DNA of 64,000 bases. Source: Phycisphaeraceae bacterium (GTDB lineage Bacteria; Planctomycetota; Phycisphaerae; Phycisphaerales; UBA1924). The notes beneath the pieces were generated by a model that ran no database searches, was not told the origin of the DNA, and saw only the letters and a list, made by a program, of their open reading frames with translations. A program made the position numbers and the translations under genes. Positions 1-64,000 of the stretch are shown piece by piece (within the stretch, counting starts at the first letter, position 1; the number at the start of each line of letters is the position of its first letter). The stretch covers positions 7,896 to 71,895 of the forward strand of contig JACKHA010000012.1 in assembly GCA_020639215.1 (NCBI GenBank). Reading direction: 5' to 3'.

Positions 1-1165
1 GGGCGTTCGGGAACGACGCGCCGAACGCGTCGGGCAGACGCGGCGTGGTGAGCTGCGGGGCGGGCTGGACAACGCCGCCGACCGTTCCGGAGGGCGGCGG
101 GTCCCACGGGAAGATCGGCTCGGGGATCACGCCGAGGACCTCGCTGCCCTCGTGGGTCTGCATGACCTGGGCGCGGATGGAGGCCAGGTCCGTCGTGGCG
201 ATGTCGATCAGGCCCGAGCCGCTCAGGATGAGCGGCGGACGCCGGTACCCGCCCTGGGTGGGGTACTCGGTGCCGTACAGCGCGGGGGCGACGACCCGGT
301 TCTTGCCGCGGAAGAACTCGCCGGAGGCGGGCAGCAACGCGATCTGGAGATCGTCGTCCTCCAGTCGGGCCAGCGCCGACGCCGTCAGCGGGTTGTACCC
401 CCAGATCGGGCCGGTCGGCGGGAACTCGGTTGCGATGGTCGGCGGCTGGACCAGCAGCGTCACCTGGCGCAGGAGGATCCAGTCGCTGGCGAACGCGTTG
501 GGGCCGGGACGCCCCGGCAGCGTCCCCACGCTCGGCTGGCCGAGGCGGCCCGCGAGCTGGTTCGGATTGAGCATCGGCGAGCCGGACTGCGACGTGTTCC
601 GCCAGCCGTAGGGGTCGGTCGGGTCGATGGGCGGCGAGACCGTGCCGTGCCCGTAGTAGATGGCGGCCTCGCCGGACCGGGCCACCAGCAGCGGGTGGAT
701 CGCCTCGCGGGCCGAGGCGAACTCGCCCTGGGCGAAGAACAGGAGCTCGTCGATGCGGCGCGGGCGCTGCCCGGCGGCGGGCTGGCCGCGGAACAGCGGG
801 ACGCGGACCTGGTCGTATCCGCCGTAGCCCACGCCGTCGGCGTCGTTGGTCACCTCGTGGCGGATGACCATGTACCCGTTGCGGGACATCCGCGCGAAGT
901 CCTGGGCCAGCGTGCGCTGGAGCAGACCGGCGTATGAGTTGAAGTACGCGGTGCGCCGCCCCTTCGTGACGGTGTCGCCGGTGGTCTTGAAGAGCTGGGC
1001 CAGGGCAAGCGCGATCAGCACCGAGGCCCCGACCGCCACCAGCAGCTCGAGCAGCGTGAACGCGACGCGGGCGGCGCGACGCGTGACGCCGACACGCGGC
1101 CCGCCACGCCCCGCCTTGCTGGAGGCGTGCGGACGGCTCGTGCTGTGCTTGGCCCTGCGGTTCAT
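1..1165 (-). CDS. prepilin-type N-terminal cleavage/methylation domain protein (giant pseudopilin D); 3' end runs off the window
   Basis: Not in the ORF track because no stop lies in the window. My reverse-complement translation from ATG 1165-1163 gives MNRRAKHSTSRPHASSKAGRGGPRVGVTRRAARVAFTLLELLVAVGASVLIALALAQLF... This is a basic leader, then an FTLLELLVAV N-methylation motif with Glu at +5, then a hydrophobic helix. The frame stays open to position 1 (>388 aa). Confidence 0.75.
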   Translation of the reverse strand, partial: MNRRAKHSTSRPHASSKAGRGGPRVGVTRRAARVAFTLLELLVAVGASVLIALALAQLFKTTGDTVTKGRRTAYFNSYAGLLQRTLAQDFARMSRNGYMVIRHEVTNDADGVGYGGYDQVRVPLFRGQPAAGQRPRRIDELLFFAQGEFASAREAIHPLLVARSGEAAIYYGHGTVSPPIDPTDPYGWRNTSQSGSPMLNPNQLAGRLGQPSVGTLPGRPGPNAFASDWILLRQVTLLVQPPTIATEFPPTGPIWGYNPLTASALARLEDDDLQIALLPASGEFFRGKNRVVAPALYGTEYPTQGGYRRPPLILSGSGLIDIATTDLASIRAQVMQTHEGSEVLGVIPEPIFPWDPPPSGTVGGVVQPAPQLTTPRLPDAFGASFPNA

Positions 1166-1187
1166 GCGTGCGCCCGATCCTGTCTCG

Positions 1188-1268
1188 ACCCTTCGTCGCG
1201 TGCTCGTCTCTCCGTCTCTTCTTCTCTACTTCTCTACTTTTCTACTTCTCTTTTCCTCTGATTCTCCG
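1188..1268 (-). repeat. purine-rich (sense strand) intercistronic spacer with shared 12-mer
   Basis: Lies between TAG of pseudopilin C (1271-1269) and ATG of pseudopilin D. The + strand is pyrimidine-rich (ctctccgtctcttcttctctacttctctacttttctacttctcttttcctctg). It contains ctctccgtctct at 1208-1219, which is also present at 6239-6250 and 9928-9939. Confidence 0.8.
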
Positions 1269-2426
1269 CTACCGTGCCACCCTGAACACCTGCACATCGA
1301 TCGGCACCACCGGGCTGGCCACGAGCGGGCTGATGTCCAGGCTGTTCACAACGTCCAGCGGCACGGGCGGATCGATGATCAGCACCGAGCGGTCGCCCCG
1401 CTCGACGCCCACGACCGTGTAGATGTTGCCCCGCCCGTCGACGATCTTCTGTCCGATCTGCCCGAGCAGGCGGGCCTCCAGTGAACTGGCCTGATAGTCC
1501 AGATCCAGGCGGTTGCGGTCGTCGGCGGTGCCGATGGTCAGCCCGCCGGCGTCGAACTGGTAGTCCTCGAGCACCGCCACGAACGGGATCGCGTACACGC
1601 CGCGCCCGTCGCCCGTCGGCACGCCCTGCTGGCTCACGCCGACCGCGACGCGCGGCTCCTGGGCTCGAAGCTCAGACTTGCCGCCCTGGGCCACGATCTC
1701 GGCCGCCAGGATCACGTCGGACAGGTTCAGCATCCGACCCAGCGCGCCCCAGGCCGCCTGGTCGCGCCGCTCGCGGCGCGGCACCTGGATGGCGCGGTCG
1801 ACCGGGCGGAGGAAGATCGCGATCTCGAGATCGTCGCGGTCGGTCGGGACGAGCCGGCTGCTGGCGTCGCGCTGGGTGAGCACACGCCGGGCGGCGAGCA
1901 CCCAGTCGACCCGCGGGTCGGCCCCGCGGAGGAACGCGCCGGGCGAGAGGCGGGCCGAGAGCGGGATGGCCACGTCGTCGCCGCGCGGATCGTTGTTGGG
2001 CCCGCTGGAGTTCTTCGAGAGGAACACGAGCTCGCCGGAGAACGCGTTGACGCCCATCCGCGAGGCGAAGGTCGGCTCGCCCGATCCGCCGAGATAGCCG
2101 GGCACCTGCCACGTGCCGTCGCCCGACCACCCGCCCGACGGGCTGGCGTCGTCCTGCAGGATGCCCCAGCCCTTGTCCTGGCCCGGCTCGTTGAGATCCA
2201 GGTTCGAGGCCAGCAGCGACTGCACCGAGCCGACCGCGATCTGGCCCTCGGTCGCCTCAACCGCCAGACGCTGCTCGCGCAGCACCACCGGGAAGATCGA
2301 GGCCAGCCCGAGGATCCCCAAAGACAGCACGAACACCGCGATGAGCACCTCGACCAGCGAGAAGCCGGCGCGGCCCGGCGCGCGGCGGCGCGAGGCCGCC
2401 TTGATGGAAGTGGTTGGCGTTGTCAT
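1269..2426 (-). CDS. prepilin-type N-terminal cleavage/methylation domain protein (giant pseudopilin C, 385 aa)
   Basis: ORF 1269..2747 trimmed to the internal ATG at 2426: MTTPTTSIKAASRRRAPGRAGFSLVEVLIAVFVLSLGILGLA (G|FSLVE motif plus helix). The ATG overlaps the upstream stop as ATGA (2423-2426). Confidence 0.8.
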   Translation of the reverse strand: MTTPTTSIKAASRRRAPGRAGFSLVEVLIAVFVLSLGILGLASIFPVVLREQRLAVEATEGQIAVGSVQSLLASNLDLNEPGQDKGWGILQDDASPSGGWSGDGTWQVPGYLGGSGEPTFASRMGVNAFSGELVFLSKNSSGPNNDPRGDDVAIPLSARLSPGAFLRGADPRVDWVLAARRVLTQRDASSRLVPTDRDDLEIAIFLRPVDRAIQVPRRERRDQAAWGALGRMLNLSDVILAAEIVAQGGKSELRAQEPRVAVGVSQQGVPTGDGRGVYAIPFVAVLEDYQFDAGGLTIGTADDRNRLDLDYQASSLEARLLGQIGQKIVDGRGNIYTVVGVERGDRSVLIIDPPVPLDVVNSLDISPLVASPVVPIDVQVFRVAR

Positions 2427-3553
2427 GGCGTGACCTCCACCACCCCGCCGTTGTACCGATCGACCGTGTACATCTGCGCGACCTCGGGGATCGCCGCGTT
2501 GACCGCCTCGGCGAAATCGAACTGGTAGTCCGGGCTGCTCGCGCTGGCCGGCGGCTCGTAGAAGCAACCCGTCGCGCGGTTCACGCCGCGGAAGCCCTGC
2601 GGCGCACCGTTGCTCGCGATCTGGCGGGCCAGCGCGCGGATGTCGTACAGCGCCAGCAGCGACACGGGACGCGTGAGCACCGTGTCCGAGCAGTCGTCGC
2701 CCAGCAGCAGCTCGCGGTTCTGCAGCGGGTACGCCGGCGTGCCCCACGCCTTGCCGAGCTGGCGGCGGATGTACACGCTCTGCTCCACCGAGCCGTCCAG
2801 GCGGAACCGCGGATCGGCCCAGGGATTCCCGCGCTGACGCCAGGGCGACGCGCCCCGACCGATCGCCAGGTCCGGCGCCAGCACCAGCCCGTCGGTCCGA
2901 TCATCGAACGCCACGCCACCCGTCGTGCCATCGAAACGCACCATGAACGACTGGCGGTACCCGCCCTGATTGCCCGGCGTGTCGTCGCGCCCCTGGCCAT
3001 TGCTCGTGCGATAGAACCCGCTCTCGGGGAACACCCAGTTGTCGATGGTCGGGTCGTAGCGACGCTCCCCGCCGCGCTCCTCGTACCACGCGTACGGCTC
3101 GCTCGCCTCGCCGGTCGGGATCGTGATCGTGCCCGCGGGCGCGAACCCGTTGACCATCCAGCCGCGCGGCAGCCCGATCTCCTCGGTCAGCGGGTCGATC
3201 GCCCAGACCGTGCGACCGTTGAACTCGCCGATGCTCAGGGCCGTCGCGATCGACGCCCGACCGCCCGGCTCGAAGAAGAACACCGCCGCCGAATCGTTCA
3301 GCCCGGCCGAGCGGACCGCCGCGTCCCGGGCCGTCGCCATCGCGACCCGGAAGTTGCTGATCGCCAGCGTTTGGTTGGTCGAGCGGAGCATGCCCACGAA
3401 CGCGGGCACCGCCACCGACACCACCAGCGCGATGATCGTGATCACCGCCAGCAGCTCGGTCAGCGTGAACCCGCGCCGGGCCGCGCCAAAGCCGCCGCGC
3501 GCCACCCGCGGCGTCGCCATCGGCATCCCGGATTGGCTCGCTGATCGCCTCAT
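2423..3553 (-). CDS. prepilin-type N-terminal cleavage/methylation domain protein (giant pseudopilin B, 376 aa)
   Basis: ORF 2423..3583 trimmed to ATG 3553, which forms an ATGA overlap with the upstream stop at 3550-3552. N-terminus is MRRSASQSGMPMATPRVARGGFGAARRGFTLTELLAVITIIALVVSVAVPAF. Confidence 0.8.
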   Translation of the reverse strand: MRRSASQSGMPMATPRVARGGFGAARRGFTLTELLAVITIIALVVSVAVPAFVGMLRSTNQTLAISNFRVAMATARDAAVRSAGLNDSAAVFFFEPGGRASIATALSIGEFNGRTVWAIDPLTEEIGLPRGWMVNGFAPAGTITIPTGEASEPYAWYEERGGERRYDPTIDNWVFPESGFYRTSNGQGRDDTPGNQGGYRQSFMVRFDGTTGGVAFDDRTDGLVLAPDLAIGRGASPWRQRGNPWADPRFRLDGSVEQSVYIRRQLGKAWGTPAYPLQNRELLLGDDCSDTVLTRPVSLLALYDIRALARQIASNGAPQGFRGVNRATGCFYEPPASASSPDYQFDFAEAVNAAIPEVAQMYTVDRYNGGVVEVTP

Positions 3554-4695
3554 CGCCCAAGCCTCACCACGTTGTCTTCCCACGCCTCGAACCGCACGAC
3601 CTCCTCGGCCACGCCCGGGCCAACCCGCAGCCGCTCCCGCAGCAGGTCGATCGGCTCGGTCCCGAACACCCCGTTCGGCCCCGCGCTCACGATCGCGTAC
3701 CGCGACGAGCGCAGCTGCTCGGGCACGCGCGGCCCGGGCTCCATGGGGTCGTCCCAGTCGCGCGGGTCACGCAGGACCAGCGGGATGTTGAGGTACGCCA
3801 GCACGCCCGTGGCCGTGCCCTGCACCTCCGACTCGGGGCTGGCTTCCCAGCGGTAATACCGGATGGCGGTGCCCGACACGCTGACGTACGCCACGCGATC
3901 GGGGTCCGCGTCCAACGCCGCGGGCGGCACCACGCCAACGCCGTGCTCGGCGTACTCATCGCTCGAGACGTACGACGACGCGGTTGCCTCGTCGCGGCTC
4001 AGGCCCAGGAACGCCTCGCGGACCGTCGCCTGCCCGCCGATCTGCCACCCGTCGCGGTTCGTGTACGACAGGCGCAGGCCCGGGCCATCAACCCCGTCCA
4101 CGCTCGCGCCCAGCGCCCCGCCCAGGACGATCGGCAGCGCGAACTTGCTGTACCGCGGGTCCTCGATCGGATCGAACAGCGGTGTCGGCTCCGAGTTCGG
4201 CGAGGTCGAGGCCCGCCCACGCAGGAACGTGGACCCGCCGTCCTGGTAGATCCGGTCGAACGTCGCCACGATCGGGTCGGCCGTGCCGCCGGGGCGCTGC
4301 ACCGGCCCCATCGTCACGCCACCGACGATCCGCGGCATCGCTGGGTGGCTGGGCAGGTCGATCGGGGCCCCGTCGTAGACCAGCGGCGGGGCCTGGTTGT
4401 TGAACGTGTTCTGGAACACGCCGATGCCGGTCTGGATCGTCGTGAGCAGCGACTGGTCGTTGGCCCGACGCGTGCTCCGAATCGCGAACTGGACGGCGAC
4501 GATCAGCAACCCCGCCAGCACCGCGATCACGAGGATGGCCACGAGCAGCTCGATGATCGTGAACGCACGCGGAGCGACCGCCGATCGACCGGCCCCACGA
4601 CGCTCCATCCGGTGCCGCCCCATCACGCACTGGCGGGGCCCGCATCGCCGGGTCCGCCCCGGTCCGATCCTGGTTGTCCCCGCTGGTGCGTTCAT
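3550..4695 (-). CDS. prepilin-type N-terminal cleavage/methylation domain protein (giant pseudopilin A, about 381 aa)
   Basis: ORF 3550..4806 trimmed to ATG 4695 (alternative ATGs at 4623 and 4608). Motif ...SAVAPRAFTIIELLVAILVIAVLAGLLIVAVQF with Glu at +5. The start is uncertain. Confidence 0.75.
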   Translation of the reverse strand: MNAPAGTTRIGPGRTRRCGPRQCVMGRHRMERRGAGRSAVAPRAFTIIELLVAILVIAVLAGLLIVAVQFAIRSTRRANDQSLLTTIQTGIGVFQNTFNNQAPPLVYDGAPIDLPSHPAMPRIVGGVTMGPVQRPGGTADPIVATFDRIYQDGGSTFLRGRASTSPNSEPTPLFDPIEDPRYSKFALPIVLGGALGASVDGVDGPGLRLSYTNRDGWQIGGQATVREAFLGLSRDEATASSYVSSDEYAEHGVGVVPPAALDADPDRVAYVSVSGTAIRYYRWEASPESEVQGTATGVLAYLNIPLVLRDPRDWDDPMEPGPRVPEQLRSSRYAIVSAGPNGVFGTEPIDLLRERLRVGPGVAEEVVRFEAWEDNVVRLGR

Positions 4696-4744
4696 CGCCG
4701 TCCCCTTTGCCCGCCCGCGCACGCCTTCTCTCGCCGTGCGCGGG

Positions 4745-4798
4745 CCCGAACTGCTCGCCCTCTTCCCTTCGTCGCTCCGTCGCTCCGTCGCTTCCAGC
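4745..4798 (-). repeat. purine-rich post-stop spacer containing the shared 18-mer
   Basis: + strand ctcgccctcttcccttcgtcgctccgtcgctccgtcgcttcc. The exact 18-mer cttcgtcgctccgtcgct at 4767-4784 lies 14 nt 3' (sense) of the gspF-like stop codon 4799-4801. Confidence 0.85.
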
Positions 4799-6097
4799 TC
4801 AAACATCGCCCGACGACGCGCCGCCCTGCAGGCTCTCGATCATGGCCACCAGCGGCAGGAACATCGCCACCACGATGGTGCCGACCATGCCGCCCAGCAC
4901 GACGACCATCAGCGGCTCGAGCAGCGAGACCAGCGACGCGACCGCGACGTTGACCTCCTCGTCGTAGTTGTCCGCGATCTTCAGGAGCATCGTGTCCATC
5001 TCGCCGGTCTCTTCGCCGACGTCGATCATGTTCACGACGATGGAGTCGCACGTCTTGCTCTCGCGCAACGGGCCCGCGAAGGACTCGCCCTCGCGGATCG
5101 AGTCGTGCACCTTGCCCAGGGCCTTCTCGAAGACCCAGTTGCCCGAGGTCTCCTTGGTGATCGTGATCGCCTCGAGGATCGGCACGCCCGCCGCGATCAG
5201 CGTCCCGAGCGTCCGCGTGAAGCGGGCGATGACCGTCTTCTTCACAAGCGTGCCGAAGATCGGGATCTTGAGCATCATCCAGTCCGTCGCCGCCCGCCCC
5301 GGGCCGGCCTTGCGGATCAGCTTCCACATCGCGAACGCAACGAACGGGAACGCGATCACGAACACGAACCCCGGCACCGCCTGGCCCGGCACCGCCCCGG
5401 CCATCCAGCGGCTGGTGTTCATCAGCCACACCGTCAGGCCCGGGAGCGCCACGCCGAAGTCCGTGAAGATCTCCTCGAACTTCGGGATGATGAAGAGCAT
5501 GATGAACGTGAGGATCGCCACCGCGACGATGATGACCGCCGCCGGATAGACCATCGCGCCGCGGATCTTCCGCTTGAGCTTCTCGCTCTTCTCCATGAAC
5601 TCGGCCAGACGCTGCAGGATCACGTCCAGCACGCCGCCGACCTCGCCCGCCGCCACCATCTTCGTGTACAGCTTGTCGAACGCCTTGGGGTGCTTGGCCA
5701 TCGCCTCGGAAAGCGACGCACCGCCCTCGACCTCCTCGCACACGCCGATGAGCGTGTTCTTCATCACGCCCGGCTTCTGCTGGCTCTCGAGGATCTGCAG
5801 CGACCGCAGCAGCGGCAGGCCCGCGTCCTGGAGCGTCGACAGCTGGCGAGTGAACAGCGTGAGCTGCTTGGCCGAGGCCCGCCCGATGGCGAACCCGCCG
5901 CCCTTCTTCTTCTTGGCCGCCGCGCTCGACGCCGGGTCGATCGCGCCGGTCTTCTTGACCTTCTGCTCGCGGACCTGGGTCGGGTAGAAGCCCTGGGCCT
6001 TGATCCGCTGGATCGCCTCTTCGGACGTCTTGGCGTCCACGGTACCCTTCTGGGGCTTGCCGGAGGCGTTCAGCGCTTCATAGGTAAACGTCGCCAT
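4799..6097 (-). CDS. gspF: type II secretion system F / PilC family inner-membrane platform protein (432 aa)
   Basis: ORF 4799..6196 trimmed to ATG 6097: MATFTYEALNASGKPQKGTVDAKTSEEAIQRIKAQGFYP, a typical GspF/PilC N-terminus. It has two internal repeats and hydrophobic segments (AAVIIVAVAILTFIMLFII, FVFVIAFPFVAFAMW, LMVVVLGGMVGTIVVAMFLPL). Confidence 0.9.
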   Translation of the reverse strand: MATFTYEALNASGKPQKGTVDAKTSEEAIQRIKAQGFYPTQVREQKVKKTGAIDPASSAAAKKKKGGGFAIGRASAKQLTLFTRQLSTLQDAGLPLLRSLQILESQQKPGVMKNTLIGVCEEVEGGASLSEAMAKHPKAFDKLYTKMVAAGEVGGVLDVILQRLAEFMEKSEKLKRKIRGAMVYPAAVIIVAVAILTFIMLFIIPKFEEIFTDFGVALPGLTVWLMNTSRWMAGAVPGQAVPGFVFVIAFPFVAFAMWKLIRKAGPGRAATDWMMLKIPIFGTLVKKTVIARFTRTLGTLIAAGVPILEAITITKETSGNWVFEKALGKVHDSIREGESFAGPLRESKTCDSIVVNMIDVGEETGEMDTMLLKIADNYDEEVNVAVASLVSLLEPLMVVVLGGMVGTIVVAMFLPLVAMIESLQGGASSGDV

Positions 6098-6157
6098 GCG
6101 GGGCACTCCGAGAGGCGTCAGAAATCCTGGGTCGCCGGTCCTTGGTGCTGAGTCGTG

Positions 6158-6197
6158 GTCCTGAGTCCTGAGTCCGTGGTCCTGGAGGTCGGGCAAC
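6158..6197 (-). promoter_or_regulatory. conserved 40-nt 5'-leader box, copy 1 (upstream of gspF-like gene)
   Basis: + strand gtcctgagtcctgagtccgtggtcctggaggtcgggcaac is 39/40 identical to 9816-9855. It ends 60 nt before the gspF-like ATG and contains tandem heptads (sense TCAGGAC). Confidence 0.6.
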
Positions 6198-6218
6198 CGA
6201 TCGCTCAGATCCGTCCGA

Positions 6219-6330
6219 TTGCCTGATGCCCGCCTCTCCTCTCCGTCTCTTTGTCTCTCTGTCTCCGATTACGAAACTCGATTCTCGAATCTCTGGTCTC
6301 TTCGTCTCTTCCCTTCGTCGCTCCGTCGCT
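6219..6330 (-). repeat. purine-rich post-stop spacer with shared 18-mer and 12-mer
   Basis: + strand is pyrimidine-rich (...cgcctctcctctccgtctctttgtctctctgtctcc...ctcttcgtctcttcccttcgtcgctccgtcgct). The 12-mer is at 6239-6250. The 18-mer at 6313-6330 abuts the gspE-like TAG (6329-6331). Confidence 0.85.
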
Positions 6331-8098
6331 ACTCCTCGGCGATCGTCTCCCGGACCACCTCGTCGATGGTCGTGAGCCCGTCGAAGATCGCCAGCAGGCC
6401 GCAGTCGCGCAGCGTCCGCATGCCGCGCCGCTTGGCGTGGTCGCGGATGACCGCGGTCGAGGCCTCCTTCATGACCAGCTCGCGGAGCTCGTCGTCCATC
6501 GACAGGATCTCGAAGATCGCCACGCGCCCCTTGTAGCCGGAGTTGTGGCACGCGTCGCACCCGCGCCCCCGGAAGAACTGCTTGCCCTTGACGTCCTCCA
6601 GGCGGAGCTGGAGCTCCATCAGCTCCTCCTCGGTGGGCGTGTACTGCTCCTTGCACGACTTGCAGATCGTGCGGCACAGGCGCTGGGCCACGATGCCCTC
6701 GATCGTCGCCGTCAGAAGGAACGCCTCCATGCCCAGGTCCACCAGGCGGATGATCGAGCTCGGCGCGTCGTTGGTGTGCAGCGTCGACATCACCAGGTGG
6801 CCCGTCAGCGACGCCTGCACCGCGATCTGCGCGGTCTCCAGGTCGCGGATCTCGCCCACCAGGATCACGTCGGGGTCCTGACGCAGGAACGAACGCAGCA
6901 GCTTCGCGAACGTCGTGCCCACCTCGGAGTTCGTCTGGCACTGGCACAGACCGTCGATGTCGTACTCGACCGGGTCCTCGGCTGTGAGGATCTTGGTCTC
7001 GATGTCGTTAAGCTCCGCCAGGGCCGCGTACAGCGTGGTCGTCTTGCCCGAGCCGGTCGGCCCGGTCACGATCACGATGCCGTTGGGCCGGTTGATCAGG
7101 CTGCGGAACAGGGCCAGGTCGTTCTCGCGGAAGCCGATGCGATCGAGGCTCAACTCGACGTTCGAGCGGTCCAGCACACGCATCACGACGCTCTCGCCGT
7201 GCATCGTCGGCAGCACCGCCACGCGGAGGTCCACCGGGCGCCCGCCCACCGTCAGCTCCACGCGACCGTCCTGCGGCAGACGCCGCTCGGCGATGTCCAG
7301 GTTCGCCATGACCTTCACGCGGCTCGTGATCGCCGGGCCCAGGTGCTTGGGCGGGGGCACCATCTCGTACAGCACCCCGTCGATGCGGTACCGCATCTTG
7401 AACTCGTTCTCGAACGGCTCGAAGTGGATGTCCGAGGCCTTGTCCTTGATCGCCTGCAACAGCACCAGGTTCAGCAGCTTGATCACCTGGTTGTCGCTGG
7501 CCGCCTCCGTCAGCTGGTCCAGGTCGATCGACGCGTCGCTCCGGGCCGACAGACCCGCGAACTTCGAGTCCGACGCCAGCGACGACACCACGTCGGTCAT
7601 CGACTCGGCCTTGGCGAAGTGCTTCTGCAGCAGGCGATCGATCGACGCCTCGTCCGACACCACCGCCTCGACCCGGAAGCCCATCAGCAGACGCAGGTCG
7701 TCCACCGCGCGGAAGTTGTCCGCGCTCTTCATCGCGATCTTCAGACGCTTGCTCGTCGGGTTGAACTCGATCGGCACGATCTGGTACGTCCGGGCGTTCT
7801 CCGCCGGCAGCGCCGACGCCACCGCCTCGGGCAGCTCCTTCACCTCCGACAGGTCTTGGTACGCCATCCCCGCCTGGCCCGCCAGCGCCGCCGCCACGTC
7901 GCCCTGCTGGCAGTACCCCAGCTCGACCAGCAGCTGCCCGAGCGGCACCTTGCGGGTCTGCTGGACCGTCAAGGCCTCGTGGACCTGGTCCCGGGTCACC
8001 TTGCCCATCTTCGTGAGCACGCGCCCGAGCTTGCGCCCCTTCAGCTCCGCCGGGTCGATATTGGGTTGCCCAACAGTCGCCATGCCGCCTCCAGCCAT
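6329..8098 (-). CDS. gspE: GspE/PulE-family secretion ATPase with N-terminal MshEN-type domain (589 aa)
   Basis: Walker A VTGPTGSGKTT. Asp/His boxes (DPDVILVGEIRD, GHLVMSTLHTND). Tetracysteine CRTICKSCK...CDACHNSGYKGR. The N-terminus carries two 24-aa motifs, KLGRVLTKMGKVTRDQVHEALTVQ and PLGQLLVELGYCQQGDVAAALAGQ. Confidence 0.93.
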   Translation of the reverse strand: MAGGGMATVGQPNIDPAELKGRKLGRVLTKMGKVTRDQVHEALTVQQTRKVPLGQLLVELGYCQQGDVAAALAGQAGMAYQDLSEVKELPEAVASALPAENARTYQIVPIEFNPTSKRLKIAMKSADNFRAVDDLRLLMGFRVEAVVSDEASIDRLLQKHFAKAESMTDVVSSLASDSKFAGLSARSDASIDLDQLTEAASDNQVIKLLNLVLLQAIKDKASDIHFEPFENEFKMRYRIDGVLYEMVPPPKHLGPAITSRVKVMANLDIAERRLPQDGRVELTVGGRPVDLRVAVLPTMHGESVVMRVLDRSNVELSLDRIGFRENDLALFRSLINRPNGIVIVTGPTGSGKTTTLYAALAELNDIETKILTAEDPVEYDIDGLCQCQTNSEVGTTFAKLLRSFLRQDPDVILVGEIRDLETAQIAVQASLTGHLVMSTLHTNDAPSSIIRLVDLGMEAFLLTATIEGIVAQRLCRTICKSCKEQYTPTEEELMELQLRLEDVKGKQFFRGRGCDACHNSGYKGRVAIFEILSMDDELRELVMKEASTAVIRDHAKRRGMRTLRDCGLLAIFDGLTTIDEVVRETIAEE

Positions 8099-8535
8099 CG
8101 TGCGGGCCGGCCCCTCGAGACCCCGCCGCCGGAACCGTTCCGCCGCGCCGTTCCACGCGGCACACCGAACCGATCCAAACGACCGAGCCCCGAGACCGGA
8201 CCCATCGGGTCCCCGCTCGGCCTGCCAACCCCGCGATGCCCCGGGCCGTCACCGGGTCGTCGAACGCCCAAAGGGGCCGCCGACCACCCGATCCAGGGCC
8301 GCCGTCGACCCCGCCCGAAGACACCCATCGAGCCCGCAGACCGAACGCTTTCCGGATCACCCCGGACCGCCCGTCCCGCCCGGTCCTACCCCGACCTGCG
8401 CCCCGCCTTCCCGGCCCCGGCCACGCCGAGGTCCAGAAACCCGTTCCGCATGCCGACACCGATCCCGTCGATGGCGAACATCAACCTGTTCGACCATCAT
8501 AGCCGGACTGATCCGCAATCCGAACGTCCGAAACG

Positions 8536-8568
8536 CTCAAAACCATATACGACATCTAGATAGTGTCG
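8536..8568 (-). terminator. AT-rich palindrome plus T-tract just 3' of pilT (weak intrinsic terminator, or promoter element for the gspE-like gene)
   Basis: Sense strand reads CGACACTATCTAGATGTCG followed by TATATGGTTTTGAG, 27 nt after the pilT stop (8595-8597). This is the most AT-rich spot in the locus. The stem is only 5-7 bp, so the call is weak. A GCGACA..TATGGT reading as a -35/-10 pair is an alternative. Confidence 0.3.
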
Positions 8569-8594
8569 CATGAGACACGCCAGAATCCCGTCGC

Positions 8595-9743
8595 TCAGGC
8601 CTTGGGCTTCGAGCCCTCCTTGCCGCCCACGCCGTCGTCGTCCTCGACATCCAGCTCCGTGCGACCAACGGTGCGGCCGATCTTGTGGACCTTGTCCGTC
8701 AGGTCAGCTGGATTCTTGCTCTTATCCACCATCTCCTCGGCGGAGATCATGCCGCGCGAGTACAGCGACCACAGGTGGTCGTCCAGCAGCTGCATGCCGA
8801 ACTTCTTGCCGGTCTGGATCATCGAATCGATCCGGAACGACTTGTTGTCGCGGATGAGGTTGGCGATGGCGGGGGTGACGACCAGGAACTCGTAGGCCGC
8901 CACCATGCCCGGCTGGTCCACGCGGCTGAGCAGGGCCTGGGACAGGACGCAGATCAGGGCGGTGGACAACTGCACGCGGATCTGGTTCTGCTGGGCCTGG
9001 GGGAAGGCGTCGACCACGCGGTCGATCGTCTTGGCCGCCCCGGTCGTGTGCAGGGTGGCGAACACCAGGTGGCCCGTCTCGGCGGCCCGGATGGCCGACT
9101 CGATGGTCTCCAGGTCGCGCATTTCGCCGACCAGAATCACGTCCGGGTCTTGGCGGAGGCATCGCCTCAGGGCCTCGGCGAAGTTTGGCACGTCGTTGCC
9201 GACCTCGCGCTGGTTGACGATCGACTTCTTGTGCTTGTGGTAGTACTCGATCGGGTCTTCCATCGTGACGATGTGTCGGTCCATCGACTGATTGATGAAG
9301 TCGATCATCGTCGCCAGCGAGGTCGTCTTGCCCGAGCCTGTCGGGCCGGTCACGAGGAACAGCCCACGCGGACGCCGGATCAGTTCCCGGCACATGTCGG
9401 GCAGGCCGATCTGCTCCAGCGTGAGCAGCTTGTTGGGGATCTGGCGGCAGACGATCGCCAGATCGCCGCGCTGGCGGAACACGGAAACGCGGAATCGGGC
9501 GGCCTCGCCGTAGGCGAAGCCGAAGTCGGTGCCGCCCTCTTCCTGGAGTTCCTGCTGGTTGCGCTCGGGGGTGATGGCCTTCATGAGGGCCACCATGTCC
9601 TCGGAATCCAGGATCTTGGTCTGGAGGTTCCGCAGGTGCCCGTGCAGGCGGATGGTTGGCGGACGCCCCACGGTCAGGTGGAGGTCCGAGGCGTTGAGCT
9701 TGACCACCGTGTCAAGCAGGCGGTCGATCTGCATCGTGGACAT
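8595..9743 (-). CDS. pilT: type IV pilus twitching-motility (retraction) ATPase PilT (382 aa)
   Basis: ORF 8595..9866 trimmed to ATG 9743 (alternative 9734): MSTMQIDRLLDTVVKLNASDLHLTVGRPPTIRLHG. Walker A VTGPTGSGKTTS, DPDVILVGEMRD, GHLVFATLHT, and the PilT signature PAIANLIRDNK. Confidence 0.93.
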   Translation of the reverse strand: MSTMQIDRLLDTVVKLNASDLHLTVGRPPTIRLHGHLRNLQTKILDSEDMVALMKAITPERNQQELQEEGGTDFGFAYGEAARFRVSVFRQRGDLAIVCRQIPNKLLTLEQIGLPDMCRELIRRPRGLFLVTGPTGSGKTTSLATMIDFINQSMDRHIVTMEDPIEYYHKHKKSIVNQREVGNDVPNFAEALRRCLRQDPDVILVGEMRDLETIESAIRAAETGHLVFATLHTTGAAKTIDRVVDAFPQAQQNQIRVQLSTALICVLSQALLSRVDQPGMVAAYEFLVVTPAIANLIRDNKSFRIDSMIQTGKKFGMQLLDDHLWSLYSRGMISAEEMVDKSKNPADLTDKVHKIGRTVGRTELDVEDDDGVGGKEGSKPKA

Positions 9744-9815
9744 GGGGGTCTCGCTGAGCAGTACTGGGTGCTGAGTGCCGAGTACCGGGTGGGGTTGTGG
9801 GCTGTCCTGAAACGA

Positions 9816-9855
9816 GTCCTGAGTCCTGAGTCCTTGGTCCTGGAGGTCGGGCAAC
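9816..9855 (-). promoter_or_regulatory. conserved 40-nt 5'-leader box, copy 2 (upstream of pilT)
   Basis: + strand gtcctgagtcctgagtccttggtcctggaggtcgggcaac has a single mismatch (9834 t versus 6176 g) to copy 1. It ends 72 nt before the pilT ATG at 9743. Confidence 0.6.
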
Positions 9856-9894
9856 GGGGTGCTCAAAACGGTCCGAGCATCCGAGGCTCTCGCC

Positions 9895-9990
9895 GTGCCC
9901 TGTCTCGCTGTCTCGCTGTCTCTTCCTCTCTCCGTCTCTGTATCTCTTCTCTTCGTCGCTCCGTCGCTTCGTCCCTTCGTCGCTTCCGGC
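9895..9990 (-). repeat. purine-rich post-stop spacer with shared 18-mer and 12-mer
   Basis: + strand gtgccctgtctcgctgtctcgctgtctcttcctctctccgtctctgtatctcttctcttcgtcgctccgtcgcttcgtcccttcgtcgcttcc. The 12-mer is at 9928-9939. The 18-mer at 9951-9968 lies 22 nt 3' of the pilB-like TAG (9991-9993). Confidence 0.85.
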
Positions 9991-11697
9991 CTAGTCCTGC
10001 GCCTCCACCTGGGCGACGCGGGCGATCTCGTCCGGCGTGGTCACGCCGGCGAGCACCTTCAGCTTGCCGTCCTCGACGAGCGACCGCATGCCGTTGGCGA
10101 CCGCGGCCTTGCGCACCTCCGGCAGCGGCGCCAGGTTGAACGCCAGGTCGCGGATCTGCGAGTTCATCAGCATCATCTCGAAGATCGCCTTCCGCCCGCG
10201 ATAGCCCGTCCGGTTGCAGTTCTCGCACCCGACGGCCTTATGGACCTTGCCAGCCCCGTCGCTGGCGCTCAGCCCGATGAGGCTCATGAACTTGGGGTCC
10301 GGGTTCGGATCGACCTGCTTGCACTTGGGGCACAGGATGCGGATGAGGCGCTGGGCCATGATCGCCTGGATCGACGAGGCGACCAGGAAGGGCTTGATGC
10401 CCATGTCCACCAGACGCGTGATGGCCGAGGGTGCGTCGTTGGTGTGCAGCGTCGAGAACACCAGGTGGCCCGTCAGCGCGGCCTGGATGGCGATCTCGCC
10501 GACCTCGCGGTCGCGGATCTCGCCGACCAGGATGATGTTGGGCGCCTGGCGGAGCATCGACCGCAGGATCTCGTGGAACCCCAGGCCGATGCCCTCCTTC
10601 ACCTGGCACTGGTTGATGCCGTCGAAGTTGTACTCGACCGGGTCCTCGGCGGTGATGATCTTCTTGTCGGGCTTGTTCAGGACGTCCAGGGCCGAGTAGA
10701 GCGTGGTGGTCTTGCCCGAGCCGGTGGGCCCGGTGACCAGGAAGATGCCGTTGGGGCGCCGGATGATCCGGTTGAAGATGGCCAGGTTGTCCTCCTCGAA
10801 GCCGAGGTTGACCAGGCCGATGCGGACCGAATCGGGGCGGAGGATACGGGCCACGACCGACTCGCCGTGGTAGGCCGGGCAGGCCGAGACGCGGAAGTCG
10901 ATGTCGGTGCCGTCAACGCCGAGCTTGATGCGTCCGTCCTGCGGGACGCGCTTCTCGGCGATGTTCATCGAGGCCATGAGCTTGAAGCGGCTGAGCACCG
11001 CGTTCTGCATGCGCTTGGGCAGGTTGTCGCGCTCGATGCACACGCCGTCGATGCGGTAGCGCAGGCGGACACGGTCGGCCATCGGCTCGATGTGCACGTC
11101 CGAGGCCCGCATCTTGACCGCCTCAGTGAGGATGCGGTTGCACAGGCGGACGATCGGGGCGTCCTCGCCCGCGATGTCGATCGACTTGTCCACCGAGCGG
11201 TCGACCGACCTGTCGATCGACTCCGAAACCAGCGACTCCTTCGCCGAGACCTCGCGCTCCTTGCTCTTGAGCGTGCCCTCGATGTAGGAGCGGATCTGGC
11301 CACGAGACGCGAGCTTGGGCTCCAGCTCCACGTTGAGGCGGAAGCGGAGCTTGTCCATCAGCTCGATGTCCATCGGGTCATGGACGAGCAGCTTGAGCTT
11401 GCCGTTGGCCTTGCCCAGCGGCAGGACGAGGTTCTTCTTGATCAGGTCGTCGGGCACGAGCGAGGTGTCGATCTGGTTGGCCGCGCCGTGGGCCGACAGA
11501 TCGACGTACTCCATGCCGAACTGGTTGGCCAGGGCCTTGGCGACGGCCTCTTCGCTGGCGAAGCCGAGCTCGGTCAGCACCTCGCCGAGGCGCTTGCCCG
11601 AGCCCTTGGCGACGGCGGCGGCCTTCTCGGCCTGCTCCTTCGAGATCGTCCGCCAGGACACCAGGATGTCGCCGAGTTTCGTGCGGGATCGTGCCAT
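9991..11697 (-). CDS. second GspE/PilB-family assembly ATPase with N-terminal MshEN-like domain (568 aa)
   Basis: Walker A VTGPTGSGKTT, APNIILVGEIRD, GHLVFSTLHTND, tetracysteine CPKCK...CENCNRTGYRGR. The N-terminus reads KLGDILVSWRTISKEQAEKAAAVA and RLGEVLTELGFASEEAVAKALANQ. Confidence 0.92.
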   Translation of the reverse strand: MARSRTKLGDILVSWRTISKEQAEKAAAVAKGSGKRLGEVLTELGFASEEAVAKALANQFGMEYVDLSAHGAANQIDTSLVPDDLIKKNLVLPLGKANGKLKLLVHDPMDIELMDKLRFRLNVELEPKLASRGQIRSYIEGTLKSKEREVSAKESLVSESIDRSVDRSVDKSIDIAGEDAPIVRLCNRILTEAVKMRASDVHIEPMADRVRLRYRIDGVCIERDNLPKRMQNAVLSRFKLMASMNIAEKRVPQDGRIKLGVDGTDIDFRVSACPAYHGESVVARILRPDSVRIGLVNLGFEEDNLAIFNRIIRRPNGIFLVTGPTGSGKTTTLYSALDVLNKPDKKIITAEDPVEYNFDGINQCQVKEGIGLGFHEILRSMLRQAPNIILVGEIRDREVGEIAIQAALTGHLVFSTLHTNDAPSAITRLVDMGIKPFLVASSIQAIMAQRLIRILCPKCKQVDPNPDPKFMSLIGLSASDGAGKVHKAVGCENCNRTGYRGRKAIFEMMLMNSQIRDLAFNLAPLPEVRKAAVANGMRSLVEDGKLKVLAGVTTPDEIARVAQVEAQD

Positions 11698-11943
11698 GAA
11701 CCGGTGTCACTCTCGCTCGGGTGCTGATCGGGACCGACACCCCGCCCCGGCCTGGGGGCCCGGACGACGATGCCTGGATAGGGAGAGGATGGTATCGCGC
11801 CGCACGCCCCGCCGGGAGCCCGCGTCGGTGGGATTCACGCCCGGAGCCGCCAACAATACCGGTTCACCCCGATCGACGGGCGAAGCGACGGGCCGATCGA
11901 CAGCCGTCGCGATGGGCGGATCGGCGGACGGAGACAGGACCGG

Positions 11944-12741
11944 ATGGCGGGTTCGAACGGACATGTCGAGATGAAGCCTTCCAAGAGCCACCCAGCCGGC
12001 GCCGAACGCGGCGGGCCGCCGCGTTTGCTGATCACCGCCGGCCCGACCCAGGAGCCGATCGACGCCGTCCGGTACATCGGGAACCGCTCGTCCGGGCGGC
12101 TTGGCGTGTCGCTGGCAGAAGAGGCCGCCCGTGAGGGGTGGCGCGTGACGCTCCTGCTGGGCCCGACGCCGCGGCAGCCTGCCGATTCGCGGATCGACCT
12201 CCACCGGTTCCGAACGACGGCGGACCTGCAGGCCCTGCTGGGCCAGCACCTGCCCCACTGCGACGTGCTGGTCATGGCGGCGGCCGTAGCCGACTATCGC
12301 CCGAAGATCGACGCCGCGACCCTGGGCGGAAAGCGTCGGCGGGTGGCCGAGGGTCTGACGATCGAACTCGAGGCCACGCCGGACCTTCTGGCCGGGTGCG
12401 CGGCCAGCCGGCGGGCGGACCAGACCCTGGTCGGCTTCGCTTTGGAGCCCCGCCAGGAGATGGTCGCCTCGGCCCGACGGAAACTGACGCGGAAGAAAGT
12501 GGATCTGATCGTCGCCAATCCTCTCGAAACGATGGACGCCGAGACGATCGAGGCCACCGTTTTCGGGGATGAGCCGACCGGCCTTGCCGGCGGGCGATCC
12601 ACCCCCGGCCCGATCGCCAAGACGGCGTTCGCCGGGTGGCTGCTTGGGGTGATCGGTGAGGTTCGGGAGCGGATGGCTCCCACAACAGGGGATGGCGCTG
12701 GCGAGGCGACTTCCGCTCGGAGCGACCATGCCAGACGGTGA
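11944..12741 (+). CDS. coaB: phosphopantothenate-cysteine ligase domain protein (stand-alone CoaB-like, 265 aa)
   Basis: LLITAGPTQEPIDAVRYIGNRSSGRLG and VLVMAAAVADYRP match the CoaB half of CoaBC. No flavoprotein (CoaC) half is present in this ORF. Confidence 0.7.
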   Translation: MAGSNGHVEMKPSKSHPAGAERGGPPRLLITAGPTQEPIDAVRYIGNRSSGRLGVSLAEEAAREGWRVTLLLGPTPRQPADSRIDLHRFRTTADLQALLGQHLPHCDVLVMAAAVADYRPKIDAATLGGKRRRVAEGLTIELEATPDLLAGCAASRRADQTLVGFALEPRQEMVASARRKLTRKKVDLIVANPLETMDAETIEATVFGDEPTGLAGGRSTPGPIAKTAFAGWLLGVIGEVRERMAPTTGDGAGEATSARSDHARR

Positions 12742-14986
12742 CCAGCACGGCGGACCAGGGAATCAGGGTGGCGATTGGCAACCCCCGACTCGGCGCGGGC
12801 CGAGGCCGGTGCGGGTCAGCCCGCCGGGTAGTGGCGGGCCGGGCGGTGGGCCGGGGGGCGGCGCGCCGCGCGGGCCGCGGCAAGGGGGATCGCGATCCGG
12901 GTTCGGCGGCGGCTACGGCGCCGGGTTCGGGTCCGGGGGTCCGGGGCGTGGGCCGCGATCGGGATTTGGGCCGGGCGGGGGGCGCGGGCCCCGGATGGGT
13001 GGCGGCTTTGGCGGTGGGCCTCGGCCGGGGCCGGGGCCGCGGCGTGAGGCTGGTCCGGGCCAGGGGTTCGATGGGCCGCGCGGGCCGCGCCAGGAGCGGA
13101 CGCCGCCGCTGCGGGTGCTGTACCAGGACGAGGCGATCCTCGCGGTTGAGAAGCCGGCGGGGATGGCGTTGTCGGTGCCGCCCGGCAAGCCGCGGCGACC
13201 CGGGACGCTGACCCTGCAGGATCAGGTGCTCGAGTACGTGCGGAGCGAGGGCGGTCGCAAGGCCGGGGCGTGGGGCGTTCACGACCTGGACCGCGAGGCG
13301 TCGGGGATCGTGGTGTTCGCGCGGAGCCCGGCGGCGGCGGAGTCGGTGCGCTCGGCGTTCGGATCGAAGAAGGGCGATGCGATCTACCTGGCGGTGGTGG
13401 ATGGCGTGGTCGGTGCGGGGCCGCGAGTTGTGATGGAGAGCGGCGGCGTGCCGCACGATTCGTCGGGCGACGCCGATGGCGAGTCCGCGAAGGGCGACGA
13501 CACGCGCGACGACGCGGGTGATGGCGAGTCGAGCGGCGATGACAGTGGTCGTGGCGGACCGGCGACGCAGGATCGCCCGTTCACCGGCACAGTTCGTTCG
13601 TTCGTGCGGCGCGTGGGGCCGCGGGTCGAGAGCATCCCGCCGGACGAGTTCACCGGGGATCGTTCGGGCGGGAAGCGTGTCGAGACGCCGCGATTGGCGA
13701 TCACGCACTACCGGGTGGTGGCGTCGGGGCACGGTCGGACGCTGATGCGGCTTCGGCTCAAGAGCCCGCGGATGCACCAGGCGCGGGTGCACATGCGCGA
13801 CCTGCGCCATCCGGTGACGGGCGATTCGTTCTACGGCGCGGGCGAGCGGGTCGGTCGCACGATGCTGCACCTGGCGGAGATCACGTTCCCGCACCCGACG
13901 ACGCACAAGGCGGTGCGTCTGTCCAGCCCGGCACCGGCGTCGTTCTGGCAGGCGGTTGGGGCCGAGGCGCCGGCGGAGGCGGGGTCGATTCGGGCGAAGG
14001 TGCGGGAGGCGGGAGCGCCGGGTCGTGGCGCTGATGCGGCGGGCGAGTCGCACGCGGCGTCGGCCACGGCGGGCGCTTCATCGGAAGCCGCGGGCATTGT
14101 TGGGGCGGGCGAAGCCGGCGACGCCGATCGCGGCTGGGAGCACGTGGCCGAGTGGTACGACGCGCTCGTGGCGGGAAAGAACAACGACCTGCAGGACGAG
14201 GTGGTCACGCCCGGCGTGCTGCGCCTGCTGGAACCGCGGCGTGGTCAGCGGGTGCTGGACGTGGCGTGCGGGCCGGGCGAACTGGTGCTGCGCCTGGCGG
14301 GCATGGGGGTTGAGGCGGTGGGTGTGGATGCGGCACCGCGGATGATCGAGATCGCGCGCCATCGCGCCGAGCAGGCGAGGCCGCGGGTTGCTCAAGCGCC
14401 CGGGCACGAAGGCGCCGGTGGCAGCGCGAACGCCGATGCGATCGCGCGTTTCGAGGTCGCCGATGCCCGATCGCTTCGCGACGGGCTGCGCGACGATGCG
14501 CCGTTCGACGCGGTCACCTGCGTCATGGCGCTGATGAACATCGACGACCTGGGCGCGACGCTCGAGGGCGTCGCGTCGCTGCTGAAGCCCGGCGGGCGCT
14601 TCGTCGCGGTCGTGCTGCACCCGGCGTTCCGGTCGCCCGGCGTCACGACCTGGGGCTGGGCGTCGCAGGCGGTGTCCGCCGGCGGTCGGGGCGGCATGGC
14701 CCACCGCCAGTACCGGCGCGTCGATGCCTACCTCTCGCACGCCACCAGCGACGTGACCATGAACCCCGGCTCGGTGGCGCGCGGCGAGGCGCCGGTCGTG
14801 ACGCACACGCACCACCGCCCGATCGGGGCGTACGTCTCGATGCTGGGCCGGGCCGGGATGCTGGTGGACTGCCTGGAGGAGTGGGCCAGCCCGCGCCGCA
14901 GCCAGGCGGGGCCAAGGGCCGCGGAGGAGGATCGGGCCCGCCGGGAGATCCCGATCTTCATGGCGGTGCGGGCGGTCAGGCGATAG
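12728..14986 (+). CDS. fusion protein: Gly/Arg-rich N-terminal region, RluA-family pseudouridine synthase and class I SAM methyltransferase (752 aa)
   Basis: ORF 12656..14986 trimmed to ATG 12728 (MPDGDQ). Residues 1-125 are RGG/GFG-rich. RluA motifs: VLYQDEAILAVEKPAGM, HDLDREASGIVVFARS, PRMHQARVHMRDLRHPVTGDSFYG. The C-terminal methyltransferase has VLDVACGPGELVLRLA, FDAVTCVMALMNIDD and LLKPGGRFVAV. There is no stop between the domains. Confidence 0.8.
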   Translation: MPDGDQHGGPGNQGGDWQPPTRRGPRPVRVSPPGSGGPGGGPGGGAPRGPRQGGSRSGFGGGYGAGFGSGGPGRGPRSGFGPGGGRGPRMGGGFGGGPRPGPGPRREAGPGQGFDGPRGPRQERTPPLRVLYQDEAILAVEKPAGMALSVPPGKPRRPGTLTLQDQVLEYVRSEGGRKAGAWGVHDLDREASGIVVFARSPAAAESVRSAFGSKKGDAIYLAVVDGVVGAGPRVVMESGGVPHDSSGDADGESAKGDDTRDDAGDGESSGDDSGRGGPATQDRPFTGTVRSFVRRVGPRVESIPPDEFTGDRSGGKRVETPRLAITHYRVVASGHGRTLMRLRLKSPRMHQARVHMRDLRHPVTGDSFYGAGERVGRTMLHLAEITFPHPTTHKAVRLSSPAPASFWQAVGAEAPAEAGSIRAKVREAGAPGRGADAAGESHAASATAGASSEAAGIVGAGEAGDADRGWEHVAEWYDALVAGKNNDLQDEVVTPGVLRLLEPRRGQRVLDVACGPGELVLRLAGMGVEAVGVDAAPRMIEIARHRAEQARPRVAQAPGHEGAGGSANADAIARFEVADARSLRDGLRDDAPFDAVTCVMALMNIDDLGATLEGVASLLKPGGRFVAVVLHPAFRSPGVTTWGWASQAVSAGGRGGMAHRQYRRVDAYLSHATSDVTMNPGSVARGEAPVVTHTHHRPIGAYVSMLGRAGMLVDCLEEWASPRRSQAGPRAAEEDRARREIPIFMAVRAVRR

Positions 14987-15003
14987 CGACGCGGGGCATC
15001 GCG

Positions 15004-15276
15004 ATGCTGTTCATGGTCATCGAGCACTTCGAGGACGGACGGGCGGCGGAGGTGTACCGGCGTTTCCGCGAGCGGGGTCGGATGGCTCCGGACGACGTGC
15101 GGTATGTAGCCAGTTGGGTCGACACCGACTTCCGGCGGTGCTTCCAGGTGATGGAAGCGCCGTCGCGGGCGTCGCTGCAGGCGTGGATGGACGCGTGGAG
15201 CGACCTGGTGCGGTTCGACGTGGCGGAGGTGCGCACGTCGGCCCAGGCCGCGGCGATCATGGACGCCGACGCGTGA
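15004..15276 (+). CDS. DUF3303-like small protein (90 aa)
   Basis: ORF 14881..15276 trimmed to ATG 15004, after the upstream TAG at 14984-14986: MLFMVIEHFEDGRAAEVYRRFRERGRMAPDDVRYVASWVD... The family assignment is from memory of DUF3303-type N-termini. Confidence 0.6.
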   Translation: MLFMVIEHFEDGRAAEVYRRFRERGRMAPDDVRYVASWVDTDFRRCFQVMEAPSRASLQAWMDAWSDLVRFDVAEVRTSAQAAAIMDADA

Positions 15277-15294
15277 CGCCGGGCTCGACCCGCC

Positions 15295-15723
15295 TCACAC
15301 CGCCTCCATCTGGCGGATGCGCTTGGCCTGCTTGACGTTCTCGACGCACTGGCGGAGGCGTTCGCGGATCTCGCGGGGCTGGGCGATGGCGCGGAGGTGC
15401 AGCACCGGGGTCGCGTGATCGGTGGTGGCGATCCAGATCGTGCCGAGATTGACCATGCGCTCGATCGGGGTCTGGGTGACGGCCGAGTCGCGGACGCGGT
15501 ACAGCTCGACTTCCTCGAGGCGGCGGGAAACCACGCCCCACTCCATGCGCAGACGCTCGGTGGTGAGCGTCATCCGCATGGACCTGGTGACGAGCAACCG
15601 GTGGATCGCCAGGAACACGGGGATGATGAGCCAGCAGAACAGGATGCTCAGGACGAAGAAGCGGAAGTTGCTCCACTGGCTGGGCGTGCCCTGCCAGACG
15701 AGTTGCTCGTGGGGCGGCTCCAT
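15295..15723 (-). CDS. membrane protein with bacterial PH (bPH_2/YdbS-like) domain (142 aa)
   Basis: N-terminal hairpin of hydrophobic segments (FRFFVLSILFCWLIIPVFLAIHRLL) followed by ...TLTTERLRMEWGVVSRRLEEVELYRVRDSAV...LGTIWI, which is the YdbS/YdbT-type layout. Confidence 0.6.
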   Translation of the reverse strand: MEPPHEQLVWQGTPSQWSNFRFFVLSILFCWLIIPVFLAIHRLLVTRSMRMTLTTERLRMEWGVVSRRLEEVELYRVRDSAVTQTPIERMVNLGTIWIATTDHATPVLHLRAIAQPREIRERLRQCVENVKQAKRIRQMEAV

Positions 15724-15815
15724 CGCCCGAGTCTACAGCGGTGCCCGTGCGGGCGAAGGGGCCCTTGCCGGCTTCCGCGCGGATTCGCCGTTGTGGAGGC
15801 GTGATCGGACCCGCG

Positions 15816-16229
15816 TCACGCCGCGCGACGCAGGAGGCCGGCCGCCAGCGTGTCGAGCAGGCGGTGGCGATCGGCGGCGTCGGCGAAGGACGTGAAGGCG
15901 GCGGCCATGCGGACGGGGCCGGGCACGCCGTCGTTGTCGGTCCAGACGATGCGCCCCATGGCCTCGACCGAGGGCGGGCCGTCGTCGAGGGTGATGGCGT
16001 CCGGGTTCAGGCTTCGCGGGAGCCAGCGGGGCAGGTTGACGCGGAGCGTGACGGGCGTGCCGGGGGGCAGGGCCTCGTCGAGTTCGAACTGGGCGCCGCC
16101 CTCGGCGATGTCGTAGGCGTGTCCCTCGAGGGTGCGATCGGCCCCGGCGATCTTGACCTCCACGCCCGTGTACATGGGCAGGGTGGCGAATCGCTCGTGG
16201 CGGCGGCGGTTGGTGGTTGGGGCGAGCAT
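15816..16229 (-). CDS. PilZ domain protein (137 aa)
   Basis: ORF 15816..16493 trimmed to ATG 16229: MLAPTTNRRRHERF... (RxxxR motif) and DIAEGGAQF (D/NxSxxG-type motif). Confidence 0.7.
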   Translation of the reverse strand: MLAPTTNRRRHERFATLPMYTGVEVKIAGADRTLEGHAYDIAEGGAQFELDEALPPGTPVTLRVNLPRWLPRSLNPDAITLDDGPPSVEAMGRIVWTDNDGVPGPVRMAAAFTSFADAADRHRLLDTLAAGLLRRAA

Positions 16230-16419
16230 GGGACGGCTCCGTTTGAGAGGGCACGTCCGGTATCGGCGCGGGAGGGGTGCGGCTTCAGCGTTCGGGCGGA
16301 AAGAGCGCGTTTGGTGCAGGAACGTGGGAGGCGTCCGATGGTGGCGCGAGATGTGCGCGTGGAGGGAGAACCGCGGGCTGGCGCCGCGCGGCTCGTGTGC
16401 GCGTCGGGCGTCGATGGAC

Positions 16420-19278
16420 TCAGCGGCCGCCGGGGGCGTCGGGGCCGGCGGGCTGGGGTCCCGCGGCGTCACCGCCGCCGGATCCGTCGCCATCGCCCTG
16501 GGTTGGGGCGGGCGGGGGCGGCGGTGGCGCGGTGACGTGCTGGAGCAGCTCGTCGGCGGGGGCCGGGATCGCGGCCAGCTGGATGACGTTGTTCTGGCGG
16601 GTGTAGTAGCGGGCGAAGGCCTCGCGGACGACCTGGGGGGTCATGTTGCGGTAGCGCTGCGGGCTGGACTGGAACGCGCGCGCGTCGCGCCCCCGAAACG
16701 TCGCGACCGAGAGGATGTCCCACCAGCCGGTCGCGGAGCCGACGGAGGTTTCCTGGTCTCGGGCCAGGTCCTCGGCGGCGGCGCCGACCTCTTCGAGCGT
16801 GGGGCCGTCGGTGGCGAAACGCTGGAACATCCCGTCGACCGTCTGGCAGTATCGGGCCCAGGCCTCTTCGTCGTGGTCGCCCTGGACCACGTAGTACATG
16901 AAGGAGGTGCCGGGGAACTGCTGGAGGAAGTTGATGTTGAACGACCCGCCGCCGGGCAGGCCCAGGAGGGGGGCCTCGCCGACAAGTCGGGCGTTGAGGA
17001 TGTTCATCGCGACCTTGAGGGCCTCGGCGTCGGCGTCCTCCTGCTCGCAGACGTAGAAGCCCTTGACGTAGATGCCGGCCCGAGTGCCCATGGACTGGAC
17101 CTCGGCGGTGCCGACGTGGGGCAGCGGGTTCAGGACATTTGCCCGGAGCTCGGAGAACGTGCTCGTCGAGATCCGCGGGCGATCGGGGAGGCTGGCGACG
17201 TAGTACCTGAGGGCGTCGAGGGCCTCCTCGAGGGGGATGTCGCCGGTGATGGCGACCTCCATCGGAGCCAGGGCGACGCGGCGCGACCAGGCGCGGGTGT
17301 CGTCAACGGTCAGGTGCGAGGCCATGTCGGGGGTCGGGGGGCGGACGCGGGCCTCGCCGGGAACGTACATGGTCTCGTTGAGCAGGTGGGTGAAGGTGTC
17401 GCCCAGATCGATCCCCAGGGCGGGCGCGCCCGATTCGACGCCACGGGCGTAAAGCTCGACCTGCTCGGCGTTGGGCTCGGAGCGGGTGAGCATGGCGTGG
17501 AAGCGCTGCATGTAGGCGTTGAAGAACTGGCGGTTGGTGGGCACGGCGATGCGGTAGTAGTCGCCCAGGCCGATGGACTGCATGCGGACGGATGAGGGGC
17601 GGAGCAGGGCCTGGAGCTTCGCCGACGCCATGTCGGGCAGTTCCATCACCTCCCAGGAGCGTCCGACGAGTTCGGACAGGCCGCGGGTCGAGGCGTCTTC
17701 GAGGAGCTGGCCGCCGGCAAGGCTGGCGGAAAACTCGACGCCGCCGGGCTGGCGGCCCTGCATCTGGCGGAAGTGGAATCGGACGCCGTTGGAGAGCCAG
17801 CCGGACCAGACCTGGGTCTCGGGGTCCTGAGCCATCTCAACGACTTCGCCCGGCGTGGGGAGAGTCGGGGCCAGGAGCCAGGGGCGGACGAGCTCGAGCG
17901 CGGGCTCGGGCATCTGGGCCCAGGCGGCCTGGGCGGCCTGCGCCACGGCCTGTTCCGTGGGCGCGCCGGGCTGGGCGGGGATGGCCAGGACCATCGCGGA
18001 CACGCCGGGGTCGATGTAGCGTCCGAAGGCCCACTCGGCGTCGTCGGCGCCGATGTTGCGGATCTGGGCGAAGAGCAGTTCGAGGCGCTGGGCCGCAGAC
18101 GGGCCGCCGCGAGACCCGACAAGGGCGTCGGCGAGCGTGGCGGCGGGGCCCGTGGTCTCGGCTTGCGTCTGGGCTTCGAGCTCGGCGGCCATGGCGATGA
18201 GCGACTCGCCGACGTCGGCGGTCTCGATGCCGTGGATGCGGATTCGGTTGGCCTCGGTGATAGCGGCGGTGAGGACTTCGCTCCAGTTGGCGGCGTCGCC
18301 CGTAGCGTGGAAGGCCGTCCAGCGGAGGCCCTCGGGGCCGTCGAGCGTGTCGCAGGTGGCGGCGGAGAAGGGGACCTTGTCCTTGGTGAGGCGGACCTGG
18401 GCGATGTTCTCGAGCACGTCGAGCGCGACGTGGGCGACGAGTTCAGCGCGGATCGCGCGGACGGAGTCGGCGTTGGCGTTGGGGGCCGCGGAGACGAGGC
18501 TGAAGACGGGGGTGGAGATGCCGGGGTCCTCGATGATGATCGGGGCGGCGGGACGGGTCCACGACGCGGCGGGGGTCGCGGGCGAGGCGGGGCGCGGGAC
18601 GCGGGCGAGCGAGCCGAAGGCGGCGCGGACCTGGCCCACGAGGGCCTCGGCGTCGCCGGGGGCGACGACGATGAGCGTGGCGTTGGACGGGACGTACCAG
18701 CGTTGGGCGAAGGCCTGGATCGCGTCGGGCGAAAGGGCGCGGACGGCGTCGGGCATGCCGGCGGCGGGACGGCGCACCGCCCGCGAGGTCGGCATGAGGC
18801 GGCGCATCGCCAGCATGTGGACCCGCTGTTCGGCCGGGACGCGGGCGAGCGACTCGGCGGCGGCGACCTTGGCGGCCGCGAGCGCGTCGGCGCGGATCGC
18901 CTGGCCCGTGATGAGCGTCGAGAACGCAGAGAGACGCCCGGCGAGGCCGGAAGCGTCGGCGAGGTTGAGCGAGACGACCGCGTGGTCGCCGGCGACGCTG
19001 GTGCTCGCGTCGGAGCCGACGGCGGCGCGGGCGGCCTGGGCGGCGACGTCGGCGGTGCCGTACTGGTTCTCGGTCTCGTGGACGAGCCCGGCGTCGACGA
19101 TGAGGCGGACGGCGGCGCCGCGCGAGGGGTCGTCGATGGGGACGACGAGGTAGCGAAGGCCGTTGTCGAGGGTGCCGCTGGTGACGCGGGGGTCGGCCTC
19201 GAAGCCCTGCGCGACGGCGCGCGGGGCGAGGAGGGCCAGGAGCATCAGGGCGGCAAGAGCGGCGAACTGGCGAAGCAT
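16420..19278 (-). CDS. secreted M16 (pitrilysin/insulinase)-family protein lacking the HxxEH zinc motif (952 aa)
   Basis: Signal peptide MLRQFAALAALMLLALLAPRAVAQG. M16-type N-terminus is GTLDNGLRYLVVPIDDP...RLIVDAGLVHETENQYG, where HxxEH would be expected. The length fits a double M16 N/C module. It has a Pro/Gly-rich C-terminal tail. Confidence 0.7.
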   Translation of the reverse strand: MLRQFAALAALMLLALLAPRAVAQGFEADPRVTSGTLDNGLRYLVVPIDDPSRGAAVRLIVDAGLVHETENQYGTADVAAQAARAAVGSDASTSVAGDHAVVSLNLADASGLAGRLSAFSTLITGQAIRADALAAAKVAAAESLARVPAEQRVHMLAMRRLMPTSRAVRRPAAGMPDAVRALSPDAIQAFAQRWYVPSNATLIVVAPGDAEALVGQVRAAFGSLARVPRPASPATPAASWTRPAAPIIIEDPGISTPVFSLVSAAPNANADSVRAIRAELVAHVALDVLENIAQVRLTKDKVPFSAATCDTLDGPEGLRWTAFHATGDAANWSEVLTAAITEANRIRIHGIETADVGESLIAMAAELEAQTQAETTGPAATLADALVGSRGGPSAAQRLELLFAQIRNIGADDAEWAFGRYIDPGVSAMVLAIPAQPGAPTEQAVAQAAQAAWAQMPEPALELVRPWLLAPTLPTPGEVVEMAQDPETQVWSGWLSNGVRFHFRQMQGRQPGGVEFSASLAGGQLLEDASTRGLSELVGRSWEVMELPDMASAKLQALLRPSSVRMQSIGLGDYYRIAVPTNRQFFNAYMQRFHAMLTRSEPNAEQVELYARGVESGAPALGIDLGDTFTHLLNETMYVPGEARVRPPTPDMASHLTVDDTRAWSRRVALAPMEVAITGDIPLEEALDALRYYVASLPDRPRISTSTFSELRANVLNPLPHVGTAEVQSMGTRAGIYVKGFYVCEQEDADAEALKVAMNILNARLVGEAPLLGLPGGGSFNINFLQQFPGTSFMYYVVQGDHDEEAWARYCQTVDGMFQRFATDGPTLEEVGAAAEDLARDQETSVGSATGWWDILSVATFRGRDARAFQSSPQRYRNMTPQVVREAFARYYTRQNNVIQLAAIPAPADELLQHVTAPPPPPPAPTQGDGDGSGGGDAAGPQPAGPDAPGGR

Positions 19279-19538
19279 GCGCGGGTCTCCGTCATCGCGT
19301 CGGGGGCCGGGCGCGGAGCCCGGGCCGGTTGTTGTCGGGACGATCGCCCGCCGGCATGAGCCGGCCCTTGAAGGCCCACCGAAGCGGGGGACGGGTCGGA
19401 ATCATTCGCGCGCCACGGGCCGGGTCGAGCCTGGCGCGGCGAAACCCCGCGTGGATACCGGTTGGCGGGGTGGTGGTTTCGTAAGGCGATGCAAGGAAGG
19501 GGGTTGGACGGGGCGGGCGTGGGTGCGTCGCGGGGACC

Positions 19539-19554
19539 GGGGCGGGGACGCCCC
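19539..19554. repeat. GGGGCGGGGACGCCCC palindromic motif, copy 1
   Basis: The exact 16-mer lies 19-34 nt 3' of the DUF1624-like stop (19573-19575). Arms GGGGCG/CGCCCC are self-complementary around the loop GGGA. Confidence 0.7.
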
Positions 19555-19572
19555 CGCTCGCGCGCTGGGGGG

Positions 19573-20850
19573 CTAGAGGTAAGTGGTCCACCAGGCGCGG
19601 TGTCGGGTGCGGACGCGCTCGTACCGGCGGCACGGCCACCACAAAAAGGCGACGACGGCGACCCACGCGGCGTATGCCACCCAGAGTTGGGGGGTGTACC
19701 CGTCCGGGAACGGGGGGCCGAGCTGCCAGCCGGAGGTAACGCCGAGCAGGGCGAACCACAGGATGGCGGAGGAGATGTGGATGAGGGGGATGTGGAGGAG
19801 GTAGAAGAACAGGGGGACGCGGCCGAAGGTGCGGAGGTTGTCGGCGATGGGTCCGCGATGTCGTTCGAGTGCGACGAGGGCGAGCAGAGCGGGGCCGAGG
19901 GTCATGAGGAGGAACTGGAGGGAGGGTGGGTACTTGGTGGTGTTGAGCAGGGCGAGGATGGGGTGGTCGGGCGGGTTGGAGTCGATGGGGCTTGGGTCGC
20001 CGTAGGTGAGGGCGGCGCGGAGAAGGAGGAACGCGAGGATGCAGGCGGCGCCGAGGGCGGCGGTCCACTTGAGGCGGGGGGCGGCGGGCATCGTCGCGAC
20101 CTTGCCGAAGCAATAGCCCAGGGCCATAACGCCCGGCCAGGGGATGAGGGGGTATTGGACGAGGATGCCCGGGAGGGTGAACGGGCGTGTTGCGTCTGGG
20201 TTGAACGAGACGAAGCCCTGCTCGTGGAGGATCTTCCAGGGGATGGCGAGCCACTGCGAGGTCTGGGCGAGGTCGGCGGCGGTGATGTGGTCGAGCAGGT
20301 TGTGGAGCAAGACGGTGGCGAGGCCGAAGGCGAGGCTGGCTGCCCACGGGAGGCGGACGAGGACGGCCATGACGAGCATGGAGAGGCCGAGCGCCCAGAT
20401 GACCTGCAGGATGACCAGGCCGATGAACACGCCGCCCCATGACGCGCCGATGAGGGTGAGTTCGAGGAGGATGAGCCAGAGGCCTCGGGTGAGGAGGTAG
20501 CGGGAGAGGCTGGGGCCGGCGGGTGGGGGCGGTGCGGGCGTGATCGGAGCGTCGGTGGTATCTGTCCGGGGCGGGGACGCCCCGGCTCGCTGTTGGTCGC
20601 GGGATTGTTTGAGCCAGATGGATGTGCCGGCGAGGAAGACGAAGACCGGGGCGCAGAAGTGGGTGATCCAGCGGGTGAGGAAGAGGGTTGGCGAGGCCTG
20701 GGAGAGGTCTTCGGGGGCGTGCGGGAAGGGGGCGAAGTAGTCGCGGGCGTGGTCGAGGGCCATGAGGATCATGACCAGCCCGCGGAGCTGGTCGATGGCG
20801 TCGAGGCGCGGGCGTGGCGGCGTCTTGGCCATGTAGGTGTGATACCACAT
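19573..20850 (-). CDS. DUF1624/heparan-alpha-glucosaminide N-acetyltransferase-like polytopic membrane protein (425 aa)
   Basis: RLDAIDQLRGLVMILMALDHARDYF plus many hydrophobic segments. The alternative ATG at 20832 (MAKTPP) is equally plausible. Confidence 0.65.
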   Translation of the reverse strand: MWYHTYMAKTPPRPRLDAIDQLRGLVMILMALDHARDYFAPFPHAPEDLSQASPTLFLTRWITHFCAPVFVFLAGTSIWLKQSRDQQRAGASPPRTDTTDAPITPAPPPPAGPSLSRYLLTRGLWLILLELTLIGASWGGVFIGLVILQVIWALGLSMLVMAVLVRLPWAASLAFGLATVLLHNLLDHITAADLAQTSQWLAIPWKILHEQGFVSFNPDATRPFTLPGILVQYPLIPWPGVMALGYCFGKVATMPAAPRLKWTAALGAACILAFLLLRAALTYGDPSPIDSNPPDHPILALLNTTKYPPSLQFLLMTLGPALLALVALERHRGPIADNLRTFGRVPLFFYLLHIPLIHISSAILWFALLGVTSGWQLGPPFPDGYTPQLWVAYAAWVAVVAFLWWPCRRYERVRTRHRAWWTTYL

Positions 20851-20883
20851 CGCGACGGGCGGCGGTGCGTCGGGAGGGGCGGG

Positions 20884-21453
20884 CTATTGCGACGGGCTTG
20901 CGGCGAGGATGCGGTCGGCGGCGGCGGCGAGATCGAAGGCGGCGGAAACGAGCAGCAGGTTCGAGTCGGGGACGCCGGCGCGGCGGCCTGATTCCAGGTC
21001 GCGGGGTTTGTCGCCGATGGCCCACGAGCGGGGAAGGTCGATGTCGAAGGCGGCGGCGGCGGCCAGGAGCATGCCGGGGGCGGGCTTGCGCCAAGTGTGC
21101 TCGCGGGTGAACGCGGGGACGCGGCCGATGGGGTGGAAGGGGCAGTAGTAGATGGCGGCGAGGAGGCCGCGGCGCTGGTCGTCGACGAAGAGGCGGCGCA
21201 TGGCGTCGTTGGTGGCCTCGACCTGGTCGATGGTTCCGTGGCCACGGGCGACGAGGCCCTGGTTGCTCACGACGATGAGTGCGAAGCCGGCGCGGGCGAG
21301 GCGTCGGCAGGCCTCGATGGCGCCGGGGAGGGGGCGGACCCAGGCGGGGTCGCAGAGGTCGCCGTGGTGGCGTGCGGCGAAGGCCTCGGGGGGGAGGGAA
21401 CCGTTCTCGATGAGGGTGTCGTCGCGGTCCAGGAAGATCGCGGGGCGGGGCAT
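20884..21453 (-). CDS. gmhB: D-glycero-D-manno-heptose 1,7-bisphosphate phosphatase-like HAD-IIIA hydrolase (189 aa)
   Basis: ORF 20884..21633 trimmed to ATG 21453: MPRPAIFLDRDDTLIEN (DxDxT), VVSNQGLVARG, YYCPFHP, RKPAPGML and AIGDKPRDLESG motifs. Confidence 0.8.
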   Translation of the reverse strand: MPRPAIFLDRDDTLIENGSLPPEAFAARHHGDLCDPAWVRPLPGAIEACRRLARAGFALIVVSNQGLVARGHGTIDQVEATNDAMRRLFVDDQRRGLLAAIYYCPFHPIGRVPAFTREHTWRKPAPGMLLAAAAAFDIDLPRSWAIGDKPRDLESGRRAGVPDSNLLLVSAAFDLAAAADRILAASPSQ

Positions 21454-21483
21454 GGTTGAGGGTACGGCGTTCTTGCGGCGATC

Positions 21484-21635
21484 ACGTGGGACGCGAAGGG
21501 CGCGAAGGGACGCGAAGGGCGGGGGAATGGGGTGTGTGCGCGAAGCGATCGCGGGCGTCTCGACGCGTTCTGCTCGCTGAGCCTCGGACCGCTCTGGTTT
21601 GCGTCGCGTTCCTTCGCGTCCTTCGCGTTCCACGT
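21484..21635 (+). repeat. 32-bp inverted repeat of GA-box units with an 88-nt loop (gmhB/gatA divergent region)
   Basis: Left arm 21484-21515 is ACGTGGGACGCGAAGGGCGCGAAGGGACGCGA. The reverse complement of the right arm 21604-21635 is ACGTGGAACGCGAAGGACGCGAAGGAACGCGA. That is 29/32 identical, and all three differences are G in the left arm against T in the right arm on the + strand. Confidence 0.85.
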
Positions 21636-21685
21636 CGAAGCGGGGGGAGCATCAGGCGGGGCGGGAGTCGGATACGCTGCGTGCG

Positions 21686-23200
21686 ATGGGCAAGGATGCG
21701 ATGGGACCGGAGTCGGCATCGGCGATCGCCGCGGCGGTGTCGCGGCGGGAGCGGTCGGCCGAGGAGGTCACGCGGGCGGCGCTGGACGCGATCGCGGCCC
21801 GGGACGGCGGTGTGCACGCGTTCTTGCAGACGTTCGAGGACATGGCGCTGCGTCAGGCGCGCGCGATCGACACGCGGGTGGCCGCGGGGGAGTCGGTCGG
21901 GGCGCTCGCCGGGGTGCCGGTGGCGCTCAAGGACAACATCTGTCTGGCGTGGGGTCGGACGACGTGCGCGAGCCGCATGCTGGAGGGGTACGAGTCGCCT
22001 TTCAACGCAACGGCGGCGGCGCGGCTGATGGCGGCGGGGGCGGTGGTCGTCGGCAAGACGAATCTGGACGAGTTCGCGATGGGCTCGTCCACGGAGCGTT
22101 CGGCGTTCGGGGCGACGGCGAATCCGTGGGCGTCGGGGCATGTGCCGGGGGGCTCGTCGGGCGGGTCGGCGGCGGCGGTGGCGGCCGGCATGGTTCCGCT
22201 GGCGCTGGGGTCGGATACGGGCGGGTCGATCCGCCAGCCGGCGGGGCTGTGCGGCGTCGTTGGGCTGAAGCCGACGTACGGGCGGGTGTCGCGGTATGGG
22301 CTTGTGGCGTACGCGTCGAGCCTGGATCAGATCGGCCCGCTGACGCGGAGCGTGCGGGATGCGGTGGTGGCGCTGGGGGTGATCGCGGGGGTGGACGCGA
22401 ACGACGCGACCACGTCGGCGCGCGAGGTGCCGGACTTCGTGGGTGAGATCGAAACGCCGGTCGAGGGGCTGGTGCTGGGCGTGCCGCGCGAGGCACGGGC
22501 GACGGGCGTTGACTCGTCGGTGGTGCGGGCGCTGGACGAGGCGGTGAAGGTGTTCCGGGGGCTTGGGGCGAAGGTGGTGGAGGTGGCTTTGCCGCACGCG
22601 GAGCACGCGATCGCGGCGTACTACCTGGTGGCGTGCGCGGAGGCGTCGTCGAACCTGGCGCGGTTCGACGGGGTGCGGTACGGGCGGCGGGCGGACCTGG
22701 GGCCGGGGGACGAGCTGGCGGACCTGTATGCGCGCAGCCGCAGCGAGGGGTTCGGGGAGGAGGTCAAGCGCCGGATCATGCTGGGTGTGCACGCGCTGTC
22801 GAGCGGGTACTACGACCAGTACTACGCGACGGCGATGAAGGCGCGGCGGCTGATCAAGGGGGACTTCGACGCGGCGTTTGGGGGTGCGGGCGGAGGCGAC
22901 TCGCCAAGCCCAAAGTGCCACGCGATCCTGATGCCGACGACGCCAACGCCGGCCTTCCGGGCCGGCGAGCGCCTGGGCGATCCGCTGGCGATGTATCTGG
23001 AGGATGTGTTCACGGTGGGGGTGAACCTGGCGGGGCTGCCGGCGATCTCGGTTCCGGCGGGGATGGCGGAGGTTGATGGGGCCCGCCTGCCGATCGGGAT
23101 GCAGCTGGTGGGGGCGGCGTTCGACGAGGCGCGGCTGCTGCGGATCGCGCGGATGTTCGAGGGGGCGACGGGGTGGGATGCGATGACACCCGGCGGGTAG
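21686..23200 (+). CDS. gatA: Asp-tRNA(Asn)/Glu-tRNA(Gln) amidotransferase subunit A (504 aa)
   Basis: ORF 21599..23200 trimmed to ATG 21686. [12 protein letters not shown] and the amidase signature [32 protein letters not shown]. Confidence 0.92.
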
Positions 23201-23205
23201 ATGCC

Positions 23206-23325
23206 GAACGCGGAGGCCGCGAAGGAGCGCGGAGGGCGCGGAGATGAGGCGTGGTTGGGAGTGGGTGTCGCTCGACGCCACGCCTTGGCTTTCTTCGCGT
23301 TCCTCCGCATCCCTCGCGTTCCGCA
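23206..23325 (+). repeat. second, more degenerate GA-box inverted repeat (gatA/typA spacer)
   Basis: Left arm 23206-23234 is GAACGCGGAGGCCGCGAAGGAGCGCGGAG. The reverse complement of 23293-23321 is GAACGCGAGGGATGCGGAGGAACGCGAAG (22/29). The right arm closely resembles the right arm at 21604-21635. Confidence 0.65.
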
Positions 23326-23411
23326 TTTCGAGCGTGCAATCGCCTACGATCGGGGGCTCCGACGGGAGCGTTTTCCGCCCGCGGGCACCACCCCAAACAG
23401 AGACCTCAACC

Positions 23412-25313
<1,902 letters not shown>

Positions 25314-25340
25314 GGCCCCGTGCCGGTTCCCGGTCGCGGC

Positions 25341-26387
25341 TCACCGAGCCGCATCGAGCAGTTCGCGCGGCGCGGCACCATTGAGCAGGGCGCGGCGGGC
25401 ATGGGTCGGGGTGAGGCCAAACTCGGCGCGGAACGCGCGGGTGTAGTGGCTCTGGTTGCAGAACCCGAGGCGCTCGGCGAAGTCGCCGATCGACAGGCCC
25501 GGCTCGGCCAGGCGGTCCAGCGAGGCCCGGACGCGGAGCGAGCGGACATAGGCGTGGATGGTGTCGCCCGTGTGCTGCTTGAAGAGGCGGCACAGGTGGA
25601 ACATGGAAACACCGACGGCGGCGGCCACGTCGTCGAGCGTCAGCGGCTTGTCGAGGTTGCGGGCCAGATAGGCCTTGGCGCCCTCGATCCAGGCGCGGTG
25701 GTCGCGGGCGGTGGCGGGGCGGGCGTGCGTGGGTGCGGCCCGCTCGGCGGCGGCGTGGATGAGGATGTCGACGATGTTGATGAGGGCCTCGTCGACGAGC
25801 AGGTGGTCGACGTCTGGGGCGGGCTGGCGCGGGCGGTCGTCGCGTTGTGCTTCGACGGCGGGCGGATCGGCCAGGTCGGTCGCGTGGGCGGCGACGTAGC
25901 GATAGAGCGCTCGCTGGGCCATGAACACGCCGGGGGCGGCCGGGGCCGAGGGCCAGCGGATGGGGCGATCGTGCTGGGCCGCGGCGGGATCGTGGGCCGC
26001 GACGATCTCGCGGAGGATGTCGGGGCGGATGACGATGAACTCGCAGCGGTCGCCCTCATCGGCCAGGCGGCGGCGTCGATACGGCTGGTGCGCGTTGTAG
26101 AGCATCGCCTCGTTGGAGGTGGCGACGACGGGCTCGAAGTCGGCCTGGGCGATGGTCACCGGGTCGCGCGCGAAGGCGAACGTCGGCATGTCGCCGGTCC
26201 GGTTCTCCTCGTTCCAGAGGCTGCTGGTTGGGGGACACCGGAAGGCGCCGATCGCCCCGACGGAGCCGGCGTAGACGCGTCGGCGGACGGCGTCGCCGCG
26301 CTCGAAGATGCTCGGGCGGAGCGGGCCGGCGGTTTCCGCGCGGGCGGCCCGCGCGCGAGGCGTTGGTTGGTTCCGGAACGAGTTCAT
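25341..26387 (-). CDS. AraC-family transcriptional regulator (348 aa)
   Basis: ORF 25341..27410 trimmed to ATG 26387 (MNSFRNQ). The C-terminal double HTH reads LTLDDVAAAVGVSMFHLCRLFKQHTGDTIHAYVRSLRV...IGDFAERLGFCNQSHYTRAFRAEFGLTPTHAR. Confidence 0.85.
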   Translation of the reverse strand: MNSFRNQPTPRARAARAETAGPLRPSIFERGDAVRRRVYAGSVGAIGAFRCPPTSSLWNEENRTGDMPTFAFARDPVTIAQADFEPVVATSNEAMLYNAHQPYRRRRLADEGDRCEFIVIRPDILREIVAAHDPAAAQHDRPIRWPSAPAAPGVFMAQRALYRYVAAHATDLADPPAVEAQRDDRPRQPAPDVDHLLVDEALINIVDILIHAAAERAAPTHARPATARDHRAWIEGAKAYLARNLDKPLTLDDVAAAVGVSMFHLCRLFKQHTGDTIHAYVRSLRVRASLDRLAEPGLSIGDFAERLGFCNQSHYTRAFRAEFGLTPTHARRALLNGAAPRELLDAAR

Positions 26388-26430
26388 GGGTGTCCAGGGG
26401 CCGGCGGGGCGTGCCGGGCCGACGGGTCGG

Positions 26431-26460
26431 CGTCCGGGCGTGCGTCCGGGCGTGCGTCCG
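26431..26460. repeat. 2.5 tandem copies of a 12-mer upstream of the AraC gene
   Basis: cgtccgggcgtg occurs at 26431-26442 and 26443-26454, then cgtccg at 26455-26460. This lies 44-73 nt upstream of the AraC ATG (26387). Confidence 0.7.
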
Positions 26461-26592
26461 CTCCCGACTCTCCCGATGATACCAAACGAGAGGCCGAATC
26501 CACCGCGGCAACAAGCGGGTACCAGCAATACTCCGTTGGATTCGCGTCCAAGGTCCGCAAACGGCGCGAGGTCTTTCCGCAGGGCGCCGGGC

Positions 26593-28068
26593 CTACGCGA
26601 CGCGGCGGCGCGGGGCGCTTTCGGGGCGCGCGGCCTCGATGATGGCCGACGCCCGCGGCGCGGCGGCATTGAGGGCCTCGTCGGGAAGCATGACCAACGC
26701 CGGGGTGCGGCGCAGGCGCGCCCCAATGGCTGCCGCGCTCGTCGGCGTGGGCACCACCAGGTGCATCGCCCCGATCTGGTCGAGGCGGAGGCGTCGGGCG
26801 CCGGGAACCGGGCACGTCGCCGACGGGTGGTCATCGAACCAGTCGAACGCGACGCGCCGGGCGCGCAGCGCGTCGGCGAGATCGCGTCCGTTCTGGCCCA
26901 TGCCGGCCAGCACGAGGCGCAGGTGGGACAGGCGTCCTGGGCGCTTGCGCTCCCCCTCCGGCGCGTTGTCCCGGCGCGTGCGCTCCCCGAGCAGCTCGCC
27001 AAGGGCGCGGGCGAGCGTCGCGGGGGACGTGAGCGAGAGCGAGTCGATCGCGCCGGCGGATTCCGGCCAGGCCGCGAGGCTCCGGCGGATCTCCTCTCGC
27101 CAGATCGCGGCACGCGCGGACGCCTCATCGGGCCCGACGGCGTGCTCGAACATGAGCGCGTGGCGCAGCGCGCCGTGCAGCGTGTGGGTCTCGCCCGCGG
27201 AGATCGCCCGCCCGCCGCGATCGTCGAGGTCGGACAACAGCGAGGGGATGAGTGGGCGGGCGGTGTCGGGCGGGGCGGCGGCGGCGCGGGCCAGGTGGCG
27301 GATGGTCCAGTGGCGCAGGGCTCGCTCGACGAGTATCGGGTCCGCTTCCGGCAGACGCCCGGCACGGTGCAGGACGCGCCGCCCCGTCTGCCACATGGCG
27401 TCGATAGCACGGCTCAGGGCGCCGGGGCGGAGGCGGTAGTTGAACAGCGGATCGTTGACGGGCGGCGCCCAGGCTGCGCCGTCGAGCGTGAGGCGGAGCC
27501 AGAGGTCCCAGTCTTCGACCTGGCGGAGCGACCGGTCGAACGGGCGGGCGCCCGCACGCTCGCGGAGCGACTCGGCGTGCAGGGCGACGGCGCCGACCGC
27601 GAAGGGATTGCAGTCGAGCAGACGCCCGATGCTCGCGGCGTCGGGCGCGATCGAGACGTTCCAGGCCAGGTCTTCCAGGTCGGGGCCGACCATGCGGAAC
27701 GCCGCGCCGACGCCGACGACCTCGGTTCCGTCTCGCTCGCGTGCGGCCCGGAGCGCTTCCACCAGCGTTGCGGCGTGGGACGGTTCGATGGTGTCGTCGG
27801 CGTCGAGGAAACAGACGAACTCGGCGCGATCGCCCAGCGCCTCGAAGCCCGTGTTGCGGGCCCCGGCCAGGCCGAGGTTGGCCTGGCGGACGACCTCGAC
27901 CCGCCAATCGCGCGTCGAGCGGGCGATGTCGGCGGTCTGGTCGGAGGAGCCGTCGTCGACGACGATGGCGTGGATGCGTGGGCCGGCCTGGCGGAGCACG
28001 CCGTCGAGCGTGTGCGCGATGGTCTGGCTGGCGTTGAGGGCGGGGATGATGTATGCGAGGTCGATCAT
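26593..28068 (-). CDS. family 2 glycosyltransferase with about 250-aa C-terminal extension (491 aa)
   Basis: MIDLAYIIPALNASQTIAHTLDGVLRQ...IHAIVVDDGSSDQT...NLGLAGARNTG...FLDADD are GT2 (GT-A, DxD) motifs. The rest has no motif I recognise. Confidence 0.85.
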   Translation of the reverse strand: MIDLAYIIPALNASQTIAHTLDGVLRQAGPRIHAIVVDDGSSDQTADIARSTRDWRVEVVRQANLGLAGARNTGFEALGDRAEFVCFLDADDTIEPSHAATLVEALRAARERDGTEVVGVGAAFRMVGPDLEDLAWNVSIAPDAASIGRLLDCNPFAVGAVALHAESLRERAGARPFDRSLRQVEDWDLWLRLTLDGAAWAPPVNDPLFNYRLRPGALSRAIDAMWQTGRRVLHRAGRLPEADPILVERALRHWTIRHLARAAAAPPDTARPLIPSLLSDLDDRGGRAISAGETHTLHGALRHALMFEHAVGPDEASARAAIWREEIRRSLAAWPESAGAIDSLSLTSPATLARALGELLGERTRRDNAPEGERKRPGRLSHLRLVLAGMGQNGRDLADALRARRVAFDWFDDHPSATCPVPGARRLRLDQIGAMHLVVPTPTSAAAIGARLRRTPALVMLPDEALNAAAPRASAIIEAARPESAPRRRVA

Positions 28069-28086
28069 GGCGCGTGCCTCCGGCCT

Positions 28087-30630
28087 TCAGGGCGAGGGCT
28101 GGTCGCCCGCACGATCGGCCGCCGCGTCACGGATCGCGACGAGCAGGCGTCTGGCCAGGGCGGTGTGCGTGAGGCGCTCTCGGACACGGGCCGCGATGGC
28201 GTCGGAGACGGCGCGGCGCCAGTCCGGGCGCTCGATGGCCCGTTCGATCAGGGCTTCGAGCGTCGCCTCGTCGTGGAACGAGACCTCGGCCAGGTCGCCG
28301 AAGAGCCAGGTGGGGTCCATCTCGACGCGTTCGAGCGCGGCCCGGCGGCGCAGCGCCTCGACGCGTGCCGTGTTGAGCAGGATGCCGGGGCGGAGCAGGG
28401 GGAAGCCGAGGCGTTGGGTCTGGGCGGCGAACGCCATGGCCTCGGGCGCGTCGGCGAAGGAGTAGAGCGGACCGGCGTCGGCGTCCCCGGGTTCGGCGTC
28501 CATCGGCGTTGCGCCGCGTTCGAGCAGGCTCCGCTGGGCCCGCCCGTGGAGCGTGGAGAGCGACTCGCGTGTCGGGCGGACGATGGGCAGCCCGCCGGAC
28601 AGGGCGCACTCCATCGGGCGCTGGTGCATGAGGGCGGTCAGGCACAGGTGCAGGTGGACGCGGGCGCACTGGTAGCAGGCTCGGAGTTCTTCGCCGTGCT
28701 CGGTGAGGCCGGCGGCGTGTCGGGCCAGCGTGGGGTGCGACTCCCAGCCCTTGCCGTGGAGGCGGAGGCGCCAGCCGCGGCGGTCGGCGATGGAGGCGGC
28801 CCAGGCCAGGGCCTCGTGGCGGAAGGCCCGGTCGGCGATGGGCAGGGCGTAGTTGCGGAAGAAGAGGCCCTCGATGCGGTCGTCGGGGCCGAGCGGGTGG
28901 TGGCGGGCCAGTTCCTCTCGCACCGCGTCGCGGAGCGGTTTCCACGGGCTTCGGTCCGTCGCGCGGGCGATCTCCAGGCAGCGCGGCAGCAACGCGTCGA
29001 GCACGCGGGCGGCGGCGGGGTCCTCGAACGCCTCGCCCTTGAGGCGCGCGTGCATGGCCTCCACGGTCTCGCTGTGGTGCGTCACGCAAGCGATTTCGCA
29101 GGCGAATCGCTCGCGCAACGCCGGGGCGACGGGCGCAGGGTGGAACTTGGTGTCGCTGGCGACGACCGGGGACACCACGGCCCGATCGCGGGGGTACCCG
29201 TGCTTCTCGAAGAGGTCCTCGGCGCAGTGCCCGGCCACGAAGTCCAGCGGGCCCATCGCCCGGCCCACGTCGCGGCTGAACAGGTGGGGCATCATGTCCT
29301 GCACCCAGCACACCACCGGCACGTTGGGCGGTGTGACGCCCGGGAACTGGGCCCGGGCGTAGTTGATGAACACGATCAGGTCCGGGTCGAGGCGGTCGAT
29401 CGCGTCCAGGTACGCGACTGTTGAGAACTGCGTGTGGTCGTCGGGTTCGAGCAGGATCTCGGCGGTGTGCCCCATCCTGCGGAGCGTGTCGGCCAGGTCG
29501 CTGGCGGCGTGCCGGAGGAACGTGGTGTAGCGGCTGGTGGGGATGAGCACGCGCAGCGGGCCGACGGGGGCGTCGGGCGAGGCGGTGCCGGCCCACCCCG
29601 AGCGGGCCGTGGCGTCGCCGCCGATCGCCGTTGCGAGGCGGGATGCGATCGCGTCGGGCGTGCGTTGTTCGTCCCGGCTCATGACCCGCGAGCGCAACTC
29701 GTCGGCCAGACGGCTCTGGGCGGCGATCGCCGCCTGCATCGCCGACTCCGGCGCGACGCCCAGCAGCGTTCTGGTTCCGGCCAGGCGAACGAACCGCCCG
29801 GTCAGGCTTCGGGTCTGGTCGCTGCGGGCCCATCGGGCGAGGCGCTCGCTGGCGTCGCGCCCGGCGAGCAGCATCGTGCGGGGCGATGCGAGCAGGCCTT
29901 CCAGCGGCGCGAGCGAGAGGCCGTGCAGGGCGTCGACGGGATCGGCCTGGAGCAGGATCAAGCGCGGCTGGTAGCCGTTGGCCTCGGCGCCCAAGGCCCG
30001 GGCGATGGCGTCGGCGAGCCAGGGCGGGTCGATGCCCTCGAGCACGATCGCGGGGCGGGGCTTGGGGAGCGGAGCGATGTTGCGGGCGACGAACTCGCGG
30101 GCCGCACGCTGGTGGTCGATCAGGCCGAGCCAGTTTGAAGGGTTGGCGTCACCCCGCTCGCGCCTGACGGCGTTTCTATCGAGCGTGCGGTAGACCTGGG
30201 TATGATCGGCTTGCTCCACCCAGCGCTCGGCAATGGGCAGCAGGTCGGTGCCACGGGAGCCGAGGTGCTGGAGGTTGGCCGCGAGCGTGGCCCGGCGGGT
30301 GTTGGCGGGCATCTCGTCGTCGGGCAGGGCTCGCAGCGCGTCGCGGAGGCCCGACACCGCGGGATCGGCGGCCGCCTCGCCCGAGAGCAGGGCGAGCTGC
30401 TCGATCGCCAGCGTCCGCAGGCCGAGGCGTCCGAGGGCCGAGGCGAAGAGGAACCGGACGCCGGCGTCGCCCGGGGCGGCCCGGAGCGCGGCCACGCCGA
30501 CGGGCAGGAAGGCCCACGGCTCGCTGGAGCGCCCCAGGCGGATGATGTCGCCGCGCGTGTAGCGGACGCTCGCCCCGGAAAGGCTGGGCGTCGGGGCGAC
30601 CGGTTGGGACTGCGCGGGGGCTCCGGGCAT
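28087..30630 (-). CDS. large (847 aa) multidomain protein with CgeB-like / group-1-type glycosyltransferase C-terminal region
   Basis: ORF 28087..31152 trimmed to ATG 30630 (MPGAPAQS), because the upstream part is antisense to the + strand hldE-like gene. The C-terminal part (PDLIVFINY...VVCWVQD...RLHGKGWE...MHQRPMECALSGGLPIV) resembles DUF3880/Glyco_trans_1_2 (CgeB family). The N-terminal 450 aa is unassigned. Confidence 0.5.
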   Translation of the reverse strand: MPGAPAQSQPVAPTPSLSGASVRYTRGDIIRLGRSSEPWAFLPVGVAALRAAPGDAGVRFLFASALGRLGLRTLAIEQLALLSGEAAADPAVSGLRDALRALPDDEMPANTRRATLAANLQHLGSRGTDLLPIAERWVEQADHTQVYRTLDRNAVRRERGDANPSNWLGLIDHQRAAREFVARNIAPLPKPRPAIVLEGIDPPWLADAIARALGAEANGYQPRLILLQADPVDALHGLSLAPLEGLLASPRTMLLAGRDASERLARWARSDQTRSLTGRFVRLAGTRTLLGVAPESAMQAAIAAQSRLADELRSRVMSRDEQRTPDAIASRLATAIGGDATARSGWAGTASPDAPVGPLRVLIPTSRYTTFLRHAASDLADTLRRMGHTAEILLEPDDHTQFSTVAYLDAIDRLDPDLIVFINYARAQFPGVTPPNVPVVCWVQDMMPHLFSRDVGRAMGPLDFVAGHCAEDLFEKHGYPRDRAVVSPVVASDTKFHPAPVAPALRERFACEIACVTHHSETVEAMHARLKGEAFEDPAAARVLDALLPRCLEIARATDRSPWKPLRDAVREELARHHPLGPDDRIEGLFFRNYALPIADRAFRHEALAWAASIADRRGWRLRLHGKGWESHPTLARHAAGLTEHGEELRACYQCARVHLHLCLTALMHQRPMECALSGGLPIVRPTRESLSTLHGRAQRSLLERGATPMDAEPGDADAGPLYSFADAPEAMAFAAQTQRLGFPLLRPGILLNTARVEALRRRAALERVEMDPTWLFGDLAEVSFHDEATLEALIERAIERPDWRRAVSDAIAARVRERLTHTALARRLLVAIRDAAADRAGDQPSP

Positions 30631-30735
30631 CCGCTTTGTATCGACGGGCGCCCCGACGGCCCGACAAAAGCGGAGCCCCCCGGCAGCGGGCCGGGCGACG
30701 TGGCCGCGCGCCGGTGGGGCACCAGACGCCGAGGA

Positions 30736-32445
30736 ATGCGGGACATGGAATCCGCCGCCAAGATCCTGAGCCGAGAGCAACTCCTGCGCGTCCGCGAGCA
30801 GGCCCGGCGCGACGGGCGGCGCGTGGTGCAGTGCCACGGCTGCTTCGACATCGTGCACCCCGGGCACATCCGCCACCTGCGATTCGCCAGGCAGCTGGGC
30901 GACATCCTGCTCGTGACGCTCACGGGCGACTCGTCGATCGCCAAGGGCACGGGTCGCCCGTTGATCCCCGAGGAACTGCGGGCCGACAACCTCGCGGCCT
31001 TGGACTTCGTGGACTGGGTGCATGTCGAGTCGCGCCCCACCGCGGGCGAGCTGCTGGGCGAGGTTCGCCCCGATGTGTATGTGAAGGGGCGCGAGTACGA
31101 GTTCAACAGCGACCCGCGGTTCAAGGCCGAGCGCCGGGCCGTTGAGGACCACGGCGGGCGGGTTGTGTTCTCATCGGGCGACGTGGTCTTCTCCAGCACG
31201 GCTCTGATCGCGGCTCTGGAGCAGAGCGTTGACCCGTTCCATGCCCGCCTGCGCGACCTGCTCGCGCGCGACGAGGCCCAGGGGGCGACGCTCGGCGGGA
31301 TCGTGTCGGCGATGCGCGGCGTGCCGGTGGTGGTCGTCGGCGAGACGATCCTCGACACATACGTTCTGTGCGACAGGCCGGACGTGGCGGGCGAGAGCCC
31401 GATCATGACGCTCCGCCCCGCGGAGTACCGCCATTACGACGGTGGGGCGGCGATCATCGCACGCCACGCCGCGGCTCTTGGGGCACGCCCGGTGCTGATC
31501 ACGCCGATGCCCACCGGTGGCCCGGGGCTAGAGGCGGCGCGGGCCGTGCGGCAGCGACTGATCGCCGAGGGAGTGGACGTGCGCCCGATTCCGGTGGAGA
31601 CGCCGCTGCCCGAGAAGCAGCGGTTCCTGGTCGGTGCGCAGAAGGTGATGAAGGTCGATCTGGTGGACCGCCTGGTCGTGGACACGACCACGGGCGAGCG
31701 GCTCGTGCAGATGGCCACCGCGGCGGCGCGGGAGGTCCACGCGGGCGTGGGGATCGTCGCGGACTTCGGGCTCGGGTTGTTTTCGAGCGCGCTGCTGCGC
31801 CGCTTGTGCCTGGCCCTGCGTGAGCACGCCGCGATCATGGCGGGCGACGTCAGCGGGCGACGCTCGAACCTGACGGCGATGAGCGGGATGGACCTGTTGT
31901 GCCCGAGCGAAGGCGAGGTCCGCGACGCGATGGGGCTGCACGACCAAGGCCTGCCGGCGGTGACGTGGCGGCTGCTCGAGCGCACGAACGCGAAGCGCGC
32001 GATCATCTCGATGGGTGGCGACGGGTTGATCGCGTTCGATCGCATCCAAGGCGGGGCGGAATCCGAGCCGGCGTCACTCGCCGAGGCGACGACGAGTGCC
32101 AGGTCGGATGCCAAGGGCGGCGACGGCTGGGCCCGGCGCCTGGCTGCGGAGCACATCCCCGCGTTGTGCCCGTTCGCGGTCGACCCACTGGGGTGCGGCG
32201 ACTCGCTGCTCACGACCGCGGCTCTGGCGCTGGGGGCCGGCGGCTCCTTGCTGAGCGCGGCGATCCTGGGGGCCGCCGCCGCGGGCGTGCAGGCCCAGCG
32301 CCTCGGCAACCTGCCCGTTTCCGCCACGGACGTGCGACATGCCGTTGCCCGCCTGCACGCTTCGCACCTGGCGTATGCCCCGGCCGAGGTGCTCGACGCG
32401 CACCTGACGCCGCGCCGCGAACTGGCGACTGGCGCCGCGTCGTGA
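30736..32445 (+). CDS. domain-permuted HldE-like bifunctional enzyme: N-terminal cytidylyltransferase-fold adenylyltransferase and C-terminal PfkB sugar kinase (569 aa)
   Basis: ORF 30202..32445 trimmed to ATG 30736. The N-terminal part has VVQCHGCFDIVHPGHIRHLRFARQLGD, RPLIPEELRADNLAALDFVDWV and PDVYVKGREY. The C-terminal part has VVVVGETILDTYV...GESPIMTL...YDGGAAIIA and DPLGCGDSLLTTAALALGAG. The order is the reverse of the HldE at 55353..56852. Confidence 0.8.
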   Translation: MRDMESAAKILSREQLLRVREQARRDGRRVVQCHGCFDIVHPGHIRHLRFARQLGDILLVTLTGDSSIAKGTGRPLIPEELRADNLAALDFVDWVHVESRPTAGELLGEVRPDVYVKGREYEFNSDPRFKAERRAVEDHGGRVVFSSGDVVFSSTALIAALEQSVDPFHARLRDLLARDEAQGATLGGIVSAMRGVPVVVVGETILDTYVLCDRPDVAGESPIMTLRPAEYRHYDGGAAIIARHAAALGARPVLITPMPTGGPGLEAARAVRQRLIAEGVDVRPIPVETPLPEKQRFLVGAQKVMKVDLVDRLVVDTTTGERLVQMATAAAREVHAGVGIVADFGLGLFSSALLRRLCLALREHAAIMAGDVSGRRSNLTAMSGMDLLCPSEGEVRDAMGLHDQGLPAVTWRLLERTNAKRAIISMGGDGLIAFDRIQGGAESEPASLAEATTSARSDAKGGDGWARRLAAEHIPALCPFAVDPLGCGDSLLTTAALALGAGGSLLSAAILGAAAAGVQAQRLGNLPVSATDVRHAVARLHASHLAYAPAEVLDAHLTPRRELATGAAS

Positions 32446-32455
32446 GCCGCCCGAC

Positions 32456-33598
32456 ATGACCCCATCGATCTCCTACATCATCCCGACCCGCAACCGCTTG
32501 GGCGAGCTTCGGCGCACGCTGGACGCGATCGGCGACATGGGACGCCACGATGCCGAGGTCATCGTGGTCGACAACGCCTCCGCGACGCGCCCGCACGTGC
32601 CGGCACACCTGGCCAGCGGCGTACCGACCACGCTCTTGCAGCGCACCCGCAACGAGGGGGCGGCGGCTCGCAACATCGCCGCCCGGGCGGCTTCGGGACG
32701 CTGGCTCGTCATGCTCGACGACGACTCGCACCCGACCTGCACGGGCGACGAGATCGACGGCGCGCTCGGCTCGCAACCGAGCAACGTCGGCGCGGTCATG
32801 GGCGACATCAGGTTGCCCGGCCCGGGGCGCCGCGAAGCGGGTGGGTTGCCCGAAGTCTTCGTAGGCTGCGGCGTGGCCATCCGGCGCGATGTGTTCCTGG
32901 ATCTGGGAGGCTATGACCGCTCGTTCGGGTACTACGCCGAGGAGTACGACCTGGCGGCCCGGATGCTGCTCGACGGTCTGCGGGTCGGTTTCGACCCCGT
33001 GTTCAGCGTGGACCATCGCAAGGTGGTCGCCGGGCGGAACATGGACCTGATCCTCGAGCGCCTCGTGCGGAACAACGCGTGGGTGATGCAGCGGTACGCG
33101 CCGGAGGCGGTCCGGCGAAAGGAGATCAGGCACATCCGCGCGCGGTACCGCTCGATAGCGATCAAGGAGCACGCCCTGGGCGGGTTCGGACGCGGGCTGG
33201 TGGAACTGCGCGACACCATCGCCGCCCAGCCGCGCCGCGAGATGCCCCAGCACGCCTTCGACCGTTTCACCGGCCTGGCCGCCGCCCGCCAGGCAATCGC
33301 CCTCGCGCTCGCCCAGCGCCCGGGCGCCATCCGCAGCGCGACGATCGTGGCCCACGGCAAGAACGAGTCGGTTGTCCGGCACGCGATCGCCGAAGCCGGG
33401 ATCGCCCTCCTCGACTCGCCCGACGCCGAGGCCGCGGCGGACATGCTCGTCATCGGCACGCTCTCGCCCGGCCCGATGATCGACGCGGCGCTGGCCCGCC
33501 CGGTCGACTGGGCGTCGGGTCGGCTCGTGCTCCCGTGGACCCGGGCCGCGCTCGCGATCGATCGGCCCAAGGCGCCCGCTCCGGCCCGGGCCGCATAA
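32456..33598 (+). CDS. family 2 glycosyltransferase (380 aa)
   Basis: ISYIIPTRNRLGELRRTLDAI...VIVVDNAS...NEGAAARN...VMLDDDS are GT2 motifs. It starts 10 nt after the hldE-like stop. Confidence 0.85.
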   Translation: MTPSISYIIPTRNRLGELRRTLDAIGDMGRHDAEVIVVDNASATRPHVPAHLASGVPTTLLQRTRNEGAAARNIAARAASGRWLVMLDDDSHPTCTGDEIDGALGSQPSNVGAVMGDIRLPGPGRREAGGLPEVFVGCGVAIRRDVFLDLGGYDRSFGYYAEEYDLAARMLLDGLRVGFDPVFSVDHRKVVAGRNMDLILERLVRNNAWVMQRYAPEAVRRKEIRHIRARYRSIAIKEHALGGFGRGLVELRDTIAAQPRREMPQHAFDRFTGLAAARQAIALALAQRPGAIRSATIVAHGKNESVVRHAIAEAGIALLDSPDAEAAADMLVIGTLSPGPMIDAALARPVDWASGRLVLPWTRAALAIDRPKAPAPARAA

Positions 33599-33635
33599 GG
33601 CAGAGGTTGGGCGAAGGCGACCCGGGCCGCGCAGC

Positions 33636-35909
33636 TCATTGGCCAGCGCGCGTCGCTGCGGCGTCCTGCGCAGGCGGTGGCTCCGGCATCCACGCCTCCA
33701 ACCCCGCCAGACGCTCGCGGCTCTCGTTGGTCACCGCGAAGCCCCACGCGTCGAAGTACCCGCTCAGATCTCGCCCAACCGCCTCGCTCAGCGCGACGAG
33801 GAACGCGTTGCGTTCCTCGTCCTGGCTCTGTGGGCGATGCTCCGGCGGCAAGGCCCGCATCGCGTCGAACGCGGCGTGGAACGCGTCGAAACCGAACGCG
33901 TGCCACAGCAGCGCGTAGAACTGCAGACGCGGGAACGGCCCGCCCACATCCTCGAATCGCCCCCCCGCCGCCCGATGCCGATCGAACGTCTCCCACGCGG
34001 TCTGCGGCGTCGACCGCATCACGTCCGAGTCCAGCGGGTAGCCGTTGACCGTGTGCAGCGCGTACACCGTGAAGATGTTGACGGTGACCTCGCCGGTGGC
34101 CCCGTCGGTCCACAGGGGGTTCTGGTGGGCGTGCCCCATCTCGTGGTAGTGCCCCCACAGGTTGTTGGGCCCTTCGGCGTCGAAGTTCTCGGTCTGGAAC
34201 ATGGCCCCGGCGGCGCTCGCGGGGATCACGATCGGGCCGTCCGCGGGGCAGTACATGTAGCCCCACGACACGCTCACGTCCGCGACGTACCGGTACGGGC
34301 GATCGGCCCAGTGGTTCGCGGTTCGCGGCTCGAGCGACTGCATGGCCTCGTGCACGCGATCCCAGTGCGCCATGACCACGTCCGGGTGCTCGACCTCGCG
34401 CACCGCAGACGACGGGACCGTCAGCACCAGTTCGCCCGACTCGAACTCCGCCCACGGCGCGTCCAGGTGGCGGATGCGTGAGCGCCACTGCCCGATGTCG
34501 GTCACGCCGGCGACGTATCGCGGCATCTCGGCGGCGTTGTCGATCTGGACGCGCCACACCGAGCCGCGGCTGGCCCGGGCCAGCTCCACCGGCACGTCGA
34601 TATAGATCGGCCCGCCGATCGCGCTGGCGACCTCGACCTCCGGCGTGTCGACCGGGAAGCGCCGCATCGCGTCGCGCAGGCGGACACGGTACGGGTGGTC
34701 GTGCGGATCGCGCCACGCGCCGATCTGGACGTGGACCCCGGCGCCGACGAGTGCCTCGGGCACGCGGATCGTCACGACCTCGCCCGGCGGCGCGTACAGC
34801 CCCGTCGACCGCCAGCCGGGCACGCCCGCGTCGAGTTCGATCACGGCCCGGGGCACGCGATCGGGCCCCAGCGGCCCGGGGAACGCTGCACTCGACGCAT
34901 GCGCCCGCAGCTCGCGAGCCGGCAGCTCCATCGCCAGGCGCGAATCGAGGTCCATCAGAGCCCGCGCCAGCGGGTCCCGCTGCGGCGTGAGGCGGGCCCC
35001 GCTCAATCCGGCGTACACCTCGTCGAGGCGAACGCGCTCGGCCATCGCGATGGCCCGGGCCTCGAGGATCAGCGTGCTGGTCAGCGGCACGCACGCGAAC
35101 GCGTCGCCCGCCACACGGGCCGCCAGCACCGTGTCGCCCGCCTCCTGCCCCGCGAGGACCCGCAGCGCGTGCGTGGCGTTCCCGCCAGCGAGCAGCGATC
35201 GGTCGAGCGGGTAATCGCCGTCGGGCCCGTAGGGGCGCTGCGACAGGTGTGTGAAGCGGATGCCCGCGGGCTCGAGCAGGCGGTTGGCCGCCAGCGTGTC
35301 GACGGTCAGGCCCGGGTTGAGTTGGAGCTGGCCCCAGGCGGTCTCGGTGAGCAGCATGCCGCCGCCGCGCTCGATCCAGTCGCGCAGGTCGTCGAATCGC
35401 CCGGCCCGCTCGAAGGCCTGCGCGGAGGCAACGACGACATCGACGGCGTCGAAGGCAAGGTCTCGCGGCTCGGCGCGAACGCGCTCGAACGCCGTGCCGC
35501 GCCGGGCGAGCTCGCCCGCGATCGCGTCTGAAAGCCCGAAGACGCGGATGGGCTGGGCATCGGCGGGCCCGTCGCCACCGTGCACCTCGCGCCCCGCCAG
35601 CCACTCGACCGCGCTGGCGGCGAACACCTCGGAGTCGCCCTCGGTCGTGGACACGAACCCGCCGTGCCCGATCGCGACGACCCGCCCGCGTCCGAGCGTG
35701 GAAGCGGCCGCGAAGACGCGTCCGTCCGGCGCGACGAGCAGGGCCTCGGCGTCGCCCCAGGCCACGAGCGAGGCGGGGTTGCCGCCCGAGCGGAGCGAGG
35801 TGACATCATGGAGGAGGGCGTCGACGGGCGTCGGGGCGGGCGAAGCCCCGGCGGCGGCGATGCCAGCAACAAGAAGTGGGGAGACAACCGAAGCGATGGT
35901 GGTCAGCAT
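33636..35909 (-). CDS. secreted peptidase M60-like (enhancin/TCAF-like) metalloprotease (757 aa)
   Basis: ORF 33636..36905 trimmed to ATG 35909 (MLTTIASVVSPLLVAGIAAAGASPAP, signal-like). Zinc motif is NLWGHYHEMGHAHQNPLW...GEVTVNIFT (HExxH plus downstream Glu), with a long N-terminal accessory region. Confidence 0.75.
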   Translation of the reverse strand: MLTTIASVVSPLLVAGIAAAGASPAPTPVDALLHDVTSLRSGGNPASLVAWGDAEALLVAPDGRVFAAASTLGRGRVVAIGHGGFVSTTEGDSEVFAASAVEWLAGREVHGGDGPADAQPIRVFGLSDAIAGELARRGTAFERVRAEPRDLAFDAVDVVVASAQAFERAGRFDDLRDWIERGGGMLLTETAWGQLQLNPGLTVDTLAANRLLEPAGIRFTHLSQRPYGPDGDYPLDRSLLAGGNATHALRVLAGQEAGDTVLAARVAGDAFACVPLTSTLILEARAIAMAERVRLDEVYAGLSGARLTPQRDPLARALMDLDSRLAMELPARELRAHASSAAFPGPLGPDRVPRAVIELDAGVPGWRSTGLYAPPGEVVTIRVPEALVGAGVHVQIGAWRDPHDHPYRVRLRDAMRRFPVDTPEVEVASAIGGPIYIDVPVELARASRGSVWRVQIDNAAEMPRYVAGVTDIGQWRSRIRHLDAPWAEFESGELVLTVPSSAVREVEHPDVVMAHWDRVHEAMQSLEPRTANHWADRPYRYVADVSVSWGYMYCPADGPIVIPASAAGAMFQTENFDAEGPNNLWGHYHEMGHAHQNPLWTDGATGEVTVNIFTVYALHTVNGYPLDSDVMRSTPQTAWETFDRHRAAGGRFEDVGGPFPRLQFYALLWHAFGFDAFHAAFDAMRALPPEHRPQSQDEERNAFLVALSEAVGRDLSGYFDAWGFAVTNESRERLAGLEAWMPEPPPAQDAAATRAGQ

Positions 35910-35968
35910 TGGGCGATGATACTGCGAGACGGGCCGCGCCTCCCGATCGGAGCCACGACCGGCGGAAG

Positions 35969-36850
35969 TCAGAATCCGAGCCGAGCCAGGCTCGCGGCCA
36001 CCTGCCCCGCGTATCCCGCCCCGAAGAGCGTGCAGTGCACGAGCAGCGGGTACAGGTTGTAGAGGTCGCGCCGCGATCGCTCGAACTCGCGCGGATCGAA
36101 CATCTCGACGCCGACGCGCTCGGCGTACCGATCGAAGAACGCCCGCCCGAACGTCGAGAACAGCGTGATGAACGCCAGTTCCACCTCGGCGTGGGCGAAG
36201 TACGGGGCGGGGTCGATGAACGCCGCGATCCTCCCCTCGCACGCCAGCACGTTCCCGCCCCAGACATCGCCGTGGATCAGCGACGCGGGCGGACGAGACG
36301 GCACGAGCTCGCCCAGGCGGGCCATGAGCGACTCGACGCGGGCCGCCAGCGAGTCGTTGATGGCGCCAACGCCCCGCGCCGACTCGAGCATCGGGGCCAG
36401 CCGTCGCTCGCCGAAAAACCCCGCCCAGTCGCCCATCCACCCGTTCGGCTGCGGGAGCGAGCCGATGGCGTTGTCCCCGCCCAGGCCGAAACGCCCGTCG
36501 GGCGACAGGTTCGCGTGGAGCGACGCGAGCAGATCGCCCGCGTGCTCCTCGACGCCGCGCCCGCGCGAGGCGTCGGTCTTGACGTGCTCCATCACGAGAA
36601 GGTCGTGCTCGGCCGCCACAACCGCCGGCGTCGGCAGGCCGCTGGCCCGAAGCAGGCCGAGCATCCGCCCCTCGACGCGCAGGTCGATCGCCCGGGCCGC
36701 GCCCGCGGATGCCTTCGCGATGAGAAGACTGCCGTCCGCGAGGCCGATCCGGTGCACCCCGCCACCGACGCCGCTGCCTATTGGTTCGACCCGATGAACG
36801 GGGGAGCCAACCCGACCCGCAAGAAGTATGGACAGTCGCCCACGATCCAT
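35969..36850 (-). CDS. fructosamine/ketosamine-3-kinase family protein (293 aa)
   Basis: ORF 35969..36907 trimmed to ATG 36850. SLIHGDVWGGNVL and IDPAPYFAHAEVELAF are family motifs. Confidence 0.8.
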   Translation of the reverse strand: MDRGRLSILLAGRVGSPVHRVEPIGSGVGGGVHRIGLADGSLLIAKASAGAARAIDLRVEGRMLGLLRASGLPTPAVVAAEHDLLVMEHVKTDASRGRGVEEHAGDLLASLHANLSPDGRFGLGGDNAIGSLPQPNGWMGDWAGFFGERRLAPMLESARGVGAINDSLAARVESLMARLGELVPSRPPASLIHGDVWGGNVLACEGRIAAFIDPAPYFAHAEVELAFITLFSTFGRAFFDRYAERVGVEMFDPREFERSRRDLYNLYPLLVHCTLFGAGYAGQVAASLARLGF

Positions 36851-36952
36851 GTCGCAGCGTAGCGGCCCGCCGATCGTCGCACGCCCGAGTGTTGATCGCT
36901 GGCACAAGTCACCGTTGGGCGTCGCGACGCGCGGCGAGTCGGCGCCCGCGCC

Positions 36953-37996
36953 TCACAGCCCCAGCAGCACGCGCACGCCGGCCTCCCCCACCATCACCAG
37001 CAGAAGCAGCGGCAGGTGCGCGATCGAGGCCAGGAACACCGCCTTGGCCCGCTTGGCCGTGCGCTCGCGCCCGAACTCGAGCACGAGCCACAGGAACCCG
37101 AGCCCCGTCAGTGTCGCGGCCACGATGGTCACGCCGCCCAGCAGCCCGGGCATCGCCAGCGCCGGGAGCAGCGTGGCCGGCAGCAGCAGCAGCGTCCAGC
37201 GCAGCATCGACGCGGCGGTCCGCGCCCCGGTCGCGTCGCCGACCGACAGCACACGGTACCCGCCGGCCTCGTAGTGCTCGCGGTACTTCCACGCGATCGC
37301 CATGAAGTGCGGCATCTGCCACACGAACATCAACCCGAAGAGCGCCCAGCCGCCCGCGTGCCCGATCGGCGACGCCAGCCACGACCCGCCCGCAGCCGCT
37401 CCCGCCGACAGCGCGTGCCCCACCGCATACCACCCGATCAGCGGCGGCAGGGCGCCCGGGATCGCCCCCACCAGCGTCGACAGCGGGCTGGCCACCTTCA
37501 TCGGCGTGTACAGCAGCAGGTACGTCACCACGCACGCAAGCGAGATCAGCGACGCCAGCGGGCCGCACACCAGCCACAGGCCCACCACGCCGATCGTCGA
37601 CAGCCCTGTTCCGAGCCAGAACGCGGTCCGCGGCGACACCCGCCCCGACGGGATCGGGCGGCTGGCGGTCCGCTCCATGCACGCGTCCCGCGCGTGCTCG
37701 GACCACATGTTCAAGGCGTTGGCCCCGGCCGCGCTGAACGCCGTGCCCAGCACGCAGCCGACCAGCGACACAAGCACGTCGAGCGTGCCCCAGGCCGAGC
37801 CGGGAGCCGCGCTCCAAACCCCGCCCCAGGCCCCGAGCGCCGCGAGCACGAACCCAACCAGGGCCGTGATCGTCACCATCCGGGTGATGCCCGGCTTGGT
37901 GCACTCGATCAGGTCGGCGATGGTCGGCAGCGATGCCGCACCTGCCCGCGTCGCCACGCCGGCGCTGTTCGCGCCAAGACCCTCCGCGCTCGACAT
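36953..37996 (-). CDS. ctaB: protoheme IX farnesyltransferase (heme O synthase)
   Basis: DLIECTKPGITRM, GANALNMWSEHARDACMERTASRPIPSGR, LLYTPMKVASPLSTLVGAIPGALPPLIGW. The track ORF begins with TTG at 38014. I chose the first ATG (37996), so the start is uncertain. Confidence 0.88.
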   Translation of the reverse strand: MSSAEGLGANSAGVATRAGAASLPTIADLIECTKPGITRMVTITALVGFVLAALGAWGGVWSAAPGSAWGTLDVLVSLVGCVLGTAFSAAGANALNMWSEHARDACMERTASRPIPSGRVSPRTAFWLGTGLSTIGVVGLWLVCGPLASLISLACVVTYLLLYTPMKVASPLSTLVGAIPGALPPLIGWYAVGHALSAGAAAGGSWLASPIGHAGGWALFGLMFVWQMPHFMAIAWKYREHYEAGGYRVLSVGDATGARTAASMLRWTLLLLPATLLPALAMPGLLGGVTIVAATLTGLGFLWLVLEFGRERTAKRAKAVFLASIAHLPLLLLVMVGEAGVRVLLGL

Positions 37997-38124
37997 CGTT
38001 GAGAGTCGTCCCAAGCCGCGCTCCAGACCCCGCTCCCCGCGTTCGACACGAGCCGGTACAAGCCACCGTCCAGACGACGAATCGGCTTCGGCCAGACGAG
38101 AGCGATTCTAGCCTGGCAGGAGGG

Positions 38125-39141
38125 CTACAGCCCCACACGCTCCCCCTGCTCCGCCACCCGCATCCCCGCCGCCTCGACCTCCCCCACCGCCGCCGCCTCG
38201 CCCCGAACCAGCGGGTTCGTGTGATTCAGGTGGATGAATCGGACCTTGGCCCGCTCGTCCGCGTCCAGCGCGCCGAACCGCGCCAGGCTCTCGCGCACCG
38301 ACGGGTGCGGGATCTGCGACATGTCGCGCCCGCCCAGCTCATCCCCGGAGAAGAACGTCGCGTCCAGATACGCGACATCGCACGCCCGGATCTCGTCCTC
38401 GATCAGGCGGGCCGGGCCGCCGCCCGCCGCCTCCCATCCGTCCCACCGCTCCCACTTGTCGATGTCCGGGATGTACAGCACCCGCACGCCCGGTCCGTCG
38501 ATCCGGAACCCCACCGTCTCCGAGAACTCGTCCCGGTGCGGCACGAGCAGCGGCGTCACGCTGATCCGCTCGTTCAGCGCGACAGCCTCGCCGTCCGCGA
38601 GCGACCGCACCTCGATGTTCCCCAGCGTCACCAGCTGGCTCCACGGCCCGTTCGCCCGAAGAAACTCGCCCATCCGCGGCATCGCGTACACCGGCACCCC
38701 AGCCGCCCCGGTCACTTCCCGCCCCAGGTCCTGCAACCCCGTGTAGTGCCCGACGTGCGCGTGCGTGAGCAGCACGCCGTCGAGCATCGCCTGCGACGCG
38801 GCCCCGGGCCTGTCCGCGTCCGGCGGGGCGATCTCATCCAGCAAACGCAACTGCTCGGCGAAGTCCGGCGTCGCGTCGATCAGCCACCGCTGCCCGCTGG
38901 CCGGGTCAACGATCGCCAGGCACGACACGAACCGACGCCGCGACTCATCCTCCCACGCGACACGGCAGCACGCGCGCCGGCACGCCGCCTGCGGATACCC
39001 GCCGTCCTGCGCGACGCCGAGGACGACGACGAAGGGGGCGGGGACCACGCCGTGCTCCGGCTGCGGCGAGCCCGAACCTGCACTCGCACCAACGCACACC
39101 GATGCGAGCAGACCCCCGAGCATGCCAAGCGAGTAGAACAT
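38125..39141 (-). CDS. exported PqqB-like MBL-fold metallo-hydrolase (338 aa)
   Basis: Signal-like N-terminus MFYSLGMLGGLLASVCVGASAG. VVVLGVAQDGGYPQAAC, LLTHAHVGHYTGL, and LVPHRDEFSETVGF resemble the PqqB family. Confidence 0.7.
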   Translation of the reverse strand: MFYSLGMLGGLLASVCVGASAGSGSPQPEHGVVPAPFVVVLGVAQDGGYPQAACRRACCRVAWEDESRRRFVSCLAIVDPASGQRWLIDATPDFAEQLRLLDEIAPPDADRPGAASQAMLDGVLLTHAHVGHYTGLQDLGREVTGAAGVPVYAMPRMGEFLRANGPWSQLVTLGNIEVRSLADGEAVALNERISVTPLLVPHRDEFSETVGFRIDGPGVRVLYIPDIDKWERWDGWEAAGGGPARLIEDEIRACDVAYLDATFFSGDELGGRDMSQIPHPSVRESLARFGALDADERAKVRFIHLNHTNPLVRGEAAAVGEVEAAGMRVAEQGERVGL

Positions 39142-39341
39142 TCACGCACTCTACACCACGACCGCACACGCCGCCCCACCTGTGCCGCGTGCTTCGCGCA
39201 CCTGTGCCGCACCTGCCGTCTCACACCCCCAGCAGAGCCGCCGCACCGAACTGCGACGCGATCAGGATCACCACCAGCACGAGCGAGATCGCGTCGTTGT
39301 ACCCGTCGCTCCACGAATCGAACCAACGCCGCGCACGCAAA

Positions 39342-39371
39342 CCGCCCGCCGGGCGGCAACCCGGCGGGCGG
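39342..39371 (-). terminator. perfect 12-bp GC hairpin 3' of trxA
   Basis: ccgcccgccggg (39342-39353), loop cggcaa, cccggcgggcgg (39360-39371). On the minus strand it is followed by TTTGCG. It lies 74 nt after the trxA stop. The U-tract is short. Confidence 0.5.
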
Positions 39372-39444
39372 CGAGGGGGAACGACGCCTGTGGCAGGCGA
39401 CTCGGATGTGCCACATTCGTGTGGCCGGTGGCTCGGAGCGTGCC

Positions 39445-39786
39445 TCAGCCCGCGACCCGCGCCAAGCGCGCCTTGAGCGTCTCGCCCGACTGCACCCCCA
39501 CCAGGCGATCAACCTCGCGACCGCCCTTGAAGATGATCAGCGTCGGGATCGACTGCACCCGGTGCGACGCCGCCGCATTCGGCGCCTGGTCCACGTCCAG
39601 CTTCGCGACGATCGCGCTGCTCCCCACGTCGGATGCGAGTCGATCGATCGTCGGCGCGATCGCGCGGCACGGCGGGCACCAAGGCGCCCAGAAGTCCACG
39701 AGCACCGGCACGTCCGCGCCCTTGATCGCCTGGTGGAACGACTTGTCGTCGAGGTGGACGACCGGTGAGTCGGCTTGCGTGCCCAT
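39445..39786 (-). CDS. trxA: thioredoxin (113 aa)
   Basis: VLVDFWAPWCPPCRAIAP active site (CPPC instead of CGPC) and IPTLIIFKGG. AAAGGAG lies 8 nt upstream of the ATG on the sense strand. Confidence 0.92.
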   Translation of the reverse strand: MGTQADSPVVHLDDKSFHQAIKGADVPVLVDFWAPWCPPCRAIAPTIDRLASDVGSSAIVAKLDVDQAPNAAASHRVQSIPTLIIFKGGREVDRLVGVQSGETLKARLARVAG

Positions 39787-39924
39787 CGGACGCTCCTTTC
39801 AGATGGATCGGGCCCGCTGCCAACACCGAGGCGGGCCCCGAATCACGCCGACCCGCGTTGGCGGATCGGCGCGGAGGGGATCGGAGAAGCGAGAACGTCC
39901 GGATCCGCTCGGGCTGTTCGACGA

Positions 39925-40479
39925 TCACCGGGCGCCAACGGTCTGGCGCGACTCCACCACGGGGAAGTCGATTTCCGTCGCGAACGCCCGGTTGAAGTAG
40001 TTGGTGAACACGTTGATCGCGACCGCCCCCACCACCTCGGCCAGCTCCGCGTCGGACAGCCCGGCGCCGCGGGCCGCCTCCACGTCGCCCGCCTCCACGC
40101 CGCCCTTGGTCTCGATGACCGAGCGGGCGAAGGCCAGCGCCGCCGCGGCCTTCGGATCGCTGGCCGAGCCGTCCCGGGCCGCGGCGATCTGGTCGGGCTT
40201 CAACCCCGCCATCTTGCCCAGAGCGCTGTGGGCCGAGAGGCAGTAGTTGCACGCGTTGGTCTCGGCGGCGAGCAGCGCGATCTGCTCGCGGATCGGTGCG
40301 GCCAAAGCCCCGGCGCCCAAGGCGCCGCTGAGACTTGCGTACCCCTTGAGCACCGCGGGCGAGTTGCCCATCACCTTCATCATGTTGGGCACGGTGCCCA
40401 GGGCCTTCTTGAGCGAGGCGAAGATCTCCTGGTTCGAGCCGGTCGCGGTCTCGGGATTCTGGATCGGAAGACGGGCCAT
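39925..40479 (-). CDS. carboxymuconolactone decarboxylase / AhpD-like alkylhydroperoxidase family protein (184 aa)
   Basis: ORF 39925..40722 trimmed to ATG 40479 (MARLPIQNPETATGSNQEIF). AhpD-core motif ETNACNYCLSAH. Confidence 0.8.
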   Translation of the reverse strand: MARLPIQNPETATGSNQEIFASLKKALGTVPNMMKVMGNSPAVLKGYASLSGALGAGALAAPIREQIALLAAETNACNYCLSAHSALGKMAGLKPDQIAAARDGSASDPKAAAALAFARSVIETKGGVEAGDVEAARGAGLSDAELAEVVGAVAINVFTNYFNRAFATEIDFPVVESRQTVGAR

Positions 40480-40718
40480 GGTGCGTTCCTTTCGGTCGTG
40501 GCGACAGCCGGGGCGACAGGGGGCCGCCCTTGCCCGCCGCGGGTTGTCTTTCAGTCCGGCCGCCACATGGCGACCGCCACGACAAGTAGATGAGGGCCGG
40601 GCGAGGGATGTGACAAAGAAGCAGCGCCCGACGCGCGAGCGTCGTGGTCCCGCTGGGCTATCGCTCCAACGCACAGGTTGGATTCGGGGGTCACGCCGGA
40701 CGGGCGGATGTGCCGCCA

Positions 40719-41720
40719 TCACACCCGCGTCGGCGCATCCTCTTCCGAAGCGTCGATGTCGTCCTCCGCTTCGGCGTCCTCGTCCTCATCCTCTTCCGCC
40801 CGATCCGGGAACGCCGTCCGCTCCATCGCCAGCACCCAGTCCTCGACCGCCTGGGCGTAGTGGTACAGGTCGATCTTGACCTCCTGCCCGCCCAGCCCCG
40901 CGTGCCCCGACTTGATCTTCAGGAACACGATGAACTTGTCCCACCGCCGCTTGTCCACGTCCTCCAGGTCGCCCGGCGTCACCACATGCCCGCCCGGCAC
41001 CGTCAGACGCTGGCCGTCTGGTTCCCACGAGTACCGCTTGCCCGCCACCCGCACGAACTTGAACAGCAACCACGGCCCGATCGAGAACCCGATCGCGACA
41101 AACAGCCACTGGGCCGGGATGTCGTACACCGCCAGCGGCGCGGGGGCCGTGCGCGACGTCCACTCCCGCTCCAGCGTGCCGAGGCGCTCGGTCGGATTCT
41201 CAATGGTCGTGTGCTCGGGGCTCACGTGCCCGATGCGGCTCAGCGCGTCGAGCCACGCGAGGCGTTTTTGGTCCATCTCGCCCAGGTTCCCGGTGCCGCC
41301 CCGTGACCGCTCGCGCAAGGACGCCAGCTCGGCCGCCGGGTCGGCGATCGTCGCCTGCCCGAGGCGTCCCCCGCTGGACCACGCCCGCAGGTACTCGAGC
41401 TGCTTCCGCTCCGCGTCGAGGCGTCCCCGTTCCGGGTACACCACCACCGCGTCGTACAGCCCCCACGCCCCGAACCCGAGCAGCACGATGGCGAACCCGA
41501 GCGTCTTGAGCCACCAGCGCGGCGCCAGGCGGGACGTGCCGGGCTCCAGCACCGACGCCGGCGGCCCCACGTCCTCCTCATCCTCTTCGACTTCGGAATC
41601 GATGGCCTCGGCCTCGTCCGGGGCCTCCTCGCCCACGTCCTCATGGGCCGCCCCGCCGTCGATCGGCTCGTGCTCGTCGCGATGCTCTGCCATGTCGCCC
41701 TCCGGCTGAGCCCGTGTCAT
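40719..41720 (-). CDS. hypothetical two-TM membrane protein with strongly acidic N- and C-termini
   Basis: ORF 40719..42122 trimmed to ATG 41720 (alternative 41693). Acidic N-terminus (EAPDEAEAIDSEVEEDEEDV), TM segments WWLKTLGFAIVLLGFGAWGLY and WLFVAIGFSIGPWLLFKF, and an acidic tail AEEDEDEDAEAEDDIDASEEDA. I recognise no family. Confidence 0.55.
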   Translation of the reverse strand: MTRAQPEGDMAEHRDEHEPIDGGAAHEDVGEEAPDEAEAIDSEVEEDEEDVGPPASVLEPGTSRLAPRWWLKTLGFAIVLLGFGAWGLYDAVVVYPERGRLDAERKQLEYLRAWSSGGRLGQATIADPAAELASLRERSRGGTGNLGEMDQKRLAWLDALSRIGHVSPEHTTIENPTERLGTLEREWTSRTAPAPLAVYDIPAQWLFVAIGFSIGPWLLFKFVRVAGKRYSWEPDGQRLTVPGGHVVTPGDLEDVDKRRWDKFIVFLKIKSGHAGLGGQEVKIDLYHYAQAVEDWVLAMERTAFPDRAEEDEDEDAEAEDDIDASEEDAPTRV

Positions 41721-41788
41721 CGGCCCGACCCGAGGGTATTCGTCGGCGAACCGCCAAAACCCTGCCCCTGGGCCGCCCGCTCGGCCCG

Positions 41789-42016
41789 TTACTCCAGAGG
41801 CGTTCGGTCCAGCGCCAGGCTCCACCACCGCTCGGCCCGGGCCAGCCCCCCGGGGCGTGACGCCATCGACCCGAATCCGCCCTCGCTGACCCGGCGCGTC
41901 GGGATCCGCGGCACGTCGTACGGGCGGGCCATCGCCTCGGTCAGCCAGAGCGAATGCACCAGGCGAGCCCTCCTCCCAGCCTCCATGCGACCACGCTTCG
42001 AGAACCACCACCGCAT
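41789..42016 (-). CDS. possible small hypothetical protein (75 aa)
   Basis: ATG 42016 to TAA 41789. By my count GC at third codon positions is near 88%. It sits 68 nt upstream of the acidic membrane protein gene on the same strand. No recognisable motif. Confidence 0.3.
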   Translation of the reverse strand: MRWWFSKRGRMEAGRRARLVHSLWLTEAMARPYDVPRIPTRRVSEGGFGSMASRPGGLARAERWWSLALDRTPLE

Positions 42017-42161
42017 GGGCCCATGATACAGACGCCGCGCCCGCCGCTTTCTTGTTCGCCCCGGAAACTCCGCCTCGCGGGGCGCACGGTGCGATACCTT
42101 GGAACTGCCCGCCCGTGCTCACCCGCGGAACCGGACCGCTCCCGCCCGCGCACCCTCAGCG

Positions 42162-42896
42162 ATGCCCCCGCCGAAGCCGCTCCAGTTCGACGCTGTCGAA
42201 CCCCACAAACAGGGGGGCGATCGGGCTAGGCCTCAAACTCACCGATCGGCGGAAAGAACGGAAGAGGAACTCGTCCGAGCGATTCAGGGCGGCGACCAGG
42301 AGGCCTGGCGCGACCTGGCCCGGCGGGTGTTGCCGCGGTTGTATGCCCTTTGTTATCGGATGATGGGGCGTCGGGAGGACGCCGCGGACGCGGCCCAGGC
42401 CGCCATGCTCCGCCTGCTGCAGGTCATCGGGCAGTACGACGGGCGGAGCCGGTTCTCGACCTGGGCCTACCGGGTCACGACCAACATCTGCATCTCGCGC
42501 CTGCGGTCGGCGAAGGTCCGTCGGACGGCCAGCCTGGACGGCGGGCGGGGTCCCGACCCGGGGGCTGGCTCCGGGCGGACAATGGAGCCGCAGGGTCGGG
42601 AACCGGACCCGGGTTCGAGCGTCGAACACTCCGACGCGGCGGCCCGGTTGGTCCGGGCGATGCGGACGCTGGAGCCGGAGCAGCGGGCGATTCTGATTCT
42701 CCGGGACGGTCAGGACCTTGCGTACGACAGGATCGCAGAGGTGCTGGGGATCGGGATCGGAACGGTCAAGAGCCGCCTGTTCCGGGCCCGCGGCGCGCTC
42801 CGCGAGGCGATGGAGGGGATGGGATACTCGCCCGAGGCTTCGCGCGGGCGCGACCCGGGTTCGGGAGCAGCGGAGACGGAGGCAGACGGCAAGTAA
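42162..42896 (+). CDS. ECF (RpoE-like) sigma-70 family factor
   Basis: Region 2: LVRAIQGGDQEAWRDLARRVLPRLYALCYRMMGRREDAADAAQAAMLRLL...FSTWAYRVTTNICISRLR. Region 4: EQRAILILRDGQDLAYDRIAEVLGIGIGTVKSRLFRARGALR. The track ORF starts at TTG 42099. I use the first ATG at 42162, so the start is uncertain. Confidence 0.85.
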   Translation: MPPPKPLQFDAVEPHKQGGDRARPQTHRSAERTEEELVRAIQGGDQEAWRDLARRVLPRLYALCYRMMGRREDAADAAQAAMLRLLQVIGQYDGRSRFSTWAYRVTTNICISRLRSAKVRRTASLDGGRGPDPGAGSGRTMEPQGREPDPGSSVEHSDAAARLVRAMRTLEPEQRAILILRDGQDLAYDRIAEVLGIGIGTVKSRLFRARGALREAMEGMGYSPEASRGRDPGSGAAETEADGK

Positions 42897-42921
42897 AACG
42901 AAGCAAGCGTGACGACCCGAC

Positions 42922-44229
42922 ATGGCGAGCAACCACTCCAACCCGAATCACGCCGCTCCGAGCCCTTCGGACGAGGCGATGCTCGCGTTCGTCGAGGGCG
43001 AGTTGGGCGGGCCCGAGGAGGCGGCGCTGCGCCGGGCGCTGGCACGTTCGCCGCAGGTGATGCTCCGCCTGGAGGCGATGCGGCGCGAGCGTGCGGTGCT
43101 GCGCGGCGTGCTGCTACGCGAGCCGTACATCCCGGCGTCGGTGCAGCGCCGGATGGAGCGGGCTGTCGAAACAGGAATCGAGCGTGCCAAGGGCCGGCGG
43201 AGCCCGTCGCGTTCGGCGTTGGAACCCGCCGGAGCCGCGCCCACCGGGCTTGCGCCGGATGCCCACGACGTCCCGCTCATCCATAGCATCCCGATCGATC
43301 GCGCGTTGCCGCGCCGGTCCTGGAACTCCGGCGGGCTGGGCGTGGGCCTGGCGACGGCGGCGGCGATCGCGTTGGTTGTGGGCGGCGTGCTGGCGACGAT
43401 CAACATCCGCCCGCCGACGGCGACCAACTCCGCAGCGCCTTCCATCGCACGTGGGGGCGGCGTTGCGCCCGCCTCGCCCGACTCGCTCGCGACGGCGTCG
43501 CCGAGGCTCGCGGAACGAACCGCCGGCGAATCGGGCGCGCCATCAGTCGTTGCCGCCGACGCGCTGGCCGACCCGATCGCGGCGGCATCCGCGCCGTCGC
43601 TGGCTGGCGATCCGATCGTGGGCGTGTCTGAGCCGGGGCCTTCGACGCGCCTGCTGCCGGGGCGGGTGGCCCGCACCCAGGTCATGGCTCTGGCCGAGCA
43701 ACGTCGCCTGGCCCTGCGAGTCTCGGCGCCCGAACCGCGAAACGTGATCGCGGCCATGGAGGCCGCGGCCGGCGACGCGGATCGCCCGGCGTGGCGCGTC
43801 CGCACCGACGCCCCGGCGACCCTGGCCGGCTCGATGGGCCTGACGCTCGCGCCGTGGGATGAGCAGGCGACCAGCCCGACGAGCGACACGCTGGCCACCG
43901 GACCCGAGAGCGTGCCCGGCGCACCGACGCGCCTCGCCGAGACGCCGCCCGCCGATCCCGACGCGTGGCTGCTGCGTCCGACCGACGACGCGCTGGCGGT
44001 GTACCTGGCCGAGGTCGATCTCACCGAGGCCGGGCTTCGGACTTTGGAGCGGGACCTGGGCCGTGCCGCGGGCGGGAGCAGCGGGTTTGCGGCGCTCGAG
44101 ACCTCGCTCGACGGGGTGATCGGCGGGCCGACGCTGCTGGTGCCGGCCCAGGACGTGATCTGGTGGTACGACTCGCCGCGCGAGTGGTCGAAGCGGGCGT
44201 TGGTGCCGATCGTGATCGAGCGGCCGTGA
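42922..44229 (+). CDS. putative anti-sigma factor, single-pass membrane protein (435 aa)
   Basis: Starts 25 nt after the ECF sigma gene. The N-terminus DEAMLAFVEGELGGPEEAALRRALARSPQVMLRLEAM is typical of anti-sigma N-terminal helices. One TM segment is GLGVGLATAAAIALVVGGVLATI. The extracytoplasmic part is Ala/Pro-rich. Confidence 0.6.
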   Translation: MASNHSNPNHAAPSPSDEAMLAFVEGELGGPEEAALRRALARSPQVMLRLEAMRRERAVLRGVLLREPYIPASVQRRMERAVETGIERAKGRRSPSRSALEPAGAAPTGLAPDAHDVPLIHSIPIDRALPRRSWNSGGLGVGLATAAAIALVVGGVLATINIRPPTATNSAAPSIARGGGVAPASPDSLATASPRLAERTAGESGAPSVVAADALADPIAAASAPSLAGDPIVGVSEPGPSTRLLPGRVARTQVMALAEQRRLALRVSAPEPRNVIAAMEAAAGDADRPAWRVRTDAPATLAGSMGLTLAPWDEQATSPTSDTLATGPESVPGAPTRLAETPPADPDAWLLRPTDDALAVYLAEVDLTEAGLRTLERDLGRAAGGSSGFAALETSLDGVIGGPTLLVPAQDVIWWYDSPREWSKRALVPIVIERP

Positions 44230-44346
44230 AGGCGGGTTCACCACGGAGACACGAAGAGCACTGAGGAAGGCAGGATGCGGGGAGGGGCAAGGGCCCGCTC
44301 CCGGATTCGCGTCGTTCCGCTAAGTGCGTGCGTCGGTCCACCGGAG

Positions 44347-46380
44347 CTACGCGGGCGAGTCCGAGTCCCCGGCCAGGGACCGCGTGATGGCGATCTCCTG
44401 GAGGCGGATGCTGGCACGGTCGAGCGTTTCCTTGGCGGCGTGGAACGCGTTGGGATCGACCGAGCGCCAGTCCTTCTCGGCCGCGTCGACCATCGCGCGA
44501 AGCGCGCCCACCTGCCGGGTCAGTTCGTGGCGGTAGGTTGGCTCGAGCGAGTCGGCGAACCGCTCCAGTCGCTCGCCGATCCACTTGAGATCGAGGCGGC
44601 TGTTCGTGACCAGATCGACGACTCGGTGGCGGGCCATGTCCTCGCGGGCGTGGGCGACGGACTCGGCCTCGATGCGATCGACCTCGTCGCGCGTGAGGCC
44701 GTGGTTGGGCACGACCTGCACCTCGGCGCGTCGCCCGCTGCGGCGCTCGGTGGCGGCGACGCGGAGGATGCCCGAGGCGTCGACGAGGAACTCGACCTCC
44801 AGCTGCGGGACGCCCGCGGGCATGGGTGGCAGTCCCGCGAGGCTGAACTCGGCCAGACGCCGGCAGTCGGCGGCCATCTCACGCTCGCCCTGGTACACGC
44901 TGAACCGGACCGAGGTCTGCCCGTCGACGCTGGTCGAGAACATCTCGGTGGCGCGGCACGGCACGGTCGAGTTGCGCATGACGAGTTTGGCCACCGCCCC
45001 GCCCACGGTCTCGACGCCCAGCGAGAGGGGGATGACGTCAAGCAGCAGCGAGCCGCGGGCGGCGCCGGAGAGGATGCCGGCCTGGACCGCGGCCCCGAGG
45101 GCCACGACGCGGTCGGGGTCGAGCGCCGTGTATGGCTCGACGCCGAAGAACTCGGCGGCGGCGGCGCGGACGCGCGGGATGCGGGTGGAGCCGCCGACCA
45201 TGACGACGGCGTCGATCGGCGCGCCGTCGAGGTCGGCGCGGGCGTCGCGCATGGCACGCCGGCAGGCGTCGGTGGTGCGCCGGACCCAGGGTTCGATGAG
45301 CGTCTCGAGTTCCGCGCGTGAAACCGTGCGCTCGTAGGTCAGGTCGTCGTTCACGCGGATGGCGACGCTGGCGGACTCGGCCTCGGAGAGGCGGATCTTG
45401 ACCGACTCGGCGAAGCGGCGCAGGGCCTGGCGGGTGTGCGGGTCGAGGGCGGCGATGGCGGGGGGCGTCTGGGTGCTCGCGGCGGGCTGTGGCGCTGCGA
45501 CGCCGAGGCGATCGAGGATCTCGCGGGTGAAGAGATCGACGAGGAGCATGTCCACGTCGTCGCCGCCGAGGTGGGTGTCGCCGGCGGTGGAGAGAACCTG
45601 GAAGTAGGCGGTCTGATCGGCGGAGGACGGGGCGGCCTCGTCAAAGGTTCTTGTCGCGTCGGCCGCCGGCGTGATCCGCAGGATCGAGACATCGAAGGTC
45701 CCGCCGCCGAGATCGAAGACGGCGGCGTGGCGCGTGGGCTCGCCGGGTCGTGTGCCCAGGCCATAGGCCAGCGCGGCGGCGGTTGGCTCGTTGACGATGC
45801 GGACCACGTCGAGCCCGGCGAGACGCCCGGCGTCGCGCGTGGCCTGGCGCTGGGCGTCGTCGAAGTAGGCCGGGACGGTGACGACAGCGCGCCGCACAGG
45901 CACGCCGAGGCGGGCCTCGCCCTGGGTTTTCAGGGCACGCAGGATGTCGGCCGAGACTTCCTGCGGCGAGATCGTGCGACCGGAGGGCAAGCGGACGCGG
46001 GCCGTGTCGTGCGGGCCCTCGGCCACGTCGTAGGAGAGGTATGGCAGGTCGGCGCGCGCGTCGGCGATGGAGCGGCCCATGAGGCGCTTAACGCTGGAGA
46101 TGGTGGTGGCGGGGAACTCGACGGCTCGCTCTCGCGCGGGCCAGCCGACGACGGGCGGCTTGCGTGCCGCGTCGGCTTCGCCCGATCCGTCCGCGTTGCG
46201 CGGCTCGTCGGCGTAGCGCACCACCGAGGGCATCAGCGCGCGACCCTCGGCGTCATCGAGCACTCGGGGTGCGCCGCTGTCGAACACGGCGACGAGGCTG
46301 AAGGTCGTGCCCAGGTCGATGCCGATGATCGGGTCGGGGGGCGGCTGCGTTGCGGCTGGCGTTGCGTGGTCCACGTCCAC
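44347..46380 (-). CDS. Hsp70-family (DnaK/HscA-like) chaperone paralog (about 677 aa)
   Basis: IIGIDLGTTFSLVAV, VVTVPAYFDDAQRQATRDAGRLAGLDVVRIVNEPTAAALAYG, DLGGGTFDVSIL. There is no in-frame ATG between the track start (46689) and the ATPase domain, so I propose the GTG at 46380 (VDVDHATPAATQPPPDPIIGIDLG). Confidence 0.85.
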   Translation of the reverse strand: MDVDHATPAATQPPPDPIIGIDLGTTFSLVAVFDSGAPRVLDDAEGRALMPSVVRYADEPRNADGSGEADAARKPPVVGWPARERAVEFPATTISSVKRLMGRSIADARADLPYLSYDVAEGPHDTARVRLPSGRTISPQEVSADILRALKTQGEARLGVPVRRAVVTVPAYFDDAQRQATRDAGRLAGLDVVRIVNEPTAAALAYGLGTRPGEPTRHAAVFDLGGGTFDVSILRITPAADATRTFDEAAPSSADQTAYFQVLSTAGDTHLGGDDVDMLLVDLFTREILDRLGVAAPQPAASTQTPPAIAALDPHTRQALRRFAESVKIRLSEAESASVAIRVNDDLTYERTVSRAELETLIEPWVRRTTDACRRAMRDARADLDGAPIDAVVMVGGSTRIPRVRAAAAEFFGVEPYTALDPDRVVALGAAVQAGILSGAARGSLLLDVIPLSLGVETVGGAVAKLVMRNSTVPCRATEMFSTSVDGQTSVRFSVYQGEREMAADCRRLAEFSLAGLPPMPAGVPQLEVEFLVDASGILRVAATERRSGRRAEVQVVPNHGLTRDEVDRIEAESVAHAREDMARHRVVDLVTNSRLDLKWIGERLERFADSLEPTYRHELTRQVGALRAMVDAAEKDWRSVDPNAFHAAKETLDRASIRLQEIAITRSLAGDSDSPA

Positions 46381-46472
46381 GGACGATAGGGATGCGGCTT
46401 CGCGGTCTTGGCCCCGCGGCCGCCTCGGAAGGGTGTTCGGATGCTCGCGTGTGTGGGGGGCCGCGGTTTTGC

Positions 46473-46958
46473 CTACGGCCTGATCCACGCCAGCGACGCG
46501 AGTTCGTCGATCACGCCTTGGGCCGCGGGGCTGGATTCGAGTTGGATCGCCCGCTGGTGGCGCTGGCCGGAGGCAGCAACATCGACGTAGGCCCAGCCGT
46601 CGGGAGGCGAGGGCACGGCGGAAGGGCCCGGACCGGCGTCGCCCGACGGGGCATCGGAGGCCAGGCCCGCGGACTCGACGAGCGTCCACAGGCGCTCGAC
46701 CTGGCGCGGGTCGAGGCGGCGGGTCCGCGGCGGGAACGTGCCGGGGTCGACGCCCGCGCCAACCGCGACGCGGAGCGTGCCGTCGGGTTCGAGGATGTAC
46801 TGGGCGGGGCGCTGGGCGCGGGCGCGGCCTGGCTCGTCGCGTGAGGCAAGGACGGTGATGGCCAGGCCGAAGTCGCCCGGGACGCCGGACACGGGGTGGC
46901 GGGTGGCGCCGCAGGCGGTGAGGGACGCGGCGATCACTCCAAGCAGGAATCCGGGCAT
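46473..46958 (-). CDS. small lipoprotein, unknown function (161 aa)
   Basis: ORF 46473..47591 trimmed to ATG 46958: MPGFLLGVIAASLTACGATRH (lipobox LTAC). The upstream part of the track ORF is antisense to pheT. Confidence 0.55.
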   Translation of the reverse strand: MPGFLLGVIAASLTACGATRHPVSGVPGDFGLAITVLASRDEPGRARAQRPAQYILEPDGTLRVAVGAGVDPGTFPPRTRRLDPRQVERLWTLVESAGLASDAPSGDAGPGPSAVPSPPDGWAYVDVAASGQRHQRAIQLESSPAAQGVIDELASLAWIRP

Positions 46959-47151
46959 GGCCGGTCGCAACAACCTGCCAGAGATCCGGGGAAGGCCGGC
47001 CCCGGTCGCAGGGGCCGCTCGCCTGATTGAGTGGCGGTTGGGAGAACGCATCGACGGGAGTCTAACGAGAGCAATCCGGCGTCTGGCGTTTCCGACGCCA
47101 GCCGGCCGAAACGGGCGGGCGTCGCCGACCCGGCGTCTATCCTTGCCTCCC

Positions 47152-49275
<2,124 letters not shown>

Positions 49276-49491
49276 ATCGGAGCGTCGGCGTCGCCCGCCT
49301 TCGGGATTGACCGGGCTCAGGGCGAAGCGTCCCGATAACCGTCTCGCGTGGTTCTGTTCGCATCATGGGCGTGCCATGGGCGGTCGATCGGCGGGGCTCC
49401 GGCCCGGGCCGGATCACGAGTTGCTACCATGCGATGTCCGACCCGCCCCGCCCCAACCCGGCGGGCGCGTGACCAAGGAAGGAGTGCGTCG

Positions 49492-50457
49492 ATGACCCAG
49501 ACCGCCAGCGGAGCCAAGCCCGCCGCCGTCCCCGCGCCGCCCCCGGCGGCCAAGGAGCGCCCGTACGTCTGGGTGAACGGCGCGCTCGTGCCCGCCAGCG
49601 AGGCGAAGGTCAGCGTCTGGGACCACGGGCTGCTGTACGGCGACGGGATCTTCGAGGGCATCCGCGTGTACCGCGGGCGGATCTTCCTGTGCGGGCAGCA
49701 CATGGACCGCCTGTGGTGGTCGGCCGAGCAGATCCGCCTCAAGATCCACATTACGCGCGAGGAGATGGTCCGCCTCATGCGCACGTGCATCGAGGCCAAC
49801 GAGATCACCGACGGGTACATCCGCCTGCTGGTGACGCGCGGCGTCGGGACGCTCGGGCTGAACCCGTTCCTGTGCCCGGAGCCTGGCATCGTCTGCATCG
49901 CCGACCAGATCCGCCTGTTCCCGAAGGAGCTGTACGAGTCGGGGATGAAGGTGGTGGTGGCCGAGCGGTTCAAGACGCCGGTGGCCTGCCTCGACCCGCG
50001 GATCAAGAGCCTGAACTACCTGAACAACATCCTGGCGAAGGTTGAGGCGATCGACCAGGGTTTGCTCGAGGTCATCATGCTCAACACGGACGGCAAGGTG
50101 ACCGAGGGCTCGGGCGACAACCTGTTCCTGGTCAAGGGCGGGCAGCTGTTCACCCCGCCGCTGTCGGTGGGTGCGCTGGGCGGGATCACGCGGCGCTTCG
50201 TCATGGATCGGCTCGCGCCCTCGCTGGGGCTCAAAGTCCAGGAAAAGGTGTTCGAGCTTTCCGACATCTTCGGGGCCGACGAGGCCTTCCTGACCGGCTC
50301 GGCGGCCGAGATCATCGGGATCTCCGGTGTGATCGACCGCAAGTCGAGCGGAGGGAAGGAGTTCACGCTGTCGGGCGGCAAGGAAGGGCCGACAACCAAC
50401 CGCCTGCGCCAGGCGTTCCGGGCGATCGTGACGTCGGACAACATTCCCGAGGATTGA
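49492..50457 (+). CDS. ilvE: class IV aminotransferase, branched-chain-amino-acid aminotransferase-like (321 aa)
   Basis: ORF 49348..50457 trimmed to ATG 49492, which is preceded by AAGGAAGGAG. WVNGALVPASEAKVSVWDHGLLYGDGIFEGIRVY, IKSLNYLNNILA and EGSGDNLFLV are motifs. Confidence 0.8.
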   Translation: MTQTASGAKPAAVPAPPPAAKERPYVWVNGALVPASEAKVSVWDHGLLYGDGIFEGIRVYRGRIFLCGQHMDRLWWSAEQIRLKIHITREEMVRLMRTCIEANEITDGYIRLLVTRGVGTLGLNPFLCPEPGIVCIADQIRLFPKELYESGMKVVVAERFKTPVACLDPRIKSLNYLNNILAKVEAIDQGLLEVIMLNTDGKVTEGSGDNLFLVKGGQLFTPPLSVGALGGITRRFVMDRLAPSLGLKVQEKVFELSDIFGADEAFLTGSAAEIIGISGVIDRKSSGGKEFTLSGGKEGPTTNRLRQAFRAIVTSDNIPED

Positions 50458-50508
50458 GGCCCATCCGAGCGTCGGGGCGGGCGATCGGCCGGTCCACGAT
50501 CCTGGGAC

Positions 50509-51114
50509 TCACGCGCACAGCGAGTCCAGACTCGCTTTGGTCGCCGCGCAGCGGTCGACGATCGAATCGATCTCGATCCGCTTGGCGTCGCGGTCGTCCT
50601 TGCCAAGATCCGCGAGGTTGATCACGACGTTCCAGCGGGCGGCCTCAGCCCCGGCCAGGGCCAGCACGCCGGCGATCGCCAGGTCGCTCTTGAGGAACGG
50701 GTTCGAGCGACCGGCCAGTCCGACGAGGGCGTCGAGCGTCTCGGCGCACACGCCCGCCAGGCCCATCGGCACCGCGATGGCGTCGTGGAGGGCGTCGGGA
50801 AACTCCGCGGCTCGTTTCGGATCATCGGCCGGCAGACGCTGGAGGGCGTTCAGACGCTCGTACGCCGCGGCGTCGGCTTCGGCCCGGCGGAGGCACTCGC
50901 CCCGGAGCACCACGAGGCGACCGGCCTCGAGTTCCAGGTGCGACTGGTGCTCGGCCATCGACTTCTTGCCCAGGGAGTAGGCCACCACCATCTCGCCGAG
51001 CGCGCACCCGAGCGCTCCGACGATGCCGGCCACCGCCCCGCCTCCCGGCGTCGGCGACTTGGCGGCGATCTGGTCGAGCAGCGTGGCGAGGGGCGTTCGG
51101 GCGAGGTGGTCCAT
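50509..51114 (-). CDS. cyclodeaminase/cyclohydrolase family protein (FTCD C-terminal / FchA-like, 201 aa)
   Basis: ORF 50509..51183 trimmed to ATG 51114: LLDQIAAKSPTPGGGAVAGIVGALGCALGEMVVAYSLGKK. Confidence 0.75.
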   Translation of the reverse strand: MDHLARTPLATLLDQIAAKSPTPGGGAVAGIVGALGCALGEMVVAYSLGKKSMAEHQSHLELEAGRLVVLRGECLRRAEADAAAYERLNALQRLPADDPKRAAEFPDALHDAIAVPMGLAGVCAETLDALVGLAGRSNPFLKSDLAIAGVLALAGAEAARWNVVINLADLGKDDRDAKRIEIDSIVDRCAATKASLDSLCA

Positions 51115-51161
51115 CGGGCATTGTTGGGAGGGCGGCGGGATCGCCCCATCCGCGGGGCTCA

Positions 51162-51193
51162 CAAAAACAACCGACGCCCGCACGGAGCGGGCG
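51162..51193 (-). terminator. intrinsic terminator 3' of the PEP-CTERM gene
   Basis: Minus strand CGCCCGC-TCCGT-GCGGGCG (51193-51175) is followed by TCGGTTGTTTTTGT. It is nested in a longer ACAACCGAC/GTCGGTTGT stem. Confidence 0.65.
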
Positions 51194-51240
51194 CCGGGGA
51201 GTGAGTCGGTTGTGGGACGGGAGCGGCGTTGCGAACCAGA

Positions 51241-52101
51241 TCAGCGGCGCCGACGCCCGGCGACGAGCCCACCGGCCATCGCGACCGCAACCAGCCCGGC
51301 CGGGGCGGGCACCGGGGACGGGTTGAGCTGGTAGCGGACGAGCACGCGGTTGTAGAGGTCGCCCAGCGGGATGAGCAGGTTGTCGGTGTCGACGCCGTTC
51401 CACTCGCCGCCGTTTGGGCCGACGAGTTCGGGCGTGTGGTTGATGGTGTTCTGGCCGCCCGGCCCGGTGAAGGTGGCCATGGCGCCGTTGGCCGGGATGT
51501 TGATGGAGGTGTAGAACGGGCGGAAGTCGACGGCGTTGGTGGCGCCGAGTTCCCAGCCGAACGCGACGGCGGTCTGCCCGCCGACGGTGGTTCCGATGGG
51601 CACGAGGGGTGAGCCGTTGGCCGTCTCGATCTGGATCTCGATGAAGTCGCGGTCGTCGGGCGTGAAGAACTGGCGGACGCGTCCGACGATCTCGACGCCG
51701 GAGGGGTTGGTGCCGAGCGACTGGAACCCGGAGTTGATGACCAGGTCGACATTGCCGAAGGAGTTGACGAAGCCCTGGGCGCCGTTGATGCCGAGCATGC
51801 GGAGGCCGAGCGACTGCGTGCTGCCTGGTGTGGTTGCGGAGGCGGGGGGATCGTCGGTGAAGCCGCCGCCGCCGGTGCCCATCGTGCCGGACGGGTCGAG
51901 CTGGCTGCGCAGGCCCGCGAGCTGGGCGCCGAGCACCTCGGCGCTCGAGTATCCGGCGTGGTCCGACAGGAACGTCGTGGCCTGCTGACCGGTTGCATCG
52001 ACGCGGCGGCTGGCCGTCGGGTCGGCCAACGCGGTGCCCGCGATCGACGCGGCGAGACCGGCCGCAACCAGAATCCGAAGTGCACGGGGCGACGTGGGCA
52101 T
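51241..52101 (-). CDS. secreted protein with PEP-CTERM-like C-terminal sorting signal (286 aa)
   Basis: ORF 51241..52638 trimmed to ATG 52101: MPTSPRALRILVAAGLAASIAGTALA (signal peptide). The C-terminus is ...NPSPVPAPAGLVAVAMAGGLVAGRRRR (Pro motif, TM segment, Arg cluster). Confidence 0.7.
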   Translation of the reverse strand: MPTSPRALRILVAAGLAASIAGTALADPTASRRVDATGQQATTFLSDHAGYSSAEVLGAQLAGLRSQLDPSGTMGTGGGGFTDDPPASATTPGSTQSLGLRMLGINGAQGFVNSFGNVDLVINSGFQSLGTNPSGVEIVGRVRQFFTPDDRDFIEIQIETANGSPLVPIGTTVGGQTAVAFGWELGATNAVDFRPFYTSINIPANGAMATFTGPGGQNTINHTPELVGPNGGEWNGVDTDNLLIPLGDLYNRVLVRYQLNPSPVPAPAGLVAVAMAGGLVAGRRRR

Positions 52102-52349
52102 GGGACAACCTCTCCCTCGACGAGGACGGACCGAGGAACAACCGGCACTCCGAGGAGCGCTCGTGGACTCTCCGAAAGGGGCACGGGCCCGCCCGCGGCA
52201 CCGCCGCGGGCAAACCGCACCGCCTCCCCTACAACCTACACCGCGAACGCGGGGACGCCAGCAAAGGCGGCAAAAACCGCATCGTCGGCACAATCCCAAC
52301 CCGGCGATGCGGTTCGCGGACCCGCTGGGCCGCGACCTAACCTCTTGAA

Positions 52350-53654
52350 ATGGCCCGACCACTCCTCCAACGTGCGACGGTTGGCGTGACCGGCGTGGGG
52401 GCGGTCTCACCCAACGGGATCGGGATTCAGGCGTTTGCGGCGGGGCTCCGCCAGGGGCGATCGGGCGTGAGGGCGCTCGAGGAGCGGGACCCGCGCGTCC
52501 GGTGCGCGGTCGGGGCGACGTGCGAGGGGTTCGATCCGTCGTCGGTGATGTCGCGGGCGGACCTGGAGCGGGTGCCGCGCCTCGTGCCGATGGCGCTGGC
52601 CGCGTGCCGGGAGGCCATGGCGATGGCGGGGTTGGCAACGCCCGTCGACGCCGAGGCGGGCGTGGACGAGGCCCGCAAGATCGGTCTCGTGCTCGGCACC
52701 GGCGGGGGCGGCATCGACTTCACGCTGACCCAGGCCGACGCGTTCCACCACGACCGACGCCAGAGCCTCTGGACGATCACCAACGCGACGCATGGCAACC
52801 TGGCGGGGGAACTCTCGATCCGCCTGGGGCTGCACGGGGCGTCGCTGTGCGTATCGACGGGATGCGCCTCGTCGAGCGACGCGATCGGGCTCGCGTGCGA
52901 CCTGCTGCGATCGGACCGCCCGGGTTCGCCGCGCGCGATGGTGGTCGTCGGGGCCGACGCCCACGTCCGGACCGAAACGCTCATGGGGATGGAGCTGCTC
53001 GGGGTGCTGACGACGCAAGACTGGGTGGCCGCGGGCGAGGATCCCGTGTCGGTGAGCCGCCCGTTCGACGCGCGGCGCGACGGTTTCGTGCTGGGCGAGG
53101 GGGCGTGGGCCCTCGTGCTCGAGCGGCGCGAGGCGGGCGATGGCGACTGGCGCGAACGCGATCTGGCACGCCTGGGCGGGTACGGGGCGACGTGCGACGC
53201 CTACCACCGCGTCCGCGCCGCGCCGGACATGGAAGAGAGCGCCCGGGCCATGCGCCTGGCGATCCAGGACGCCGGGTGGAGCGTGGAGGACGTCGGGGCG
53301 ATCCAGTACCACGGCACGTCCACGCAGGTCAACGACGCGCTCGAGACCAGGGCCGTGCGCCTGGCCCTGGGCGGGCACGCCGAGCGGATTCCCGGATCGT
53401 CGATCAAGTCGATGATCGGGCACCCGCAGGGGGCCTGCGGGGCGGCGGCGGTGGTCGCCATGATCGCCGCACTGCGCGGGCTGGACCAGGGGCCGGCGTT
53501 CATCCCCCCCACCATCAACCTCGACCAACCCGACCCGGCGTGCGACCTGGACTACACCCCGGGGCGGAGCGTTCCGACAGACGCCCGGCGGGTGCTGGTG
53601 AACTGCCTGGCGTTCGGGGCCAAGAACAGCGCGCTGGCCGTCGAGGTGAGGTGA
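52350..53654 (+). CDS. beta-ketoacyl-ACP synthase II-like condensing enzyme (434 aa)
   Basis: Active-site Cys in CVSTGCASSSDAIG, His in IQYHGTSTQVND and SIKSMIGHPQGACG, giving a KAS I/II Cys-His-His triad. Confidence 0.85.
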   Translation: MARPLLQRATVGVTGVGAVSPNGIGIQAFAAGLRQGRSGVRALEERDPRVRCAVGATCEGFDPSSVMSRADLERVPRLVPMALAACREAMAMAGLATPVDAEAGVDEARKIGLVLGTGGGGIDFTLTQADAFHHDRRQSLWTITNATHGNLAGELSIRLGLHGASLCVSTGCASSSDAIGLACDLLRSDRPGSPRAMVVVGADAHVRTETLMGMELLGVLTTQDWVAAGEDPVSVSRPFDARRDGFVLGEGAWALVLERREAGDGDWRERDLARLGGYGATCDAYHRVRAAPDMEESARAMRLAIQDAGWSVEDVGAIQYHGTSTQVNDALETRAVRLALGGHAERIPGSSIKSMIGHPQGACGAAAVVAMIAALRGLDQGPAFIPPTINLDQPDPACDLDYTPGRSVPTDARRVLVNCLAFGAKNSALAVEVR

Positions 53655-53710
53655 GGGGGGCCTCGTCGCGGCTCGGGGCGGGAGCGGACGCCCCCGGCTA
53701 TCCTGCCCCC

Positions 53711-54805
53711 ATGGACCGCTGGACACGCCCGCTGGCCCCTCTCGCGACCGCGCTCGCGCTGGCCCTCGCCGCACCGGCGTCGGCCCAGAGCGCCGTCGAC
53801 CAACCGGTCGACCAACCCGTGTACGAGCTTGACGACTCGGGCGCCTGGGTGCAGACGGCGGCCCCCGAGCCCGGGTCCGACGCGGCGGTGATGGCCGAGG
53901 CCCGGCGCCTGATCGTCGAGGACCGCACGGGCGAAGCCATCAAGGTGCTCGACCAGTGGCTGGCGCACAACCAGCGTTCGGCCAACCCGTATGTGCCCGA
54001 GGCGTTGCTGCTCCGGGGCGACGCCAAGGTGGCCGCGGACAACGAGTACAGCGCGCTGATCGAGTACGAGGCGGTCACGATGTTCCCGGAGTCGCCGCAC
54101 TTCGTGACGGCGCTCGAGCGCGAGTACGAGATCGCGCTGCGGTACCTGAACGGCCTGCGCCGCAAGTTCCTGGGCTTCCGCATCGAGGACGCCCGCCCGA
54201 CGGGTGAGGAGCTGATGGTTCGGATCCAGGAGCGACTGCCGGGCAGCCGCCTGGCCGAGCAGGCCGCGATCGAGCTGGCCGACTACTACTACCGTCGTCG
54301 GGACATGCCGATGGCCTCGGACATGTACGAGATCTTCACGCGGAACTTTCCGGACAGCCCGTACCGGCGCTGGGCGATGCAGCGGTGGATCTACTCGAGC
54401 CTGGCCCGGTACAAGGGCCCGCGCCACGACACAACCGGCCTGGTCGACGCCCGGAACCTGATCGAGGACTTCCGCGATCAATACCCGCAGGACGCCGAGA
54501 GCGCGGGCATCAACGAGGCATTGCTGACGCGCGTCGACGAGTCGCTGGGCGACAAGCAGCTCGAAACCGCCATGTGGTATTTGCGCACGGGCGACGAGCC
54601 TTCGGCCCGGTACACGCTGCGCCGGCTCGTGCGCGACCACCCGCAGACAGTGGCCGCGGTCGAAGCGTTGCGGCTGCTGCGCGAGCGCGGCTGGGACGCG
54701 GGGATCGTGGCGCCGATCGGGCCGATCGGGCCAGTCGGTGTGCCGGGCGACGAGCCGGCGACCGGTGCGGGCGAGCCGGCCTCCTCGGGTGGAGCAACAC
54801 CGTGA
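53711..54805 (+). CDS. BamD (YfiO)-like TPR outer-membrane assembly protein, no lipobox (364 aa)
   Basis: In-frame ATG 53711 within track ORF 52502..54805. Signal peptide MDRWTRPLAPLATALALALAAPASAQS. TPR-like repeats carry BamD-style segments (EALLLRGDAKVAADNEYSALIEYEAV..FPESPH, YEIFTRNFPDSPYRRWA). Confidence 0.5.
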   Translation: MDRWTRPLAPLATALALALAAPASAQSAVDQPVDQPVYELDDSGAWVQTAAPEPGSDAAVMAEARRLIVEDRTGEAIKVLDQWLAHNQRSANPYVPEALLLRGDAKVAADNEYSALIEYEAVTMFPESPHFVTALEREYEIALRYLNGLRRKFLGFRIEDARPTGEELMVRIQERLPGSRLAEQAAIELADYYYRRRDMPMASDMYEIFTRNFPDSPYRRWAMQRWIYSSLARYKGPRHDTTGLVDARNLIEDFRDQYPQDAESAGINEALLTRVDESLGDKQLETAMWYLRTGDEPSARYTLRRLVRDHPQTVAAVEALRLLRERGWDAGIVAPIGPIGPVGVPGDEPATGAGEPASSGGATP

Positions 54806-55347
54806 AGCGGGCCGCACGCGCCATTGCCCTGCGTGGATGCCTGCTGGTGCTGGGCGTCGCGGGCCTCTCGGCCTGCGCTTCCGATCCGACGGAGGGCTAC
54901 TCGTTCGAGACGACCTACGACCACAGCGTCCGCACCATCTCCGTGCCGATCTTCCAGAACTCTACGTTCTGGACCGGCGTCGAGACCGAGCTGACCGAGG
55001 CGATCATCGCCGAGATCCAGCGGGCCACGCCCTGGCGCGTCACCCCGGAACGCCCCGGCGGGGGGGGCGACACCACGCTCTCGGGCGTCGTGCAGGAGGT
55101 CGAGATCACGCGACTCTCCACCTCACGCGCGAGCGGCCTGGTCGAGGAAGAGACCGTGACCGTCGAGGTTGACTTCGACTGGCGCGACAACCGGACAGGC
55201 CGGGTGCTGCTGGCGCGTCGGCGCTTCGCGGCGGCGGGATCGTTCGTCCCGCACCGCCCGACGGGCGACCGGATCGACGTGGGGCGGCGTGAGGCGATCC
55301 AGCAGCTGGCCCGCGACATCGTCTCGGAGCTGCGCAGCGACTGGTAG
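54802..55347 (+). CDS. LptE-like LPS-assembly lipoprotein (181 aa)
   Basis: GTG 54802 overlaps the upstream TGA (GTGA). VKRAARAIALRGCLLVLGVAGLSAC (lipobox LSAC), then TISVPIFQNSTFWTGVETELTEAIIAEIQR, typical of LptE family proteins. Confidence 0.55.
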   Translation: MKRAARAIALRGCLLVLGVAGLSACASDPTEGYSFETTYDHSVRTISVPIFQNSTFWTGVETELTEAIIAEIQRATPWRVTPERPGGGGDTTLSGVVQEVEITRLSTSRASGLVEEETVTVEVDFDWRDNRTGRVLLARRRFAAAGSFVPHRPTGDRIDVGRREAIQQLARDIVSELRSDW

Positions 55348-55352
55348 GACCA

Positions 55353-56852
55353 TCACGCATTCGACGCCGACTCCGCGCCCCGGATTCGCTCGAGCGTCCG
55401 CGTCGTGGACAGGCCCTCGACCAGTTCGACAAGCACGACCTTGCCGCCGCGCTGCTCGACGAATTCCTGTCCCACGACGCCCTTGCCGGCCCAGTCGGCG
55501 CCCTTGACCAGCACGTCTGGCTTGATCGCCTCGATCAGGCTCAGCGGGGTGTCCTGGTCGAACAGCACCACCGCGCCAACACACGCCATCGCGCCGAGCA
55601 GGCGGGCCCGGTCCTCCTGCGTGTTCACCGGGCGGTCCGGGCCCTTGAGGCGCCGGATCGACGCGTCGGCGTTGAGGCCGACGATCAGGAAGTCGCCCTG
55701 GGCCCGCGCGGCTTCCAGGAGCGTCGCGTGCCCGGCATGCAGCACGTCGAAGCACCCGTTGGTGAACACGATCCGCTCGCCCGAGCGCCGCCGGGCGCGG
55801 ATCTCGACGAGCAGGCGGTCGAGCGTGCGCAGGCCGCGGTCGTCTCCCGCATGCTCGAGGATCAGCTGGTGGTGGATCTTCTCGAGCGGGATCGGCACGA
55901 CGCCGAAGACCTCCACTTCTAGCCCGGCCGCGGCGTTAGCCAGGCGGACCGCGTTCGGCCAGGAAAGCGCGTTGGCGCGACCCGCGGCCAGCGCGGCGAG
56001 GAAAATATCGCCCGCGCCGGTCACGTCGTACACCTCGCGCGCGACCGTGGGCACCGCTACGGCGTCTCGCCCCCGCTCGAGCAGCAGGGCGCCGTGCCGA
56101 TCGAGCGTCAGCACCGCGGCCTCGCACTCGAGGCGGTCGGCAAGGCGGGTCGCCAGCGCGCCGTTGTGGGCCAGGTCCGCCGACTCGTGCGTGGGCAGGC
56201 CCGTGGCCCGCTCGGCCTCGACGCGGTTCGGCGTGATCGCGGTGCAACCCCGGTACTTGGCGTAGTCACCGATGGCCGCGGGATCGACGAACACCGGCAC
56301 GCCCGCGTCGCGGGCCATCGCGATAGCCCGCTGGCACACGCCCGGCGTGCACACGCCCTTGTTGTAGTCCTCGATACAAAGGACGTCGATCTGCCCGAGC
56401 ACGCGCTCGAGCCCGCCGAGAAGGGCCGCGGCGGTCTCGGCGCTGAGCGGGTCGCGGGTCTCGTAGTCGACGCGGAACATCTTCTGCGGGTGTCGCGTCT
56501 GGGCCAGGCCGATGAGGTTCCGCTTGACGGTCGTGGGGCGTGAAGCGTCCTCGACCAGGCCGGAGGCGTCGACGCGCTCGCGCTCGAGCGCGCCCTTGAG
56601 CAGCCGCCCCTCCGCATCCTGCCCGGTCACGCCGATCGCGACAACCGATGCGCCCAGCGCGACCAGGTCCATCGCGACGTTCGCGGCCCCGCCGGGGCGA
56701 TCCTCCGTCCGGCGCACATGCAGCACCGGCACCGGGGCGTCGGCCGACAGGCGCTCGGCGTCGCCGTAGACCAGTTGGTCCAGCATGAAGTCCCCGAGGA
56801 CTGCCGCTCGGAAGGGCTTCCAGGCCGCCAGTGTGTTCAGGAGGTCGTCCAT
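55353..56852 (-). CDS. hldE: bifunctional D-beta-D-heptose 7-phosphate kinase / D-beta-D-heptose 1-phosphate adenylyltransferase, canonical domain order (499 aa)
   Basis: ORF 55353..57299 trimmed to ATG 56852 (MDDLLNTL). The kinase part has VLGDFMLDQLVYG...ADAPVPVL...RPGGAANVA and YDVTGAGDIFLAALAAG. The transferase part has RIVFTNGCFDVLHAGHATLLEAARAQGD and RPVNTQEDRARLLGAMACVGAVV. Confidence 0.9.
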   Translation of the reverse strand: MDDLLNTLAAWKPFRAAVLGDFMLDQLVYGDAERLSADAPVPVLHVRRTEDRPGGAANVAMDLVALGASVVAIGVTGQDAEGRLLKGALERERVDASGLVEDASRPTTVKRNLIGLAQTRHPQKMFRVDYETRDPLSAETAAALLGGLERVLGQIDVLCIEDYNKGVCTPGVCQRAIAMARDAGVPVFVDPAAIGDYAKYRGCTAITPNRVEAERATGLPTHESADLAHNGALATRLADRLECEAAVLTLDRHGALLLERGRDAVAVPTVAREVYDVTGAGDIFLAALAAGRANALSWPNAVRLANAAAGLEVEVFGVVPIPLEKIHHQLILEHAGDDRGLRTLDRLLVEIRARRRSGERIVFTNGCFDVLHAGHATLLEAARAQGDFLIVGLNADASIRRLKGPDRPVNTQEDRARLLGAMACVGAVVLFDQDTPLSLIEAIKPDVLVKGADWAGKGVVGQEFVEQRGGKVVLVELVEGLSTTRTLERIRGAESASNA

Positions 56853-56914
56853 CGTGGCCAGACGCAATCCTAGGTTCGCGGCCTCGCCCTCCCACGCGCC
56901 CGCCTGGCGCGGCC

Positions 56915-59620
56915 TCAAGGCGTTGAGGCCTGCGCCCCCAGTTCCCGCACCCGCTCCAGGCGCCGCTGGTGGATCTCCCGATCCGGCTCGATGATCGTCA
57001 GGGCCGCGATGTGGCGCTCGGCGGTCGCGTAGTCCTGTCGCAGCAGCGCGATCCGGGCCGCCAGTTCGCGCTGGTCGGCGTCGAAGGGCGCGAGCCACGT
57101 GGCCCGCTCGGCCTTTGGGGCCGCGGCGTCGTAGTCCCCGAGGGCCGCGTGCTGCCTGGCCAGTTCCGCCGCGTACACCGGCGTGGCCTGCTCGCGCGCG
57201 TCCAGGAACGCCAGGTGCGGGATCGCCTCGTGCTCCCGCCCCGGCGTCCGCAGGTACAGGCGGGCCAGCGCCCGGTGCGGTCCGTCGTCCACCGGGCACG
57301 CTGCGGCGTACTCAAGCAGCAGCGACGCTGTTTCGGGCGTCGCCTCGCCCCGATTGACCTCCAGCGTCAGACGCACGATCTCGCGCAGCACCTCCGGATG
57401 CCCAGGGAACTCCGCCAGCCACGAGCGCAACTGGTCCACCGACGGCGGCGGCGTCCTCTCCTCGGGCGTGCCCTCGGGCCGGTCACGCGCGATCAGTTCG
57501 CCCAGCGACGGCACGTCCGGGCTGGGCAGCATCCCCGCCGCCACCGCCTGGGCCTCGGCCCACGGACGGAACTCGCCCATGAACTCGTCGAGCGACTCGA
57601 CGCCAAGGGCCTGCTCGAATGCGGGCCCGATCGGCGTGCCCGTTGCGAACAGATCCATCAGGCGCAGCGGTGCGTTGGCCCCCCACCGTTCGATGATGAA
57701 CTCGTACATCCAGTGCCCCTGCGCGTACGCCTGGGCCCGGTCGGTCGGGCGACGCGGGCGGACGAACATCAGGTCGATCTCGTCCATGCCGAACAGGTTG
57801 CCCGTCGTCAGCGCCTCGGTCAGCAGGCGCCAGCGAGAGAAGTCGCGCGGCGCGTCCTCCAGATACACCGCCGCGGCCTCCGTGAACCAGTGCGGGATCC
57901 GGTTGTTCGTCCGCGAGAGCGTCACGGTGTGCGTGTATTCATGCTGGAGCACGCGAGGCCAGTCGTACGTCCCCAGGCTGTGCCCCGCCCCGACCTGCGG
58001 GCTCTCCATCGCGATCACGGGCCCGGTCGCCGCGGCCACAGTGTGGATGCTCGGCATCCCCGTGATCCGCACGCTGAACCACGCGTGGTCGGGCATGATC
58101 TCGACCACCGTGCGAACCGGCGGCTCGAAGTCGATTCCCCCGGTGCCGCTGCCGGCCACTCGCGCGTGGATGCGCTCCAGCACGTCCCGCATGTCGATCG
58201 CCAACGCCTCGTCGATGCCGGGCTTGTAGCGGATGACGAAGTGCTCGGTCTCCATCCGCTCGTACGTCAGCAGTTCCTCGACCAGTGTCAGGCTGTTGCG
58301 AGCCCGGACGTTGAACGGGTCGAGGGCCGTCGCCGCCCGCAGGGCATCCCGGGCCGCCACGTCGCGCCCCGACTGCATCTCAAGCAGCCCCAGGGCCAGG
58401 CGCGGGCGGGCCCAGTTGGGCTGGCGCTCCGCCGCCTGTTCGAGGAACGCCGCGGCGTCCTCGTATTGGCGATCGTCCGCGAGGCGCTCGCCCGCCTCGA
58501 GCAGCGCCAGCGGCGAGCCGGGCGACAGCGCATCGAACGTCGCGCATCGCTCGCGCGTCAGGCCGATCTCGAACAACCCGGCCGCGATCGCCGCGTGCAG
58601 GGCCCGCGCCTCGCGCATCCGCGGGAACCGCTCGAGGAGCGGCTGCAAGATCCGGGCCGCCTCATCCGCGTCGCCCTGACGCAGCCGCGCCCGCACCAGC
58701 ACCATCGTGGCGATCGGCGACGAGCCCAGTTCGCCCTCGGGATCGATCCGCTCGTACCGCTCCTGCGCGAACCGGGCCGCGGCCTCGGCCCGCGCAAAGT
58801 CGAACGAGTCCACCGCCGCCGCGCCCAGCATCCCGAACGCCTCGCCAGACGCGGGGCACAGCGAGAGCGCCTGCACGATCGCCTCGACCGCCTGCGCCGT
58901 GTTGTCCTTGTCCATCAGCAGCTCGGCCTCGGCCAGGTACGCCGGCCAATAGAGACGATCCATCTCGCCGCGGGCCCGCCCGAGCAGATCGGCGAGCGTG
59001 CGATAGTCCGCACCGGCCTGGCCCTCGCGCGCCGGACCTCGCAAACGCGACCGCGCGATCAGCGCCCGCACGCCCTCGGTCAGGTCCGCGGCGTTGTCGG
59101 CCCGCGTGCGGAGCAGGCGCTCGACCGCGACATCGAGCGCCGCGTCCGCGTCCTCGAACCGCCCGAGCAGTTCCAGAACCTCGGCCCGCAGACGCACCGC
59201 CCGCAGCGACGACTCGCCCGCCAGCGTCTCCAGCGCCTCCTCGAGTTCGCCCCGCCGCACCATCGCCTCGGCCCGATCCAGCACCGGCGCCTCGGGATCA
59301 ACAAGCCACGCGTGGTCCCACACCCCCGCCGTCAGCGCGGCCCGGGCCCGACGCGCCGGCGTGTCCAGGTCCCCCTCGCGCCACAGCCCGTGGAACACGC
59401 GGAGGTCCTTCGCCTCATCCTCGGTCAGATACGGGGCCTCAACAGCCCGCAGCACGGCCTGCGAGGTCTCCGGCGCCTGGAACTGCTGGCCGCCACGCTG
59501 GGGCTGGGCCGCGGCGCCGCTCGTCACACAGCACGCTAAGGCAATCGCCGCGACACCAAGCCTCGCCAGTCGCTCCAACGAGCCGCTCACTCCGAACTTC
59601 CGTGCCATTCCGCGCTCCAT
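56915..59620 (-). CDS. secreted TPR-repeat protein with embedded HExxH (peptidase MA-like) domain (about 901 aa)
   Basis: ORF 56915..60856 trimmed to ATG 59620 (alternative 59608): MERGMARKFGVSGSLERLARLGVAAIALACCVTSGAAAQ. Many TPR-like helices. There is a central VLQHEYTHTVTL...HWFTEAAAVYLE (HExxH plus downstream Glu). Confidence 0.6.
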   Translation of the reverse strand: MERGMARKFGVSGSLERLARLGVAAIALACCVTSGAAAQPQRGGQQFQAPETSQAVLRAVEAPYLTEDEAKDLRVFHGLWREGDLDTPARRARAALTAGVWDHAWLVDPEAPVLDRAEAMVRRGELEEALETLAGESSLRAVRLRAEVLELLGRFEDADAALDVAVERLLRTRADNAADLTEGVRALIARSRLRGPAREGQAGADYRTLADLLGRARGEMDRLYWPAYLAEAELLMDKDNTAQAVEAIVQALSLCPASGEAFGMLGAAAVDSFDFARAEAAARFAQERYERIDPEGELGSSPIATMVLVRARLRQGDADEAARILQPLLERFPRMREARALHAAIAAGLFEIGLTRERCATFDALSPGSPLALLEAGERLADDRQYEDAAAFLEQAAERQPNWARPRLALGLLEMQSGRDVAARDALRAATALDPFNVRARNSLTLVEELLTYERMETEHFVIRYKPGIDEALAIDMRDVLERIHARVAGSGTGGIDFEPPVRTVVEIMPDHAWFSVRITGMPSIHTVAAATGPVIAMESPQVGAGHSLGTYDWPRVLQHEYTHTVTLSRTNNRIPHWFTEAAAVYLEDAPRDFSRWRLLTEALTTGNLFGMDEIDLMFVRPRRPTDRAQAYAQGHWMYEFIIERWGANAPLRLMDLFATGTPIGPAFEQALGVESLDEFMGEFRPWAEAQAVAAGMLPSPDVPSLGELIARDRPEGTPEERTPPPSVDQLRSWLAEFPGHPEVLREIVRLTLEVNRGEATPETASLLLEYAAACPVDDGPHRALARLYLRTPGREHEAIPHLAFLDAREQATPVYAAELARQHAALGDYDAAAPKAERATWLAPFDADQRELAARIALLRQDYATAERHIAALTIIEPDREIHQRRLERVRELGAQASTP

Positions 59621-59743
59621 CGCAGCACCCAACCGGCATCGACCCCACAACGAGCGTACCGATCGCCGCGAATCCAGTCGCGGCCCACCGCGCACCCCAC
59701 CCCTCCAACCCCTACCCTCCCCCGACCATTCCAGGAGCGTCGC

Positions 59744-60274
59744 ATGCCCGCCGACATCGATCGCCTCACCACCTTCATCCACGACGTGCCCGACTTCCCC
59801 AAGCCCGGCATCACCTTCAAGGACTTCACGCCCCTGCTGGCCGACGCCGCCGCCCTCGCATTGGCCGTCGAACTCATGGCCAACCCCTTCCGCGGCAAGC
59901 GGATCGACCTGGTCGTCGGCGCCGAGTCCCGCGGCTTCATCTTCGGCACCGCCATCGCCCAGTCGCTCTCGGCCGGCTTCGTGCCCGTCCGCAAGCCCGG
60001 CAAACTCCCGCGCACCGTCCACGGCGTCGACTACCTGCTCGAATACGGCACCGACCGCCTCGAGATCCACTCCGACGCCGTCGACCGCTCCCAGCGCGTC
60101 CTGCTCGTCGACGACCTGCTCGCCACCGGCGGCACCCTCCGCGCCTGCGCCGAACTGGTCCAGAAGACCGGCGCCACCATCGTCGGCCTCACGGTGCTCA
60201 TCGAACTCGAAGGCCTCCAGGGCCGCCGCCGCGTCGACGAGTTCGGCACGGTCCACTCGGTCATCCGGTGCTGA
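59744..60274 (+). CDS. apt: adenine phosphoribosyltransferase (176 aa)
   Basis: FPKPGITFKDFTPLL, VGAESRGFIFG, and the PRPP motif VLLVDDLLATGGT. CAGGAG lies upstream of the ATG. Confidence 0.93.
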   Translation: MPADIDRLTTFIHDVPDFPKPGITFKDFTPLLADAAALALAVELMANPFRGKRIDLVVGAESRGFIFGTAIAQSLSAGFVPVRKPGKLPRTVHGVDYLLEYGTDRLEIHSDAVDRSQRVLLVDDLLATGGTLRACAELVQKTGATIVGLTVLIELEGLQGRRRVDEFGTVHSVIRC

Positions 60275-60312
60275 CCCCCAGCAACACCCCCCTCGCACAC
60301 CCCAGCGCGCGA

Positions 60313-60334
60313 GCCGGGGCGTCCCCGCCCCGGC
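60313..60334. terminator. 9-bp GC hairpin between convergent apt and smpB (contains the GGGGCGGGGACGCCCC motif in reverse orientation)
   Basis: gccggggcg (60313-60321), loop tccc, cgccccggc (60326-60334). It lies 2 nt from the smpB stop codon and 38 nt from the apt stop. There is no U-tract. Confidence 0.45.
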
Positions 60335-60336
60335 CC

Positions 60337-60813
60337 CTACACCCTCTTCGACATCGCCCGCTGCATATCCCGCTCCGCCTCTCGCTTCGCGATCGACTCC
60401 CGCTTGTCGTGGCGCGACTTGCCGTAGCCCACCCCCACCAGCACCTTCGCGAATCCGTTCTTGAAGTACAGGCGCAGCGGCACGATCGTCGCCCCCTTCT
60501 CCTGCGAGAGTTTCGCCAGCCGCTGGATCTCCCGCTTGTGGGCCAGCAGGCGGCGGACCCGCACCGGCGGGTGGGCCATCGGCCCCGCCGGGCCGTACGG
60601 CCCGATGTTCACCGAGTGCAACTGCAACTCGGGCGGCGTCTCCTGGGCCGTCACGTACCCCTCGCCGATCGACACGTTCGACTCGCGCACGGCCTTGACC
60701 TCCGACCCGCGCAGCACGATCCCAACCTCCAGCGTCTCGCCGATGGAGTAGTCGTGCCGCGCACGACGGTTCTCGATCACGGGGTCCGGGTTCTTCTTCT
60801 TGGACTTGGCCAT
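60337..60813 (-). CDS. smpB: SsrA-binding protein SmpB (158 aa)
   Basis: ORF 60337..61101 trimmed to ATG 60813: MAKSKKKNPDPVIENRRARHDYSIGETLEVGIVLRGSEVKAVR...RRLLAHKREI...LRLYFKNGFAKVLVGVGYGK. Confidence 0.92.
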   Translation of the reverse strand: MAKSKKKNPDPVIENRRARHDYSIGETLEVGIVLRGSEVKAVRESNVSIGEGYVTAQETPPELQLHSVNIGPYGPAGPMAHPPVRVRRLLAHKREIQRLAKLSQEKGATIVPLRLYFKNGFAKVLVGVGYGKSRHDKRESIAKREAERDMQRAMSKRV

Positions 60814-61008
60814 TGGGGGGTTGGGTCGGGGGGAACGATAGAGCGGTGGCCTGCACGGTGGAGCGGCTCGAACCGCGGAGCGAACACGCTGGTAGACTGG
60901 CGTGCCGCAGAGGTGACAGACGACGCTGGCGTGCACCAGCGTGAAGACCAGTGCAAGCGTCGGCAGCACACTCGCGGACGTGGGCCTCGGACCATCAGGA
61001 GGCGGGGT

Positions 61009-61410
61009 ATGCGAAGGCATGGCGCGATTCCGCTGGCGATGGCAGCCCTGCTCGGCGCGTCTGTCGGTGCCGGTTGCGCCGGTTCCAGCGCACCGCGGCA
61101 TGCGGCGGATTGGGCGGCGTCGACCGTTGAGCCACGGCAGCTGTCCCAGTCATCCCCCGCGACCCGGGAGTACTCGATCGCCGATGTCCGTGCCTACGCC
61201 GACGAGCCGCGTGTGATCTACCTCGACCTCCGGTGCGCGGGCACGCCGACGGCTCTCCGCGTGGATCACGAGTACTTCCTGGCCCGCATCAAGACCGAGA
61301 GGCACGGTCCCGCGTTCGAGATCCGCGATGAGGCAGGGTGGCATCGACCTCGAAACACCTGCGACGTGCCACCGACTTGCGGAGTCCGCGGAGCAAGTCG
61401 GTGCCGATGA
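61009..61410 (+). CDS. possible small lipoprotein (133 aa)
   Basis: ATG 61009 is preceded by AGGAGG (60996-61001). MRRHGAIPLAMAALLGASVGAGCAGSS (signal plus Cys). The C-terminal about 40 aa overlaps read-through of the integrase remnant, so the end is uncertain. Confidence 0.45.
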   Translation: MRRHGAIPLAMAALLGASVGAGCAGSSAPRHAADWAASTVEPRQLSQSSPATREYSIADVRAYADEPRVIYLDLRCAGTPTALRVDHEYFLARIKTERHGPAFEIRDEAGWHRPRNTCDVPPTCGVRGASRCR

Positions 61411-61446
61411 ACGGAGAGCCCGACGCGTGCAGGTTTGCGATCGTGC

Positions 61447-61880
61447 TCATAGCCGGATCCGACTGATCTCGTCCAGCGTCACCCGCTCGCCCCGCCGGTC
61501 GTACGCCTGCGTCGTGCTGAATCGACGCGTGCGCGGCGATGTGCCTCGCGTTCTCGATCGTGCCGCCGTTCTCCAGGTAGACCGTGATCCCCGTGGCCCG
61601 GAACGTGTGGCTGGTCGTCTCCCGCGGCAACCCGGCATCCCTGGCGCGTCGCTTGACCATCTCCCAGGCCGCGAGCCGGCCGATCCGCCGGGGAGTGATC
61701 CTGCCGCCGATCGTCGCACGGAACAGCGGCCCCTCGGCGATCCCCGCCGCGGCCAAGTGCGCGAGCAGGCACTCCTCGGCCCGGTGGTGCAGCGGCACGG
61801 CATGCTCCTTGCCGCCCCACCGCCCCATTTTCCTGTCAGCCCCACCCCACCCCCGGCGGTCCCCCTCCGGTCCACCACCT
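61447..61880 (-). pseudogene. tyrosine recombinase/integrase remnant: C-terminal catalytic half only, frameshifted
   Basis: Frame of ORF 61289..61828 reads GGKEHAVPLHHRAEECLLAHL...TSHTFRATGITVYLENGGTIENARHIAAHAS. The frame of ORF 61447..61878 continues STTQAYDRRGERVTLDEISRIRL-stop (catalytic Tyr region). The two frames meet at 61516-61525 with 4 nt between them. The N-terminal core-binding domain and Arg box I are absent. Confidence 0.7.
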
Positions 61881-61962
61881 TCCCGACCTACAATTCGCCA
61901 TCCGTTCGGATCACCTAGTCGAGACCCGCCTCGACACCCCCGCCCCCGCCCGGGAATCCCCC

Positions 61963-62640
61963 ATGTTCTCGCGCTCGCCCAAGAACACCGCCCACCACAG
62001 CGCCTCGCTCGTGACGGCCACCAAGCCCGCCGAGTTGTCGCCCCTCGAAGCCGCGATCATGGACGCCTGCAACCTCCTGCACGAGGTCCGGGCCACCAAG
62101 GACGCCGCCCGGACCGCCGAGGTCCGCTCCCATCTGTTCGACCTGCTGGACAAGTACGACGCGTCCGATGCCGAAAACCACCCGAACCCCGCCTGGGCCC
62201 GGGCCAACCAGCGTGCCCTGGCCCACTCCGCGGCCGGCGAAGTGGAACAGGCGATCGTGACCGAGCGCATCGCCCTGCGGTATGCTGACACGGACAGACG
62301 CCGCGAGATCAGCCTCGGCAACCTCGCCGACCGCTGCCTCCGCCTGGGGCGTTACGAGGAGGCGATCGAGCACTTCCTGGCCGCCCAGGACGTGGCCCCG
62401 CAGAGCGTGCCCGTGATGCTCACCGGGGCCCAGGCCCTGGCGCTGGCGGGGTTCTCGGACGAGGCCGACCGGATCTTCCGCCAGTTCCTGACGGCGGAGC
62501 ACCTGCGGCCCGGGACCGAACTCGTCGCCTATCTGGAGTACGAGCCGCGCCTTGGCGAACTCGCCGCCGGCCTCCCAGCCCTGGCCGAACTCATGGCCAG
62601 ATGGGAGCGGACCAAGCCCCGCGATCGCGGAAGCGAATAG
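61963..62640 (+). CDS. hypothetical helical (TPR-like) protein (225 aa)
   Basis: Clean ATG-to-TAG ORF. TPR-like segment NLADRCLRLGRYEEAIEHFLAAQDVAPQSVPVMLTGAQALALAGFSDEADRIF. I recognise no family. Confidence 0.55.
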   Translation: MFSRSPKNTAHHSASLVTATKPAELSPLEAAIMDACNLLHEVRATKDAARTAEVRSHLFDLLDKYDASDAENHPNPAWARANQRALAHSAAGEVEQAIVTERIALRYADTDRRREISLGNLADRCLRLGRYEEAIEHFLAAQDVAPQSVPVMLTGAQALALAGFSDEADRIFRQFLTAEHLRPGTELVAYLEYEPRLGELAAGLPALAELMARWERTKPRDRGSE

Positions 62641-62684
62641 CGGGGCGTCCCGGGTGTTGGTAAGCCCCGGGGGAGCGCGGAAGG

Positions 62685-63617
62685 ATGTGCCCCATGGAAC
62701 GAAGCCAACAGGAACTTTTCTGGCGACTCTACGAGAAGCAGGTGCGCACGCCCGTCGAGCGCGCGTGCCGGCGCGTCTCGCGCACGCTGACCGACAACGC
62801 CATGGACCCATCGGACATGGTCGCGTGGGTCGATCAGCGCGTGTGGCGGATGCTCGAGAAGGGCGCCTGGCCCACGTTCCACGACGATCCGACGCCCGAG
62901 GTGGCCGTCGAGCGCCTCGAGAAGAACGCCGCGACGCTGGCCCGCTGGGCCCACCTGGCGCTGGTCCGCAAGACGTTCCGCCGCACCGCGCGTGAGGCGG
63001 CCTACGAGAAGGCCCGGGCCGCGGAGATCCGCGCCAGCGTGACCAGCCGCGTCGAGGCCTTGGCCGCGACGAGCGGGCACGGCGCGGCGTTCGAGAACAA
63101 CGAGCAGATCGGGGCCGACCTGGCCCGCGTCCGCGCAGCGGTCGCCGAGCGCGTCCGCCAGAAGCTGGCCGCGTCGTGGCCCGAGGCCGGCGAGCGTCAG
63201 CGGATCGCGATGGCCCTGGGCGTGACCGACGAGAAGACCGACGACCTGATCGAATCCACCACGACGGGGGACATGAAGGTGAACACGGTGCAGCAAATGC
63301 GCAGCCGCTCAATGCGCGAGGCGCGGTCGATCATGCAGGACGCGCCGGCCAAGGCGGCCCGCGGCGCGGGCGGGCTGGGCAAGGCCGTCGGGGCCTTGCT
63401 GCTGGCCGCCATGATGGTCCTGACGTTCTCGCCGTCGTCGGCGTATGCCGGCGAGCAGACCGGCGGTCGCGGCGGCAGCCGCGGCGGGCGCAGCGTCGAG
63501 GCCATGTCGAGCGTCGAGGGCATCAACCACGGCCCCAGCGCGGGCGAGTACTCCCACGCCGACATCGCCGACACGCTCAAGAAGGAGCAGACCGGCGGGC
63601 GCGGCCCGACGCGGTGA
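62685..63617 (+). CDS. sigma-70-like (ECF-like regions 2 and 4) protein fused to a C-terminal TM segment and short tail with duplicated EQTGGRG motif (310 aa)
   Basis: ELFWRLYEKQVRTPVERACRRV...DPSDMVAWVDQRVWRMLEKG...LARWAHLALVRKTFRR is region-2-like. GERQRIAMALGVTDEKTDDLIESTTTGDMKVNTVQQMRSRSMREARSIM is region-4-like. Then comes the TM segment AVGALLLAAMMVLTFSPSSAYA, followed by GEQTGGRGGSRGGR...KEQTGGRGPTR. The alternative ATG is 62694. The domain calls are weak eye-alignments. Confidence 0.5.
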   Translation: MCPMERSQQELFWRLYEKQVRTPVERACRRVSRTLTDNAMDPSDMVAWVDQRVWRMLEKGAWPTFHDDPTPEVAVERLEKNAATLARWAHLALVRKTFRRTAREAAYEKARAAEIRASVTSRVEALAATSGHGAAFENNEQIGADLARVRAAVAERVRQKLAASWPEAGERQRIAMALGVTDEKTDDLIESTTTGDMKVNTVQQMRSRSMREARSIMQDAPAKAARGAGGLGKAVGALLLAAMMVLTFSPSSAYAGEQTGGRGGSRGGRSVEAMSSVEGINHGPSAGEYSHADIADTLKKEQTGGRGPTR

Positions 63618-63678
63618 CGCCTCGCTCAGGCTCGATCACGCGGATCTGACAAGACCGCACATCACAGCCAACGACCGA

Positions 63679-63708
63679 GCGGGCGGCCACACGGCCGCCC
63701 GTCTTTTT
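63679..63708 (+). terminator. canonical rho-independent terminator
   Basis: gcgggcggcc-acac-ggccgcccgt followed by cttttt. The core stem is gggcggcc 63681-63688 with ggccgccc 63693-63700, and the T-run lies at 63701-63708. It is 62 nt after the stop of the sigma-like gene. Confidence 0.85.
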
Positions 63709-63727
63709 CATTGCTCGAACGCTACTT

Positions 63728-64000
63728 TCACGGCGCATCCCGCCACGGGCTCGCTTCATCGGCGCGCCCCGCGGCCTCGTACAGGCGCACCACCGTCCGC
63801 CTCGCGTTCCGCGTGTACCGGTGCCCCGCCCCCAGCGATCGTGCAAGCCCCTCGGCCGCCCCGATCGCCAGCGGCAGGCCATCGTTGAATCTCCCGACCC
63901 GCAGGTAGTGCTGCGCCAATGTCACCATCGACACCAGCGTGTCGGCGTGCTCGGACCCCAGCGTCCGGCGTCGGGCTTCCAACACCTCGCGAAACAGCGC
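63728..64000 (-). CDS. C-terminal end of a TPR (TPR_10/12-type) protein; 5' part lies beyond the window
   Basis: The frame is open to position 64000: ...LFREVLEARRRTLGSEHADTLVSMVTLAQHYLRVGRFNDGLPLAIGAAEGLARSLGAGHRYTRNARRTVVRLYEAAGRADEASPWRDAP. The xxLGxxHxDTLxSMxxLA repeat and the LYEAxGxxxEA tail are typical of TPR arrays at the C-termini of kinase/NTPase-type signalling proteins. Confidence 0.65.
   Translation of the reverse strand, partial: ALFREVLEARRRTLGSEHADTLVSMVTLAQHYLRVGRFNDGLPLAIGAAEGLARSLGAGHRYTRNARRTVVRLYEAAGRADEASPWRDAP

What the first reader, a model, noticed from the sequence alone, without database searches (positions are those of the whole stretch)
1..11697. T2SS/T4P-like locus with three tandem secretion ATPases, and no small major pilin, secretin or prepilin peptidase in view
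Seen: the minus-strand order is a GspE/PilB-like ATPase (568 aa), PilT (382 aa), a second GspE-like ATPase (589 aa), a GspF/PilC platform (432 aa), then four prepilin-like proteins of 381, 376, 385 and >388 aa. Established: canonical T2SS has one GspE and pseudopilins of about 130-330 aa, and T4aP uses PilB plus PilT with a small major pilin. Inference: this is a lineage-specific fibre or secretion machine mixing T2SS-like and retractile T4P-like parts. The locus continues past the left edge of the window.
Basis: partly seen in the sequence, partly recalled or inferred. Interest (0 to 1): 0.7.

Follow-up and report, generated by a model that had tools for sequence, protein, structure and literature searches.

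The report
Planctomycete pilus operon, two assembly motors
This is a conserved nine-gene operon of Phycisphaerales (Planctomycetota) that encodes the motors of a retractable type IV pilus-like machine, unusually with two old and distinct assembly ATPases, plus five very large pilin-like proteins; it is an undescribed variant of a familiar machine, not a new kind.

Summary
On the minus strand of 1-11697 lie PilB-like ATPase E1 (568 aa), PilT (382), PilB-like ATPase E2 (589), a PilC/GspF platform (432) and four pilin-like proteins of about 380 aa or more. A public contig that is 100% identical to the window end continues the locus. The fourth pilin is 630 aa. A fifth gene encodes a 1,635-aa protein with a GspK-like N-terminus. 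The operon then ends. No secretin, prepilin peptidase, PilMNO or small pilin lies in the 64 kb window or in the 7.3 kb beyond it.

E1 and E2 are 42% identical. Each has its own orthologues at the same position in other Planctomycetota, so they are old paralogues. Both carry an MshE-type c-di-GMP motif and fall outside the proteobacterial GspE clade. The E1-PilT-E2 order is kept in 58 of 60 Phycisphaerales loci, and the five pilin-like genes in 56 of 62.

Best reading: the motor and priming/tip module of a retractile type IVa-like pilus. The "T2SS/T4P mixture" idea is not needed. AlphaFold models of the 630-aa pilin and of 1,200 residues of the giant are confident but match nothing in the PDB. 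Verdict: new variant of a known kind, moderate interest.

The parts
9991..11697 (-). pilB1 (E1): PilB/MshE-type extension ATPase, 568 aa, first gene of the operon
   Evidence: T2SSE 1.3e-128, MshEN and c-di-GMP motif NF053729 at 49.7 bits against a cutoff of 38. Best PDB match is full-length Geobacter PilB, 471 bits. Walker A/B and the catalytic core are >=95% conserved in 62 orthologues. Present in 58 of 60 loci.
8595..9743 (-). pilT: retraction ATPase, 382 aa
   Evidence: TIGR01420 PilT/PilU family, 446.7 bits against a cutoff of 319.1. Median 84% identity across Phycisphaerales loci.
6329..8098 (-). pilB2 (E2): second PilB/MshE-type extension ATPase, 589 aa, 42% identical to E1
   Evidence: T2SSE 2.7e-139, MshEN and c-di-GMP motif at 44.2 bits. 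Geobacter PilB 544 bits over the full length. Forms its own clade with the position-3 ATPases of other Planctomycetota, 99% bootstrap. Present in all 60 loci, including the two that lack E1.
4799..6097 (-). pilC/gspF-type inner-membrane platform, 432 aa
   Evidence: Two T2SSF domains, 3e-63. PilC(Myxo) 394 bits and GspF 390 bits, both below the equivalog cutoffs.
3550..4695 (-). P5: large pilin-like protein (~338 aa mature). Its N-terminal 66 residues are most like GspG-type major (pseudo)pilins.
   Evidence: N_methyl/TIGR02532. [G/A]-F-T-L-x-E is conserved in 57 of 58 orthologues where the motif search matched. hhalign best hit is GspG, 97.7% over 66 columns.
2423..3553 (-). P6: large pilin-like protein (~349 aa mature), GspG/GspH-like N-terminus
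   Evidence: TIGR02532 1.6e-6; weak GspH and Verru_Chthon cassette D hits. hhalign GspG 96.9%, GspH 96.5%.
1269..2414 (-). P7: large pilin-like protein (~365 aa mature), PilV/GspI-like N-terminus
   Evidence: TIGR02523 PilV 5.6e-7, N-terminus only. Consensus AFTLxEVLIAVxVLALGLLGL. hhalign GspI 94.6%, GspJ 94.8%.
1..1165 (-). P8: N-terminal 388 aa of a 630-aa pilin-like protein with a GspJ-like N-terminus. The rest lies past the left edge (L085 802-1529).
   Evidence: AFTLLELLVAV motif. Continuation is 100% identical. NCBIfam GspJ E=0.048. hhalign GspJ 95.8%. AF2 of the 85%-identical homologue gives pLDDT 80 and pTM 0.84, with a 54-residue N-terminal helix followed by a beta-rich body. No PDB fold match.
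1..1 (-). Beyond the window: gene K, 1,635 aa (L085 1707-6614), last gene of the operon. It has a GspK-like uncleaved-type N-terminus (RRG-TVLIIVLGTLAL, no Glu5).
   Evidence: The family has 443 members, all annotated 'hypothetical', with no Pfam domain. Three collinear weak matches to GspK by hhalign. AF2 of residues 436-1635 gives pLDDT 81 and pTM 0.85. No PDB fold match.

Best explanation
The locus is the core operon of a retractile type IVa pilus-like (T4aP-like) filament machine of Phycisphaerales. It encodes the cytoplasmic motors and the inner-membrane platform: two different extension ATPases (PilB1 and PilB2), one retraction ATPase (PilT) and PilC. It also encodes five pilin-like proteins in the canonical G/H-I-J-K order. 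I infer that these form the complex that primes assembly on PilC and ends up at the fibre tip.

Shown: the identity of the four motor/platform proteins; intact catalytic motifs in both PilB paralogues; an MshE-type c-di-GMP-binding motif in both; the old age of the duplication; conserved class III signal-peptide-like N-termini (Gly/Ala at -1, Phe at +1, Glu at +5) in four proteins; a GspK-like N-terminus without Glu5 in the giant fifth protein; co-conservation of all nine genes across an order.

Inferred: (1) PilB2 is the core extension motor and PilB1 an accessory or alternative one, both feeding the same PilC and both opposed by PilT, possibly tuned by c-di-GMP. (2) P6-P7-P8-K form an H-I-J-K-like initiation/tip complex whose large, structurally unmatched extra domains, most of all the 1,635-aa cap, are the business end, for example for adhesion. 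(3) P5, with a GspG-like helix, may be the polymerising subunit, or else a small major pilin is encoded elsewhere. (4) The prepilin peptidase, and any alignment complex and secretin, are encoded elsewhere in the genome.
For: Domains and cutoffs. Full-length similarity of both ATPases to solved PilB structures (471-544 bits), against GspE matching mainly the C-terminal ATPase part and scoring lower (362-436 bits). Tree: GspE references form a 99% clade that excludes E1 and E2; the E2 clade has 99% support and the E1 clade 70-100%. Paralogue and position matrix. The same PilB-PilT-PilB-PilC order occurs in other Planctomycetota contigs L083, L084 and L094. Synteny: 58 of 60 and 56 of 62 loci; identities E1 72%, PilT 84%, E2 75%, PilC 74%, pilins and K about 30%. 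Two loci lack E1 but keep PilT-E2-PilC-pilins-K. Catalytic motifs are conserved. Pilin N-termini. Profile-profile best hits run P5->GspG, P6->G/H, P7->I/J, P8->J, K->K, which is collinear with the gene order. K keeps GspK's landmarks in order: the N-terminus, 'VDLSxxVNVNTA', 'ININTAPxxVLRxLP', and a C-terminal 'SDxYAVWFV...RRFxMVxDRS'. The operon ends after K in a complete chromosome and in the window's own contig. Planctomycete genomes are reported to encode PilD, PilQ and PilMNO elsewhere (PMC7397252).
Against: No major pilin, PilD, PilMNO or PilQ could be shown for this genome, because only the window and 7.3 kb beyond it are in hand. E1, E2 and PilC miss every NCBIfam equivalog cutoff, and E2 is nearer the GspE cutoff (622.5 against 630.25) than the PilB one (629.2 against 675.65). 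The H/I/J/K assignments rest only on the N-terminal helices (24-72 aligned columns), which all pilins share, so discrimination is weak. The K-GspK matches have probabilities of 9-37% each. Confident AF2 models of P8 and of K residues 436-1635 found neither GspJ, GspK nor PilY1 in the PDB. About half of the orthologues have Ala rather than Gly at -1. No pili, twitching or expression data exist for these uncultured organisms.
Confidence: 0.6

Rival explanations
1. It is a type II secretion-like machine. A short periplasmic pseudopilus built from P5 (GspG-like) and capped by P6-P8 plus K pushes exoproteins out, and PilT has been co-opted to reset it.
For: There are five pilin-like genes in G-H-I-J-K-like order straight after the platform gene, as in gsp operons. 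P5's best profile match is GspG over 66 columns. E2 is within 8 bits of the GspE equivalog cutoff. There is no small major pilin in view.
Against: The operon holds no GspC, L, M, N or D. E1 and E2 lie outside the 99%-supported GspE clade. They carry the PilB/MshE N-terminal c-di-GMP domain that classical GspE lacks. PilT is not a T2SS component, yet it is the best conserved gene here (84%) and is always between the two ATPases. P5 is as divergent (30%) as the minor-pilin-like genes; from my own knowledge, not tested here, GspG is usually the most conserved pseudopilin.
Confidence: 0.15
2. Two machines share one locus. E2, PilT, PilC, the pilins and K form one system, while E1 powers a different type IV filament system encoded elsewhere, and sits here only for co-regulation.
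For: E1 is absent from 2 of 60 otherwise intact loci. E1 and E2 are old, separately conserved lineages. The nearest outgroup of E1 (P0253, 100% bootstrap) is a solitary ATPase in a virus-like contig with no T4P neighbours, so this lineage can work away from the module.
Against: The E1-PilT-E2-PilC order is kept not only in 58 of 60 Phycisphaerales loci but also in distant Planctomycetota contigs with different downstream genes. This argues that the four proteins act together. Only one platform gene is present.
Confidence: 0.15
3. It is a DNA-uptake (competence) pilus. The retractile fibre binds DNA through its large tip pilins.
For: The PilB+PilT+PilC+minor pilin make-up is also that of T4aP competence pili (my own knowledge, plus the papers listed).
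Against: No ComEA, ComEC or DprA lies in the 64 kb window. No DNA-binding domain was detected in P5-P8 or K.
Confidence: 0.05

Closest known systems
Type IVa pilus gene clusters of the pilB-pilT-pilC type (Myxococcus xanthus, Geobacter, cyanobacteria) together with the fimU-pilVWX-pilY1-pilE minor-pilin operon of Pseudomonas
   Same: An extension ATPase with an MshEN-type N-terminus, the PilT retraction ATPase and the PilC platform lie side by side in that order. A block of about five pilin-like genes plus one very large tip-associated protein follows. The major pilin, peptidase and secretin may be encoded elsewhere.
   Different: A second, anciently diverged PilB sits between PilT and PilC. 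The motors and the minor-pilin-like genes are in one operon. The pilin-like proteins are 340-600 aa instead of about 130-300 aa. The large last protein starts with a pilin-like or GspK-like segment and shows no PilY1 beta-propeller (no Pfam hit; no fold hit).
Type II secretion system pseudopilin set GspG-H-I-J-K (e.g. ETEC, Xcp of P. aeruginosa)
   Same: Five pilin-like genes directly follow the platform gene. The N-terminal profile matches follow the G, H, I, J, K order. The last protein lacks Glu5 and keeps GspK-like 'NxNTA' motifs.
   Different: There is no GspC/D/L/M. PilT is present. The ATPases lie outside the GspE clade. All five proteins are 2-5 times larger. Similarity is confined to the N-terminal helices and short motifs.
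Modular type IV pilins (Raynaud et al. 2021, PMC8179133)
   Same: A pilin module carries bulky extra modules and is probably displayed at the fibre tip. That paper cites GspK as such a case.
   Different: The extra modules here have no Pfam/InterPro signature and no PDB fold match. K, at 1,635 aa, is about twice the 860-residue 'most extreme case' of that survey. Whether K is processed like a pilin is untested.
MshE/PilB c-di-GMP-regulated extension ATPases (Vibrio MSHA pilus; Clostridium perfringens PilB2)
   Same: Both E1 and E2 pass the NCBIfam MshE-related c-di-GMP motif model.
   Different: Two such ATPases sit in one operon with a single platform. c-di-GMP binding is not tested.

Membership tests
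Type IVa pilus (T4aP) system | PilB-type extension ATPase | tested here: inconclusive
   Family level is met twice: T2SSE+MshEN, full-length match to solved PilB structures, and placement outside the GspE clade. The TIGR02538 equivalog cutoff is not reached (590 and 629 bits against 675.65).
Type IVa pilus (T4aP) system | PilT retraction ATPase | tested here: met
   TIGR01420 446.7 bits against a cutoff of 319.1.
Type IVa pilus (T4aP) system | PilC platform protein | tested here: inconclusive
   Two T2SSF domains. PilC and GspF equivalogs score equally and both fall below their cutoffs (394/700 and 390/424).
Type IVa pilus (T4aP) system | Major pilin with class III signal peptide | tested here: inconclusive
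   No small pilin lies in the window or in the 7.3 kb beyond it. P5 has a GspG-like 66-residue N-terminus but is 338 aa and poorly conserved. The rest of the genome is not in hand.
Type IVa pilus (T4aP) system | Core minor pilins (FimU/PilV/PilW/PilX = GspH/I/J/K types) | tested here: inconclusive
   Four proteins have conserved G/A-F-T-L-x-E N-termini, and one has a GspK-like N-terminus without Glu5. The best profile hits are collinear with H-I-J-K, but only over the N-terminal helices. No fold match.
Type IVa pilus (T4aP) system | PilM/N/O/P alignment complex, PilQ secretin, PilD peptidase | not testable with these tools
   All are absent from the 30 window genes scanned (five short ORFs were not scanned) and from the flank.
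Type II secretion system (T2SS) | GspE equivalog ATPase that binds GspL | tested here: not met
   TIGR02533 scores 565 and 622.5 bits against a cutoff of 630.25. Both proteins lie outside the 99%-supported GspE reference clade. Both have an extra N-terminal c-di-GMP-motif domain.
Type II secretion system (T2SS) | GspC, GspL, GspM and GspD encoded with the system | tested here: not met
   None is in the operon or in the 30 window genes scanned. Compare the reference gsp operons.
GspK/PilX-type capping minor pilin (for gene K) | Sequence or fold match to GspK beyond the N-terminal helix | tested here: inconclusive
   Pfam T2SSK gives no hit. NCBIfam GspK gives E=0.0045, N-terminus only. Three short collinear hhalign matches have P between 4e-4 and 4e-3. 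GspK-like motifs are visible by eye. Foldseek on residues 436-1635 does not recover GspK.
PilY1/PilC tip adhesin (for gene K) | C-terminal PilY1 beta-propeller domain | tested here: not met
   No Pfam or NCBIfam hit. A confident AF2 model (pTM 0.85) has no PDB match with E<0.9.

The most novel reading that the evidence does not exclude
Planctomycetota have a distinct, undescribed subclass of type IV filament machine. One PilC platform is served by two anciently diverged, c-di-GMP-sensing extension motors and one retraction motor. The fibre is built or capped by giant modular pilins with folds unlike any solved structure, including a 1,635-aa GspK-type cap that would be the largest pilin-like protein known.
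Probability: 0.3. Interest if true: 0.65.

Novelty: new variant of a known kind. Interest (0 to 1): 0.45.

Why it matters
Type IV filament machines are normally described with one extension motor per platform. Here a two-extension-motor, one-retraction-motor module has been kept in the same order in several Planctomycetota lineages. That makes it a natural system for asking how different motors share one platform, and whether c-di-GMP chooses between them. The five pilin-like proteins, and above all the 1,635-aa last one, extend the 'modular pilin' idea to sizes and folds not yet catalogued. They are candidates for the adhesive or substrate-binding end of planctomycete fibres. The result also corrects a statement in the literature that planctomycetes seem to lack a retraction ATPase (10.1101/817700), at least for Phycisphaerales. 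None of this overturns current models; it is a well-defined lead, not a surprise.

Tried and rejected
- Exact-sequence look-ups of window proteins found nothing. The continuation past the left edge came instead from homologues of P8 and K.
- A 2,551-aa antisense ORF in L001 was rejected as a shadow. Its third positions have 0.65 G+C, against 0.95 for the sense frame.
- Pfam and NCBIfam on K and P8 gave nothing useful.
- Profiles of P7, P8 and K against PDB sequences returned only the pilin N-terminal motif or nothing.
- Foldseek of two confident AF2 models against the PDB gave no match with E<0.9. This rules out a PilY1 propeller in K residues 436-1635 and fails to confirm GspJ or GspK folds.
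- hhalign of whole families against GspG-K found only N-terminal helices. The first P6 run failed and was repeated.
- The Verru_Chthon cassette was considered. P6 gives a weak hit to protein D (29 bits against a cutoff of 70), and P8 and K match no cassette protein at E<=1, so I dropped it.
- Rfam found nothing in 1-13000. The promoter and terminator scans were at chance level.
- I considered recent duplication of E1/E2 and rejected it.
- Literature searches found no description of this gene order. The search covers open-access papers only.


Full report
**1. What is there.** The window has 71% G+C, so long spurious ORFs abound. I therefore used third-codon-position G+C to choose frames. On the minus strand of 1-11697, eight consecutive genes have GC3 of 0.9-0.97. 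Profile searches identify them as follows:
- E1, 9991-11697, 568 aa: T2SSE plus MshEN.
- PilT, 8595-9743, 382 aa: TIGR01420, 446.7 bits against a cutoff of 319.
- E2, 6329-8098, 589 aa: T2SSE plus MshEN.
- A platform protein, 4799-6097, 432 aa, with two T2SSF domains.
- Four proteins with a prepilin-type N-terminus: P5 3550-4695, P6 2423-3553, P7 1269-2414, and P8 from 1165 to the window edge.

**2. The surroundings.** A regular-expression scan of all six frames finds only these four pilin N-termini in the 64 kb window. Pfam scans of 30 of the 35 other predicted genes found housekeeping functions only; five short ORFs of 90-158 aa were not scanned. Examples are CoaBC, an RluA-methyltransferase fusion, M16 peptidase, GatA, BipA, glycosyltransferases, DnaK, PheT, SmpB and an ECF sigma factor. 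There is no secretin, A24 peptidase or PilM/N/O. E1 is the first gene of the operon, and its upstream neighbour is transcribed divergently.

**3. Past the left edge.** A scan of one genome per species with the platform protein returned 80 loci. All are from Phycisphaerales, Phycisphaerae or Planctomycetota MAGs. The closest, L001, is 86-93% identical in DNA. Homologues of P8 and of the downstream gene led to contig JAGQOE010000417.1 (L085). Its first 801 bases are 100% identical to window 1-801, so it is the true continuation. It shows three things:
- P8 is 630 aa.
- A further gene, K, encodes 1,635 aa.
- An unrelated secreted PHP-like protein follows.

In the complete chromosome CP054186.1 the operon likewise ends after K. 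In L059 a convergent accC follows. The unit is therefore nine genes: pilB1-pilT-pilB2-pilC-P5-P6-P7-P8-K.

**4. Conservation.** I ran tblastn of the nine proteins against the 80 loci.
- E1-PilT-E2 lie in order upstream of the platform gene in 58 of 60 loci with enough sequence. The other two (L018, L079) lack only E1.
- P5-P6-P7-P8-K lie in order in 56 of 62 loci.
- Median identities are E1 72%, PilT 84%, E2 75%, platform 74%, and about 30% for each pilin-like protein and for K.

This is a strongly selected operon with fast-evolving, presumably surface-exposed parts.

**5. The two 'GspE-like' ATPases.**
- They are 42% identical.
- Both keep Walker A/B, the catalytic Glu region and the His box at >=95% conservation among orthologues.
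- Most orthologues keep the tetracysteine motif.
- Both pass the NCBIfam model for the MshE-related c-di-GMP-binding motif (49.7 and 44.2 bits; cutoff 38).
- Both miss the PilB and GspE equivalog cutoffs.
- Against solved structures, both align end to end with Geobacter and Myxococcus PilB (471-544 bits). Vibrio GspE scores lower (362-436 bits) and matches mainly the C-terminal ATPase part.

A search of 1.84 billion cluster representatives shows that E1 orthologues form one tight group, with the next relatives at about 50% identity. Those relatives come from other Planctomycetota. Three such contigs (L083, L084, L094) carry the same PilB-PilT-PilB-PilC order. In two of them a HisKA sensor kinase follows; in one, another set of large pilin-like genes follows.

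Identities sort by position. Position-1 proteins are 47-51% identical to each other, position-3 proteins 48-52%, and cross-position pairs 40-43%.

I built a neighbour-joining tree (474 columns, 100 bootstraps, PilT as outgroup). Six annotated GspE/XcpR references group together at 99% and exclude E1 and E2. The E2 clade has 99% support. The E1 clade has 100% support with its nearest outgroup and 70% in its wider form. Deeper nodes are unresolved.

Conclusion: these are two ancient paralogues, neither of them a classical GspE.

**6. The pilin-like proteins.** Across about 60 orthologues each, P5-P8 keep [Gly/Ala](-1)-Phe(+1)-[Thr/Ser]-Leu-x-Glu(+5). K keeps Arg-Arg-Gly followed by a 21-residue hydrophobic segment without Glu5, as GspK does.

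The NCBIfam hints are weak but ordered: P6 GspH, P7 PilV, P8 GspJ (E=0.048), K GspK (E=0.0045). I built reference GspG/H/I/J/K alignments from six annotated gsp operons and ran hhalign. The best partners were:
- P5 -> GspG, 97.7% over 66 columns.
- P6 -> GspG/GspH, about 96.7%.
- P7 -> GspI/GspJ, about 94.7%.
- P8 -> GspJ, 95.8%.
- Three separate segments of K, each -> GspK, collinearly: the N-terminus; 'VDLSxxVNVNTA' against GspK 95-111; 'ININTAP..VLR' against GspK 213-239. P values are 4e-4 to 4e-3.

All these matches are short, and the pilin helix is shared by every family. The assignments are therefore leads, not proofs.

AlphaFold2 with homologue alignments gave confident models. The 85%-identical P8 homologue has pLDDT 80 and pTM 0.84, with a 54-residue N-terminal helix and a beta-rich body. 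K residues 436-1635 have pLDDT 81 and pTM 0.85. Foldseek against the PDB found nothing with E<0.9 for either. There is thus no PilY1 propeller, and no recovered GspJ or GspK fold. K has no Pfam domain, and its 443 detected relatives are all 'hypothetical' proteins of Phycisphaerales.

**7. Interpretation.** The PilB-PilT-PilC core, the MshEN-type ATPases, the absence of any T2SS-specific gene and the block of five pilin-like genes fit a type IVa pilus-like machine best. The operon supplies the motors, the platform and the priming/tip complex. The peptidase and any envelope-spanning parts must be encoded elsewhere, as is common for T4aP. A Gemmataceae genome is reported to encode PilD, PilQ and PilMNO as well as PilB, PilC and PilT (PMC7397252).

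The unusual features are these:
- The second extension ATPase, fixed between PilT and PilC since before the Planctomycetota lineages sampled here (L083, L084, L094) diverged.
- The size of the pilin-like proteins (340-600 aa mature).
- The 1,635-aa last protein, about twice the 'most extreme' modular pilin (860 aa) in the survey of Raynaud et al. (PMC8179133).

Because two natural loci lack E1 but none lacks E2, I take E2 to be the core motor and E1 an accessory or alternative one. This is inference. Whether P5 is the polymerising subunit is open.

**8. Known or new.** I found no paper describing this operon or the double-PilB module. A preprint even states that planctomycetes seem to lack the retraction ATPase (10.1101/817700), which this locus contradicts for Phycisphaerales. 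Public annotations call the ATPases PilB, GspE/PulE or even TadA, and the rest 'hypothetical'. It is a new variant of a known kind. Interest is moderate (0.45).

Noticed in passing
window 1195-1266, 4752-4794, 6234-6340, 9899-9999: Every larger gap between operon genes holds a pyrimidine-rich tract on the + strand. On the mRNA it is purine-rich, with GAGAnnnn/GGAG units in an 8-nt period. These tracts stand out in a 71% G+C genome. They could be ribosome-binding or translational-coupling sequences, or protein-binding (GGA) sites.
   Followed up: no
window 6158-6218 and 9816-9876: A 61-nt direct repeat, 87% identical, lies about 60-130 nt upstream of the pilC and pilT start codons. None is expected by chance. 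It is found only in the two closest relatives, L001 and L002, so it is a young, species-level element.
   Followed up: partly
window 8099-8594: A 496-nt spacer separates pilT and pilB2. It has no ORF supported by codon bias, no Rfam match and no consensus promoter. A possible internal promoter or leader.
   Followed up: partly
window 15819-16640 (-): A PilZ-domain (c-di-GMP receptor) protein lies 4 kb upstream of the operon. This may be relevant, given the c-di-GMP motifs in both PilB paralogues.
   Followed up: no
window 12653-14986 (+): A fusion of an RluA-type pseudouridine synthase and a class I methyltransferase, with a Gly/Pro/Arg-rich N-terminal extension. It remains the divergent neighbour region of the operon in most Phycisphaerales loci.
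   Followed up: no
L093 10001-11701 (JGI Ga0307376_10001116): The closest outgroup of E1 (P0253, 49% identity, 100% bootstrap) is a solitary PilB-like ATPase. It sits in a contig of many small same-strand ORFs (NUDIX, MazG-like, Thg1, RNase T, NADAR, TnpB) that looks viral, and the same protein is carried by 16 contigs. Possibly a phage-borne pilus ATPase.
   Followed up: no
proteins P0241-P0249, P0251, P0252, P0254, P0257-P0261 and others: Many cluster representatives of about 980-1,080 aa contain two T2SSE-type ATPase regions in one polypeptide. These would be naturally fused double secretion ATPases, or merged gene calls.
   Followed up: no
L060-L067 (Phycisphaera-like lineage), downstream of pilC: These loci keep E1-PilT-E2-PilC at 60-77% identity. 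The genes after pilC show almost no similarity to P5-P7 or K, so the pilin block has been replaced or has diverged beyond recognition.
   Followed up: no
L083 15615-17153 and L084 16167-17636: In other Planctomycetota, a HisKA/HATPase sensor kinase (PilS-like position) rather than pilins follows the PilB-PilT-PilB-PilC module.
   Followed up: no
E1 and E2 orthologues (e.g. L005): The C-terminal tetracysteine (zinc) motif is missing in 22 of 62 E1 and 12 of 71 E2 orthologues. In L005, the one locus where I looked at both, it is missing from both paralogues.
   Followed up: partly
L001 13578-21233 (-): A 2,551-aa open frame runs antisense to P7, P8 and K. It is an artefact of high G+C: its codon-position G+C is 0.95/0.5/0.65, whereas the sense frame has 0.65/0.5/0.95. 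This is a warning for automatic gene calling in these genomes.
   Followed up: yes

Follow-up and report, generated by a model that had tools for sequence, protein, structure and literature searches.

A stretch of 64,000 nucleotides from a Phycisphaeraceae bacterium, the window of this analysis, carries a gene in which a basic tail, an RluA-superfamily pseudouridine synthase (PUS) and a class I methyltransferase are fused. Its product is a single translated chain in which predicted disordered segments link two well-folded catalytic domains. We propose, with a probability of about 0.5, that the fusion is a bifunctional RNA-modifying enzyme and a conserved component of the Phycisphaerae. A literature search found no experiment or paper on this tail-PUS-methyltransferase architecture. 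The features of the locus are the following (L001 is a related genome locus with an 89%-identical ortholog).

11944..12741, + strand: coaB-like gene with a DFP domain only (PF04127, E 2.3e-51)
12719..12722, + strand: GGAG, Shine-Dalgarno-like, 5 nt 5′ of the ATG at 12728 (direct sequence reading)
12728..14986, + strand: whole gene for the fusion of basic tail, PUS and methyltransferase, 752 aa (ORF, Pfam domains, full-length homologs, third-position substitution bias)
12728..13111, + strand: basic Gly/Pro/Arg-rich low-complexity tail, aa 1-128, predicted disordered (composition, pLDDT, codon changes relative to L001)
13112..13987, + strand: RluA-superfamily PUS domain without S4, aa 129-420 (PF00849, PDB sequence matches, Foldseek, pLDDT)
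13280..13306, + strand: PUS motif II HDLDREASG, aa 185-193, with the catalytic Asp188 at 13289-13291 (family alignments)
13418..13567, + strand: acidic Asp/Gly/Ser-rich disordered insert within the PUS domain, aa 231-280 (net charge -10, pLDDT <50)
14000..14125, + strand: Ala/Gly-rich disordered interdomain linker, aa 425-466 (pLDDT <50)
14126..14983, + strand: class I SAM-dependent methyltransferase with a beta-rich cap, aa 467-752 (Pfam, AlphaFold model, Foldseek)
14252..14278, + strand: SAM-binding motif I VLDVACGPG, aa 509-517 (hardly varying among 126 family members)

The open frame around the fusion gene spans 12656..14986 (+), with the stop codon at 14984-14986; translation from the ATG at 12728 gives the 752-aa product. 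This ATG is conserved in L001, and relatives likewise start with Met beside the coaB end. The first 14 nt of the gene are shared with the end of the upstream coaB-like gene, which stops at 12741. A coaB-like gene lies directly upstream on the same strand in loci L001-L007, and tblastn places one upstream, in the same orientation, in 61 of the 80 best genome loci, directly adjacent in most. The two genes are probably co-transcribed and translationally coupled.

The preliminary description of this DNA had reported a triple fusion in one uninterrupted frame and had called for a check that no stop or frameshift was missed. Comparison with relatives upholds the single 752-aa polypeptide. Both domains are present in 12/12 close homologs, about 95 protein clusters (50% identity) match the fusion profile end to end, and the best 80 genome loci have one continuous frame in which query residues from about 128 to 751 are matched. 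Loci carrying the fusion are nearly all titled Phycisphaerae, Phycisphaerales or Planctomycetota, metagenome-assembled genomes included. Since it recurs in these clusters and genome loci, the fusion is not an assembly artefact. Candidates for an in-frame internal start giving an independent methyltransferase, another outcome that had been considered, are only the GTG codons of aa 425 and aa 473, and the latter falls within the conserved first helix of the methyltransferase; the methyltransferase has no independent start of its own.

It is highly improbable that the tail is untranslated, with the true start at Val130, or that a sequencing error has merged separate PUS and methyltransferase genes. 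Such a reading can point to database calls that begin after the tail (P0001, the 623-aa call of the window protein, as well as P0002 and P0005-P0008), to contig L007, which has separate, overlapping PUS and methyltransferase calls, and to the long spurious ORFs of GC-rich genomes, exemplified here by an antisense ORF of 593 aa at 12272..14053. However, in every segment most substitutions that separate the window from L001 are at the third codon position. Within the tail there are 42 synonymous and 8 non-synonymous codon changes, 41 of 53 mismatches are at codon position 3, and the single indel, of 30 nt, is in frame. In L001-L005 the frame is open back to the ATG at the coaB end and encodes a basic tail each time, and called proteins of distant homologs include such tails. 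On L007, three neighbouring genes are split (DFP, PUS/methyltransferase and MFS), each pair in different frames; the contig name suggests a long-read assembly, and we therefore infer indel errors there. The pattern of codon changes indicates that the tail is translated and under purifying selection, and the low-complexity region had rightly been counted as part of the protein. The database gene calls starting at Val130 are too short; automatic calls omit the basic tail in many members of the family.

The PUS domain is readily recognised. PseudoU_synth_2 (PF00849) matches at aa 137-357 (58.0 bits; gathering score 26.8), and PDB sequence matches include RluD, RluA and RluC. Foldseek gives a probability of 1.0 to RluD (11wx), RluA (2i82) and RluC, with target-normalised TM-scores of 0.79-0.82 to RluA 2i82, and pLDDT is about 90 or higher outside the acidic insert. 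Asp188 aligns with the catalytic Asp column of family motif II (HRLDxxTSG). The window protein also keeps the motif Tyr220, His/Gln/Arg at 350-353 (Arg353 being that of HQxR) and the LH...HP motif; with HDLDREASG and PRMHQARVH both present, the RluA-family core with its catalytic Asp stands as first described.

Other positions of the active site are less conservative. The usual Arg of HRLD, which in an RluA-RNA structure reportedly inserts into the RNA stack, is Asp186 in the window protein and is kept as Arg in only 54 of 126 family members. The catalytic Asp column itself holds Glu, Pro or Ser in 20/126 (about 16%). The window clade has PRMHQAR in place of GRKHQIR, and about half of the family carries fully canonical HRLD and GRKHQIRVH motifs. 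Conservation is weakest in the PUS domain, which holds only 3 of the 29 columns that are invariant in an alignment of 70 family sequences. Its segments in the window differ from those of L001 by 42 synonymous and 5 non-synonymous changes. We found no close stand-alone ortholog of the domain (the best matches are 25-38% identical), and the protein falls short of every NCBIfam PUS equivalog cutoff: the scores against cutoffs were 113 vs 192.7 for TIGR00005, 72 vs 328 for TruC, 66 vs 351 for RluD, 63 vs 286 for RluA and 38.5 vs 378 for RluC. E. coli RluA and TruC share with the window domain the fold, the absence of S4 and the catalytic Asp, Tyr and HQxR. The window protein, in contrast, scores far below the equivalog cutoffs, has HDLD rather than HRLD, and additionally carries an acidic disordered insert of 50 aa, a basic tail of 128 aa and, at its C-terminus, a methyltransferase.

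The acidic insert, predicted to be disordered, interrupts the PUS core as had been noted. It shows 7 synonymous and 13 non-synonymous changes and 4 gap codons relative to L001, is variable among close relatives and is absent from distant ones (P0008-P0012). The interdomain linker (9 synonymous and 12 non-synonymous changes) is variable in length in the alignment.

By far the most conserved part of the protein is the methyltransferase, which holds 26 of the 29 invariant columns. Its assignment to class I, made initially from the VLDVACGPG motif, is confirmed by Pfam: Methyltransf_25/11/23/31/12 match at aa 493-634, with 60.3 bits against 27 for PF13649 and 53.4 against 21.2 for PF08241. D511, C514, G515, G517 and D534 (GVD534, the acidic residue ending beta-2) are invariant in the 70 sequences, and a conserved C-terminal segment reads EEW...PGPRA..E.RAR.EIP.F. 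The AlphaFold model of the domain has a pLDDT of 88.5 and a pTM of 0.87, and Foldseek matches many class I methyltransferases with a probability of 1.0.

The best structural matches are four structural-genomics methyltransferases, 3bkw (Mesorhizobium loti), 3e8s (Pseudomonas putida), 3g5l (Listeria) and 3d2l (Exiguobacterium), each at a Foldseek probability of 1.0, with E 1e-16 to 4e-15 and target-normalised TM-scores of 0.66-0.78; the sequence match to 3bkw reaches the C-terminal cap. All are stand-alone proteins of about 220-240 aa, and they give no functional information because their substrates are uncharacterised and identity is 19-24%. Other near structures are glycine N-methyltransferase, the natural-product methyltransferases ToxA, MtfA, CcbJ and SeMT, and the peptide N-methyltransferase CypM. 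The best 50 Foldseek matches include no RNA methyltransferase; the best 60 PDB sequence matches include just one, Hen1, with a weak E value (4e-3), and no RlmA. The RNA methyltransferase models of NCBIfam stay well under their cutoffs (26 bits vs 458 for RlmD). Planctomycetota, Dehalococcoidia and Wallbacteria have stand-alone homologs of the domain (44-53% identity) that lack an RNA-binding domain and have no PUS gene nearby.

The tail (aa 1-128) is composed of 38% Gly, 20% Pro and 13% Arg and has a net charge of +11. Residues 1-121 have pLDDT <50 and no secondary structure in the AlphaFold model, and the tail has no Pfam match. GC content over the region is 80-82%, against 71% for the entire window, and in a six-frame composition filter over the window the tail is the sole such region inside a gene. 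One further stretch passed this filter, at 28755; it is assumed to lie in a non-coding frame.

The tail had been labelled RGG/GAR-like, and this label does not hold beyond composition. RGG/RG motifs are defined as tri/di-RGG and tri/di-RG with spacers of 0-4 residues, and none of the four corresponding regular expressions matches in the tail. It has 0 RGG triplets and only 5 RG, at positions 23, 48, 74, 86 and 118, all spaced more than 4 residues apart; what recurs is GPR/RGP (8 GPR). We conclude that the tail is GAR-like by composition only. The same appears from the related genome loci with an N-terminal extension of at least 15 aa, 67 in number. A basic disordered tail occupies the same place in 66 of them (66/67 are net positive), with a median length of 60 aa and 24% R+K, while Gly reaches at least 25% in only 5/67 and any RGG occurs in 15/67. 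Family tails are basic and Pro-rich rather than Gly-rich, and the property conserved in the family is being basic and disordered, not Gly-richness.

GAR/RGG domains are familiar from eukaryotic fibrillarin, GAR1 and nucleolin. To regard them as typical of eukaryotes is too narrow, as Arg/Gly-rich disordered additions are documented in bacterial Rho, in Actinomycetota and in the Planctomycetota-related PVC group (PMC11347177). Like those additions and the eukaryotic domains, the window tail is a basic, Gly/Arg-containing disordered segment on an enzyme, here a presumed one, that binds RNA; it differs from them in having no RGG or clustered RG, 20% proline and GPR/RGP units. Throughout the family a basic disordered tail stands in front of the PUS domain, in the place that S4 takes in RluC and RluD. 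The assumed absence of S4 is borne out by profile searches, in which PF01479 gave no match in the whole protein at E up to 1 or in aa 1-131 alone at E up to 0.1. In one distant member of the family, P0214, this N-terminal position holds an S4 match below threshold (E 4e-4).

In the mechanism that we propose, the positively charged tail would supply non-specific, long-range affinity for RNA, and the S4-less PUS domain would dock on a specific stem-loop, flip out a uridine and isomerise it to pseudouridine. The tethered methyltransferase would then methylate the same RNA, either at a neighbouring nucleotide or at the new pseudouridine. Since members with a decayed PUS active site still conserve the methyltransferase, selection probably acts primarily on methylation, and the PUS fold would double as the RNA-recognition module of the methyltransferase.

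That the protein both pseudouridylates and methylates one RNA, as suggested in the preliminary description, is plausible but was put too strongly there. The nearest methyltransferase structures are small-molecule, peptide or uncharacterised enzymes, and the stand-alone homologs have no PUS nearby; moreover, the PUS is the least conserved part and has lost its catalytic Asp in part of the family. The whole-protein model, with a pTM of 0.50, gives no confident picture of both active sites facing one substrate.

Natural functional models for the fusion are pathways in which a synthase and a SAM methyltransferase act in sequence on one nucleotide. The methyltransferases of these pathways are separate proteins, and RlmH, Nep1 and TrmY have the SPOUT (trefoil-knot) fold, whereas the window methyltransferase is a Rossmann-fold class I enzyme fused to the synthase. 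Two-enzyme examples are RluD followed by RlmH, for m3-pseudouridine 1915 of 23S rRNA, and Pus10 or H/ACA followed by Nep1, for m1-pseudouridine (PMC7694415). RlmKL (YcbY) is a fused bifunctional 23S rRNA methyltransferase whose domains are fused in some lineages (PMC3367195); both of its domains are methyltransferases, while the window fusion combines two chemistries. The most specific form of our proposal is a one-polypeptide pathway in which a class I, non-SPOUT methyltransferase methylates the product of its own tethered RluA-type synthase, or the adjacent nucleotide, at a Phycisphaerae rRNA or tRNA position not so modified in model bacteria, with the tail replacing S4 as RNA anchor. We consider this detailed version a long shot.

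The two domains might instead have unrelated substrates, the PUS acting on RNA and the methyltransferase on a small molecule or a peptide/protein, with the fusion reflecting co-expression and no common substrate; we doubt this, while giving it some weight. A precedent is yeast Pus8/Rib2, in which an RluA-family PUS with an N-terminal S4-like domain is fused to a riboflavin-biosynthesis deaminase (PMC5699540). As there, the window PUS is joined to a second enzyme in one polypeptide, but Rib2 has its S4-like N-terminus and a deaminase of an unrelated pathway in place of a disordered basic tail and a methyltransferase. The nearest methyltransferase structures, the stand-alone homologs with no RNA-binding module and the frequent coaB-like neighbour fit separate substrates as well, as does a homolog, P0269, fused to a 4′-phosphopantetheinyl transferase domain, although this link is one putative gene call only. 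The class of the methyltransferase fold is not decisive, since the broad Methyltransf_11/25 class includes the RNA enzymes RlmA, Trm9 and Bud23. Against separate substrates, the polypeptide also bears a basic disordered tail, which suggests a nucleic-acid partner, and the fusion is retained across the whole class even where PUS catalytic residues are lost; the persistence of a PUS fold without catalysis is more readily understood as a service to the methyltransferase.

In a further reading, which we consider unlikely, the window protein too is an RNA methyltransferase only, whose PUS is a non-catalytic RNA-recognition or chaperone module and makes no pseudouridine. The few invariant PUS columns, the substituted catalytic Asp in part of the family, the sparsely kept HRLD Arg (Asp in the window protein), the PRMHQAR variant and 50-aa disordered insert of the window clade, and the distance of stand-alone PUS relatives all agree with it. 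Yet the window protein keeps Asp188, Tyr220, residues 350-353 and LH...HP, the excess of synonymous over non-synonymous changes in its PUS segments indicates strong constraint, and about half of the family is canonical in both motifs. A bifunctional RNA-modifying enzyme remains our preferred reading.

Both catalytic domains belong to well-known superfamilies, and their fusion is conserved across an entire, barely cultivated class, without a characterised member. If both domains act on one RNA, the protein would be the first single-chain synthase-methyltransferase RNA modifier, and its methyltransferase might be the first of class I linked to pseudouridine. With canonical and decayed PUS domains, Gly-, Lys- and Pro-rich tails, and an acidic insert present or absent, the family offers a natural series for target recognition by RNA-modifying enzymes that lack S4, PUA or THUMP.

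The plus-strand frame that carries the fusion gene is open over 12656..14986, and translation from its ATG at 12728 yields a protein of 752 aa. The gene and its neighbours comprise the following features.

9991–11697, minus strand: PilB/GspE-type secretion ATPase (MshEN and T2SSE), upstream neighbour
11944–12741, plus strand: coaB-like gene, 265 aa, with a DFP domain only and without the CoaC flavoprotein half; its stop (12741) and the fusion start overlap by 14 nt
5 nt 5′ of the ATG at 12728, plus strand: GGAG (direct sequence)
12728–14986, plus strand: fusion gene
14378–14443 (aa 551–572), plus strand: low-confidence methyltransferase insert past the beta-2/helix region (block pLDDT about 54–58)
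15004–15276, plus strand: DUF3303 protein, 90 aa, starting 18 nt past the fusion stop
15295–15723, minus strand: bacterial PH-domain (bPH_2) protein, downstream neighbour
15816–16493, minus strand: PilZ-domain protein, downstream neighbour

The preliminary description had read this frame as one ORF joining an N-terminal tail, an RluA-type pseudouridine synthase (PUS) and a methyltransferase, and Pfam domains and full-length fusions among homologs both show that anatomy to be right. PseudoU_synth_2 matched aa 137–357 (58 bits, cutoff 26.8) and overlapping class I methyltransferase models matched aa 493–634 (Methyltransf_25, 60 bits, cutoff 27). Among NCBIfam models, the RluA subfamily and the TruC, RluD, RluA and RluC equivalogs matched, all far under their cutoffs, and no specific methyltransferase family was recognised in the window protein. 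Each domain is an ordinary representative of a known superfamily, and in public annotation such proteins are already entered as ‘pseudouridine synthase’ or ‘methyltransferase domain-containing protein’. Residues 1–128 (Gly 38%, Pro 20%, Arg 13%; net charge +11) gave no Pfam match; this includes S4, of which no remnant was found in the window protein. The full-length AlphaFold model, built on a 70-sequence alignment, contains two confident domains (aa 129–420 and aa 467–752, mostly with pLDDT of at least 90), while the tail (aa 1–121), the acidic insert (231–280) and the linker (425–466) have pLDDT < 50 and no secondary structure. Since the overall pTM is 0.50, the relative placement of the two domains is undefined. 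The gene product is one translated polypeptide with three disordered segments and without S4.

The database start of the window gene is GTG 13115 (Val130), and the corresponding 623-aa database protein, P0001, omits the tail; gene calls of the homologs P0002 and P0005–P0008 likewise begin past it. We compared the tail with that of L001, an 89%-identical ortholog in a Phycisphaerales MAG. Of 53 mismatches, 41 fall at codon position 3; codon changes are 42 synonymous and 8 non-synonymous, and the two tails differ by just one indel, of 30 nt and in frame. The corresponding synonymous and non-synonymous counts are 42 and 5 for the PUS segments, 7 and 13 for the acidic insert, and 9 and 12 for the linker. 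By this measure, constraint on the tail is similar to that on the PUS segments and much tighter than that on the acidic insert or linker. In four further relatives (L002–L005) the frame is open 5′ of the called start to an ATG beside the coaB-like gene end and encodes a Gly/Arg/Pro-rich segment each time, and tails are present in the called proteins of more distant homologs (P0003, P0004 and P0010–P0012). These three observations show that public calls of the window gene and several orthologs are too short, beginning 3′ of the true start and dropping a basic tail of 40–130 aa. Start calling seems to err systematically where the N-terminus is GC-rich and of low complexity; local GC in the tail region reaches 80–82%. 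A 593-aa antisense ORF (12272–14053, minus strand) covers most of the fusion gene. We regard it as spurious, of the kind usual in a genome of about 71% GC, because the homology evidence without exception favours the plus-strand frame.

Both domains were present in 12 of 12 close homologs. When 1.84 billion representatives were searched with a profile, about 95 clusters (50% identity) gave end-to-end matches to the fusion profile (497–796 aa). Scanning one genome for each species yielded 373 relatives; the best 80 are full-length fusions without exception. Titles of these 80 nearly all read Phycisphaerae, Phycisphaerales, Phycisphaeraceae, Phycisphaera, Tepidisphaera or Planctomycetota, with one Isosphaeraceae, and almost all of the genomes are MAGs. 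Conservation of the fusion in orthologs, proposed as a check in the preliminary description, was thereby confirmed, and the fusion is no assembly error. An internal start yielding an independent methyltransferase had also been envisaged; an in-frame search of the window gene found no ATG near the methyltransferase start, the sole candidates being GTG codons at aa 425 and at aa 473, the latter within the conserved first helix of the domain. At one locus (L007, 3198–7343) three genes (DFP, PUS/methyltransferase and MFS) are called as two pieces apiece, the pieces lying in different frames. As three adjacent genes are all broken, we infer long-read indel errors, and the ‘stand-alone’ methyltransferase P0017 called there is probably an artefact.

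The two catalytic domains, both intact-looking in the window protein, differ in their conservation. In the 70-sequence alignment, 26 of the 29 invariant columns lie in the methyltransferase, including motif I, D534, N604, H631-P632, W642, R663, Y668 and the C-terminal EEW...R...E.P segment; invariant PUS columns are only G193, Q351 and H381. Among 126 family members methyltransferase motif I (VLDVACGxG) is nearly invariant, whereas PUS motif II is not: at the catalytic Asp position 102 members have Asp, 18 Glu, 2 Pro or Ser and 4 a gap, only 54 keep the Arg of HRLD, and about half have fully canonical HRLD...GRKHQIRVH. Replacement of Asp by Glu, Pro or Ser with motif I intact suggests that synthase activity was lost repeatedly while the fold was kept. 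The window clade has H(D/E)LD...PRMHQAR and retains Asp188, Tyr220, His350/Gln351/Arg353 and the LH...HP motif. The acidic insert is limited to close relatives of the window protein and is missing in P0008–P0012, and the length of the aa 551–572 methyltransferase insert varies among orthologs.

In PDB sequence and Foldseek searches the PUS domain matched RluD (11wx), RluA (2i82; TM-score 0.79–0.82, normalised to target), RluC and human RPUSD1/4. The methyltransferase modelled alone (pLDDT 88.5, pTM 0.87) lay closest, among its top 50 Foldseek matches, to four uncharacterised structural-genomics methyltransferases (3bkw, 3d2l, 3e8s and 3g5l), followed by glycine N-methyltransferase, the natural-product methyltransferases ToxA, MtfA, CcbJ and SeMT/SgMT, and the peptide methyltransferase CypM; no RNA methyltransferase was among these 50. 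The methyltransferases of pseudouridine-then-methyl systems, RlmH and Nep1, have the SPOUT fold. The possibility of an RluA plus RlmA combination (pseudouridine 746 beside m1G745) was dropped because RlmA was absent from 60 PDB sequence matches and from the top 50 Foldseek matches, so that the methyltransferase has no specific RlmA similarity. The PUS domain alone, used as a query for a close stand-alone ortholog that might indicate the target, gave only 12 matches, with 25–47% identity and generic, uninformative names.

The fusion and its basic tail are kept family-wide. At 67 of the best 80 of 373 genome loci the PUS core is preceded by 15 aa or more of in-frame sequence, and 66 of these 67 extensions have net positive charge (medians: 60 aa, R+K 24%, Pro 15%, Gly 13%, D+E 7%). 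Gly reaches at least 25% in only 5 of them, and any RGG occurs in 15. The window tail is the sole Gly/Pro/Arg stretch inside a gene in six frames of the 64-kb window; it has no RGG, five RG dipeptides far apart and GPR/RGP as its recurring unit, and matches neither the tri/di-RGG nor the tri/di-RG pattern. The conserved property is therefore a basic disordered tail, not GAR composition. Thus, of the N-terminal region first described, the basic tail held up in relatives, while the label ‘RGG domain’ went past the evidence. Gly-richness as a by-product of high GC was not supported (gene-body GC versus Gly fraction, Spearman 0.14, p 0.26; 67 loci, GC 0.60–0.75); across the same loci GC predicted neither tail length nor basic fraction, and K/(K+R) fell weakly with GC (rho –0.27, p 0.03). 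In one 691-aa fusion-family member, P0214, a sub-threshold S4 (PF01479, E 4e-4) lies before PUS at aa 10–56, where other family members bear the basic disordered tail; this fits the idea that the tail occupies the position held by S4 in RluC and RluD. Arg/Gly-rich disordered additions to Rho, in the PVC group among others, offer a precedent for such a tail on a bacterial RNA-binding enzyme (PMC11347177).

In all loci inspected (L001–L007) the coaB-like gene lies directly 5′ of the fusion in the same orientation. By tblastn, 61 of the 80 best genome loci carry it 5′ of the fusion and in that orientation, directly adjacent in most. Since the pairing is kept although the fusion proteins there are only 35–42% identical, the two genes probably form a conserved operon. 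L001 has no gene called at the DUF3303 position and carries three PilB/GspE-type ATPase genes in a row (1–4553); L001 and L002 keep the synteny of ATPases, coaB-like gene and fusion, and L007 keeps part of it. Stand-alone methyltransferase homologs (about 265–350 aa, 44–53% identity) occur in Planctomycetota, Dehalococcoidia and Wallbacteria. A PUS gene beside them fails as neighbourhood support: the two inspected (L008 and L009) had no PUS gene nearby and unrelated neighbours, and the L007 split most probably reflects frameshift errors. P0269, a 603-aa protein with a Pro-rich N-terminus, joins a methyltransferase homolog to a C-terminal 4′-phosphopantetheinyl transferase domain (PF01648, E 7.5e-17); this one gene call is a putative second, independent link of the methyltransferase family to phosphopantetheine metabolism. 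No Rfam family reached its gathering threshold anywhere in the window (1–64000). The literature searched on the fusion architecture, Phycisphaerae pseudouridine and bacterial RGG-bearing PUS enzymes gave nothing specific, and held no characterised member or paper for the fusion architecture, which is conserved across the whole class.

The best-supported model, to which we assign a probability of about 0.5, is an RNA-modifying enzyme: the tail would give non-specific RNA affinity, the S4-less PUS fold would dock specifically and, in the protein encoded here, would probably form pseudouridine, and the tethered methyltransferase would methylate the same RNA. In this model methylation is probably the main selected activity, because the methyltransferase is invariant where the PUS active site decays, and the PUS fold probably doubles as the recognition module of the methyltransferase. 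Coupled modification of one RNA, as initially claimed, went beyond the evidence; methylation of the same RNA is what we infer. Known routes in which methylation follows pseudouridylation use two separate proteins: RluD followed by RlmH, and Pus10 or H/ACA followed by Nep1 (PMC7694415). That the architecture is an annotation artefact is highly improbable, being contradicted by the tail substitutions, the open frames in relatives and the recurrence of the fusion in about 95 clusters and 80 loci.

That two enzymes acting on unrelated substrates are joined here, as in Rib2, is a possibility that we regard as doubtful; it is supported by the small-molecule-type structural neighbours of the methyltransferase, by stand-alone homologs of that domain, by the linkage to coaB and by the precedent of Pus8/Rib2 (PMC5699540). 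We consider it unlikely that the protein is solely a methyltransferase with a non-catalytic PUS module: HDLD replaces HRLD in the window protein and PUS motifs decay across the family, but every other PUS active-site residue is retained and the PUS domain is under strong purifying selection.

Follow-up and report, generated by a model that had tools for sequence, protein, structure and literature searches.

A transferase-first HldE-like gene coexists with a canonical HldE in a Phycisphaerales bacterium and belongs to a widespread family

The 64-kb stretch of Phycisphaerales DNA analysed here (the window) carries two bifunctional genes of the HldE type, one with the familiar order of kinase followed by transferase and a second in which this order is reversed, which bears out the coexistence claimed in the original prediction. 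Judging from sequence, fold and gene order, the second gene probably encodes an HldE-type bifunctional sugar-activating enzyme that would provide NDP-heptose for a separate Phycisphaerae glycan branch. Its reversed domain order is a trait of a large, old and widespread family rather than a fusion unique to this genome, and the protein itself departs only modestly from an enzyme type already known. The features on which the argument rests are collected in Table 1.

Table 1. Coordinates of the two HldE-type genes, their modules and motifs, and neighbouring genes in the window
Feature	Position	Strand	Basis
Transferase-first HldE-like gene	30736..32445	+	One open frame; Pfam/NCBIfam order; collinear homologues; AlphaFold
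HldC-like nucleotidyltransferase domain (aa 1-170)	30736..31245	+	rfaE_dom_II match; HldC 5x9q; motifs
Transferase motifs	CHG/HPGH 30832-30867; KGxEY 31066-31095; GGRVVFSSGDVVFSST 31153-31200	+	Motif comparison
HldA-like PfkB kinase domain (aa ~193-545)	31312..32370	+	rfaE_dom_I match; Foldseek HldA; motifs
Kinase motifs	GG 31438-31461; SxxE 31900-31923; GCGD (DPLGCGDS, aa 483-490) 32182-32205	+	Motif comparison
Kinase-domain insertion (aa 436-468)	32041..32139	+	Missing from most family representatives; disorder predicted
Soluble GT2 glycosyltransferase	32456..33598	+	Pfam Glycos_transf_2; 10 nt past the stop codon
847-aa protein, weak Glyco_trans_1_2	28087..30630	-	Pfam E 6.5e-6; start inferred from alignment with the 800-aa L001 homologue
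Second GT2 glycosyltransferase, 491 aa	26593..28068	-	Pfam Glycos_transf_2, 89 bits
Canonical kinase-first HldE, 499 aa	55353..56852	-	PRK11316 419.7 bits, collinear with positions 6-473
LptE-like lipoprotein gene adjoining canonical HldE	54802..55347	+	PF04390, 52.9 bits
BamD/YfiO-like gene	53711..54805	+	PF13525, 52.3 bits; TIGR03302, 73 bits
HAD-IIIA phosphatase, GmhB-like	20884..21453	-	GmhB models best: 95 and 79.5 bits (cutoffs 178 and 149.6)

The forward-strand frame that holds the transferase-first gene is open from 30202 to a TGA at 32443-32445, and its product comprises 569 aa when translated from the ATG at 30736, the start adopted originally, or 566 aa from an alternative ATG at 30745, which has GAGGA 9 nt before it and agrees with the near-identical 566-aa homologue P0001. 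Domain order was judged from alignment coverage, motif positions and HMM coordinates: Pfam places CTP_transf_like at aa 34-131 and PfkB at aa 198-441, NCBIfam places rfaE_dom_II at aa 20-161 and rfaE_dom_I at aa 192-436, and GCFDIVHPGH (aa 35-44, nt 30838-30867) precedes DPLGCGDS, all in agreement with the N-terminal transferase and C-terminal kinase first described. That two adjacent genes with an overlooked stop had been read as one can be rejected, since the frame is stop-free, the AlphaFold model links both domains with confidence (mean pLDDT 86.2, falling to about 48-50 for residues 441-460 within the kinase insertion) and homologues are collinear over their full length, a single BLASTP alignment per close homologue spanning 92-100% of the query in one piece.

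Comparison with known families and structures directs both modules to the same place, albeit at scores beneath every equivalog cutoff. The best transferase family for the N-terminal module by far is rfaE_dom_II (TIGR02199; 114.4 bits, cutoff 181.5), TagD attaining 28 bits, and rfaE_dom_I (TIGR02198) matches the kinase module with 92.6 bits against a cutoff of 345. The HldE equivalog NF008454/PRK11316, in which the kinase is N-terminal and the adenylyltransferase C-terminal, the reverse of the order found here, reaches 160.3 bits in three separate stretches against a cutoff of 521. The solved structure nearest in sequence to the transferase module is Burkholderia pseudomallei HldC (5x9q), and the top seven Foldseek matches of the kinase module in the PDB are all B. 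cenocepacia HldA (4e84/4e8y; E 3e-23 to 2e-21, TM(target) 0.82-0.88), ribokinase coming next (E 1e-17), such that HldA leads other PfkB kinases by 5-6 orders of magnitude. Likewise, rfaE_dom_I and rfaE_dom_II gave the top scores in all 30 of 30 diverse family members. Both modules of the transferase-first protein are thus closest to HldC and HldA, which in Burkholderia and Neisseria, in contrast to the protein described here, are products of separate genes and represent autonomous modules fusable in either order. The term circularly permuted, originally applied to the protein, is loose wording for an order swap of two autonomous domains that also occur as separate genes, hldA and hldC.

The second copy in the window conforms to the kinase-then-transferase arrangement attributed to it, as seen both from Pfam (PfkB aa 18-319, CTP_transf_like aa 363-455) and from its collinearity with PRK11316, whose 521-bit cutoff it does not attain; it exceeds that of rfaE_dom_II (190.9 versus 181.5 bits), is 48% (transferase) and 38% (kinase) identical to E. 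coli HldE, and has homologues named HldE or heptose 1-phosphate adenylyltransferase. Its reported position beside LptE-like and BamD-like genes was recovered, and in relatives it lies 10 nt after LpxK (locus L176) or has a lipid A acyltransferase within the same 20-kb neighbourhood (L177). As for the GmhB-like gene, GmhB is indeed its best NCBIfam match, but at scores well under the cutoffs; no GmhA was found within the 64-kb window.

The two copies are, as had been stated, highly diverged (39% identity in the transferase and 22% in the kinase), and both peptide strings originally quoted are present; against HldE, the transferase-first modules fall at 37-39% and 22-24% identity, respectively. 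Among Phycisphaerales homologues the decay of identity runs in parallel for the transferase-first gene (59-66%) and the canonical HldE (61-68%), and GC3 is host-like in both, the GC content and GC3 (0.90) of the former resembling those of housekeeping genes; on these two grounds both HldE-type genes look long resident. The transferase-first gene is not a recent duplicate of the resident canonical HldE, and its recent horizontal acquisition is unlikely, given that GC and GC3 are on a par with housekeeping genes.

We define the transferase-first HldE-like family by the transferase-PfkB order together with the motifs CHG..HPGH, KGxEY, GG...F..G....SS and kinase D..G(A/C)GD, all of which the window protein carries. 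The order holds in 112 of 113 full-length cluster representatives, and a single family-specific motif retrieves at least 586 relatives from 185,579 species-representative genomes, spanning many bacterial phyla as well as archaea and including carriers that lack LPS (archaea, Patescibacteria, Lachnospiraceae, Actinomycetota). Azospirillum oryzae KACC 14407 (WP_149200362.1) and Tardiphaga robiniae are among the cultured carriers. In the transferase tree the transferase-first domains form a clade of their own, with the window protein inside it (183/200 bootstraps), and the sampled transferase domain of a tridomain synthetase sits on the side of the canonical enzymes. Resolution is poor in the kinase-domain tree, with 97/200 bootstraps for the canonical clade and 45/200 for the permuted bipartition, and the ribokinase outgroup joins this tree among long permuted branches, so that we draw no conclusion about kinase origin from it. 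The trees were built by neighbour-joining from FFT-NS alignments with few canonical sequences, the transferase tree being without outgroup; their root is compatible with an independent fusion as well as with an early permutation. The fusion event put forward in the original prediction is, in either case, nothing special to this genome. Prevalence of the architecture and its annotation as ordinary HldE had been named as grounds for discarding the idea: common it is, while the naming goes only part of the way, NCBI using the generic "adenylyltransferase/cytidyltransferase family protein" or "PfkB family carbohydrate kinase" and JGI using rfaE or ADP-heptose synthase. A published scheme recognizes monodomain, didomain (kinase/transferase) and tridomain (isomerase/kinase/transferase) enzymes, the kinase preceding the transferase (PMC11573728), and we found no mention of the transferase-first form in it; our literature search found no description of the reversed order and no experiment or assay on any transferase-first member.

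With the HldE of E. coli and other Gram-negative bacteria the transferase-first protein shares the two domain families and the HxGH and GxGD motifs, the former as HPGH. HPGH and GxGD are kept in 120/120 close homologues, kinase SxxE in 119/120 and transferase SS(S/T) in 110/120. The HldA-type motifs VvGD..D.Y, GGAA.VA, PT..K.R and D..GaGD are conserved across the family; in the window kinase GG and GCGD are present, the PfkB NxxE appears as SxxE, and ESPI stands in place of HldA EAPV. GxGD is degenerate in about 10% of the family representatives, from which it follows that non-catalytic kinase domains occur in the family. In the transferase pocket, compared with HldE, TNG has become CHG, HAGH has become HPGH and (F/L)xxGxSTT has become GDVVFSS(S/T), the window protein keeping no more of the STT motif than FSST, behind a changed upstream stretch, and family-wide replacements relative to HldC further include T.D for N(S/A)D and.TA for DTP. 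Docking of HldC predicts for several such residues a role in binding heptose 1-phosphate or in stacking on adenine (PMC7993394), and with these positions altered throughout the family, the substrate or the nucleotide may differ from that of HldC. In the published account, CTP/UTP promiscuity has as its hallmark an arginine as fifth residue of (F/L)xxGRSTT (STTR5); HldC, with FEHDRSTT, has it and is linked to ATP/CTP/UTP promiscuity, whereas the aligned residue is Phe (GDVVFSST) in the transferase-first copy and Leu (LVEGLSTT) in the canonical one. The changes in the pocket motifs would allow for the different sugar or nucleotide specificity once suggested.

The genomic surroundings distinguish the gene from HldE as well, in that it adjoins glycosyltransferases, as first noted, and not LPS genes. 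Immediately downstream lies a soluble GT2, a homologue of which occurs in 17/26 Planctomycetota loci (in most of these just downstream as well), as against 0/55 loci of other phyla; within Planctomycetota, gene order thus marks it as a likely conserved operon partner. The gene of the 847-aa protein, which has a homologue in 8/26 Planctomycetota loci, diverges from the transferase-first gene across a 105-nt gap. Sequence searches against solved structures gave no match for the 847-aa protein and nothing informative for the partner GT2. Neither GmhA nor GmhB genes were seen near the transferase-first gene in any of the 26 Planctomycetota loci, whereas a homologue of one or both lies within 8 kb in 37/55 loci outside the phylum, the linkage to gmhA/gmhB being a further likeness to HldE, and is often the immediate neighbour in Chlamydiales, Bdellovibrionota, Elusimicrobia and Cyanobacteria. 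In Daejeonella the operon runs SIS, HAD, transaldolase, two SDRs and transferase-PfkB, followed by more sugar-modifying genes; in cultured Azospirillum oryzae a SIS gene follows the transferase-first gene; and P0268 is a GmhB-transferase-PfkB fusion (GmhB part, E 5e-42), comparable to the tridomain isomerase/kinase/nucleotidyltransferase NDP-heptose synthetases of Actinobacteria, which likewise are alternative fusions of the same modules. Kinship to HldC and HldA, the 37/55 loci and the P0268 fusion together indicate that the family most likely makes NDP-heptose.

On this reading, the kinase would phosphorylate O1 of a heptose 7-phosphate supplied by a GmhA isomerase, a GmhB-type phosphatase would remove the 7-phosphate, and the N-terminal domain would convert heptose 1-phosphate and NTP to NDP-heptose. 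In the Phycisphaerae lineage, the soluble GT2 transcribed together with the gene, along with the glycosyltransferases nearby, would most likely use the product to build a glycan branch apart from the LPS core, the latter being served by the canonical HldE. The placement of the canonical HldE beside LPS genes (LptE/BamD here, LpxK in a relative) and of the transferase-first gene with a GT2 fits such a second, non-LPS branch, and the dedicated second pathway originally envisaged is in keeping with this context.

A bolder version of the same idea, which we put forward tentatively and consider possible rather than probable, is that transferase-first proteins constitute an unrecognised fourth class of NDP-heptose synthase, whose remodelled pocket (CHG, HPGH, T.D, GDVVFSS) may yield a product other than ADP-D,D-manno-heptose, differing in nucleotide, anomer or configuration, and that in Phycisphaerae the dedicated GT2 might build from it a non-LPS heptose glycoconjugate apart from the LPS core. 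Were the enzyme instead a redundant isozyme of the canonical HldE, which we judge unlikely, the proximity of its domains to HldC and HldA and the lack of the STTR5 arginine in both window copies would be readily understood; that Phycisphaerales should keep, at similar conservation, two enzymes making one product would nevertheless be unexpected, and the pocket motifs differ systematically from the canonical ones, also at the Phe for which stacking on adenine has been proposed (PMC7993394). Somewhat less likely still is that the Planctomycetota clade activates another sugar (a hexose, a pentose or a sugar alcohol) by kinase and nucleotidyltransferase without a phosphatase step, feeding the GT2. 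The missing GmhA/GmhB linkage in that clade, a conserved core of enzyme and GT2 alone, the sub-cutoff scores with a kinase so distant from HldE kinases and the changed sugar-phosphate motifs would suit this reading; the clade, however, lies inside a family tied to GmhA/GmhB in its other branches, it has the family's motifs, its top structural match is HldA, and heptose 7-phosphate and phosphatase can come in trans from a genome that keeps a canonical HldE. An artefact, whether a pair of adjacent genes mistaken for one or a paralogue that is decaying or non-catalytic, is largely refuted and hardly credible, for although degenerate GxGD motifs do occur in the family, here the frame lacks stops, full-length homologues are collinear, the two-domain model is confident, HPGH and GxGD are invariant among close homologues and GC3 is that of housekeeping genes.

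The role proposed for the transferase-first enzyme, as an NDP-heptose supplier apart from the LPS core, is analogous to that of a known second, non-LPS route of heptose activation, which uses the unrelated families of a GHMP kinase and another class of sugar nucleotidyltransferase (see also PMC7993394). The domains of that GHMP kinase and nucleotidyltransferase are absent here.

NDP-heptoses go into LPS cores, capsules, S-layer glycans and antibiotics, and ALPK1 senses them as agonists of innate immunity. The published catalogue of enzymes would be extended by a widespread transferase-first form whose transferase pocket is systematically altered, and the family could lead to NDP-heptose species, or sugars derived from heptose, that are new. 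As regards the window itself, the gene holds no mechanistic surprise, and it probably signals a second glycan pathway in this Phycisphaerales bacterium.

That the permuted protein carries its nucleotidyltransferase ahead of its PfkB kinase within one reading frame, as originally predicted, is borne out by a frame free of stop codons and by the Pfam and NCBIfam domain positions listed below. The two candidate start codons, of which the upstream one is that of the original prediction, differ by three residues only; the downstream one lies 9 nt past a GAGGA and matches the start of P0001, a homologue of 566 aa and 99% identity. The closest 120 database proteins each give a single local alignment over 92-100% of the permuted protein at 59-99% identity, and they keep HPGH (transferase) and GxGD (kinase) without exception (120/120), SxxE (kinase) in 119/120 and SS(S/T) (transferase) in 110/120. 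An AlphaFold model derived from an alignment of 30 sequences reaches a mean pLDDT of 86.2 and connects both domains by a helical linker, with low confidence in a kinase insertion (pLDDT about 48-50), the first three residues, part of the linker and the C-terminal tail. Housekeeping genes of the window have the same GC content (0.72) and GC3 (0.90); the overall G+C of the window is 71%. To judge by its sequence, this is one functional-looking gene.

Coordinates of the heptose genes, their domains and associated features
Feature	Position	Located in	Basis
Permuted gene (569 aa)	30736-32445(+)	window	
Stop-free frame	30202-32445(+)	window	
Candidate starts	ATG 30736; ATG 30745	window	
CTP_transf_like	aa 34-131	permuted gene	Pfam
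PfkB	aa 198-441	permuted gene	Pfam
rfaE_dom_II (heptose 1-phosphate adenylyltransferase)	aa 20-161	permuted gene	NCBIfam, 114.4 bits
rfaE_dom_I (heptose 7-phosphate kinase)	aa 192-436	permuted gene	NCBIfam, 92.6 bits
Helical linker	aa ~151-192	permuted gene	AlphaFold model
Low-confidence linker part	aa 162-165	permuted gene	AlphaFold model
Kinase insertion	residues 441-460	permuted gene	AlphaFold model
Canonical gene (499 aa)	55353-56852(-)	window	
PfkB	aa 18-319	canonical gene	Pfam
CTP_transf_like	aa 363-455	canonical gene	Pfam
HAD-IIIA phosphatase	20884-21453(-)	window	
Partner GT2	32456-33598(+)	window	
M60/enhancin-like metallopeptidase	33636-35909(-)	window	
Type II secretion / type IV pilus-like block	1269-11706(-)	window	
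RluA-methyltransferase ORF	12653-14986(+)	window	
lpxK-hldE pair	8927-11485	L176	
Daejeonella operon	1681-11351	L037	
Azospirillum operon variant	6890-16420	L086	

On the sequences compared, the reversed order marks a whole family and is no local event. A phmmer search run exhaustively against 1.8 billion cluster representatives returned 661 related proteins at E <= 1e-30; in the full-length representatives among the best 150 of these, HxGH near residue 30 and GxGD near residue 450 place the transferase first. Domain order was read from HMM coordinates, not from the precomputed Pfam listing, which is not in positional order: canonical HldE controls were kinase-first in 18/18, and 112/113 full-length representatives were transferase-first. 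Of the original prediction we retain the dedicated second pathway, and we discard the independent fusion in so far as it implied a genome-specific event. A scan for the family-specific pattern GxF[DN][ILV][VLI]HPGH across 185,579 genomes, one per species, gave at least 600 matching stretches; of the 600 listed, 586 encode relatives, the best 80 of which come from Phycisphaerae, other Planctomycetota, Alpha-, Beta- and Gammaproteobacteria, Bacteroidota, Chlamydiales, Elusimicrobia, Cyanobacteria, Leptospiraceae, Lachnospiraceae, Actinomycetota and Thermoplasmata; among the matches listed are some from cultured bacteria, such as Tardiphaga robiniae, Azospirillum sp. TSO22-1 and Bradyrhizobium sp. 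STM 3557, and cluster look-ups add Nanoarchaeota and Patescibacteria. Databases already contain many proteins of this form, generically named. NCBI labels them 'adenylyltransferase/cytidyltransferase family protein' or 'PfkB family carbohydrate kinase', and JGI 'rfaE bifunctional protein ...' or 'bifunctional ADP-heptose synthase'. Our literature search, within whose reach primary papers did not lie, found no description of it; the published classification (PMC11573728) recognizes monodomain, kinase/transferase didomain and isomerase/kinase/transferase tridomain heptose nucleotidyltransferases.

Some members depart from the common pattern. About 10% of transferase-first representatives (P0140, P0129, P0157, P0162, P0174 and P0238 among them) have GSED, GSRS, GTRE, GASE or GTKE in place of the PfkB GxGD, which the window protein keeps, and may form a pseudokinase branch in which the transferase alone is active. 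Full-length homologues covering both domains at 24-34% identity also occur on IMG/VR contigs of 26-60 kb (L096-L101, L103), viral by database class only, and the HPGH-type transferase domain alone is found on many more phage contigs.

A recent duplication of the resident hldE does not account for the permuted gene. The two window copies share 39% identity in the transferase and 22% in the kinase; against E. coli HldE, the permuted copy has 37% and 24% and the canonical copy 48% and 38%. In an unrooted neighbour-joining tree of 132 transferase domains, the transferase-first proteins, with the window copy among them, separate in 183/200 bootstraps from canonical HldE, HldC and tridomain sequences (the canonical set comprising E. 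coli, Alphaproteobacteria, Actinobacteria, Planctomycetota and Neochlamydia); the kinase-domain tree is poorly resolved. Identity among homologues, drawn from Phycisphaerales metagenome-assembled genomes, decays alike for the permuted (99/78/66%) and canonical (97/82/67%) genes. The layout is old, and both genes seem to have resided in the lineage for a long time. With unrooted trees, the family may have arisen either from an early permutation or from hldC-like and hldA-like genes that fused.

HldE is kinase-first; the permuted protein, with the opposite order and a score below every HldE cutoff, falls outside formal membership and, despite this, most likely works like HldE. The models rfaE_dom_I (best E 6e-62) and rfaE_dom_II (best E 1.5e-34) rank first for 30/30 diverse members, HldA-type motifs are conserved throughout the family, and the nearest solved transferase by sequence is B. 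pseudomallei HldC. The top seven PDB matches in a fold search are all B. cenocepacia HldA (E 3e-23 to 2e-21, TM(target) 0.82-0.88), followed by ribokinases and PFK-2 at about 1e-17. Outside Planctomycetota, a GmhA homologue lies within 8 kb in 32/55 loci, GmhB in 21/55 and at least one of them in 37/55, against an estimated chance expectation of well under one locus. P0268 (Patescibacteria, TAL20625.1; 699 aa) fuses a GmhB-like HAD-IIIA phosphatase, nucleotidyltransferase and PfkB kinase, so that a single polypeptide carries three of the four steps of the heptose pathway, in an arrangement absent from the published classes. Because of this linkage, the triple fusion and the sugar operons described next, we regard the family as a probable NDP-heptose maker, which would act via GmhA, kinase, GmhB and transferase in turn; since several carriers lack LPS, the product must often serve non-LPS glycans.

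An operon of about ten genes is common to Bacteroidota and Alphaproteobacteria. In Daejeonella (L037, with the same order in L045) it encodes a SIS isomerase, HAD phosphatase, transaldolase, two SDR/4,6-dehydratase-like proteins, the transferase-PfkB protein, GFO/IDH/MocA, a nucleotide-sugar dehydrogenase, another SDR and an E1 component, and it is also kept in Hyphomicrobiales. A variant on Azospirillum oryzae plasmid NZ_CP054615.1 (L086) has WP_149200362.1 followed by SIS, SDR, TPP-dependent E1 alpha and beta and two DegT aminotransferases. The operon appears to lead to an NDP-heptose that is heavily modified.

Throughout the family, other residues stand at the pocket motifs to which an HldC docking study (PMC7993394) gave roles in binding heptose 1-phosphate and in stacking on adenine: canonical TNG (N in 95%) corresponds to CHG (H in 81%), HAGH to HPGH, N(S/A)D (N in 100%) to T.D, DTP to.TA, KG(G/A)DY to KGxEY and (F/L)xxGxSTT to GDVVFSS(S/T). 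The enzyme's specificity for the nucleotide or the sugar may therefore differ. In the motif alignment, both window copies lack the STTR5 arginine, (F/L)xxGRSTT, which is the published hallmark of CTP/UTP promiscuity (PMC11573728).

The canonical gene is collinear with the HldE model PRK11316 (positions 6-473, 419.7 bits), and its predicted place beside LptE-like and BamD-like genes holds (PF04390; BamD/YfiO, PF13525). In Phycisphaeraceae JAHBXH010000001.1 (L176), lpxK, for the lipid A 4'-kinase, lies 10 nt upstream of the canonical hldE start, which ties this copy to lipid A/LPS synthesis in the order; another locus, L177, has hldE and a lipid A acyltransferase gene within one 20-kb neighbourhood. 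The supposed GmhB-like gene encodes a HAD-IIIA phosphatase for which GmhB is indeed the best match, below cutoff; it has a DRDD motif and seemingly lacks the CxC of the E. coli GmhB-type zinc loop. Since it scores only about half of the GmhB cutoffs, its assignment as heptose bisphosphate phosphatase is tentative.

Elsewhere in the window, a type II secretion / type IV pilus-like block comprises prepilin N-methylation-motif ORFs, a T2SSF platform protein and three consecutive T2SSE ATPases, and one ORF joins RluA-type pseudouridine synthase and class I SAM methyltransferase domains. Convergent to the partner GT2 gene, which encodes a soluble glycosyltransferase, lies a gene for a secreted metallopeptidase with a signal-peptide-like N-terminus and an HEMGH motif, not conserved at the corresponding position in the related loci L001-L003.

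Near the permuted gene, GmhA or GmhB genes occur in 0/26 Planctomycetota loci. A partner GT2 homologue is present in 17/26, mostly directly downstream, and a divergent gene for a protein of about 800-850 aa in 8/26. In the window the partner GT2 begins 10 nt past the permuted gene's stop codon, and Pfam calls on the flanking genes confirm the predicted position between glycosyltransferases. The permuted enzyme would draw on cellular heptose 7-phosphate and phosphatase, and its NDP-heptose would supply a dedicated GT2-based glycan pathway. On balance we lean toward the view that the permuted gene encodes a second HldE-type enzyme feeding NDP-heptose into such a pathway.
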